A stretch of 35,945 nt of DNA from an uncultured Chitinophagales bacterium (GCA_964481355.1 CAYZWQ010000005.1:1-35945), one strand, 5' to 3'; positions 1 to 35,945 are shown, counted from the first letter of the stretch. Program-made: numbers and translations. Notes: a model not told the origin generated them from the sequence alone.

Positions 1-119
1 TGTCAGCTCAGGATGACAAATGTGCGTTTTGAGATGAATAGAGCAAGTCAGGGGCGGCGCAGCCGCCCGTGACTTGCTCCCGACCCCCATAATAGCGCTG
101 CTGTCATCCTGAGCTGACA
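1..119. repeat. Nested palindromic (REP/MITE-like) element, possibly truncated by the window edge
   Basis: The outer inverted repeat is a perfect 18 bp: TGTCAGCTCAGGATGACA (1-18) and TGTCATCCTGAGCTGACA (102-119). An inner GC-rich hairpin pairs 41-58 with 62-79 at 17/18 bp around a 3-nt loop. It shares the GGATGACA...TGTCATCC inner arm ends with the element at 1504-1607. Confidence 0.7.
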
Positions 120-254
120 CATTGAGGGCGAAGCCCGAAACCGGAGGTTCCGAACAAAGTGAGGAATCGGGCGAAGGACCTTCCTGATGTACCGCACTAC
201 AAGTGCCTCAGCTAAATCCCAGAATAACAAGGAGGTTTTTCAAAGGTTTCTGAT

Positions 255-291
255 AATCATTGGTAGTCATTGCTAATGACTGCTAATGATT
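255..291 (+). promoter_or_regulatory. Imperfect 17-bp-arm palindrome upstream of the acyl-CoA dehydrogenase gene (candidate operator or 5' leader hairpin)
   Basis: AATCATTGGTAGTCATT gct AATGACTGCTAATGATT. 15 of 17 positions are complementary, and the two mismatches would be G-U wobbles in RNA. It lies 53 nt upstream of the ATG at 344. Confidence 0.35.
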
Positions 292-343
292 GAAATTCCG
301 TATATTTCGACAGTTAATTACGAAAACTATCCATTCTTCCTCA

Positions 344-1486
344 ATGCACATCGCTCCACTCACTCACCTCACCGAAGACGAAGCCATGCTGCGCGATGCG
401 GCGGCCGATTTTGCCAAATCCGTCATTACCCCGAAAGTCCATGAAATGGAAAAGAATGCCAAGCTCGACAAGGATATCGTCAAGCAGTTCTTCGAAATGG
501 GCCTCATGGGGATCGACATACCTGAGCAATACGGCGGGGCTGGGGGTACGTTCATGATGTCGATCTTGGCCATCGAGGAGATCTCGAAAGTGGACGCCTC
601 GGTGGGAGTGTTCATGGATGTGCAGAACACGCTCGTCAATAATGCCTTTGTGCGCTGGGGAAGCGAAGATGTGAAGCAGCGGTTCCTGCCGCAGCTTGCC
701 CAAAGCAAGGTTGGGGCGTATGCATTGTCGGAAGCTGGCTCAGGCAGCGACGCCTTCGCCCTGAAATGTCGTGCCCGGAAGGACGGCGAAAACTACGTGC
801 TGAATGGCACCAAACTCTGGATCACGAACGCCAACGAGGCCGACATTTTCATCGTGTTCGCCACGATCGATCCTGACCTCGGTTACAAGGGTATCACCGG
901 ATTCGTGGTTGAGCGCGGCATGCCGGGTTTCAGCATCGGCAAGAAGGAAGACAAACTGGGCATCCGTGCCAGCTCTACCTGCGAGCTGATCTTCGAAGAC
1001 TGCGTGGTGCCGGCCGCGAACATCCTCGGCGAAGTCGGAATGGGCTACAAGGTCGCCATCGAGACGCTCAACGAAGGACGTATTGGCATCGGTGCACAGA
1101 TGCTCGGCATCGCACGTGCCGCCCACGAAGCCGCACTCGCCTACACGAAGGAGCGCAAGCAGTTCGGCAAGGCGATCTTCGACTTCCAGGCGGTACAGTT
1201 CCAGCTGGCCGAAATGGCGCTCGACATCGAGACCACCAAGCTGTTGGTCTATCAGGCAGCGCGGCTCAAGACCGCCGGCGAACCCTTCCTAAAAGAGGCA
1301 GCAATGGCAAAGTACCATGCATCCGCTGTAGCCGAGAAGGTGGCGTCGATGGCCATCGATCTTTATGGCGGAAACGGCTATGTGACCGAGTACCCGGTCG
1401 AGAAGTACTGGCGCGACGCCAAGATCGGGAAGATCTACGAGGGCACCTCAAATATGCAGCTGGCAACGATCGCTAAACTGCTCTGA
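344..1486 (+). CDS. Acyl-CoA dehydrogenase (short/branched-chain type)
   Basis: ACAD motifs are present: YALSEAGSGSDAF, YVLNGTKLWITNA, QFGKAIFDFQAVQFQLAEM and the C-terminal IYEGTSNMQ. The tracked ORF opens at TTG 290. The ATG at 344 gives a typical 380-aa ACAD. Confidence 0.93.
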   Translation: MHIAPLTHLTEDEAMLRDAAADFAKSVITPKVHEMEKNAKLDKDIVKQFFEMGLMGIDIPEQYGGAGGTFMMSILAIEEISKVDASVGVFMDVQNTLVNNAFVRWGSEDVKQRFLPQLAQSKVGAYALSEAGSGSDAFALKCRARKDGENYVLNGTKLWITNANEADIFIVFATIDPDLGYKGITGFVVERGMPGFSIGKKEDKLGIRASSTCELIFEDCVVPAANILGEVGMGYKVAIETLNEGRIGIGAQMLGIARAAHEAALAYTKERKQFGKAIFDFQAVQFQLAEMALDIETTKLLVYQAARLKTAGEPFLKEAAMAKYHASAVAEKVASMAIDLYGGNGYVTEYPVEKYWRDAKIGKIYEGTSNMQLATIAKLL

Positions 1487-1503
1487 AAGAATATGTCTTC
1501 GAT

Positions 1504-1607
1504 ATAGGTCCCTACGGGATGACAATTGTGATAATTAAGTAAAAAGGGGCACAAAGTGCCGCCTTTTTCTTTTGAACGTAATGTCGTGTCATCCCGTAGG
1601 GACCTAT
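1504..1607. repeat. Nested palindromic element enclosing a bidirectional terminator
   Basis: Perfect 21-bp inverted repeat: ATAGGTCCCTACGGGATGACA (1504-1524) and TGTCATCCCGTAGGGACCTAT (1587-1607). The inner arm ends GGATGACA / TGTCATCC are the same as in the element at 1-119. Confidence 0.75.
1541..1571. terminator. Bidirectional rho-independent terminator between convergent genes
   Basis: AAAAAGGGGCAC aaa GTGCCGCCTTTTTCTTTT. A GC stem with a one-base bulge is flanked by an A-tract upstream and a T-tract downstream. It sits between the stop at 1486 (+) and the stop at 1620 (-). Confidence 0.7.
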
Positions 1608-1619
1608 GCCGCAAGCATC

Positions 1620-2036
1620 TTATCTACCGCGCCTCTGCAGCATCTCCATTCGGCGGCGGTGGTGTTTCTCCCAAATTTCGAACTGATCGTCATTTAGCAC
1701 CTCACGCATCTTGGCGCTCAGGCTGTCGTGTTGTGCACCTACGCGCTCGCGTGTGTCCCTGTTGGCATCCTGCAATGTACGGCGCACATTCTGAGTGAAT
1801 TCGAGCGTGAGCTTTTCAACTATGTCGCGTTGCTCGCTGCTGAGGTTGAGTTCTTCGGCAAGCCTGCGTCGTTCCCGCATTTCGCGTTCCCTGTTTTCAA
1901 CTCGATCCGGACCTCGGTTCTGCGACCATTGGTTTCTGGGGGTGGGGAGAGGCTCGCGCGGAACCAGGTATCCGGCAACGAATCCGAACACGAATGTGAC
2001 AAGGAAGGCGACTGTTATCCAAATTTTTGTCTTCAC
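1620..2036 (-). CDS. Spy/CpxP-like periplasmic protein (LTXXQ-type), last gene of the ECF sigma operon
   Basis: It has an N-terminal TM/signal segment (IWITVAFLVTFVFGFVAGYL). The remainder is charged and helical, with LSSEQ and LNDDQ motifs resembling LTXXQ. It starts 6 nt after the anti-sigma gene. Confidence 0.6.
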   Translation of the reverse strand: MKTKIWITVAFLVTFVFGFVAGYLVPREPLPTPRNQWSQNRGPDRVENREREMRERRRLAEELNLSSEQRDIVEKLTLEFTQNVRRTLQDANRDTRERVGAQHDSLSAKMREVLNDDQFEIWEKHHRRRMEMLQRRGR

Positions 2037-2042
2037 GTTCGT

Positions 2043-2486
2043 TTACCTCTGTGATGGTGTGTCGATGTCGAGAACCGACCAGCTGAGTGCGTCCTGTTCC
2101 AAGGATTCAAACATGGTTGTGATTTCGTCATCGATCATGTCGGTGTCGGTCGTAGTTGTCGGGATGGCATGCAAGGCCATGAAGAACAGGATCACCCCAA
2201 TCCCGGAGGCGAGCACATAGCGCTTGAAGATGCGGATTGCATCATACTGCCATTGGTCCTGGCTGGCCGAGCGCATCTTTTGGCGCAGGCGGCTAACGGC
2301 AAACGGATCTGGCTGCACGTCGGCATACGACGCGCGGATCGGCAGGCCGCCCATTTGCATGCGATACTCGGACAACAGCTGTGGATGGAATTGCAAGTCA
2401 GCCTCAAGTGCTTTGATTTGCTGTTCGTTCAGCAGCCCGTCGATGGCCTCCGTGATGCGTTCTTCTAAATTTCTGATATCGTTCAT
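2043..2486 (-). CDS. Putative anti-sigma factor (single-pass membrane protein)
   Basis: Its start overlaps the sigma gene stop by 4 nt. It has an N-terminal helical cytoplasmic part and one TM segment (YVLASGIGVILFFMALHAI). No HxxxCxxC zinc motif was seen. Confidence 0.55.
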   Translation of the reverse strand: MNDIRNLEERITEAIDGLLNEQQIKALEADLQFHPQLLSEYRMQMGGLPIRASYADVQPDPFAVSRLRQKMRSASQDQWQYDAIRIFKRYVLASGIGVILFFMALHAIPTTTTDTDMIDDEITTMFESLEQDALSWSVLDIDTPSQR

Positions 2487-3049
2487 GGCGTTACTCCATA
2501 TAGTTCGAGCTGCTCTCTCATCATCTTTCTGGCCTTAAACAGGCGACTTTTCACTGTTCCTTCGGGGATGTCCAAGATTTTGGAAATCTCGTCGTAACTC
2601 AGGTCTTGAATCTCGCGAAATACGATCACCGAACGAAACTCCTCGGGCAAAAGTGCCAGGGCCTTGTCGATCCAGTACCGTGTGTCCTTGTCTTCGGCGA
2701 CGTCCACACCAGAGGGATCCGGGAAGTCGTGGTCGGAGTCGGGTTGCTTGAACCAGTCAAAAATAAACTGTCCGCGAAATTTGCGTCTACGCATGGCGTC
2801 GAGGCACACGTTGCGGGCGATGCGGTAGGTCCAGGTGTAAAGGCTGCTGTCGCCACGGAAGCTTTCGATGTTGCGATATGCCTTCAAGAACGCCTCCTGG
2901 GTCAAATCGTCGACGTCCAGACCGGTGCCGGCGGTTATGCCTGCAACGGCGCGGTATACCCTCGGATACAGACGCTCGAGCGCCTGTCCAAGGGCGACGT
3001 GGTCGCCCGACTCTATTGCCTCGACATCATGCATGATTGCCAGAAACAT
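2483..3049 (-). CDS. ECF-type RNA polymerase sigma-70 factor
   Basis: Region 2 reads DDLTQEAFLKAYRNIESFRGDSSLYTWTYRIARNVCLDAMRRR. Region 4 reads VIVFREIQDLSYDEISKILDIPEGTVKSRLFKARK. The tracked ORF opens at GTG 3121, but that codon lies inside a candidate ECF promoter. The ATG at 3049 gives an RpoE-like 188 aa. ATGs at 3100, 3094 and 3034 are alternatives. Confidence 0.88.
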   Translation of the reverse strand: MFLAIMHDVEAIESGDHVALGQALERLYPRVYRAVAGITAGTGLDVDDLTQEAFLKAYRNIESFRGDSSLYTWTYRIARNVCLDAMRRRKFRGQFIFDWFKQPDSDHDFPDPSGVDVAEDKDTRYWIDKALALLPEEFRSVIVFREIQDLSYDEISKILDIPEGTVKSRLFKARKMMREQLELYGVTP

Positions 3050-3113
3050 GGGTTGATGCAGGGCTAAATCGTAACGGTGTGAAAATGACGACATGGGCAT
3101 GTGATGCAAATTC

Positions 3114-3138
3114 GACGGCACAAATAGTTGCAGCGTTC
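3114..3138 (-). promoter_or_regulatory. Candidate autoregulatory ECF-type promoter (GAAC-N17-CGTC)
   Basis: The minus strand reads GAAC GCTGCAACTATTTGTGC CGTC. This matches the generic ECF -35 AAC and -10 CGT architecture. It lies immediately upstream of the sigma coding region. Confidence 0.4.
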
Positions 3139-3243
3139 ACCCACATAGACGCACAAGTAACCGATACGTTCGCGCAGTCATGCATTTTTGATCATCTCAC
3201 GTATATTCATCCGATTTCATTTCTGAAAATATCCAAAGTTTTG

Positions 3244-3268
3244 GAACGATCGCGCAACCATAATCGCT
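3244..3268 (+). promoter_or_regulatory. Candidate ECF-like promoter (GAAC-N17-CGCT) facing the PAS gene
   Basis: The plus strand reads TTGGAAC GATCGCGCAACCATAAT CGCT, about 70 nt upstream of the ATG at 3338. The -10 element is imperfect. Confidence 0.25.
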
Positions 3269-3337
3269 TTATCCAAAATGAGCCCGGCACCACGGCATCA
3301 CATATTCCAAGTACTCATTCGATAGCAACCGACAACA

Positions 3338-4609
3338 ATGACAGAAGAGCAACATCAACTGCTGCGCTCGTGCGCGAAAGACGAGAAAGCATTTGAAGAA
3401 CTCAAAGCTACCTTCGACGCCCTGAACACTGATTGCGAGCGTTTCAAGACGAACCTGTGGCTTTTGGAACAGGCCATCAAGAATGACTACGATTCCATTT
3501 TAATCACAGACATCGAGTTGGTTGACGGTGGACCCAAAATCGTTTATGTGAACGAGGGCTTCACCAAAATGACCGGATACAGCCGTGAGGAAGCGATCGG
3601 AAAGACCCCGCGAATACTCCAGGGTCCGAAGACCGACAAGGGCACTCTGGCCCACCTTAAAAAGTCGCTTGTAGAGGGGCATTCCTTTTTTGGCCAAGCC
3701 GTGAACTATCGCAAGGATGGTTCCGAATTCATCAACCAATGGGACATACACCCCATTTACAACGACAAGGGCGAGCTTACGCATTGGGTTTCCTACCAGC
3801 ACGACATCACGACCAAGAAGCGCGCAGAAGCCACATATGTGGAGCAAAACGCTGACTTCGACACGATGGACGAGCTGTCGAAGCGCACCTTAGTCGATTT
3901 CGATCCCGAAGGGCGCATCATCTATGCCAACAAGGCGTTCAGAGCGCTCTCGGGATACGAGAAGGAAGAACTCGCCCGCATGTCGATTTGGGACGTGATC
4001 AGCAACCGCCATTCCCATTCCCTCAAGGCGCGTTTTTTGGCCGTCGACCAACCGAACGATCTGGAGAAGAACAAGATCAAGACGGTGATCACCCACAAGT
4101 CGGGTCTTCCGATTCAAGTGGAGATAAGCTGCCATCACCACGAGCTCACCGAGGGCAGGCTGATCCGTGCGAACATCCAGAACCTCACCTTGCAGAAGCG
4201 CATCCTGAAGACGCTAAGCAAACGCAATGTGAATTTCTCCCGCCTGGTCGAGAAGAACTCCGATTTCACGTACCATCTGATCGCCCAGCCTACGGGACTC
4301 CATCATTTCGATTGGGTCTCGGACACCTTCGGCAAAGTAACGGGCCATAGCCCCGACAAGGCGCTTGTCGCCGGTGGATGGCGAGACCTTATCCATCCCG
4401 ACGACTTGCATTTGGTTCAGGAGCACCTCAGCAAAGTGTTGTCGGGCAAGTCGACCGTAACAGAGTACCGAATGGTCGACTCCAACGGCGGTATCCTGAA
4501 AGTGATCGATTACGGTAAGCCCGTTTTCGACCCCAACACGGGCAAAGTGGTGTCGGTATCAGGCGCGATCATGGACGTCACCAAAGACCGGCATCAAAAC
4601 CCGGTCTGA
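3338..4609 (+). CDS. Multi-PAS sensor protein without a recognisable output domain; the first PAS is LOV-like but lacks the adduct cysteine
   Basis: An N-terminal coiled-coil-like segment is followed by about three PAS-like blocks. PAS1 (aa 54-158) reads IVYVNEGFTKMTGYSREEAIGKTPRILQGPKTD...NYRKDGSEFINQW...SYQHDIT. No kinase, GGDEF or HTH motifs were seen. Confidence 0.8.
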   Translation: MTEEQHQLLRSCAKDEKAFEELKATFDALNTDCERFKTNLWLLEQAIKNDYDSILITDIELVDGGPKIVYVNEGFTKMTGYSREEAIGKTPRILQGPKTDKGTLAHLKKSLVEGHSFFGQAVNYRKDGSEFINQWDIHPIYNDKGELTHWVSYQHDITTKKRAEATYVEQNADFDTMDELSKRTLVDFDPEGRIIYANKAFRALSGYEKEELARMSIWDVISNRHSHSLKARFLAVDQPNDLEKNKIKTVITHKSGLPIQVEISCHHHELTEGRLIRANIQNLTLQKRILKTLSKRNVNFSRLVEKNSDFTYHLIAQPTGLHHFDWVSDTFGKVTGHSPDKALVAGGWRDLIHPDDLHLVQEHLSKVLSGKSTVTEYRMVDSNGGILKVIDYGKPVFDPNTGKVVSVSGAIMDVTKDRHQNPV

Positions 4610-5224
4610 TCAAGCGCCACAGTAGCGCGTCTGATATTCGTCGACGTTGACGGTACGTAGCCACTCGGCCCTTCCGAAATCGTCGCAGCCCGACTTGGTC
4701 TGACCCTTGCTCACCTTTGCGAGGCCCCGGTCCACATAGGCGTGGGCATCGCGTGGGCTAATTTCGAGTGCCAGATTTAGGTCGGCGATCGCGTCATCAT
4801 ATTTGCCCATGTTCAGGCTAGCCTTGCCACGCGCCTTGAATGTGTTGCCATGCCTTGGATTCAACTGTATGGCCTTGGTTAAACTTTTATATGCTTCACT
4901 GTTGTTGCCGGCTTCGATGAGAGCCATGCCCCTTTGGTACCACAGGTTATGATCGGTCGGATCGAGGTCGGTGGCCTGTTTCAGCAGCGTGGCGGCCTTG
5001 GTGGGATTTCCTCCCATGAGAGCATCCATGGCCTCATTTTTGAGCGAGTTGGCCTCAAGTGCCATTTTTTCCTGCGGTGTCAGAACCGTGTCGGAAGCTG
5101 CGGCCTCCATTGCCTGCCGATGTGCTTCGGCCACACGGTTTTCGCCGCAGGCGATGGTGCCGATCGAGGCAGCAAGGAGTAGAAGAGCCAGCGAGAGTGG
5201 CTTATGTAAGCGAAATAGGGTCAT
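4610..5224 (-). CDS. TPR-repeat lipoprotein
   Basis: The signal peptide ends in a cysteine (LLLLAASIGTIAC). TPR-like repeats follow, for example AATLLKQATDLDPTDHNLWYQRGMALIEAGNNSEAYKSLTKAIQLNP. Confidence 0.75.
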   Translation of the reverse strand: MTLFRLHKPLSLALLLLAASIGTIACGENRVAEAHRQAMEAAASDTVLTPQEKMALEANSLKNEAMDALMGGNPTKAATLLKQATDLDPTDHNLWYQRGMALIEAGNNSEAYKSLTKAIQLNPRHGNTFKARGKASLNMGKYDDAIADLNLALEISPRDAHAYVDRGLAKVSKGQTKSGCDDFGRAEWLRTVNVDEYQTRYCGA

Positions 5225-5256
5225 TCTGCGTCGTTTCGTTTTCGTTCTGTCTGATT

Positions 5257-5844
5257 TTACTGAGCAATTGGGATGATGTTTCCTGCCGATGTCGCCGCTA
5301 TAATCTCGACGACTTGTCCAACGTGGTCAAGAACGGGGATGTTGTGCATCCTGATCCATTCCATGTCCTCGTTCTGTTCGTGGACGGACCTGACAAAGAA
5401 GGATTTCATGCCGAGCCGAACGGATGGCTTCAAGTCGGAAACCTTGTCGCCCACCATCACCGACTGCGAGAAATCGACTCCCAATTCCTTGGCAGCCAGT
5501 TCGAACATGCCCGTGCCCGGTTTGCGGTAGTGCAGCAGGCTCGGGTCCATCCCGTCGTGGAATTCGGGGTGGAAGGGGGCCACGAACCAACGGTCGATAT
5601 GTGCGCCTGCCTTTGCAAGCTCCGAATCGACCCATCGGTGCAGGTTCTGAACCTCTTTCATGCCGTACTTGCCACGCATCACGCCCGATTGGTTGGTAAC
5701 CACGATGGCGAGCCATCCGTTGTCGTTCATCCAGCGGATGCTCTCTACGGCCTGTTCGCACCACGTCCACTGCGAGGGCAGGTGGACGTAATCGTAATCG
5801 ACGTTGAGGGTTCCGTCCCGGTCCAGAAAAAAGGCTTTACTCAT
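5257..5844 (-). CDS. HAD-IIIA family phosphatase, GmhB-like (D,D-heptose 1,7-bisphosphate phosphatase family)
   Basis: HAD motif I is FLDRDGTLN, motif II is VVTNQSG, followed by YRKPGTGM and a GD..SD motif. The Zn-binding cysteines typical of GmhB appear to be replaced, so substrate assignment is tentative. Confidence 0.8.
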   Translation of the reverse strand: MSKAFFLDRDGTLNVDYDYVHLPSQWTWCEQAVESIRWMNDNGWLAIVVTNQSGVMRGKYGMKEVQNLHRWVDSELAKAGAHIDRWFVAPFHPEFHDGMDPSLLHYRKPGTGMFELAAKELGVDFSQSVMVGDKVSDLKPSVRLGMKSFFVRSVHEQNEDMEWIRMHNIPVLDHVGQVVEIIAATSAGNIIPIAQ

Positions 5845-5993
5845 AGATGTTTGTACTATCTCAATAAGATAGGCATATCGCGGTGATGCTCCAATCGTGG
5901 ATGGACTGCTACGAAAATCGAGGATTGAGCTTCTCGCATCGTTTGACTAAATTGCGCCCACACAGTCGACGCATCCCACCACGAGCAACACCA

Positions 5994-6542
5994 TTGAACC
6001 CTATCCGGATACTGTCGCACGAAGACCTGCAGCGCACGTTCATGCGCCTGGCACATCAGTTCATGGAGCCTCATGGCAATTTCGACGATGTCGTCTTGAT
6101 CGGGATGCAACCCAGAGGGGTTCACATCGCCCGGGCCATCAATCAATATATCGGCCAATTTTACGGTCAACAGCTTCCTTTTGGCCTGCTCGATGTCACG
6201 TTTTACCGCGACGACTTCCGCACGCGCATGAAAATGCCGCAGGTGCACGTCACCGACATTCCCTTCGACATCTTCGGCAGGCATGTGATATTGGTGGACG
6301 ACGTGCTCTACACCGGCCGCACGATACGCTCGGCCATGGATGCCCTGATGCATTTCGGGCGTCCAGCCACCATCACCTGTTGCTGCCTCATCGATCGTGG
6401 GCATCGGGAGCTGCCGGTCACGGCCGACTATATCGGCAAGACGATTCCTACCCACGCCAACGAAGAGATTCAGGTGAGACTGGAGCCAGACGATCCCGAT
6501 ATGGGGGTCTACATCGTGCATGGGGAGGCCGGCGATGAATGA
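5994..6542 (+). CDS. pyrR: PyrR, bifunctional pyrimidine regulatory protein / uracil phosphoribosyltransferase
   Basis: The PRPP motif is VILVDDVLYTGRTIRSAMDAL, followed by LIDRGHRELPVTADYIGKTIPT. The ORF is open from GTG 5883 / ATG 5886. The TTG at 5994 aligns best with the roughly 180-aa PyrR N-terminus. Confidence 0.85.
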   Translation: MNPIRILSHEDLQRTFMRLAHQFMEPHGNFDDVVLIGMQPRGVHIARAINQYIGQFYGQQLPFGLLDVTFYRDDFRTRMKMPQVHVTDIPFDIFGRHVILVDDVLYTGRTIRSAMDALMHFGRPATITCCCLIDRGHRELPVTADYIGKTIPTHANEEIQVRLEPDDPDMGVYIVHGEAGDE

Positions 6543-7494
6543 TTTGCGCGACGATTACACGTTTTCGCATCAGCACTTGCTAGGATTGGCCGATTATACT
6601 GCCGACGACATCGTCTATGTGCTCGATCAGGCGCGGTATTTCCGGGAGATTTTGGATCGTCCGATTCCAAAGATCCCAAGTCTTCGCGACAAGACCATCG
6701 TCAACCTTTTTTACGAAAACAGCACGCGCACCAGGATATCGTTCGAGCTCGCACAACGGAGGATGGCTGCCGACGTGGTCAATTTTTCGGCGTCGTCGTC
6801 GTCATCGAAGAAGGGTGAGTCGCTCAAGGACACCATCCGCAACATTGAGTCGATGAAAATAGATATGGTGGTGGTGCGTCACGAGAGCCCCGGTGTGCCG
6901 CACTTCCTCACGCGCTGCGTTGATGCGAGCATCATCAATGCCGGTGACGGAGCCCATGAGCACCCGACGCAGGCTTTGCTCGACCTGTACAGTATCCGGG
7001 AACAGTTTCCGGGTCGCAGCCGCCTCGACGGAGTCAATATCGCGATCATCGGAGACATCTCTCACAGCCGCGTGGTGCGTTCGAACCTGATTGGCATGCA
7101 GAAGCTGGGTGCCAAGGTCGTGCTATGTGGACCCAAGACCATGATGCCCCACTCGGTGCGTGAACTCGGGGTGGACGTGTCGCACAACTTGGAGGAGACC
7201 CTGGCATGGTGCGACGTCGCAATGGCGCTCCGCATCCAGTTGGAGCGTCAGGACGAGGGTACGGCATTGTTTCCAAGTCTTCGCGAATACCATGAACGGT
7301 TTGGCATCAAGCGGAGTCACCTCGAGAAGTACCCCGATTTTCGGATCATGCATCCCGGACCCATCAACCGTGGAGTGGAGCTTGAGAGCGAGGTGGCCGA
7401 CAGCGACCGCAGCATCATCCTCGATCAGGTGACCAACGGTGTGGCGGTGCGCATGGCGGTGCTCTACTTGGTAGCCGGCGGTACCAGGGCATGA
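6535..7494 (+). CDS. pyrB: Aspartate carbamoyltransferase catalytic subunit
   Basis: Motifs ENSTRTRISFE, HPTQALLDLYSI and HPGPINRGVE are present. The ATG at 6535 overlaps the pyrR stop (ATGAATGA). The tracked ORF opens at 6520. Confidence 0.95.
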   Translation: MNDLRDDYTFSHQHLLGLADYTADDIVYVLDQARYFREILDRPIPKIPSLRDKTIVNLFYENSTRTRISFELAQRRMAADVVNFSASSSSSKKGESLKDTIRNIESMKIDMVVVRHESPGVPHFLTRCVDASIINAGDGAHEHPTQALLDLYSIREQFPGRSRLDGVNIAIIGDISHSRVVRSNLIGMQKLGAKVVLCGPKTMMPHSVRELGVDVSHNLEETLAWCDVAMALRIQLERQDEGTALFPSLREYHERFGIKRSHLEKYPDFRIMHPGPINRGVELESEVADSDRSIILDQVTNGVAVRMAVLYLVAGGTRA

Positions 7495-7605
7495 GCATGC
7501 ACAAGCATCACATGTTGGTGCGACACGTTTCGGGATGTTAACTTAGGTTCGCTGTGTGCAGCAGAGGCGATCAGACGCCGTCCAGAATTATCATTCCCGC
7601 TCACT

Positions 7606-8538
7606 ATGATACGTATATCCGGCACTTTCCTCGATGAGATTACGCACGACATTCCGGCCCAAAATTGGGGCGAAGCGGAGTGGGCGGCCGACTTCGATGC
7701 CATGAAGGCGGTTGGAATCGACACGGTGATCCTCATTAGGGCCGGCCACAAACGAACGGCTACCTTTAATTCGAAGGTGTTGTCGAGGGAGATGGACATC
7801 TTCCCGGTCTATCAGGACCTTGTTGACCTGTTCCTTCGTCAGGCCGAGCGCTGCGGCATGAAATTTTATTTCGGCACCTACGATTCGGGCAGATATTGGC
7901 ACAGCGGCGACTACCAGAGGGAATCCGACATCAACAAGGCCTTCTGCGAGGAGGTGGTCGACACGTACGGCCATTACCCAGCTTTTGGTGGATGGTACAT
8001 CTCCCATGAGATCAACGCCTTCGACGCCGGAATGATGCGTGTGTATGAGGAGCTGAGCAGACACTTGCGCGACCTGAAACCAATGCCTATCCTGATCTCT
8101 CCCTACGTAAGGGGCAAGAAGCAGTTCGGTGCCGATGCGATAACGTTGCGCCAACATGAAGCCGAGTGGGAACAGGTCTTTTCGACGATCGCCGGCATGG
8201 TCGACATCGTCGCATTCCAAGATGGACAAATCGGATTCGGCGAGCTTGACGACTACCTGCAGGTGAACCGTGAACTTGCAAGCAAATATGGCATTCGCTC
8301 ATGGAGCAATGTGGAGTCGTTCGACCGCGACATGCCGATCAAGTTTCCACCCATCCCCTTCAACAAGCTTCGCTTCAAGATGGAGCGGGCCCACGCCGCA
8401 AACGTGGAAAAGCTGATCACGTTTGAGTTCTCACATTTCATGAGCCCAAATTCCACTTATCCGTCTGCCCGGAATTTGTACAACCGCTATCGGGAATGGC
8501 TTGGAGAGCAAGAGCAGCAGCAAGAGCAAGAGCAATGA
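7606..8538 (+). CDS. DUF4434-family protein (predicted TIM-barrel glycosidase-like), cytoplasmic
   Basis: The N-terminus ISGTFLDEITHDIPAQNWG is the signature I associate with DUF4434. There is no signal peptide. The C-terminus (EQEQQQEQEQ) runs into the 18-bp tandem repeat, and the stop lies inside it. Confidence 0.7.
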   Translation: MIRISGTFLDEITHDIPAQNWGEAEWAADFDAMKAVGIDTVILIRAGHKRTATFNSKVLSREMDIFPVYQDLVDLFLRQAERCGMKFYFGTYDSGRYWHSGDYQRESDINKAFCEEVVDTYGHYPAFGGWYISHEINAFDAGMMRVYEELSRHLRDLKPMPILISPYVRGKKQFGADAITLRQHEAEWEQVFSTIAGMVDIVAFQDGQIGFGELDDYLQVNRELASKYGIRSWSNVESFDRDMPIKFPPIPFNKLRFKMERAHAANVEKLITFEFSHFMSPNSTYPSARNLYNRYREWLGEQEQQQEQEQ

Positions 8539-8610
8539 CAAGAACAAGAGCAATGGCAAGAACAAGAGCAATGGCAAGAACAAGAGCAATGGCAAGAACA
8601 AGAGCAAGAG
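8505..8610. repeat. Tandem repeat, 18-bp unit CAAGAGCAATGGCAAGAA, about 4.7 copies plus degenerate CAAGAG hexamers
   Basis: Copies lie at 8527-8544, 8545-8562, 8563-8580 and 8581-8598, with a partial copy at 8599-8610. The first copy carries TGA where the others carry TGG (CAATGACAAG versus CAATGGCAAG). That TGA is the DUF4434 stop codon. Confidence 0.9.
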
Positions 8611-8617
8611 TGCATTG

Positions 8618-9793
8618 ATGGATACCTTTCCGTACCAACATCCCAGGGCGGCAGAGTTGTACCGAATTTTCGATACGGAGCTGTTGCAGTCGGTCGTGCC
8701 ATTCTGGGAGCGGCATTCGCCCGATCGTTTGAATGGGGGGTACTTCAACTGCCTGGACCAAGACGGCTCTGTGTACGATCGTCGAAAGCACATATGGCTT
8801 CAGGGCCGTCAGGTCTGGATGTTCTCTAAACTGTACAACACGGTTGAGAGACGTGGCGATTGGCTTGAAATGGCACGGCTCGGAGCCGATTTCTTGGACC
8901 GTAGGGCCATCCAACCCGACGGAAGGGTCTTCTTTTCGCTAACCGAAGAAGGCAAGCCGCTGAGCATGCAACGGAAGATCTTCTCGGAGTGCTTCTGGAT
9001 CATGGCCATGGCCGAATTCAGTCGTGCTAGTGGCGAAAACTCCTATATGGTGAAGGCAAAGGAGGAGTTTGATCGTGTATGGGGCTGGTCGGACGACCTG
9101 CGCAAGGTTGGCCGGCCGTCCTACAGCGGAGAGCCTGCCGCCCAGGGCTTGGCCATACCCATGATTTTGCTCAACCTGATAGAAGAGGTGGCCGGCGATC
9201 ACTGGCAGGAGTATGGTGAGCAGGTGGATGAATGCATTCGACGCATGCTGCTGCATGTCGACGCATCGAGGCAAATGGTATTCGAAACGGTTGCTCCGAA
9301 CGGCGACAAGATACCCGGATACGACGGACGGCTGCTCAATCCGGGCCACGCCATCGAGGCTGGATGGTTCTTGCAGCATTGGGCACAGCGGCTGGGTAGG
9401 CCGGAGCTCGGCGAGGTGGCTGTCAACATGGTGCGGTGGTCGTTCGACAAGGGTTGGGATCACGAGCACGGCGGCATCTTTTACTTCCTTGATGCCGATG
9501 GTTACACACCCGTGCAGCTCGAATGGGACATGAAACTGTGGTGGCCGCACTGTGAGGCCATGTATGCCCATTTACTGAATTACCGGATCACTGGAGATGA
9601 AGCGGATTTGGAGCGGTTTGAACGGACCTTTGAGTGGACGTTTTCCCATTTCCCGGATCCTGAGCACGGCGAGTGGTACGGATATCTGAATCGCCGTGGG
9701 GAAGTCACCCACCGGTTCAAGGGTGGCCCTTACAAGGGGTGCTTTCACGTTCCAAGGGCGCTTTGGCTCTGCAGGAGGCTTCTCGCTCCGTAA
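8618..9793 (+). CDS. N-acylglucosamine 2-epimerase (AGE / RENBP-type)
   Basis: The motifs LQSVVPFWERHSPDRLNGGYFNCLDQDG and MKLWWPHCEAMYA resemble the RENBP/AGE family, as does the overall length. The tracked ORF opens at TTG 8501 inside the repeat, but the ATG at 8618 (MDTFPYQ) is the likely start. Confidence 0.85.
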   Translation: MDTFPYQHPRAAELYRIFDTELLQSVVPFWERHSPDRLNGGYFNCLDQDGSVYDRRKHIWLQGRQVWMFSKLYNTVERRGDWLEMARLGADFLDRRAIQPDGRVFFSLTEEGKPLSMQRKIFSECFWIMAMAEFSRASGENSYMVKAKEEFDRVWGWSDDLRKVGRPSYSGEPAAQGLAIPMILLNLIEEVAGDHWQEYGEQVDECIRRMLLHVDASRQMVFETVAPNGDKIPGYDGRLLNPGHAIEAGWFLQHWAQRLGRPELGEVAVNMVRWSFDKGWDHEHGGIFYFLDADGYTPVQLEWDMKLWWPHCEAMYAHLLNYRITGDEADLERFERTFEWTFSHFPDPEHGEWYGYLNRRGEVTHRFKGGPYKGCFHVPRALWLCRRLLAP

Positions 9794-9800
9794 AGGAATC

Positions 9801-11477
9801 TTAAAACCGCAGGATAGACATCAGGAGATTCTCGTCGACAGTGACGTCCTGGCGTCGGAACCGCGTGGGCAGCAGCGACTGATGCACAACCTCTGGGAGG
9901 CGCTCGGCCATTGTCTGACGAATATCCGATTCAACCTCCCCATATGGTTTGATGCTGTATGACCTGCTGGTGGCCTCGATAAGAGCCCACGCGTTTTCGC
10001 GGGGCCAGGGTCCCGAGAGCATGCGCCCGCCCCTCTCCGACTCAAGTGGAAGGGTATGCTCGGGTAACCCGTTTTTCGATGGATCTGTCCGGGACCCTTC
10101 ACGGTAAGTCCATGTAGTGGCATGTGCATCCAGTGCGATGCCCCAGTCGTTGCTTTGCTGGTAGCTTCGGATCACCTTCCAGGCATCGGAACTGTCGGGA
10201 AACACGTAGTACCTGAATCCGGAGGTGACGGAGGTGACATACCGGGTTTCCTTCCATCGTTCATACCATTCGTTTGAAAGTCGGTCCACATCGATAGTAT
10301 CGGCCACAGACCTCAGTGTGGCAAAGTACAGGGCGGTGTTGGTGGCCATTCTTTCCGCAAGCTGGACCTCAGGGGCCGATGCCAAGCCGGACAACTCAGC
10401 GCGTGCTGCCAGCACGGAGTCGCGGATGGCCAGCTCGAGCGCTCCTCTCAGGTTTGGACCCAGCATTTCGAGGGGAAGATCGGGCAGGCGGTCGATGAGC
10501 TGGCCAAAGGTGAACGGCTTGCCTTCGACCAATGCCAGGGGGGTGTCGCGTGTAAGCGATTCAGGCCTTAATTCGAGGAAACCCTGGTTCATGGCAACCA
10601 AGTCCATGTAGGATGTGGTGCGGGGTACCAACGGCGCAATTTCTGTCCAGGCTTGGCGCAGGCGGTCCATGTAGGTTTCGAGGGAGTGGGATGTCATCAG
10701 GGAGTCGGTGTATGGCACCGTGATTTCCTCGAGCCGACGATGGTACACCTTGAAGGCCAAATTCTCGCGTGCATTGCTGTAGGTGGTGCCGTCGGCATGG
10801 AAGGTTTCCTCGCGTTCCAAAAGGCGGAATATGTGCCAACCGCGCAGTGACTGCACCGGATTGCTGACCTCGCCGGCCACCTTGAGCGACATAGCCGCCG
10901 CTTCGGGCGCCTCGTCCATCATCTCGAAGCCTACCCACCCCATTTTGAAGGAAGAATCGGGCACACCCATCTTTCGCATGCTTTCGGCTGCGAGCGTCTC
11001 GAAGTCTTCGCCAGCCTTGAGCCTGCTTTCATACGAGATGATATCCTCTCGGGTCGGGGCGTAAATCTGCTCCAGGTTCAGCCGCGTGTTCGACCTGCGG
11101 AACGCATCCATGATGTCGGCCTCGTCGGGCATTTGCAACTTCGGTTCGGCAATTTTTTCCAGCCATGACCGGCGCAAGGCGGCCTCGCGCTTGCGTCGGA
11201 TGTCGAGCTGTACCTCACGCAGCGTATCTAGCGACATCCCTCTGCCGATCTCTGCGATGATCTTTCGCTCCAGCATTGCCAGGGCGTAGTCCCTTCGCGA
11301 TTCGAGACCATCACGCATGGGGGCCGCTGAGGCAAAAGCAATGTACTCCTCCTCGAACGATGCAAGGTCCACGGAAACATCCTCCCAATGCGCGACCACG
11401 GGCTGCGGTGGCTCATCGGCTGGCGCGCCGCATGCCACCAAAGTGAATGCCACGAAGAACGGTCCAAGAATTTTCAT
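9801..11477 (-). CDS. Parvulin-type peptidyl-prolyl isomerase lipoprotein (SurA/PpiD-like), 558 aa
   Basis: The lipoprotein signal is FVAFTLVAC. A parvulin-like block reads GWVGFEMMDEAPEAAAMSLKVAGEVSNPVQSLRGWHIFRLLE. Its start overlaps the GH38 stop (ATGA). Confidence 0.7.
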   Translation of the reverse strand: MKILGPFFVAFTLVACGAPADEPPQPVVAHWEDVSVDLASFEEEYIAFASAAPMRDGLESRRDYALAMLERKIIAEIGRGMSLDTLREVQLDIRRKREAALRRSWLEKIAEPKLQMPDEADIMDAFRRSNTRLNLEQIYAPTREDIISYESRLKAGEDFETLAAESMRKMGVPDSSFKMGWVGFEMMDEAPEAAAMSLKVAGEVSNPVQSLRGWHIFRLLEREETFHADGTTYSNARENLAFKVYHRRLEEITVPYTDSLMTSHSLETYMDRLRQAWTEIAPLVPRTTSYMDLVAMNQGFLELRPESLTRDTPLALVEGKPFTFGQLIDRLPDLPLEMLGPNLRGALELAIRDSVLAARAELSGLASAPEVQLAERMATNTALYFATLRSVADTIDVDRLSNEWYERWKETRYVTSVTSGFRYYVFPDSSDAWKVIRSYQQSNDWGIALDAHATTWTYREGSRTDPSKNGLPEHTLPLESERGGRMLSGPWPRENAWALIEATSRSYSIKPYGEVESDIRQTMAERLPEVVHQSLLPTRFRRQDVTVDENLLMSILRF

Positions 11478-14095
11478 CGCACCAACAGGGTCACAATTCG
11501 GTGGGGAAGAACATCCATATGGATGGATCCGTCAACTATGGCAAAGGACCCCGCATCGTCCCAGTTTTCGTGCAGATCGGTGACACATGCCGCCGTTTTC
11601 GTCGTCGGCACTCTCATGATGCATGATTCCGGTTTGTCGCTCGTCGAGTAGATCCTTATTACCCAGCAGGCTTCCGTATCGTGGTGCTTGAGCGCAGACA
11701 GCACAATCGCCGGATTGTCGATGGACAGCAATGATGTTGCCACCGGCAGGACTCCTTTCCCAGTTGCATAAGGCAGCCACGGGAAGACCCGTACCTGCAA
11801 GGGATGGGAGAATTCCCTCAGGGCGCGATGGGCAGTCGGTACGTTTTCAATGGTCGTTCCCATCGCCATTTCAACCGTTATTGGCCTCAGGCACTGGGCT
11901 CCCGGCACGGGGATGGACGGGCCTGCCTGCACGCGCCTGATTCTTCCGCCGCCGGTGCTGAGCATGCCCACCGACCGGTGGAGTGTCACAGCCAGACAGG
12001 AGCCATGAGCCGCATGTTGCACGATTTCGTATTCGTGGTTGCCCCTGCAGGCAAGCCAAAGTGCCGGTGCCAGATATCTGGGCACGATCACGCCGTCGCG
12101 CATGAACTCTGTGCCATAGTCGAGCTCGCCCGGGTACCCGTTCCATCGATCTGCCGACGTTTCGGGGGTCCTTAACGGACCAAAATGGTGATCGGCCAAT
12201 CTGAAATGGGCGTCTGCGATGCTGTAGTTCACATGTTCACCCAACGGGATGAGCAGGCGGAGGCGCCCGTCGGAGGCGTTGTTGGTGTAGTCGATCCGGA
12301 TCGAATGCCCACCTTCGGGAAGCTCATGCACACGCCCATAAACATGCAAATCGACTATGCCCCCTTGCCGGGTTTCGGGAACTTGGAGCGACCATGAGAG
12401 GAGCCCTTTCGACACATCCGGCATCACAGGGGCCTCCCACGACCGGTCGTCGGGATCCGGTCCATAGGAATAGGTGTCGCCAAAATCGGGCCGCCATTCA
12501 AGAATGGCCGAATCCCACAGCGTTTCCAACATCGGGGTATCTGGTGTGCTGCCCCCTCCACCTGTAGCGAGTCCAGTTTGATGCACATGGACCACGGTGT
12601 ATCCCGCCGCAGGTGCCGTCACAAGCATGCGTACATGGTAGCGGCGACCCCATGTTGCGCCCAGAAACTGGTTTTGTACCACCGGGGCCTCCGACGATAC
12701 GACGTTCAGCGGCACCGGTGTGCCCTTTCCATCATGGGCGGCAAGATGTGATTCGGGGGGTGGTGAACCCTCCTCCCCATCCGGGTTGGGATAGAACACT
12801 TGGGTCTCCACCCATGAGGTGACGCTGTACGGGTGCGGGTTGTGCACCAGCAGATAACTTACATCCGCCGCAGGCTGGCCGTCGTTCGATGGATGGTCGA
12901 GCCCCTTGATGAGCGCCTGTTCCATGATTTCGGTAATGAGCACCTCAGCCATGTGGCCTACCTGCTGGAAGCGAACTTCGTTGTCGGAGTGCACGTCGTC
13001 GACACTGCACCCGCAGATGTCGTCGTGGGGGTGGTTCTTCATGAGCTTGCGCCAGATCCTGTCGATCAGAGTGGCGTCGTGGCCAATCAATCCCTGCTCC
13101 ACCGCAGTAAGCACAAACGGCTCCAAAAAGCCCGTGATCAGCGATTCAAGCCGGTGATTCTGCTGCTTGATGTACATACGCGTCGACCATACCCCCTTCA
13201 GAATGGGGTGATGGGCGTTGCCGTCCAAATCGCCGGTAAACTGTGGCCGCATCCTGTCGTAGGCCACTATGTTCCGCGCATAGGCGTCCAAATCGGAATG
13301 TTCAAGTGCGAAGGGCAGTTGGCGGGCGTTGAGTTGCTCGAGAATTTGGGGGAGCTCGGCCTGCTCAGGCATGTGGTCCATTCCATTGAACAGCACCACC
13401 CAAGGTTCCGGCTGGATGCCAGCATAATGCTCGACGGTCTTTTTGATTCGCTCTTCGGCCAAATCAATATCGGGCGACAAGCCTTCGAAACGTCCGTAAA
13501 CGGAGGGGAAACCCAGGGCAGAGGCATTGAAGTATCCGTCGATCATGTAGGTGGCAACCACCTTGCTGCCGTCGGGAGCCACCCAGTCGAAGATGCTTCC
13601 GAGTTCTTCGAAGTCCTTTTCGGGCATGCCCCTCATAAACAGAAAGGTCTCGAGACCCAATTGGCGCAGCACTTGTGGAAGTTGGGCAAAGTGACCGAAC
13701 GGATCCGGCACATACCCCACCCTCAGCAGTCCTCCCCAGGCACGGCCGTCGGCCGCACCGGTCTGCAGGTTCCGGATCACCGACTCGCCGCTCACCAGAA
13801 ACAGATCGGGAAGCACATACCATGGGCCAATCATAAGCCTCTTTTCCTGGATCAGGCGGCGAATACGACCGGCCGCATGTGGACGCACCCCGAGGTAGTC
13901 TTCCAGGAGGATGGTCTGTCCATCGAACATGAACGACTTGTATTCCTTGTCGCCCTCAAGAAGAGCCAAAATTCGGTCGGTCATTCGAACCAGCCGATGC
14001 CTGTAGCTCTCGAACGGCAGATACCACGCCCTGTCCCAATGAGAGTGGGAGACCACCAAACCCTTGATACTGTTGTTTGTTTGCATGAGGCTCAT
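11474..14095 (-). CDS. GH38 family alpha-mannosidase, MngB (mannosylglycerate hydrolase)-like, cytoplasmic
   Basis: The N-terminal GH38 motif is VVSHSHWDRAWYLPFE. GPWYVLPDLFLVSGESVIRNL and KNHPHDDICGCSVDDVH parallel the E. coli MngB sequence as I recall it. There is no signal peptide. Confidence 0.88.
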   Translation of the reverse strand: MSLMQTNNSIKGLVVSHSHWDRAWYLPFESYRHRLVRMTDRILALLEGDKEYKSFMFDGQTILLEDYLGVRPHAAGRIRRLIQEKRLMIGPWYVLPDLFLVSGESVIRNLQTGAADGRAWGGLLRVGYVPDPFGHFAQLPQVLRQLGLETFLFMRGMPEKDFEELGSIFDWVAPDGSKVVATYMIDGYFNASALGFPSVYGRFEGLSPDIDLAEERIKKTVEHYAGIQPEPWVVLFNGMDHMPEQAELPQILEQLNARQLPFALEHSDLDAYARNIVAYDRMRPQFTGDLDGNAHHPILKGVWSTRMYIKQQNHRLESLITGFLEPFVLTAVEQGLIGHDATLIDRIWRKLMKNHPHDDICGCSVDDVHSDNEVRFQQVGHMAEVLITEIMEQALIKGLDHPSNDGQPAADVSYLLVHNPHPYSVTSWVETQVFYPNPDGEEGSPPPESHLAAHDGKGTPVPLNVVSSEAPVVQNQFLGATWGRRYHVRMLVTAPAAGYTVVHVHQTGLATGGGGSTPDTPMLETLWDSAILEWRPDFGDTYSYGPDPDDRSWEAPVMPDVSKGLLSWSLQVPETRQGGIVDLHVYGRVHELPEGGHSIRIDYTNNASDGRLRLLIPLGEHVNYSIADAHFRLADHHFGPLRTPETSADRWNGYPGELDYGTEFMRDGVIVPRYLAPALWLACRGNHEYEIVQHAAHGSCLAVTLHRSVGMLSTGGGRIRRVQAGPSIPVPGAQCLRPITVEMAMGTTIENVPTAHRALREFSHPLQVRVFPWLPYATGKGVLPVATSLLSIDNPAIVLSALKHHDTEACWVIRIYSTSDKPESCIMRVPTTKTAACVTDLHENWDDAGSFAIVDGSIHMDVLPHRIVTLLVR

Positions 14096-14427
14096 CGAAA
14101 TGTGGGCTTAAGATACGCTTAAATTGGGAAGTGCAAGGTTTTTGAAAAGACAATAGACATAATGTGCATAATAGTCTTTGTGCTTATAGATTTACGTACA
14201 CATGTTTGATGTCATAGGGGATAAAAGTGGAGAAGCGGGAATAATATGACCTAAAAAAATAAAAAAGCGCTTTTGAAAAAAAGTTTCAGAAGCATTGATT
14301 TGTAACTTTGCAAACAATATAATGTGCCTATAGAAATCCACAACAGACATAATGTACACATTACGTGTAACTTGTGCATTTTCGAAACACAATCATTGTT
14401 GCATCGACGACCATAAGACCGAGGGCC
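14096..14427. promoter_or_regulatory. AT-rich divergent control region with repeated motifs
   Basis: Direct repeats CAATAGACATAATGTGCATA (14151-14170) and CAACAGACATAATGTACACA (14341-14360) match at 17/20. A third ATAATGTGC lies at 14319-14327. GTGCYTATAGA occurs twice, at 14180 and 14324. TACGTACACATGT is at 14193-14205, and TACAC-N5-GTGTA at 14354-14368. TAACTTTG (14303-14310) fits the Bacteroidetes -7 consensus TAnnTTTG. Confidence 0.5.
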
Positions 14428-17115
14428 ATGGCATCATTTAGCATACAGTGCAATTCACGACCATTTTTGGGGCGAATCATTTCGGGGTGTTGCATGGTGT
14501 TGCTGGCCCTGGTGGTCACCTCGTCCGCATGGGCTCAAACCACGGGCAAAATTGCCGGCAAGATCACCGATGCACAGGGGTTGCCATTGCCTGGAGCCAA
14601 CGTCATTATCGAGGGCACCACGCGTGGCGGCTCGTCGGACGTGAAGGGCGACTACTTTATCCTGAACGTTTCGCCGGGCAGCTACACGCTGATCTTTTCG
14701 ATCATCGGCTATGAGACGGTGCGGGTGACGGACGTACGGGTTCAGGTCGACCGTACAACCACCATCGACATGGTCATGAAGGAGGCGAACCTCATGTTCG
14801 ACGAGGTCGTGGTGTCGGCCGAGGCCAGCATGATCACACGCGATCAAACATCGGCCTCTGCAAAGATCACTGGAGACGAGCTTAGGGTCTTGCCGACCGA
14901 CAGCTTCCTCAAGACGGTGACCCTGCAGGCGGGTGTCAACCGTGGTGCTGGCGGAACGATACACATACGTGGGGGCAGGTCGACCGAGATCAAATACTAC
15001 GTGGATGGTGTCGCCGTCACCAACCCGTTCAGCAACGGTCTTGCCGTGCCGGTCCAGAACGAGTCGATCCAAGAAATTGAAGTCATCAGCGGCACGTTCA
15101 ACGCAGAATATGGGCAGGCAAACAGCGGCATCATCAACATCGTGACCAAAGACGGCGGCGACAAACTGGCGGCCACGTTCAATGGCAGCGTCGGTGGATA
15201 CCTTACTGGCCGCAACGACATCTTCTACGACATCGAGAATGCGAAGCCGTATGGCCAGCAGGTGTACGAGAGCACGCTCTCCGGACCCATTGTGAAGGAG
15301 AAGCTGACGTTCTTCACCAATTTCAGGTACACCGACTCGGATGGATGGCTTTTCGGGCGGCGCATCTTCACGCCCTCCGACAGTTCGGTATTCTCGTCCA
15401 ACGATCCAAGTTCATGGATCATCAGGTCGTCGGGCGATTCGTCCGTCGTGCCCATGAACGTTTCCACCAGCAACTCCGCATTGGCGAAGTTGACTTGGAA
15501 ACTCTCGAACAACGTAAAGTTGGGCTACTCTGCCACCAGGTCGTACGGTAAGGCACAGGGTTACAGCCACCTCTACCGTTACAACCCCGATTATCGTCCT
15601 ACCTCTCGCAGTGAGTCGTACAACCACCTGTTGACGCTCAACCATGTCTTGAACAACCGCACCTTTTACAACCTCAGGCTAACGGCTTATACGACCAATG
15701 CCCGTCAGTATGTGTACGAAGATCCGTTCGATGAGCGGTATCGGTTCATTGAGGGACGCAACCAGCAGCCGAGCGACGTGTTCAACACAGGTGGCGTGAA
15801 CAACTTCCATTTCCGTCGTAAAAGCACCACATGGGCTGCGAGATTCGACATTTCAAGGCAGATGAACACGTACCACCTGGTAAAAACCGGCGTAGAATTC
15901 AGGTACAACGACTTATTTCAAAGGGAATTTTTCATCCAAGCCAGACGGCAGACGGGGCTGACCCGCGAGATCCCACCGATTGAGTCAAGGTTTCACAACA
16001 CCTTCACGAAGAAGCCGTACGAATTTGCCGCCTTCCTGCAGGACAAAATCGAGGTCCGCGACCTCATCATCAATGTGGGCGTGCGCTTCGATTATTTCAA
16101 TGCAAACAGCGACGTTCCCACCGATCTGCGCGACCCTGGCAACACACGGGGCGCACCGTATGACGAGGCCTATAAACCCGCCTCTGCTAAATATCAGCTC
16201 AGTCCCCGCATAGGCTTTGCGTTCCCGATTTCGGCGTCGGGGGTGATCCATGCTTCCTATGGTCAATTTTTCCAGATACCGGAATTCAGCCGTCTGTATG
16301 AAAACCCTGAATTCGAGGTTACGGCCAGCAACTTCAGCCAGTACATCGGCAACGCCGATTTGGAGGCGCAACGGTCAACCACCTATGAGATCGGCCTTCA
16401 GCAGGAGTTGGGGATGTACACGGCCATTGACCTTACGGCCTACTACCGAGACATACGGAATCTGCTGGGCACCGGCCTGTATGCCTCGCGAACAGGTGGC
16501 GACAGTTGGGGGCGCTATGAAAACGCTGATTTTGGAAGCGTACGTGGCATAAGCTTGGCTTGGAGCATACGTACAGATGTGGGGGTGCGCGGCAGCATCA
16601 ACTACACCTATCAGTCTGCCAGAGGTAACGGAAGCGATCCGAAGCAGGCCTTCTTCGATGCCCAGTCGAACAACGAGGCGGCCAGGATACTTATCCCTCT
16701 CGCGTGGGACCAAAGGCACAACGTGGGCGGAAGCGTCACATACCAAAAAGGACTGTTTAACGCGGGATTGATCGGAAGCTACGGAACGGGATACCCATTC
16801 ACACCAAGCGACCTGCAGCGGCAGCCACTCGCCGAACTGAGGAACGAGGCACGCTTTGAGCCGGAATTTGTCGTTGACCTCCGTCTTTCCCGGAACTTCA
16901 AGCTGAACGGCATCACCGGTCAGGTGTACATGTTCGGTGAAAACATCCTCGACTTCTACCGCCAGGACCGTCGGCCTCGCCTGTTCATACGCGACATCGA
17001 GGCCCACAACCTGAGCGGCAAGAACATCATCAACAGCCTTGAAGAGTATCGCAGCAATCCGGCCGTACACCCGAGTCCCCGACTCGTCCGTCTAGGTTTC
17101 CAGATTTTGATTTGA
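14428..17115 (+). CDS. TonB-dependent outer-membrane receptor with an N-terminal CarboxypepD_reg-like domain (non-SusC context)
   Basis: The signal peptide is ...LALVVTSSAWAQ. The CarboxypepD_reg block is GKIAGKITDAQGLPLPGANVIIEGTTRGGSSDVKGDYFILNVSPGSYTLIFSIIGYE. DEVVVSA is TonB-box-like. A plug and a long beta-barrel follow. The tracked ORF opens at GTG 14374, and the ATG at 14428 is preferred. Confidence 0.9.
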   Translation: MASFSIQCNSRPFLGRIISGCCMVLLALVVTSSAWAQTTGKIAGKITDAQGLPLPGANVIIEGTTRGGSSDVKGDYFILNVSPGSYTLIFSIIGYETVRVTDVRVQVDRTTTIDMVMKEANLMFDEVVVSAEASMITRDQTSASAKITGDELRVLPTDSFLKTVTLQAGVNRGAGGTIHIRGGRSTEIKYYVDGVAVTNPFSNGLAVPVQNESIQEIEVISGTFNAEYGQANSGIINIVTKDGGDKLAATFNGSVGGYLTGRNDIFYDIENAKPYGQQVYESTLSGPIVKEKLTFFTNFRYTDSDGWLFGRRIFTPSDSSVFSSNDPSSWIIRSSGDSSVVPMNVSTSNSALAKLTWKLSNNVKLGYSATRSYGKAQGYSHLYRYNPDYRPTSRSESYNHLLTLNHVLNNRTFYNLRLTAYTTNARQYVYEDPFDERYRFIEGRNQQPSDVFNTGGVNNFHFRRKSTTWAARFDISRQMNTYHLVKTGVEFRYNDLFQREFFIQARRQTGLTREIPPIESRFHNTFTKKPYEFAAFLQDKIEVRDLIINVGVRFDYFNANSDVPTDLRDPGNTRGAPYDEAYKPASAKYQLSPRIGFAFPISASGVIHASYGQFFQIPEFSRLYENPEFEVTASNFSQYIGNADLEAQRSTTYEIGLQQELGMYTAIDLTAYYRDIRNLLGTGLYASRTGGDSWGRYENADFGSVRGISLAWSIRTDVGVRGSINYTYQSARGNGSDPKQAFFDAQSNNEAARILIPLAWDQRHNVGGSVTYQKGLFNAGLIGSYGTGYPFTPSDLQRQPLAELRNEARFEPEFVVDLRLSRNFKLNGITGQVYMFGENILDFYRQDRRPRLFIRDIEAHNLSGKNIINSLEEYRSNPAVHPSPRLVRLGFQILI

Positions 17116-17122
17116 TTTCAGC

Positions 17123-20100
17123 ATGGCAAACAGACCATTTACATTTATCACCCGCCTTGTTGCAGTTTCCGTAGTCTGTGTGATTGCTGCGGCAGGTCAG
17201 ACGCTGGCTCAAAACAACGATTCCGGTGTCTTCATCGATCCAGAACGTGGAACCAGGTCGTGGAGGACCAGTTTCAACACCAACGGAAACCAAGTCGAGT
17301 CGATCGTCACGAACTGGGGCACGGTGGGTCGGGGTAATTTCAGCATCAACCAGGCCGGCGTGTGGCCCAAGGGTACGGGTCACGGGCACTTGCATGAGAT
17401 GACCGGGCTTGTAGCCACGCGGGTGGTCGACCGGGACGGGAAAACCATCGAAATGGTGAGCGATGGTTACGGAGACAGTGCCCAACAGGATATTGACCCT
17501 GTGACCAATGTGGAGTGGAAGTTTCAGCCGCTGCCGGAGTATCTGAACAGGAATGTGGAGAATCCGGAAATCGCCAACTCACTCAACCAAGAGTCGTGGC
17601 CACGCAGATGGCCTGACCGGCCTTCTCAATGGGACGGCCAATGGAACGGATATTTTGGGCTCAATCAGTTCAATGCTGACCAGGAGCTTTTCTATGTGAT
17701 GGACGATCTGTCGAACCGGGAGTACAAGTTTGGTCCCTTGGCCAACGATCCTCAGGCTGGCGGTTTGGGTCTTCAGATTCGGGTGAGGATCTTCCAGTGG
17801 AGCCAAGCGCTTGCGAAGGATATTTTGTTCATGCAGTACGAAGTCTCCAACATCGGCGATATCGTCTACAACAATACAAACGCAAACAACCCGATCTATT
17901 TCGGAGGGTACACCGATGTGAACCCAGCCGGATCGGGTTCTACAGACGATGCCGCCGATTTTGAACTATCGCAGGATATCGTGTTTGGTTGGGCGTTATC
18001 CGGTGTCGGCACCTGGGGGCAGTTCAGGGACATTCCACCCGGCTATATCGGATGGAAGTTTCTTGAAAGTCCCGGCATATCCGACGACTTCATCGACAAC
18101 GACAATGACGGCATCATCGACGAAAGCCGTGACAATCCTGCCGGGCAATTGATTTTTGGCCCGGTCGGACGGTATGGTGATCCCAAGGAACACTGGTCGG
18201 GCGATGAGGACGGCGACTGGAATGCCTTGATCGACGATGTCGGAACTGACGGTATTGGACCCGGTTTCGAGGGCTATCCAGGCCCAGATCCCGATGGCAC
18301 CGAGGGAAATGGTAGTCCCGATCAGGGCGAGCCCAACTTTGGGCGTCTTGACAACGACGAGTCGGACCAGGTGGGGCTGACCTCTTTCAATGCGCCCCTG
18401 TTCGGATCGGTCAGCATTCACAACGAGGCTGCCATGTGGCCGAAGATGCAACCGGGCTTCTTTGACATCCCGGCCCAGGGGGTCAACCAGATCTGGATAT
18501 TTGCATCGGGTCCGTTTCGACTCCGACCGGACCGAACGGAACGTTTTTCCACGTGTTTCGTCTTTGGGGCCAACCGGCAGGCGCTGTTTCGCTCTGCCCA
18601 GGTGGCTCAACGAATTTACGATTCCGACTACCGCTTTGCACGTCCACCTCGTCAGCCGAAACTGAAAGCCATCGCCGGCGATGGTAAGGTCACCCTCATA
18701 TGGGATAATTTGGCAGAGTTCTCCCGGGATCCGATCTATGGTTTCGATTTTGAGGGCTACCGCATCATCAAATCGACAGATCCCCAGTTCAACGATGCCC
18801 AAGACATCACCGACTCGTTCGGAAACTCGGTCTATAAGAGGTCAATTGCACAGTTCGACAAGGTAAACGGCCTCAAAGGGTATCATGAGCTGCAATTTGG
18901 CGAGGAAATCGGACTACCGAACGGTGTGCACTATTTCATGGGAGACGACACGGGGTTACAGCATTCGTACATCGACACCGACGTCATCAACGGAAGGGTC
19001 TACTACTACGCCGTACTTTCGTACGATGCAGGCTATGTAGATTCCTATTTTGACCTGGGCATTTCTGATTCCCCCCTTCTTTTCCCGATCTCGCCGTCAG
19101 AATCGCCCGGCAGCATTACGGTCACTCAAGGGGTTGTGACCCGCTACGACGTGAACACGGTGTCGGCGCGACCCAACACACAGCCTGCCGACGAAATTTT
19201 GGGGGTGTTGGCCGTGGATGCTCAAAATCGGGTGCCAAGGTCGAAAGGCGATGCCACCTCGGTGCTTCAGGCGTTTCCAATCAACGAAAGGGCGTTCCTC
19301 GAAACGGAGTACACGGTGACCTTCGAGCAGGAGCCGGTGGCCACCAGCGTGGAATACGGCACAAAGACGTACACGGTTACTGACAAAGCCGGTCGGGCTG
19401 TCGTGAATAAAGCACCGGTTCCCAAAAATCCAGACGGAACCTATGTGACCAATTGGACGGAAGAAATTTTTGACGAGGGATTCTTGCTGGTGTTCGACAA
19501 CACATTTCCGACACAGACCTACACACAGCAGAATTCAAGATTTTCACCTGAAAGCAAGACGAACCTGAGATCCGCTGTCCAAGCACCGCTGCCAACCACG
19601 TTGATTCCCACGCCGCCGCTTTGGCCCATCAATGTAGTCATCGATTTCGGAGGGGAGGGGGCCGTGCTCGACACTGCCTTCATCAATAACACCGGCCTTT
19701 TCACGCGTCCAGTTAATTTCAGGCTCTATGAAGAGGGCACCAACGCGAACATCAACTTCATATTAAACGAGCTTCAGCAGTCGACGAATGGACGCATCGA
19801 CATCGGGGAGAGCATCGATCTCGTTTTCAGGAACCGTCCAAACGATTTCCGCTATACGCTGAGTTGGAAAATTACCTTCAATCCTCCAATAGATGCAAAC
19901 GGCAATGAGCTCCCGGTCGCCCAAGCCGTGTTGCCGCAAGCCGGAGACCGGTTTGTGCTTCGAACCCAGAAGCCGTTTGGCGAGCGCGACGAGTATGTGC
20001 TCCGCGTCACAGCGACCAAAATTGATGAAGATGCCGACGAGTCGCTGCTCGACGAGATTACGGTGGTTCCCAACCCATACATCGCGGCAACCGTTACCGA

Positions 20101-20347
20101 GTCCCGCCCATTTTTGTCGGGAAGAGGTGAACGTAGGATTGAAATCCGCAAACTTCCGGCAACCTGCCGGGTCCGCATCTTCTCGGCCAGCGGGGTCTTC
20201 CTTAGGGAGTTGGAACCTTCGAACGGAGTGGCTGTCTGGGACTTGAAAACCAAGGAAGGCCTCGAGGTTTCCTTTGGTCTCTACTTCTTCCATGTCGATG
20301 CGCCAGGCATCGGTGAGAAGATTGGGAAATTCGCCATTATCAACTGA
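17123..20347 (+). CDS. Large secreted hypothetical protein (1074 aa) with an acidic DxDxDG Ca-binding cluster, an Fn3-like segment and a T9SS-CTD-like / FlgD-Ig-like tail
   Basis: The signal peptide is VVCVIAAAGQTLAQ. The acidic region reads DDFIDNDNDGIIDESRDNP...GDEDGDWNALIDDVGTDG...DPDGTEGNGSPDQGEPNFGRLDNDESDQ. The Fn3-like segment reads KVTLIWDN...GYRIIKS...YYYAVLSYD. The C-terminal 96 aa (20057-20344) read VVPNPY...CRVRIFSASGVFLRELE...WDLKTKEGLEVSFGLYFFHVDA...GKFAIIN. Confidence 0.8.
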   Translation: MANRPFTFITRLVAVSVVCVIAAAGQTLAQNNDSGVFIDPERGTRSWRTSFNTNGNQVESIVTNWGTVGRGNFSINQAGVWPKGTGHGHLHEMTGLVATRVVDRDGKTIEMVSDGYGDSAQQDIDPVTNVEWKFQPLPEYLNRNVENPEIANSLNQESWPRRWPDRPSQWDGQWNGYFGLNQFNADQELFYVMDDLSNREYKFGPLANDPQAGGLGLQIRVRIFQWSQALAKDILFMQYEVSNIGDIVYNNTNANNPIYFGGYTDVNPAGSGSTDDAADFELSQDIVFGWALSGVGTWGQFRDIPPGYIGWKFLESPGISDDFIDNDNDGIIDESRDNPAGQLIFGPVGRYGDPKEHWSGDEDGDWNALIDDVGTDGIGPGFEGYPGPDPDGTEGNGSPDQGEPNFGRLDNDESDQVGLTSFNAPLFGSVSIHNEAAMWPKMQPGFFDIPAQGVNQIWIFASGPFRLRPDRTERFSTCFVFGANRQALFRSAQVAQRIYDSDYRFARPPRQPKLKAIAGDGKVTLIWDNLAEFSRDPIYGFDFEGYRIIKSTDPQFNDAQDITDSFGNSVYKRSIAQFDKVNGLKGYHELQFGEEIGLPNGVHYFMGDDTGLQHSYIDTDVINGRVYYYAVLSYDAGYVDSYFDLGISDSPLLFPISPSESPGSITVTQGVVTRYDVNTVSARPNTQPADEILGVLAVDAQNRVPRSKGDATSVLQAFPINERAFLETEYTVTFEQEPVATSVEYGTKTYTVTDKAGRAVVNKAPVPKNPDGTYVTNWTEEIFDEGFLLVFDNTFPTQTYTQQNSRFSPESKTNLRSAVQAPLPTTLIPTPPLWPINVVIDFGGEGAVLDTAFINNTGLFTRPVNFRLYEEGTNANINFILNELQQSTNGRIDIGESIDLVFRNRPNDFRYTLSWKITFNPPIDANGNELPVAQAVLPQAGDRFVLRTQKPFGERDEYVLRVTATKIDEDADESLLDEITVVPNPYIAATVTESRPFLSGRGERRIEIRKLPATCRVRIFSASGVFLRELEPSNGVAVWDLKTKEGLEVSFGLYFFHVDAPGIGEKIGKFAIIN

Positions 20348-21375
20348 TGCACACGGGAACAGCGATTATGAAACAGCATCTGATAATAGCCCTCATCGTT
20401 GGATTGATCATCGCCACACCGGCGTTTGCACAAAAGAAGGTCGGTACCACTGCCGTCTCATTTCTGGAGATCGCTGTCGGTGCAAGGGGCATGGCCATGG
20501 GTGAGGCGCATGTCGCCGCAAGCAACGATGTGACCTCCTTGTATTGGAATCCGGCAGGGGTGACGCAGATAGGCGGAAGCCAGGCGTCCTTCCAGTACAC
20601 CGATTGGATCATCGACACCAGGCTGAACTATGCCGCCGCCATATTCCAGGTTCGTCCCAACATGTACATCGGCGCCCATTTCAACTCCTTCGACTCGGGT
20701 ACCATGAACGTCACCGACGTGCTCTTTCCGGACGGAACGGGCGAGGTGTTTCGAGTGCAGGATGTCTCCTTGGGCTTGAGTTATGCCCAACAGCTCACCG
20801 AGTTTTTCTCGATGGGTGGAAATGTGAAGTTCATTCAATCGACCATCTGGAGGATGAAGGCGTCAGCCATGGCCGTCGATATGGGTTTTCAGTACCAAAC
20901 ACCGTTCAAGAACATGAATTTAGGCTTCAGTATCTCCAATTTCGGATCCGAGATGAAGCTTCAGGGCGACAACACCGCAATACGCGTCGACCTTGACCCC
21001 CGTGCGAGCGGCAACAACGACGGTATTTTGGGGAACCTATCGCTGCGGTCGTGGGATTTGCCACTCATCTTCCGCATTGGTCTTGGCTACAAAATCATCG
21101 ACAGGCCCAATCAGTCACTTCTCGTCACATCCGACGCCGTATACCCAAACAACAACAACCCCTACATCAACTCCGGACTCGAGTACGGATACCGTAACAC
21201 GTTCTTCCTAAGGGGGGGATATGCAAATGCCTTTTTATCTGGAACGGAGGGCCTTGGGCACATTCGCCTTGGTTTTGGGGTGAAGTTGGCCGACCGTATT
21301 GCAGCCGACTATGCATACAGCGACCGTGGTATTCTTGGTGGCATAAGTACATTGGGTGCAACCGTAAAATTTTGA
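20347..21375 (+). CDS. PorV/PorQ-family outer-membrane beta-barrel protein
   Basis: VGTTAVSFLEIAVGARGMAMGEAHVAASNDVTSLYWNPAGV matches the PorV/LptO N-terminal signature (FL.I....R..GMG.A.VA...D....YWNPA). Alternating beta-strand patterns run to the C-terminus, which ends in F. The ATG overlaps the upstream stop by 1 nt. An alternative ATG at 20368 gives MKQHLIIALIV...AFAQ. Confidence 0.8.
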   Translation: MHTGTAIMKQHLIIALIVGLIIATPAFAQKKVGTTAVSFLEIAVGARGMAMGEAHVAASNDVTSLYWNPAGVTQIGGSQASFQYTDWIIDTRLNYAAAIFQVRPNMYIGAHFNSFDSGTMNVTDVLFPDGTGEVFRVQDVSLGLSYAQQLTEFFSMGGNVKFIQSTIWRMKASAMAVDMGFQYQTPFKNMNLGFSISNFGSEMKLQGDNTAIRVDLDPRASGNNDGILGNLSLRSWDLPLIFRIGLGYKIIDRPNQSLLVTSDAVYPNNNNPYINSGLEYGYRNTFFLRGGYANAFLSGTEGLGHIRLGFGVKLADRIAADYAYSDRGILGGISTLGATVKF

Positions 21376-21379
21376 CAAC

Positions 21380-22498
21380 ATGATTGATCTCACCGACACA
21401 TCGGAGAAATTATATGAACAGGTCGCAAATGACCTGAAGGTGCGCATCAAAAAGATGGAATTTGGGCCACATGGACGCATACCGAACTTTTTGAGCTTGG
21501 CACGCGACTATCAGGTGAGTATGTCGACCATCAAGAAGGCCATGCAAATCCTCAACGATGAACACGTAGTCATCAGCCGTGTCGGAAAAGGTACATTCGC
21601 TAGTTCGAATGCCGGCAGACAACGAGGACCATTGTCCACATCGATCGACATGACCTCCACCAAGATAGGACTGCTTATCCGAGATGTTGAGGGCCCCTAT
21701 TTTTCCGGGATTTATAAGGGGTTGGCAGAGGCGGCCGACAGGAAAAAGCGACAACTGCTGCTTACGGTGTCGCGCGACATCTACCAGCAGGAAGACGCCC
21801 TTCTTCGTTTGATGGTCGATCATAACGCCGCAGGCTTGTTGGTCACTACCCGCAGGAAATCATTGTTTGGGATTTCGATCTACGACAAGCTGGTCGAAGC
21901 GAAATACCCGATGGTGTTCATGCACGAAGTGTACGACTCGCCGGCAATGATCGTCGATGTCGACAATTACCGGGGCGGTTGGCTCGTGGGCGAGCACCTG
22001 GTACGCCGCGGCACTCACCGGTTTGCGATCGTTGTGGGCGAAATTGGTTTCAAGACCGATGATTTGCGGCTTCAGGGATTCATGGACGCTCTGCAAGATG
22101 CCGGTGTAAACACCTCGTCGGATGTCTTTGTGTTTCGGTTCAGTTTCGGCAGCGAGGCAACCGCCTTCGATGAAGGTTACAAGATTGGACAGAGCATCTG
22201 TTTTAAAGACATAGGTATTGATGGTGTCTTTCTGTTCAACGACATGGTGGCTATGGGCTTTCAGAAGGCCATCTTGGAGCGGGGCTATCGGATACCCCAA
22301 GACATTGCATGCGTCGGCTTCGACAATATCGAGCGATGCTCGGAAGCCCGGGTTCCACTGACAACCGTCAACGTGCCACGCCAAGAATTGGGTGAGCTCG
22401 CCATCAACAAAATATTGGAGGCCGTGGAGCAGCGCGACAACAAACCCGGAGAGCGCTTTTTGATTCAACCAGAACTTGTTATACGAGATTCAGCATGA
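21380..22498 (+). CDS. Transcriptional regulator with AraR-type architecture (GntR-family wHTH N-domain plus LacI/PBP1-type sugar-binding C-domain)
   Basis: The N-terminus LYEQVANDLKVRIKKMEFGPHGRIPNFLSLARDYQVSMSTIKKAMQILNDEHVVISRVGKGTFA is GntR-type. The C-terminal 270 aa follow a LacI-family effector-domain pattern (KIGLLIRDVEGPYFSGIYKG..., VGFDNIERCSEARVPLTTV). Confidence 0.85.
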   Translation: MIDLTDTSEKLYEQVANDLKVRIKKMEFGPHGRIPNFLSLARDYQVSMSTIKKAMQILNDEHVVISRVGKGTFASSNAGRQRGPLSTSIDMTSTKIGLLIRDVEGPYFSGIYKGLAEAADRKKRQLLLTVSRDIYQQEDALLRLMVDHNAAGLLVTTRRKSLFGISIYDKLVEAKYPMVFMHEVYDSPAMIVDVDNYRGGWLVGEHLVRRGTHRFAIVVGEIGFKTDDLRLQGFMDALQDAGVNTSSDVFVFRFSFGSEATAFDEGYKIGQSICFKDIGIDGVFLFNDMVAMGFQKAILERGYRIPQDIACVGFDNIERCSEARVPLTTVNVPRQELGELAINKILEAVEQRDNKPGERFLIQPELVIRDSA

Positions 22499-24072
22499 AG
22501 AAGTTCATCGCAGCCATCATCATTCCGTTTGTGCTTATAACGGCTTGCTCAAAACCGGATGTACCAACCTCATCGGCTGTGATCGGCGACGAAGTTCGAG
22601 GTGTTTGGATCACAAATATCGACAGCGATGTCATGTTCAGCAAGAAAGCAACGGCCGAGGCAATCGATTACTTGGCCGACAGAGGCTTCAACGTTGTTTT
22701 TCCGGTAGTCTGGAATGACGGATACACGCTGTATCCAAGCCAGGTGATGGAACAGTATTTTGGTGAAGCTTACAAGATCGACACGCTGTTCCTGGCACAG
22801 GGCCGAGACCCGCTGGCAGAACTGATCGTTGAGGCACACCGTCGTGGACTCGAGGTTATCCCCTGGTTCGAGTTTGGTTTCTCAACCTCCATCAACCAAA
22901 AGGGTGGGCACATTCTGAGCAGATATCCGCAATGGGCTGCGCGTGCCGCCGACGGATCACTGCTGACGAAGAACGGATTCGAGTGGATGAACGCCTTCGA
23001 TCCAGAAGTGCAGTCGTTCATCACCGAGTTGGTGATGGAGGTGCCCAAGCGCTATGATGTCGATGGGATACAGGGTGACGACCGCCTCCCCTCGTTGCCT
23101 GCCGAGGGTGGCTACGACCCACTCACAAAGAGCATGTACAAGGCCGAGACGGGCAACGATGTGCCTGATAATCCACTCGAGCCGCAGTTTTTGCAGTGGA
23201 AGGCCGACAAGCTGAGCGCCTATGGTAAGTACCTCTTCGACACGGTGAAAGCATACGATCCCGAACTGATCGTGTCGTATTCTCCGATCATCTACCCGTG
23301 GGGACTCAACAATTATCTCCAAGATTGGCCGGCATGGATCAAAGGCGGTTTCGTCGATCTTTTGGTTCCGCAGGCATACCGTTACGACACCACCCAGTAC
23401 AAGGAGACGGTGGACGAGATCATGACGTATGCCAACCAGCCCGAGGCAAAACCCTACACGTTGGCCATGGGCATATTGACCAAGTCAGGACCCCGGTATA
23501 ACGGACCACAGTATGTAAAGACGGCCATTAACTACAATCGGTCGAAAGGAGCAAAGGGGGAAGTCTATTTCTTCTACGAGGGCATGAATCATAACAATGA
23601 ACACCTCGCCGACACCCTGCACAATACGTTCTATGCCGGTCCTGCAACGCTTCCCTACCGCAATGGAACCGTGAGGCGGAAGCCCGCCCACATCATGCAC
23701 GAAGAAGAGGCTGAGCCCACGGGTGATTGGACGACTGTTGCTTCCGAGCAAGCTTTCGACGGCAAATTTCTTGAAGGCACCGGGTCGGTACAATACACCT
23801 TCAAAGAGCCCGAATCAGCCCGTTATGAGGTCTACATCCATATACCGTACGGTTATTCGCTGGAGGCAGTCCCTGAGGTCGAGATCAAATTCGGTAACCA
23901 TACCGACGGAGAGTTTTTCAATCGCGAGCTGTCGGGATCAATGGAAGGTTGGGTGTTGGCCGGCGAGGTGATCGCATCGAAGGGTGACTGGGTGCATGTC
24001 GTCGTATCCTCGAACGCACAGATTGCCGTCGACGGAGTGATGTTCCTGAACAAACTGAACAAAAAGAATTGA
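22495..24072 (+). CDS. GHL10 (glycosyl hydrolase-like 10 / YngK, PF02638-type) lipoprotein with a C-terminal beta-sandwich
   Basis: The lipobox is VLITAC. The GHL10-like core reads VRGVWITNIDSDVMFSKKATAEAIDYLADRGFNVVFPVVWNDGYTLYPS...EVIPWFEFGFS...DGIQGDDRLP. The tail of about 120 aa resembles golvesin/Xly-type carbohydrate-binding domains. The start overlaps the regulator stop (ATGA). Confidence 0.8.
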   Translation: MKKFIAAIIIPFVLITACSKPDVPTSSAVIGDEVRGVWITNIDSDVMFSKKATAEAIDYLADRGFNVVFPVVWNDGYTLYPSQVMEQYFGEAYKIDTLFLAQGRDPLAELIVEAHRRGLEVIPWFEFGFSTSINQKGGHILSRYPQWAARAADGSLLTKNGFEWMNAFDPEVQSFITELVMEVPKRYDVDGIQGDDRLPSLPAEGGYDPLTKSMYKAETGNDVPDNPLEPQFLQWKADKLSAYGKYLFDTVKAYDPELIVSYSPIIYPWGLNNYLQDWPAWIKGGFVDLLVPQAYRYDTTQYKETVDEIMTYANQPEAKPYTLAMGILTKSGPRYNGPQYVKTAINYNRSKGAKGEVYFFYEGMNHNNEHLADTLHNTFYAGPATLPYRNGTVRRKPAHIMHEEEAEPTGDWTTVASEQAFDGKFLEGTGSVQYTFKEPESARYEVYIHIPYGYSLEAVPEVEIKFGNHTDGEFFNRELSGSMEGWVLAGEVIASKGDWVHVVVSSNAQIAVDGVMFLNKLNKKN

Positions 24073-26039
24073 ATTCCTCAATAATCCGATATCGAATAGC
24101 TTTGTTGATGGTGTTGGCCGGTGTGCTTAGTGGCATGCAGCCAGCGCTTGCGCAGACCTTACCCTACAAGCAGGAGGTGCGCGGCGTTTGGATCACCAAC
24201 GTTGACAGCGACGTGCTCAGTTCAAGGGAAAAGATTGCCGAAGCGATGGATTACCTGGCATCCCGTGGGTTCAACGTGGTTTTCCCTGTCGTTTGGAACA
24301 AAGGATTCACCCTTTACCCAAGCCGGACCATGCGCAGGGAGTTTGGATCACAGCTCGACCAATACAATTTGTCGGATCTTCCGTTTAAGTCGCAGAACAG
24401 GGATCCTCTCAAAGAATTGATTGTGGAAGCGCACCGCAACGGGATGGAGGTCATCCCGTGGTTTGAATTCGGATTCTCGACAAGCTATTCACAGAATGGC
24501 GGACACATCATCAACAACAAACCCCATTGGAAAGCCATCGACATCAATGGCAACCTGGTGGTGAAGAATGGTTTCGATTGGATGGATGCCCTCAACCCCG
24601 AGGTGCAGGACTTCATGCTCAACTTGGTACGCGAGGTGATCGAAGATTACGATGTGGATGGAGTTCAAGGTGACGACCGCCTCCCTGCAATGCCGGCCGA
24701 GGGCGGTTACAGCGACCAAAACATCGAAATGTATCGCGCAGAGCACAATGGCCAAAATCCGCCGGCACAGTTCAATAATTCAGCCTTCATGAAATGGAAG
24801 GCCGACAAGTTGACCCACTTTGGAGGCAGGCTGTACCGGATGGTGAAGCAGCACGATCCGAGGCTGATCGTTTCGATGTCGCCGAGCATCTATCCGTTCA
24901 GCTACTCGCAATACTTGCAGGACTGGCCGCGCTGGATGGATTCAAGCTACGTGGACATGCTTCATCCGCAGGCCTATCGATACGACATCAACAGCTATCG
25001 CAACATCATCGTCGAGCTGGTGGGGAGTGGTACAGGATCATCCGGATACGTCAAGCCGGCCGACCGCACGAAGCTCTCGCCGGGCATTTTGATCAAAGCG
25101 GGAAACCAGTTCAATCGGACGACCTACATCCGCCAGGCTGTCGCGTTCAACCGGTCCCGTGGCGTAAACGGGGAGGTGTTTTTCTTCTACGAGGGATTGC
25201 GAGAGAAAAACGAATTTGCCGCCGATACCCTATACAAATATTTCTATAACGTTCCGGCTCTGCTTCCCTACCGTCAAGGGAAAATCAGGCGACCCAAGGG
25301 GATCATCGTTGACGAGGACACCCCCGGAGCGGTGGCTACCGGTGCATGGACACCCACAACGGAGTACAAGGGTCACAAAGATGGCGCGCTCCGAACACCC
25401 GAGGGATCGGGCTCGACCATCGAGTGGTCGGCCAACGTCCCTTGGTCGGCGTGGTACGATGTGTATGTCTTTAACCCGATATCCAATTTCGAGTCGACCC
25501 AGGCGGCTTCCTATTCAACATGGGGCGATCTTGGTCGCAAGGACACTCTCATCAATCAGCGCAGTACTGGTCGGGGCTGGACAAAAATCGGGACACAGTT
25601 CATCACCGCCGGCAACCGCAAGTTTGCGGAGCTGAGATCGGGCTCCACCAACAATGGGAGGCACGTTTTCGCCGATGCTGCAATGCTCATCTTGAACAGG
25701 AAATTGAGCCCTGATATCGAGCTCGACGGCATGCTTTTGTCATCTGGGGAGGAATCGACCCCCGATCTGCCTGCAGGCCCAATGTTGCACCAGAATTTCC
25801 CAAATCCGTTCAATCCAACCACGACCATCCAGTTTTCCTTGCCACAACGCGACACAGTCAGCCTGGATATTCTGGATGTGGCGGGCAAGGTGGTACGCAC
25901 CCTCGTTATGGATCGCGAGTACCAGCCGGGCATCTATGATGTTGTGTTTGACGGATCCATGCTGGCCTCGGGAATCTATCTGATGCGCCTGCAGACATCA
26001 TTCGGATCAGTGACCAAAAAACTCACCTTGCTAAAATAA
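24069..26039 (+). CDS. GHL10 paralog carrying a canonical T9SS C-terminal sorting domain
   Basis: It has a signal peptide (LAGVLSGMQPALAQ) and the same GHL10 core (VRGVWITNVDSDVLSSREKIAEAMDYLASRGFNVVFPVVWNKGFTLYPS, EVIPWFEFGFS, DGVQGDDRLP). A beta-sandwich follows (INQRSTGRGWTKIGT...HVFADAAMLI). The CTD spans 25791-26036 (NFPNPFNPTTTIQFSLP...GIYLMRLQT...KKLTLLK). The start is a TTG that overlaps the upstream stop. Confidence 0.85.
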   Translation: MNSSIIRYRIALLMVLAGVLSGMQPALAQTLPYKQEVRGVWITNVDSDVLSSREKIAEAMDYLASRGFNVVFPVVWNKGFTLYPSRTMRREFGSQLDQYNLSDLPFKSQNRDPLKELIVEAHRNGMEVIPWFEFGFSTSYSQNGGHIINNKPHWKAIDINGNLVVKNGFDWMDALNPEVQDFMLNLVREVIEDYDVDGVQGDDRLPAMPAEGGYSDQNIEMYRAEHNGQNPPAQFNNSAFMKWKADKLTHFGGRLYRMVKQHDPRLIVSMSPSIYPFSYSQYLQDWPRWMDSSYVDMLHPQAYRYDINSYRNIIVELVGSGTGSSGYVKPADRTKLSPGILIKAGNQFNRTTYIRQAVAFNRSRGVNGEVFFFYEGLREKNEFAADTLYKYFYNVPALLPYRQGKIRRPKGIIVDEDTPGAVATGAWTPTTEYKGHKDGALRTPEGSGSTIEWSANVPWSAWYDVYVFNPISNFESTQAASYSTWGDLGRKDTLINQRSTGRGWTKIGTQFITAGNRKFAELRSGSTNNGRHVFADAAMLILNRKLSPDIELDGMLLSSGEESTPDLPAGPMLHQNFPNPFNPTTTIQFSLPQRDTVSLDILDVAGKVVRTLVMDREYQPGIYDVVFDGSMLASGIYLMRLQTSFGSVTKKLTLLK

Positions 26040-26043
26040 ACCG

Positions 26044-27852
26044 ATGCATCCAATCGATTATATCATCATATCGGTTTACCTGCTGCTGCTGGTGGGCTTT
26101 GGGGTTTACCTTCAGAAGAAGGCGTCTACAGGGATCGACAGTTTCTTCCTTGGCAATCGCAAGATACCTTGGTGGGCGCTGGGCGCGTCGGGGATGGCGT
26201 CGAACTTGGACGTAAGCGGCACGATGATCATCGTGGCGTTGATTTATGCAATCGGATTGAATGGATTTTTCATCGAAATCCGCGGCGGCATCGTCCTGGT
26301 CATGGCTTTCTTCATGATTTTCATGGGGAAATGGAATCGGCGTGCCGGAGTGATGACGCTTGCCGAATGGATGCAGTTCCGCTTTGGGCCAGGCAAGGCA
26401 GGTAACGTCGCACGTTTGCTTGCTGCGATCACCAATTTGGCGTTTGCTGTGGCTGTCGTCACGTACTTTGCCCAAGGTGGCGGAATTTTCTTGGGCACCA
26501 TTTTGGGGATGGATCCGAATCTGGCCGCACTGATCATGATCGTGCTTGCATCCATCTACACCATTGCCTCCGGTTTGTACGGAGTGGTTTATACCGATGT
26601 ATTCCAAGGCTTCCTCATCCTGATCGCCATATTATATGTCTGCTTCCTGGCTTTTACCCAGTACACGCTTCCCGATGAGTTCATGGTTTCGGTGCCGCTG
26701 GTAGGTGGAGGTTTCCAGGAATTGAAGACGAGCATATCCGGATGGGTGGATGTTGTGCCATCATGGAACATGAACCTGCCCGGTGAGTACGCGGCATACA
26801 ACTTTCTGGGGATTGCCGTCATGTTCTATTTGGCCAAGACGGTGATCGAGGGTTCTGGTGGTTCTGGCGGCTACTTGGTGCAACGGTACTATGCGGCAGA
26901 AAATGACCGCGAAGCGGGACTCCTCAGCCTTCTTTGGATACTGTTGTTGTCGTTCCGCTGGCCATTTGTTGTGAGCATGGCCATCATCGGCATCGTGTAT
27001 GGCTCTCAGCACAGTGTCATCCAAAACCCCGAGGAGGTACTTCCCACCGTGCTGTTGAATGTGATTCCAACCGGTATGAAGGGACTCCTGTTAGCCGGTC
27101 TGATAGCTGCCGCTATGTCTACCTTCGACTCCGTGGTGAATTCGGGTGCCGCCTATTGGGTCAAGGACATCTATCAGAAGTTCATCCGTCCCGATGCTGA
27201 CGAGAAAAAGCTGATATGGCACAGCCGGATGGCATCGTTGGTGATCGTTTTGGTAGGCCTTGCACTCACCTATGCATTCAACAATCTGAACCAAGTTTGG
27301 TCGTGGCTTACCATGGGATTGGGATCGGGTTTTATCATACCGCAGGTAATACGATGGTACTGGTGGCGATTCAATGGCTGGGGATTCGCATCCGGCGTGT
27401 TCACCGGCATGGTGATGGCCTTCGCACAGCTCATTTTCTATCCCGGTATCGGCGACATGTGGGGATTCCTGATCATCACGAGTGCCTCATTCGTCGCATC
27501 CATTATTGGGACCTATTTGTCCGATCCCGTCGACGACGAGGTGCTGGTGAACTTTTACCGCAAAACGCGGCCATTCGGTTTCTGGGGACATATCCGTGAC
27601 CTTGCCAAAGATCTTGACCTTCAAGAGGTCGATGCAGAGAATAAGCGCGATATCCGCTCGATTTTTGTTGCCGTTCCGTGGCAACTCACACTCTTTTTGA
27701 CGCCAATGGTGTTTGTGACGCGCCAATGGCACCTATTCTGGCCTTTGTTTGGATTGCTGATAGTCTTGAGCTTGCTGTTGTACTTCGGATGGTTCAGGCA
27801 CTTGTCGGCGCGACCTCGTACATCGGTGGCAGGATCACCACCCGATGCTTAA
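26044..27852 (+). CDS. Sodium:solute symporter family (SSF) transporter, 602 aa
   Basis: It has about 13-14 hydrophobic segments and an SSF-like N-terminus (IDYIIISVYLLLLVGFGVYLQKKASTGIDSFFLGNRKIPWWALGASGMAS). It starts 4 nt after the upstream stop. Confidence 0.85.
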   Translation: MHPIDYIIISVYLLLLVGFGVYLQKKASTGIDSFFLGNRKIPWWALGASGMASNLDVSGTMIIVALIYAIGLNGFFIEIRGGIVLVMAFFMIFMGKWNRRAGVMTLAEWMQFRFGPGKAGNVARLLAAITNLAFAVAVVTYFAQGGGIFLGTILGMDPNLAALIMIVLASIYTIASGLYGVVYTDVFQGFLILIAILYVCFLAFTQYTLPDEFMVSVPLVGGGFQELKTSISGWVDVVPSWNMNLPGEYAAYNFLGIAVMFYLAKTVIEGSGGSGGYLVQRYYAAENDREAGLLSLLWILLLSFRWPFVVSMAIIGIVYGSQHSVIQNPEEVLPTVLLNVIPTGMKGLLLAGLIAAAMSTFDSVVNSGAAYWVKDIYQKFIRPDADEKKLIWHSRMASLVIVLVGLALTYAFNNLNQVWSWLTMGLGSGFIIPQVIRWYWWRFNGWGFASGVFTGMVMAFAQLIFYPGIGDMWGFLIITSASFVASIIGTYLSDPVDDEVLVNFYRKTRPFGFWGHIRDLAKDLDLQEVDAENKRDIRSIFVAVPWQLTLFLTPMVFVTRQWHLFWPLFGLLIVLSLLLYFGWFRHLSARPRTSVAGSPPDA

Positions 27853-27916
27853 CTCACCTAAACTCACACAGAAGATCACACATACAGCTACCATCAATCA
27901 ACATAATCTCAAACCT

Positions 27917-30160
27917 ATGAATGCCTCTAAACAAGCTCAAACGACCTTTTTGGGTCTCTGGCTTCTGAGTCTGGCCTTGCTGCCAACACTCAGCCAAGCT
28001 CAGGTCACCGCAATGACCGACAAAGCATGGGAAATCCTTTCAGGGCAGCGGCCCTGGCTGCCGGCATCCGGCGACCAAGTCCGTGGCGGATTCTACAACC
28101 CTGTTACCGACAATATCTTGCTGCCAACCCGTCAGTTGGGCAACCGGGTACTCGTGCTCAATTCAGCTACGGGTGATTCGGTCGGAGTATTAAACAATAC
28201 GGATGTCACAGGTGGTACCTTCGGTATCAACGAGTTGGGAGTCACTAGCGACGGTAATATTTTTGCCGCCAATTTGGTGGTGAGTGGCAACGGCCTCAAG
28301 GTCTACCACTGGCCAAACCAGAGCCCCACGACCGCACCCCGCGTGGTATTTGACGGCACTACTTCTTCGATCTCGCCGGGACGCTACGGCGACTCGTTCG
28401 CCGTTGAGGGCAACTTTGGCACTGATGCCAACCCTGGCACGGTCACCATCTATGTGAGTGGATCTGGCAATACAAAAATCGCCGTTCTTAAAATGGAGCG
28501 CGGTGCTACCACGGCGACGCTTGACCGTGAAATCAGCATCGCGGCAGGTTTGGCCCGTGGATCGATATCGCCAACTGGCGATGGCAACCTATGGGTAAAC
28601 GGCGGTGGTACAGCTGCCTCGCTGATCGATGGCACAACTGGTTCCGTCATTAAATCGATAGGTCCAGATTTGACGAACAACGCATTTCAGGAGCTCCGTT
28701 CTTTCACACAGAATGAGAAGAATTTCGTAGTTACAGGTCTCCGTGCCGGTACATTCGGTTCTGAATTCGAGGTCTTCGACGTGACCGATCTCGACAACAT
28801 TGCCAAGGTTGCGACTATCGCGGGCATTAATAGTGTTGGAAACGGTAACGGTGCGGGCTTTATCACCTACGATGCAGTAAAGAACCGCCTCATCGTGATG
28901 GGCACCAACAACAACCTCACCTCGTTCCGCTTCGGACAGGTGCACCAGGTCAGAAACGCCCCCGAATGGGCCGTCTATGCCGACGAAAACCGCTGGTTCC
29001 GTTCCGACAACGTGACACGTGGCCTGACGGTAAACCCGGTTACCGGCAACGCACTTTTGGTCTCTCGTACTGGCTACCCTGAAGTGAAAGTCATCAATGG
29101 CGCCACAGGCGACTCGCTCAAGGCACTGGATATGACTGGCGTGGTGAACGTGAACTCGACGTTCCCAATCAATATTGCAGCTGTAACCTCCGACGGCCAA
29201 ATTTTTGCCTGTAACCTGGCACTTTCTGGACAAACGGTACGCATCTATCGTTGGGCCAATGAAAATGCCGCCCCACAGACTGTCTTCGAAGGAGAACTGA
29301 GTGCACTCCGCTATGGCGACGCCTTTGGTGTGAGGGGATCGGGCGACAATGTCACCGTCTACATATCAGGCACCGGAAGCACCGAAATAGGCCGACTGAC
29401 TTGGAACGGTACCGCAATGGCGGAGATTGCCCCATTGCTTGTTCCGGCCAGCCTCGGACGCTTCGGAATTTCGCCTGTTCCTGGTACCACCCATGTATGG
29501 TTGAGTGGGTTTGGAACGCCTACCACATTGTTAAATGAGGCCAACAACACCATCTTGGCAGAGCTGGACGAGACAAAAGTTCCCAACACGTTCTTTGGGC
29601 CAAGCACGTACTTTGAAGCTGCCGGCCGCAAGTTCTTGGCCTTGGGTCCCAACAACACCACATTCCATGTCATTGATGTGACGGATCCAGCCGAACCTAC
29701 CCTCGTTCGCACCTATGGACCGCTCAACGTGCGTCCAAACATCAACCAAACCGGTGGCTCCGGATGGGATGCAGCCAACAACCGCCTGATTGTGATGGCA
29801 TCCAACAACGTATACGCCGGCTTCAAGCTGTCGAATGCGACGCTCACCGACTTGGAGGACGACACGGCTTCAGAAATTCCAAGCAGCTTCGAGATTGTCG
29901 GAAACTACCCGAATCCGTTCAACCCGACTACGACGATCCGTTTCAACCTGGCTGAGCGTGCCGACATCACCCTGCAGGTGATCGACGTCCTCGGTCGCGT
30001 CGTGATGACACAAAACGTAGGTCGTATGGTTGCCGGAACCAACCAGCAGTTCATGCTCGATGCCTCGCGTCTGGCAAGCGGTGTATATTTGTACCGCATG
30101 ACCGCCAACACGGGTGCCAAGATCATGTCGGCAAACGGCAAGTTCACCCTCGTCAAGTAA
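27917..30160 (+). CDS. Secreted hypothetical protein made of two tandem modules of about 300 aa, plus a T9SS C-terminal sorting domain
   Basis: The signal peptide is LSLALLPTLSQAQ. Module A is about 28022-28939 and module B about 28958-29830. They share blocks such as NSATGDSVGVL...VTSDGNIFAANL...KVYHW versus NGATGDSLKAL...VTSDGQIFACNL...RIYRW. Further shared blocks are RYGDSFAV / RYGDAFGV and NRLIVMGTNN / NRLIVMASNN. The CTD spans 29900-30157 (NYPNPFNPTTTIRFNL...GVYLYRMTA...GKFTLVK). The tracked ORF opens at 27845 and the ATG at 27917 is preferred. Confidence 0.8.
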   Translation: MNASKQAQTTFLGLWLLSLALLPTLSQAQVTAMTDKAWEILSGQRPWLPASGDQVRGGFYNPVTDNILLPTRQLGNRVLVLNSATGDSVGVLNNTDVTGGTFGINELGVTSDGNIFAANLVVSGNGLKVYHWPNQSPTTAPRVVFDGTTSSISPGRYGDSFAVEGNFGTDANPGTVTIYVSGSGNTKIAVLKMERGATTATLDREISIAAGLARGSISPTGDGNLWVNGGGTAASLIDGTTGSVIKSIGPDLTNNAFQELRSFTQNEKNFVVTGLRAGTFGSEFEVFDVTDLDNIAKVATIAGINSVGNGNGAGFITYDAVKNRLIVMGTNNNLTSFRFGQVHQVRNAPEWAVYADENRWFRSDNVTRGLTVNPVTGNALLVSRTGYPEVKVINGATGDSLKALDMTGVVNVNSTFPINIAAVTSDGQIFACNLALSGQTVRIYRWANENAAPQTVFEGELSALRYGDAFGVRGSGDNVTVYISGTGSTEIGRLTWNGTAMAEIAPLLVPASLGRFGISPVPGTTHVWLSGFGTPTTLLNEANNTILAELDETKVPNTFFGPSTYFEAAGRKFLALGPNNTTFHVIDVTDPAEPTLVRTYGPLNVRPNINQTGGSGWDAANNRLIVMASNNVYAGFKLSNATLTDLEDDTASEIPSSFEIVGNYPNPFNPTTTIRFNLAERADITLQVIDVLGRVVMTQNVGRMVAGTNQQFMLDASRLASGVYLYRMTANTGAKIMSANGKFTLVK

Positions 30161-30171
30161 TCGATCCCCAC

Positions 30172-30213
30172 AAAAGCCCGCACCTTTTGAAAAGGTGCGG
30201 GCTTTTTCTTTTC
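30172..30213 (+). terminator. Rho-independent terminator ending the 14.4-30.2 kb operon
   Basis: AAAAGCCCGCACCTTTT g AAAAGGTGCGGGCTTTTTCTTTTC. A perfect 17-bp stem with a GC core is followed by a T-tract, 12 nt after the stop at 30160. Confidence 0.9.
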
Positions 30214-30230
30214 ACTGAATTCATCTCGCT

Positions 30231-32036
30231 ATGCTCCGGTTCGTTTTACCTCTGTTTATCTCCCTCCTATTCGTAAGCTGCACGGCCCAACCTACTTGGG
30301 ACCATGAGACGGACATCCTAGTCGTTGGTGGAGGTGCCAGTGGTACCGCGGCAGCGATTCAAGCATCAAGGCTCGGGGCTGATGTCATAGTGGCCGAACC
30401 GACCACCTGGCTTGGGGGCATGCTCACGGCAGCCGGAGTTGCCGCCGTCGATGGCAACCACCGTATGCCGTCCGGTATATTCGGGGAGTTTCGGGAAGCT
30501 CTTTACAGGCACTATGGAGGCCCGTCGAAAGTGGCAACCGGATGGGTTAGCAACACCCTGTTCGAACCCCATGTTGGCGATTCCATTCTCAAGGCAATGG
30601 TGGCGGCAGAATCGAACATCCAAGTGAACTATGAGCTTCAGTTTCGCAAGGCCGTCATGAACGGAGACCGCATCGTGGGCGCGGAATTCACAGACCGTGA
30701 CGGCAACATGGTTCGCATCGCGGCAAAGATCGTCATAGAGGCAACCGAATATGGCGACGTGGTCGCCTCTTCGGGAGCCGCCTATCGCACAGGTATGGAA
30801 ACATTCGCGGAGACAGGGGAGCAGGGTGCCCCGGAAGAAAAGGTCGATTTCGTGCAAGATCTTACCTATGTGGCAATCCTGAAAGATTATGGAACGGGAA
30901 CCGACATGACGATTCCAAAACCCGAACCGTATAATACCGAACCATTCGAGTGCATGTGCCGCCAAGTGTGCGAAGTTCCGACAGAGGGACTCATCGACTG
31001 CCAGCAGATGCTCAACTACGGCAGGCTTCCGAACTACAAATTCATGATCAACTGGCCCAACAAGGGCAACGACTTATACCTCGACATCCTCGAACTGACA
31101 CCGGAACAAAGAGAGGAAGCCCTCAAAGCGGCAAAAAACCACACCTTGGCATGGGTACACTTCCTGCAGACCAAAGGTGGATACACCCACATTGGATTGG
31201 CCACCGACGAGTTCGACACCGACGACCACCTCGCGCTCATCCCCTACATCCGAGAAAGCCGCCGGGTAAACGGAAAGGTCACCCTCAAGCTCCAGGACAT
31301 CCTGAATCCGTATGCCGATCCTTCACGTCCCTATTACCAATTTGGAATCGCCGTTGGCGACTATCCCGTCGATCACCACCGCAAGGTGAATCCGGTGCCA
31401 AGACAGATTGAATTCCCGCCGATCCCGTCATACAATGTTCCATATGGATCCATGATACCGGAGTCCATCAAAGGGCTGATCGTTGCCGAAAAGAGCATAT
31501 CGGTGACCAATGTCGTGAACGGCACAACCCGGCTGCAGCCTGTCGTGCTCGGGTTGGGTCAGGCTGCGGGTGCAGCCGCTGCACTCAGCCTCATAGAGGG
31601 AGTGGAACCTGCCGACCTATCGATCAGAATTCTTCAGCAGACGCTTCTGGATGCATCGGTTTGGATCATGCCTTACTTTGACGTGAAAGCGGATGAGCCC
31701 GATTTCGCCGCCATCATGAGGGTCGGAGCTGCAGGACTCATGCGTGGTGAGGGCCGACCGGTCGCCTGGGCTAACGAAACCCACTTTAAACCTGACTCAA
31801 CGGCAACGACCGACGATCTTATCCTTGCCCTAGCCGTCGTTGGATTTGAGAGCACACTCGAATCGGGCGAAATGCTCCGGCGCGATGTGGCACTGGCGGA
31901 ACTCTCAAAGGCCGCAGGTGTCGAGGTCAACGCAGAACGCGGAGATACCAACAGGCTCACACGTAGGGAACTCGCCGTTTTGATCGATCAAATCATAAAA
32001 CCGTTCGAGCTGCCCGTGCCTAAACTTTGGGATTGA
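30231..32036 (+). CDS. FAD-dependent oxidoreductase lipoprotein (FAD_oxidored / PF12831-like)
   Basis: The lipobox is LLFVSC. The dinucleotide-binding motif is DILVVGGGASGTAAAIQASRLGADVIVAEPTTWLGGMLTAAGV. The 600-aa length is typical of PUL-associated members of this family. Confidence 0.8.
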   Translation: MLRFVLPLFISLLFVSCTAQPTWDHETDILVVGGGASGTAAAIQASRLGADVIVAEPTTWLGGMLTAAGVAAVDGNHRMPSGIFGEFREALYRHYGGPSKVATGWVSNTLFEPHVGDSILKAMVAAESNIQVNYELQFRKAVMNGDRIVGAEFTDRDGNMVRIAAKIVIEATEYGDVVASSGAAYRTGMETFAETGEQGAPEEKVDFVQDLTYVAILKDYGTGTDMTIPKPEPYNTEPFECMCRQVCEVPTEGLIDCQQMLNYGRLPNYKFMINWPNKGNDLYLDILELTPEQREEALKAAKNHTLAWVHFLQTKGGYTHIGLATDEFDTDDHLALIPYIRESRRVNGKVTLKLQDILNPYADPSRPYYQFGIAVGDYPVDHHRKVNPVPRQIEFPPIPSYNVPYGSMIPESIKGLIVAEKSISVTNVVNGTTRLQPVVLGLGQAAGAAAALSLIEGVEPADLSIRILQQTLLDASVWIMPYFDVKADEPDFAAIMRVGAAGLMRGEGRPVAWANETHFKPDSTATTDDLILALAVVGFESTLESGEMLRRDVALAELSKAAGVEVNAERGDTNRLTRRELAVLIDQIIKPFELPVPKLWD

Positions 32037-33422
32037 TCACGATGCTCTTGCCAGGTGCCTGTCAGCCAGACTCGCCACCATTGCCCCCATCACGGCCAAG
32101 AGCAGCATCGAATCAAATCCAAGAAACTGCGGCGAGGTCAAGTTTACGAGCATCATACCGACAACCTGACACATGATGATCAGGGCCGTTATCCGTGCGA
32201 ATGGAGTGGTGGCCTCTTTGAATACCATGAATCCAGTTCGCACGATCATGACCAGGTATGTGATGGCTGCCACCATGCCGAACAATCCCATTTTGAACCA
32301 CATGGCCAAGTACCCATTGTGTACGTAGCTCGTGTGGGTCCAATAACCCGCAATCACACCATAGCGTTGATACACGTATCCAAAGCCATAGCCGGCAAAC
32401 GGATTCAGTTTTACAAGGTCCCAAACCGATTGGGTCTCCAAAACTCGCTCGAGTAGCGATGGATCCATCTGCGAGCCGCCGGTAAGCGATAATCGGTACG
32501 CCAGATTCTCGATCACAACCATCGTTGCCGAATAGTAAACGGTGAAGGCGACAGTTACAGCTGCAACGGCAAGCAGCGTCGACGTGATGAGCGCGCGGAT
32601 GCGGGCTGAACGGTCAGAAAACAGCATGAACACCCCGGCAGAAAGCACGAAGGCAAGCCAATAGCCGCGGCTTTGGGTCAAAATGAGCCCTGCAAACATA
32701 AATCCGAACACACCCAGATAGAACAGGCGCGGTATCCACTTCGTTTGATAGGCCTGGAGAATGAAGAAGCCCACAGATCCTGCCATCAGAAATACCTCGT
32801 TCTTTGCCACGCGAGCCTTCTGGATCTGCCATTCCATCACCGCTTCGATCAGGATCTGCTGGTAGTTTCGGATGTTTCGCAGCGCCACAAAAAGGATCAT
32901 CACGACCAATATGATCAGGATGTTTCGAACTACCTTATCGTCGGCCATCTGGTCGCGCAGCACGAAATAGGTAAGGATCGGGAACATCAGCGTGATGTCG
33001 TCGATGCGGTTCTTCATGAGACCTCCGGTGAAGAACCCCAAAATGATGCCATATCCGATAAAAATCAGCAGCACCAAATAGCTCTTGTCGATGCCATGCC
33101 GCAAGTGCCACTGCCCCGTAAGTGCCAGCCAGGGCACCATGATTGCCACGACCCCTGCGATGTAGGCATAATAGAGCGCCTCGCGTATGTTGGTTCCCGA
33201 ATCTTGGTCGAACGTAAGCAAGGCGAAGAACACGATGCCATAGGCGACCACGCCTTTGTGGCGATATCCGGTGTAAAGTGCCACCGGTATCAATGCCAAG
33301 GCGATCAGCACCACCCCAGACAGCTCGTGTAATGCCATAATTCCGAGCACGGTGACGACAGCGATGCCGGCACCGAACACGAGCCAACCGTACCGGTCGC
33401 TGGGGTACGCCGCTTCCATCAT
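32037..33422 (-). CDS. O-antigen ligase / Wzy-type polymerase family membrane protein
   Basis: It has about 10-12 TM segments. The central loop motif LILTQSRGYWLAFVLSAGVFMLF is typical of the Wzy_C (PF04932) family. Confidence 0.7.
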   Translation of the reverse strand: MMEAAYPSDRYGWLVFGAGIAVVTVLGIMALHELSGVVLIALALIPVALYTGYRHKGVVAYGIVFFALLTFDQDSGTNIREALYYAYIAGVVAIMVPWLALTGQWHLRHGIDKSYLVLLIFIGYGIILGFFTGGLMKNRIDDITLMFPILTYFVLRDQMADDKVVRNILIILVVMILFVALRNIRNYQQILIEAVMEWQIQKARVAKNEVFLMAGSVGFFILQAYQTKWIPRLFYLGVFGFMFAGLILTQSRGYWLAFVLSAGVFMLFSDRSARIRALITSTLLAVAAVTVAFTVYYSATMVVIENLAYRLSLTGGSQMDPSLLERVLETQSVWDLVKLNPFAGYGFGYVYQRYGVIAGYWTHTSYVHNGYLAMWFKMGLFGMVAAITYLVMIVRTGFMVFKEATTPFARITALIIMCQVVGMMLVNLTSPQFLGFDSMLLLAVMGAMVASLADRHLARAS

Positions 33423-33425
33423 GAA

Positions 33426-34589
33426 TTACGACCTCAGGTAGGCCACGTACTCGCGGTTGCGGTGCATTAAAAGTTGGAGGGCATAGTACACCAGCATCAA
33501 CAAGAGGCTGGACATAAATGCACCGATCACAATGAGTGACCTCTTCGGCCGATCTTTGCGCTCGGCAACAAATGGCTCATCGACCACCACAAGACCGGGA
33601 ATCGATTTGGCCTCTTCCATCCGCGCATTCTCATAAATCGGGATGATGAACTTGAGCATTTCCTGCTGGATTTCAGCCTCAGCCAGCAGACGTACATACT
33701 GGGTCGAAATCTCGGGAAGCTGCGAGAAATTTAAGATCACGTCATCCGGATTGGTGTTGTTGTACATCGAAGCCAACGTCGATTTCAAGGCGTTAACTTG
33801 TTGCAGCTGCCTTTGGTATATCGGATTGCTTTCGCGGGCATTCTCCGACACTAGCTTCAGCTTCAGCTCTGCCTCATACAGCTGAGCCGTAACAGCGGTT
33901 ATCGCGCCAAGGTATTCAGACGCCTGCGAATCGAACTCAATAACCCCATACTCGCGCTGAAACTCGACGGTCCGACGCTGAAGGCTGTCGACCGAAGCCA
34001 TGACCTCGTTGTACTTGTCGCCGATGAACTCCTTGAACCTAGTAGCCTCCGTGGAGGACAGCTCAATGTTGTACTCGTTGATGAGTTGCACGTAGAAATC
34101 CGTCATTTCCTTTGCGCGGACAGGGTCCTCGTCCCATACTTCGATCAACATGTTCCCTTCTTCGAAGGTCTCGAAGTTCGTGTTGGCGTCGAGGCGCTTC
34201 ATGGCGTCGATGAGTGGGAATTGATTGCCACCCGTGTCGTATACATCGATAAGATTGAACTGGTCGACGACCTTTTTCTTGACGGTGTGTGTTTCGAGCA
34301 ACACCAAAAACCGGTCGAATTCGCTTGATCGGGTGCGCAGCAGGTTGCTGGCCAGCCCTCCGAGCCCACTGCTTCGCGTGAGCAGATCAAGCCCGATGGC
34401 AGGGGTGTTTGCCGGCATCAGGTTGGCCGACGACCTGAACTCGTTTGGCAGCATCAGGCTGACCACCACTGCAATCACAGTGACCAGAATGGTGACAACG
34501 GCGATGCGTCGAACATTGCGGAAAAGGTGACGGATCAGGTCGCCACCAGTGAGTCCCGTCGGTTTCGGCGAATTTTCGGATTGTAACAT
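33426..34589 (-). CDS. Polysaccharide chain-length determinant (Wzz/GumC-like) protein without a tyrosine-kinase domain
   Basis: The N-terminal TM is followed by a Wzz-like motif (IAVVTILVTVIAVVVSLMLPNEFRSSANLMP). A long coiled-coil periplasmic region and a C-terminal TM (LIVIGAFMSSLLLMLVYYAL) follow. No Walker A motif was seen. Confidence 0.75.
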   Translation of the reverse strand: MLQSENSPKPTGLTGGDLIRHLFRNVRRIAVVTILVTVIAVVVSLMLPNEFRSSANLMPANTPAIGLDLLTRSSGLGGLASNLLRTRSSEFDRFLVLLETHTVKKKVVDQFNLIDVYDTGGNQFPLIDAMKRLDANTNFETFEEGNMLIEVWDEDPVRAKEMTDFYVQLINEYNIELSSTEATRFKEFIGDKYNEVMASVDSLQRRTVEFQREYGVIEFDSQASEYLGAITAVTAQLYEAELKLKLVSENARESNPIYQRQLQQVNALKSTLASMYNNTNPDDVILNFSQLPEISTQYVRLLAEAEIQQEMLKFIIPIYENARMEEAKSIPGLVVVDEPFVAERKDRPKRSLIVIGAFMSSLLLMLVYYALQLLMHRNREYVAYLRS

Positions 34590-34592
34590 GGA

Positions 34593-35945
34593 TCAGTTCC
34601 TGTAGTAGATCAGGATTGCAACCGTTGTCGAAACGGCAGAAAAAAGCACCGTCAAGGCACTGGTGATCAAACCCTGGCGTTGAACGCGATACATTCTCTG
34701 TTGGTTCAGATCGTCGAGCGGATGGCGGTCCACGTAGACCCAATCTCCAGATTCAATCATGGAGTCCCTTGCATCCATCCATGTTCGTGTGCCGGCTTTG
34801 ATCACATAGACTTTCTTTGGGTTAGCCGATATCGAGTATCCGCCCATGGCATTGATGTATTCATCGAGCGTTCTGCCAGTAGCATGCTCAATGAAACCCG
34901 GATTATTAACCTGTCCGTAAACAAACACCGTACGCTCGTCCCTTGGGATGAACAGACTGTCTCCGTCGTACATGCGCACCGAGCGAAGCGACTGCTCGTT
35001 CGACACATCGAGATAGACACGGTTCCTTCGTGCCTTCTCCTCCAGCTCGAACCAGTTTAAACCCTGCAGATATTGGTCGGAACTTCTCAAAAGCTGTGCA
35101 ATCTCCGTTTGTTTCGGCAACGATGTGTCGTCGCTCACGGCAGACATGCGCGTGATGTAGGCCCCCTTGGCCAGTGCGTCACTCTCGAGACCACCCGCCA
35201 TCGCCAGAACATCGTACGCAGTTGTGACACCGTCTGTAATGGGATAAATCCCGCTGGACTTGGCCCTTCCCAGTATGGTGGCACGAGCGTTTTGATACGC
35301 CTTCGATTGCTCGTTCACTACGACCCTGTCGTTTGGCAGTAACACGGTTTGCATGGCGCCTGCCCGACTCATATTGATTGTGACCAGTGTTGTGCCGTCC
35401 GCATTGGTGCGGTAGATGCTGACGACACTTGTGTCGGCATTGGTGGTAAAGCCACCGCTTATACGCAGCAGGCGTTCGAGGGTGTCGTCTCCACGGTGTT
35501 GCACATCAACGGATGTGTAAACGGCACCCGATAGCGAGACACGGGCATCGGAACCGTTTGATCGCACAAGCTGCACTTGGTCCCCATCTTCCAAGATAGG
35601 GTTGGCATCCAAGTTGCCCCCGAAGTAATAGTCGTGCAAATCTGCCAAGATGGTGCTGCCGTCGCGGCGTTCAATCCGTATGGACCTTAGTCGAAACTCC
35701 TCAGATTCCAAAAGGGATCTGACGGAATTAGTTGCAGACCCCACCTGGGATGGGTCCGGAAAGCTGTTGCTCGTTGAAAGACCGGGAACTTCGACCGAAG
35801 ATGCAGACAACGACCGGCTCAAGGCACCCAAATCGCCAGATGAGGCCTCTTCGGTTGGCATCTCGATCAACGCTCCAAGCAGGGGCACATCAAGTCGGGT
35901 TCCATATGGAAGCGACACCCGACCGGGGTAAGGCACATCGCCCGT
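34593..35945 (-). CDS. Polysaccharide export protein with multiple SLBB domains (Wza/GumB-like); 5' end outside the window
   Basis: SLBB-type repeats are present (GDSLFIPRDERTVFVYGQVNNPGFIEHATGRTLDEYINAMGG; GDQVQLVRSN...VSLSGAVY). There is a C-terminal TM. The reading frame stays open to the window edge (…TGDVPYPGRVSLPYG), so the tracked start at 35936 is probably artefactual. Confidence 0.75.
   Translation of the reverse strand, partial: TGDVPYPGRVSLPYGTRLDVPLLGALIEMPTEEASSGDLGALSRSLSASSVEVPGLSTSNSFPDPSQVGSATNSVRSLLESEEFRLRSIRIERRDGSTILADLHDYYFGGNLDANPILEDGDQVQLVRSNGSDARVSLSGAVYTSVDVQHRGDDTLERLLRISGGFTTNADTSVVSIYRTNADGTTLVTINMSRAGAMQTVLLPNDRVVVNEQSKAYQNARATILGRAKSSGIYPITDGVTTAYDVLAMAGGLESDALAKGAYITRMSAVSDDTSLPKQTEIAQLLRSSDQYLQGLNWFELEEKARRNRVYLDVSNEQSLRSVRMYDGDSLFIPRDERTVFVYGQVNNPGFIEHATGRTLDEYINAMGGYSISANPKKVYVIKAGTRTWMDARDSMIESGDWVYVDRHPLDDLNQQRMYRVQRQGLITSALTVLFSAVSTTVAILIYYRN

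What the first reader, a model, noticed from the sequence alone, without database searches (positions are those of the whole stretch)
14428..21375. Receptor / giant CTD protein / PorV-like barrel triad: a possible SusD-independent, T9SS-linked surface capture module
**What the sequence shows**
- Three genes are packed head to tail. The gap between the first two is 7 nt, and the second and third overlap by 1 nt.
- The first is a TonB-dependent receptor with a CarboxypepD_reg N-domain.
- The second is a 1074-aa secreted protein with a dense DxDxDG acidic cluster (about 18074-18383), an Fn3-like segment and a variant T9SS-CTD/FlgD-Ig-like tail (VVPNPY...GKFAIIN).
- The third is a 342-aa barrel with the PorV/LptO N-terminal signature.
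- No SusD/RagB-like gene is present anywhere in the window.

**Why it matters**
PorV is known as a generic shuttle for T9SS cargo. Here a PorV paralog is hard-wired to one specific cargo-like protein and to a TonB receptor.

**Inference**
The paralog may anchor or present the giant protein at the receptor. That would functionally replace the SusD lid or surface glycan-binding proteins of classical PULs. I know of no biochemical description of such a module.
Basis: partly seen in the sequence, partly recalled or inferred. Interest (0 to 1): 0.75.

Follow-up and report, generated by a model that had tools for sequence, protein, structure and literature searches.

The report
Conserved TonB receptor, giant protein, PorV-like trio
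Three tightly packed outer-membrane genes (a TonB-powered importer, an uncharacterised 1074-residue surface-type protein with a variant type IX secretion tail, and a private PorV/PorQ-family barrel) form a unit kept in the same order across several bacterial phyla related to Bacteroidota, at the head of sugar-utilisation operons, and probably work as an undescribed nutrient-capture device.

Summary

- **Gene 1** is a TonB-dependent receptor with a CarboxypepD_reg N-domain. It is not a true SusC.
- **Gene 3** is a PorV/PorQ-family barrel (NF033709, 205 bits against a cut-off of 90). It is neither the PorV nor the PorQ orthologue.
- **Gene 2** (1074 aa) matches no Pfam family. It is about 5% helical, so it is not SusD. 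It has a signal-peptidase-I leader and is not a lipoprotein. Its tail is a divergent type-A T9SS C-terminal domain (profile-profile probability 95%).

The order receptor, giant protein, barrel is kept in 79 of 80 fetched loci, wherever the contig reaches. These come from Balneolales, Rhodothermales, Ignavibacteriota, Calditrichota, Marinimicrobia-type and KSB1 genomes. Gaps between the genes are a few bases, and whole modules have duplicated. Neighbouring genes are T9SS-secreted CAZymes, CBM9/CBM4 proteins, LacI regulators and sugar transporters.

Best model, inferred and untested: the giant protein is exported by the T9SS and held on its own barrel by an uncleaved tail, as PorZ is on PorQ, and it serves the receptor in glycan capture.

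I found no paper describing this module. I rate it a new variant of known kinds, worth experiments in Gracilimonas tropica or Caldithrix abyssi.

The parts
14150..14363 (.). Divergent promoter region between the GH38 gene and the receptor gene. It holds two 24-nt direct repeats, ACAAYAGACATAATGTRCA... at 14150-14173 and 14340-14363, which may be an operator, and a sigma-70-like site at 14295-14323.
   Evidence: The function of the repeats is inferred only.
14428..17115 (+). TonB-dependent receptor, 895 aa. Layout: signal peptide (AWA|Q), CarboxypepD_reg-like N-terminal extension, candidate TonB box DEVVVSA (identified by eye), plug, barrel.
   Evidence: Pfam hits. SusC model TIGR04056 scores only 86.5 bits against a cut-off of 368. 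Sequence.
17123..20347 (+). Uncharacterised 1074-aa protein ('BIG'). It has a signal-peptidase-I leader (LA|Q), no lipobox, and is mostly beta.
   Evidence: No Pfam family. More than 1315 full-length homologues, all 'hypothetical' or 'Fn3 domain-containing'. AlphaFold2 model with pLDDT 85.8. A lipobox-like motif occurs in only 2 of 80 homologues.
17213..18658 (+). Conserved N-terminal domain of BIG, residues 31-512, with invariant H87, H89, E188, D194, D195, R222 and W226. It is tentatively a GH94/GH15-type beta-supersandwich.
   Evidence: Conservation. Fold matches 9ju0, 8bou and 6ggy have marginal E-values and low TM-scores. The profile finds 376 representative clusters at E<=1e-30.
18074..18385 (+). 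Acidic insert inside the N-domain, residues 318-421, likely calcium-binding. It contains the most conserved stretch of the protein.
   Evidence: 26% D+E. Column conservation is 0.89 at residues 391-420. pLDDT is 65-79. Calcium binding is inferred from the motifs.
18659..19192 (+). Conserved Fn3-like beta-sandwich region of BIG, residues 513-690.
   Evidence: Strand pattern. Fibronectin type III arrays are among the top fold matches. Some homologues are named 'fibronectin type III domain-containing' by NCBI.
19193..20017 (+). Variable beta-sandwich region of BIG, residues 691-965. This is the candidate specificity-determining part.
   Evidence: Lowest conservation, 0.36-0.48. Mean p-distance 0.73. 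The role is inferred.
20045..20344 (+). Divergent type-A T9SS C-terminal domain of BIG, residues 975-1074. The VVPNPY motif is followed by a roughly 20-residue insertion, then motifs C to E, ending in GKFAIIN.
   Evidence: NCBIfam PorZ tail hit at E 9e-6. The canonical-CTD profile hits 35 of 80 family tails. hhalign probability 95.2%. Seven predicted strands. This is the most conserved part of the protein.
20347..21375 (+). PorV/PorQ-family (FadL-like) outer-membrane barrel, 342 aa, with signal peptide AFA|Q. It is a paralogue, not the PorV or PorQ orthologue.
   Evidence: NF033709 scores 205 bits against 90. NF033710 (PorV) scores 98 against 250. NF033711 (PorQ) scores 110 against 220. 6h3i_F PorV at E 2e-11. 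2416 homologues, named 'PorV/PorQ family protein'.
21380..22498 (+). GntR-HTH / LacI-type sugar-binding hybrid regulator. It follows the trio only in the Balneolales relatives.
22495..30160 (+). Rest of the putative operon. It comprises a GHL10 protein (22495-24072), a GHL10 + Golvesin_C + Por_Secre_tail protein (24069-26039), a sodium:solute symporter (26044-27852), and a 771-aa protein with Por_Secre_tail and no other family (27845-30160).
30172..30206 (+). Strong intrinsic-terminator-like hairpin (16-bp stem followed by a T run) that closes the putative operon.
11474..14095 (-). Divergently transcribed GH38-type alpha-mannosidase-like gene. Further upstream lie a SurA-like PPIase, a GlcNAc-2-epimerase-like gene and a DUF4434 gene.

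Best explanation
The three genes encode one outer-membrane nutrient-capture module at the head of a PUL-like operon.

1. The receptor is the TonB-energised importer. It has a SusC-like layout (N-terminal extension, candidate TonB box, plug, barrel) but has no SusD partner.
2. The 1074-aa protein crosses the inner membrane through Sec. It is then taken across the outer membrane by the type IX secretion system through its variant C-terminal domain.
3. Its tail is not cut off and lipid-linked. It stays bound to the co-encoded PorV/PorQ-family barrel, which holds the protein on the cell surface. PorQ holds PorZ in this way, and PorP/SprF proteins serve type-B cargo similarly.
4. On the surface, the conserved N-terminal supersandwich and acidic domain engages the receptor. 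The variable beta-sandwich domains bind the polymer or oligosaccharide produced by the T9SS-secreted enzymes encoded next door. This feeds the receptor.

Shown here:
- the domain identities;
- homology of the tail to CTDs;
- family membership of the barrel;
- absence of a lipobox;
- strict synteny and tight coupling across phyla;
- the glycan-utilisation context.

Inferred and untested:
- T9SS dependence;
- retention of the tail on the barrel;
- physical contact with the receptor;
- ligand binding.
For: **Synteny**
- The order receptor, BIG, barrel holds in 79 of 80 loci, wherever the contig reaches. The loci come from Balneolales, Rhodothermales, Calditrichia, Ignavibacteriota, Fidelibacterota/Neomarinimicrobiota and KSB1.
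- Median intergenic gaps are 9 and 7 nt, with many 4-nt overlaps.
- Whole modules duplicate. There are two in one chromosome (L003 and L061) and tandem pairs in L036 and L038.

**Barrel.** It is a PorV/PorQ-family member but not an orthologue of either.

**Tail**
- It is homologous to type-A CTDs, and seven strands are predicted.
- It is the most conserved part of the protein, although it sits next to the least conserved part.

**Anchoring.** The protein has an SPI leader and no lipobox, so a lipid anchor is unlikely.

**Precedent.** A retained CTD on a cognate PorV-like barrel is described in review PMC10202324. A FadL-like barrel docked on another barrel and holding a surface protein is described for BamG-BamH in PMC12578637.

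**Context**
- Downstream neighbours: Por_Secre_tail 19 of 74, then GH3, GH16, GHL10, Laminin_G_3, Malectin and ABC sugar transporters.
- Upstream neighbours: CBM9 or CBM4_9 proteins with a CTD, LacI regulators and SSF transporters.

**Co-divergence.** Distances in the receptor track the BIG N-domain best (partial r 0.63). The barrel keeps a residual correlation with the tail (0.24) and none with the Fn3 part. This is suggestive only.
Against: - No direct evidence of any protein-protein contact. No multimer prediction or experiment was possible.
- The tail fails the curated Pfam CTD models. The canonical-CTD profile does not hit the window's own copy directly.
- The co-divergence signal is confounded by shared phylogeny. 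The barrel correlates with the variable region (0.27) as well as it does with the tail.
- The N-domain fold assignment is marginal (E about 1e-3, TM 0.15-0.28), and the separate N-domain model was poor, with pLDDT 49.
- The invariant His, Asp and Glu residues could mark an enzyme active site rather than a docking surface.
- One locus, L016, has the giant gene without an adjacent receptor or barrel.
Confidence: 0.5

Rival explanations
1. Co-expressed but not a complex. The giant protein is an ordinary T9SS cargo, either a released or A-LPS-linked binding protein or a new enzyme. The PorV-like barrel is only its dedicated export shuttle. The receptor merely imports the products. The three never form a stable assembly.
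For: - The tail is homologous to cleavable type-A CTDs.
- The loci are full of ordinary T9SS cargo.
- The N-domain has invariant H87, H89, E188, D194 and D195, and its weak fold matches are to carbohydrate-active enzymes' supersandwich domains.
Against: - Ordinary cargo in the same loci (92 canonical CTDs) have no private barrel.
- The tail is more conserved than the rest of the protein across phyla. That fits a permanent interface better than a disposable signal.
- The N-domain stays conserved while the neighbouring enzymes differ (GH3/GH16, GHL10/GH38, sulfatase). This argues against a substrate-specific enzyme.
Confidence: 0.27
2. The barrel works as a FadL-type channel for a small hydrophobic or amphipathic substrate, independently of the giant protein. 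The trio is simply an operon of unrelated uptake proteins.
For: There are weak Toluene_X/FadL hits (E 1.6e-4). Several homologues are named 'long-subunit fatty acid transport protein' by JGI.
Against: - The PorV/PorQ model scores far higher than the FadL model (205 bits against 20.7 bits).
- The barrel is always directly downstream of a protein carrying a CTD-like tail, often with overlapping start and stop codons.
- The context is glycan use, not lipid use.
Confidence: 0.06
3. The receptor acts in export rather than import, as the Oar TonB-dependent transporter does for PopC in Myxococcus. It would help secrete or assemble the giant protein.
For: The receptor has a CarboxypepD_reg N-domain followed by plug and barrel. 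From my own recall, not checked here, Oar-type receptors share that layout. A TonB-dependent transporter required for protein secretion is documented (PMC6434023, listed).
Against: - The giant protein already carries a T9SS-type signal and has a PorV-type partner.
- The operons contain inner-membrane sugar transporters, LacI regulators and periplasmic or cytoplasmic glycosidases, as expected for import.
Confidence: 0.05
4. The trio is a structural or envelope-biogenesis unit, comparable to the FadL-like BamG plus surface protein BamH in the Bacteroidota BAM complex, and is not a nutrient device.
For: There is precedent for a FadL-like barrel holding a surface protein next to a large barrel. 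A SurA-like PPIase gene lies nearby in the window and in some other loci.
Against: - Several diverged copies occur per genome, including tandem copies.
- The module is embedded in regulated CAZyme and transporter operons.
- The partner barrel is a TonB-dependent receptor, not BamA.
Confidence: 0.04

Closest known systems
SusC/SusD (RagA/RagB) pairs and utilisomes of Bacteroidota polysaccharide utilisation loci
   Same: - A TonB-dependent transporter with a carboxypeptidase-regulatory-like N-terminal extension is immediately followed by a gene for a large non-barrel, surface-type protein.
- Both sit at the head of an operon with glycoside hydrolases, binding-module proteins, a sugar regulator and an inner-membrane transporter.
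   Different: - The receptor does not reach the SusC model (86.5 bits against 368).
- The partner is a 1074-aa beta-rich protein with an SPI leader, not a roughly 550-aa alpha-helical TPR lipoprotein.
- A third component, the PorV/PorQ-type barrel, is obligatory.
- Surface display would depend on the T9SS rather than on lipoprotein export.
PorQ-PorZ (and PorV-PorU) of the Porphyromonas gingivalis T9SS attachment complex
   Same: A PorV-family barrel is paired with one particular CTD protein whose tail is retained rather than cleaved (PMC10202324). The best curated hit of the window's tail is the PorZ C-terminus, and PorZ structure 5m11 ranks second in the fold search.
   Different: - PorZ is a two-propeller A-LPS-delivery protein, present once per genome. 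From my own knowledge, its gene is not adjacent to porQ.
- Here the pair is adjacent, present in several copies, lies in nutrient operons and is tied to a TonB-dependent receptor.
- The barrel scores below the PorQ equivalog cut-off (110 against 220).
Type-B CTD cargo with cognate PorP/SprF-family barrels (for example SprB-SprF in Flavobacterium johnsoniae)
   Same: A large surface protein and its dedicated outer-membrane barrel are encoded side by side, and the barrel is thought to handle only that cargo.
   Different: - The barrel here belongs to the PorV/PorQ family, with no PorP/SprF hit.
- The tail is type-A-like, although one homologue carries a precomputed CHU_C hit (P0026).
- The function is linked to uptake, not to gliding adhesins.
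SusD-less TonB-dependent carbohydrate utilisation (CUT) loci of Xanthomonas and aquatic Proteobacteria
   Same: A TonB-dependent receptor with CAZymes, a regulator and an inner-membrane transporter, and no SusD (PMC1790865, listed).
   Different: From my own knowledge, those loci have no conserved giant surface partner and no PorV-type barrel, and their hosts have no T9SS.

Membership tests
TonB-dependent receptor | Plug domain followed by a TonB-dependent beta-barrel | tested here: met
   PF07715 scores 37 bits against a cut-off of 23.9. PF00593 scores 97 bits against 27.
SusC/RagA subfamily (TIGR04056) | Score above the curated subfamily cut-off | tested here: not met
   86.5 bits against a cut-off of 368. 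Only the N-terminal 393 of 981 model positions align.
SusC/RagA subfamily (TIGR04056) | Adjacent SusD/RagB-family lipoprotein gene | tested here: not met
   No SusD family was found in any scanned window ORF of 200 aa or more. The downstream gene is mostly beta and has no lipobox.
SusD/RagB (for the 1074-aa protein) | Alpha-helical TPR-based fold and lipoprotein signal | tested here: not met
   About 57 helical residues out of 1044 in a model with pLDDT 85.8. SPI cleavage site LA|Q. No SusD Pfam hit.
PorV/PorQ family (NF033709, Pfam PF19572) | Full-length match above the curated cut-off | tested here: met
   NF033709 scores 205.3 bits against 90, covering model positions 1-325 of 326. PF19572 scores 44.6 bits against 27. 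6h3i_F PorV at E 2e-11.
PorV orthologue (NF033710) / PorQ orthologue (NF033711) | Score above the equivalog cut-off | tested here: not met
   PorV scores 97.9 against 250. PorQ scores 109.5 against 220. PorV2 scores 75.7 against 325.
PorV/PorQ family | 14-strand FadL-like barrel that binds a CTD through its surface loops | not tested
Binding cannot be tested with these tools.
T9SS type-A C-terminal domain (PF18962 / TIGR04183) | Match to the curated model | tested here: not met
   No Por_Secre_tail or FlgD_ig hit at E<=0.1 for the window protein.
T9SS type-A C-terminal domain (PF18962 / TIGR04183) | Homology to canonical CTDs and a seven-strand Ig-like fold at the extreme C-terminus | tested here: met
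   - hhalign of the family tails against 92 canonical CTDs: probability 95.2%, E 2.8e-8, 64 columns.
- 35 of 80 tails are hit directly at E 2e-6 to 5e-4.
- PorZ tail hit at E 9e-6.
- Seven strands are predicted in residues 980-1072.
T9SS type-A C-terminal domain (PF18962 / TIGR04183) | Secretion depends on the T9SS | not testable with these tools
   This needs T9SS mutants. Canonical CTD cargo in the same operons shows only that the hosts encode T9SS substrates.
Polysaccharide utilisation locus in the broad sense (TonB receptor-centred glycan operon) | Receptor co-localised with CAZymes, a sugar regulator and an inner-membrane sugar transporter | tested here: met
   - In the window: GH38, two GHL10 genes, a GntR/LacI regulator and an SSF symporter.
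- In related loci: GH3, GH16, CBM9, CBM4_9, LacI, SSF and ABC sugar transporters.

The most novel reading that the evidence does not exclude
Several phyla related to Bacteroidota use a third architecture for outer-membrane glycan import. It is neither a SusCD 'pedal bin' nor a bare TonB receptor. A SusC-like transporter is capped or fed by a roughly 1000-residue beta-rich protein. That protein is put on the surface by the type IX secretion system and tethered non-covalently, through an uncleaved variant C-terminal domain, to its own PorV/PorQ-type barrel docked beside the transporter. This would be a lipoprotein-independent solution that may predate or parallel SusD.
Probability: 0.33. Interest if true: 0.85.

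Novelty: new variant of a known kind. Interest (0 to 1): 0.7.

Why it matters
- **T9SS beyond a secretion route.** If the model holds, the T9SS is also the assembly pathway for part of the nutrient-import machinery. The PorV family would then have diversified into private anchors for uptake complexes.
- **Glycan capture where SusCD pairs seem few.** It would show how abundant environmental lineages (Balneolales, Rhodothermales, Ignavibacteriota, Calditrichota, Marinimicrobia-type, KSB1) capture glycans. SusCD loci appear to be few in at least some of them; only one is reported in Melioribacter roseus.
- **A practical genomic marker.** The receptor, giant protein, barrel trio would mark PUL-like loci that SusC/SusD-based PUL predictors miss.
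- **A function for an unannotated family.** The giant-protein family is large: 376 clusters at 50% identity with E<=1e-30, and more than 1315 clusters at 90% identity. It currently has no annotation.

Tried and rejected
- **Profile search of solved structures.** A profile of the giant family found only chance EF-hand matches at E>0.2. No solved relative exists by sequence.
- **N-terminal domain predicted alone.** With a 12-sequence sub-alignment the model was poor (pLDDT 48.9). Its fold search repeats the GH94/GH15 supersandwich hint from the full-length model but cannot confirm it. I do not claim a fold.
- **L016 as a SusC/SusD pair upstream of the giant gene.** Rejected. The two upstream ORFs are T9SS cargo (Laminin_G_3 and Reg_prop, each with Por_Secre_tail).
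- **My greedy ORF caller.** It missed several barrel genes ('exceptions'). The tblastn table shows they are present, so the synteny counts rest.
- **Mirror-tree co-divergence.** All parts correlate at r 0.78-0.95, and the partial correlations are only suggestive.
- **Literature.** Seven full-text searches found no description of the trio. The Caldithrix abyssi and Melioribacter roseus genome papers do not mention it.
- **The barrel as the housekeeping PorV.** Considered and rejected. It scores below the equivalog cut-offs and occurs in several copies per genome, including tandem copies.
- **The window's organism.** The closest locus (87%) is labelled 'uncultured Chitinophagales'. The nearest cultured match is Gracilimonas tropica (62-64%), so I treat the window as Balneolales-like and the label as doubtful.

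Full report
**1. What is in the window**

The three ORFs are real and packed as described.

- The receptor runs from 14428 to 17115.
- The 1074-aa ORF runs from 17123 to 20347, after a 7-nt gap.
- The 342-aa ORF runs from 20347 to 21375. The junction is TGATG, a 1-nt overlap. A later start at 20368 is also possible.

All three have signal-peptidase-I type leaders with glutamine after the predicted cut: AWA|Q, LA|Q and AFA|Q.

Upstream lies a 330-nt AT-rich divergent promoter region. It has a sigma-70-like site and two 24-nt direct repeats.

Downstream, with almost no spacing, come:

- a GntR/LacI-type regulator;
- two GHL10 proteins, one of them with Golvesin_C and a canonical T9SS tail;
- a sodium:solute symporter;
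- a 771-aa protein with a canonical T9SS tail.

A strong terminator hairpin follows at 30172-30206. The trio therefore heads a roughly 16-kb glycan-type operon.

A GH38-like mannosidase is transcribed divergently. A SurA-like PPIase, a GlcNAc-2-epimerase-like gene and a DUF4434 gene lie beyond it.

No SusD family appears in any scanned ORF of 200 aa or more.

**2. Identity of the three proteins**

*Receptor*

- It has CarboxypepD_reg, Plug and barrel domains, with a candidate TonB box, DEVVVSA, after the N-terminal extension. This is the SusC layout.
- It scores only 86.5 bits against the SusC/RagA cut-off of 368.

*Barrel*

- It matches the PorV/PorQ family model end to end (205 bits against 90).
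- It is below the PorV, PorQ and PorV2 equivalog cut-offs.
- Its only solved relative by sequence is Flavobacterium johnsoniae PorV.
- Its 2416 detectable homologues are named 'PorV/PorQ family protein' where named.

*1074-aa protein*

- It has no Pfam family. Its homologues are annotated as hypothetical or 'fibronectin type III domain-containing'.
- An AlphaFold2 model from 72 homologues is confident (pLDDT 85.8, pTM 0.71) and almost entirely beta. With about 5% helix it cannot be a SusD.
- Conservation splits the protein into three parts:
  - Residues 31-690 are conserved. These hold the N-terminal domain and the Fn3-like region. The acidic, probably calcium-binding insert at 318-421 lies inside the N-domain and contains the most conserved stretch.
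  - Residues 691-965 are variable.
  - The tail is conserved.
- The N-domain fold is unresolved. Both fold searches put GH94/GH15-type supersandwich enzymes on top, but at marginal scores. The stand-alone domain model was poor.

**3. The tail**

- Pfam's CTD models do not hit it.
- The NCBIfam PorZ model aligns its last 70 residues at E 9e-6.
- A profile built only from 92 canonical CTDs found in the related loci hits 35 of 80 family tails.
- Profile-profile comparison gives 95.2% probability over motifs C to E.
- The VVPNPY motif (motif B) is separated from the rest by a roughly 20-residue low-confidence insertion.
- The model predicts seven strands, as in known type-A CTDs (PMC10202324).

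I conclude that it is a divergent type-A CTD. The tail is the most conserved part of the protein, with mean p-distance 0.43 against 0.73 for the adjoining region.

**4. Distribution and synteny**

Eighty were fetched.
- They come from Balneolales, Rhodothermales/Rubricoccaceae, Calditrichia, Ignavibacteriota, Fidelibacterota/Neomarinimicrobiota, KSB1 and unclassified FCB MAGs. Three are identifiable isolates or named species: Gracilimonas tropica DSM 19535 (62-64% identity across the trio), Ignavibacterium album and Rosettibacter primus.
- In every locus with enough flanking DNA except one (L016), the receptor homologue is directly upstream and the barrel homologue directly downstream on the same strand.
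- Median gaps are 9 and 7 nt, with many 4-nt overlaps.
- One chromosome carries two diverged modules (L003 at about 60% and L061 at about 36% identity to the window). L036 and L038 carry tandem modules. The unit therefore duplicates as a whole, and the barrel cannot be the single housekeeping PorV.
- The N-domain profile finds 376 clusters at 50% identity with E<=1e-30 among 1.84 billion representatives. In nearly all of the listed hits the domain lies at the N-terminus of proteins of roughly 1000-1300 aa.

**5. Context elsewhere**

- Downstream neighbours are rich in canonical T9SS cargo (19 of 74). Other recurring families are Laminin_G_3, LTD, GH3, GH16, Malectin, GHL10 and ABC sugar-uptake components.
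- Upstream neighbours are often CBM9 or CBM4_9 proteins with a canonical CTD, LacI regulators and SSF transporters.
- The neighbouring enzymes differ between loci while the trio stays the same. That fits a generic capture and import front end with exchangeable enzymes.

**6. Mechanism**

The best-supported reading is a three-part outer-membrane module.

- The receptor imports.
- The giant protein is displayed on the surface through the T9SS. It is held by its uncleaved tail on its private PorV/PorQ-type barrel.
- Its conserved N-terminal part works with the receptor, and the variable domains bind substrate.

*Precedents*

- PorZ is retained on PorQ, and PorP/SprF proteins serve type-B cargo.
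- A FadL-like barrel, BamG, docks on BamA and holds the surface protein BamH.

*Further support*

- The protein has no lipobox.
- The tail is unusually conserved.
- Co-divergence is weak but pointed. The receptor tracks the N-domain (partial r 0.63). The barrel keeps a residual link to the tail (0.24) but not to the Fn3 part (-0.01).

None of the contacts, the T9SS dependence or ligand binding has been tested. I put this model at about 0.5.

The main rival, at about 0.27, is that the three are only co-expressed and the giant protein is a conventional released or LPS-linked cargo or an enzyme. Minor rivals are listed separately: a FadL-type channel, an Oar-like export role for the receptor, and an envelope-biogenesis unit.

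**7. Comparison with what is known**

- *SusCD.* The module works like a SusCD pair in gene order and operon logic. It fails membership on two counts: the receptor is below the SusC cut-off, and the partner is not SusD-like in fold or anchoring.
- *PorV/PorQ and PorP/SprF.* The barrel is a member of the PorV/PorQ family but is neither orthologue. The barrel-cargo pairing resembles PorQ-PorZ and SprF-SprB, but here it is tied to a TonB receptor and occurs in several copies.
- *SusD in these phyla.* SusD is not absent from them. Melioribacter roseus has one SusCDE operon. The trio is therefore an alternative design rather than a forced substitute.
- *Literature.* Seven full-text searches found no paper describing it.

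**8. Verdict**

I class the module as a new variant built from two known kinds: a TonB-receptor-centred glycan locus, and a cognate PorV-family barrel with a CTD protein. Interest is 0.7.

Noticed in passing
window 14150-14173 and 14340-14363: Two 24-nt direct repeats (ACAATAGACATAATGTGCATAATA and ACAACAGACATAATGTACACATTA) lie 190 nt apart in the divergent GH38/receptor promoter region. A third partial copy sits at 14319-14330. They may be operators for the GntR/LacI hybrid regulator encoded at 21380-22498.
   Followed up: partly
window 14428-21375 (N-termini of the three proteins): All three predicted signal-peptidase-I cleavage sites expose an N-terminal glutamine (AWA|Q, LA|Q, AFA|Q), and A-Q is nearly invariant in the giant family. 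This resembles the 'Q-rule' described for Bacteroidetes (PMC5837995, listed). According to that paper's abstract, the rule does not hold for the whole FCB group.
   Followed up: no
window 9801-11477 (- strand); L016 400-2094: A SurA-like PPIase (Rotamase) gene lies near the module in the window and in L016. Rotamase families also recur among the downstream neighbours (3 of 74). It may be a periplasmic chaperone associated with these loci.
   Followed up: no
window 27845-30160: A 771-aa protein has a canonical Por_Secre_tail and no other recognisable family. It is the last gene before the strong terminator at 30172-30206 and is an uncharacterised T9SS cargo.
   Followed up: no
L016 (Calditrichia MAG, CAVXXB010000008.1) 2217-11629: This is the only fetched locus where the giant gene lacks an adjacent receptor and barrel. 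It sits between Laminin_G_3, Reg_prop and DUF362 proteins, all with canonical T9SS tails. The 3' end of a PorV-like gene lies further upstream at 3-383.
   Followed up: partly
L036 9-11187 and L038 13-11106: Two complete modules lie in tandem. Each giant-protein and barrel pair is immediately followed by the next receptor, giant protein and barrel, with overlapping stop and start codons.
   Followed up: partly
P0026 (homologue of the 1074-aa protein): One close homologue carries a precomputed PF13585 (CHU_C, type-B CTD) hit on its tail. The family tail may therefore sit between the type-A and type-B CTD classes.
   Followed up: no
L001, L006, L008, L012, L022 (record titles): MAGs labelled 'uncultured Chitinophagales bacterium' carry modules 54-87% identical to the window. 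Their nearest cultured match is the Balneolales species Gracilimonas tropica, so the taxonomic labels look wrong.
   Followed up: no
window 5059-5886 (+) and 4610-5224 (-): A 275-aa ORF with no Pfam family partly overlaps a TPR-repeat gene on the opposite strand. It is unclear whether the 275-aa ORF is a real gene.
   Followed up: no
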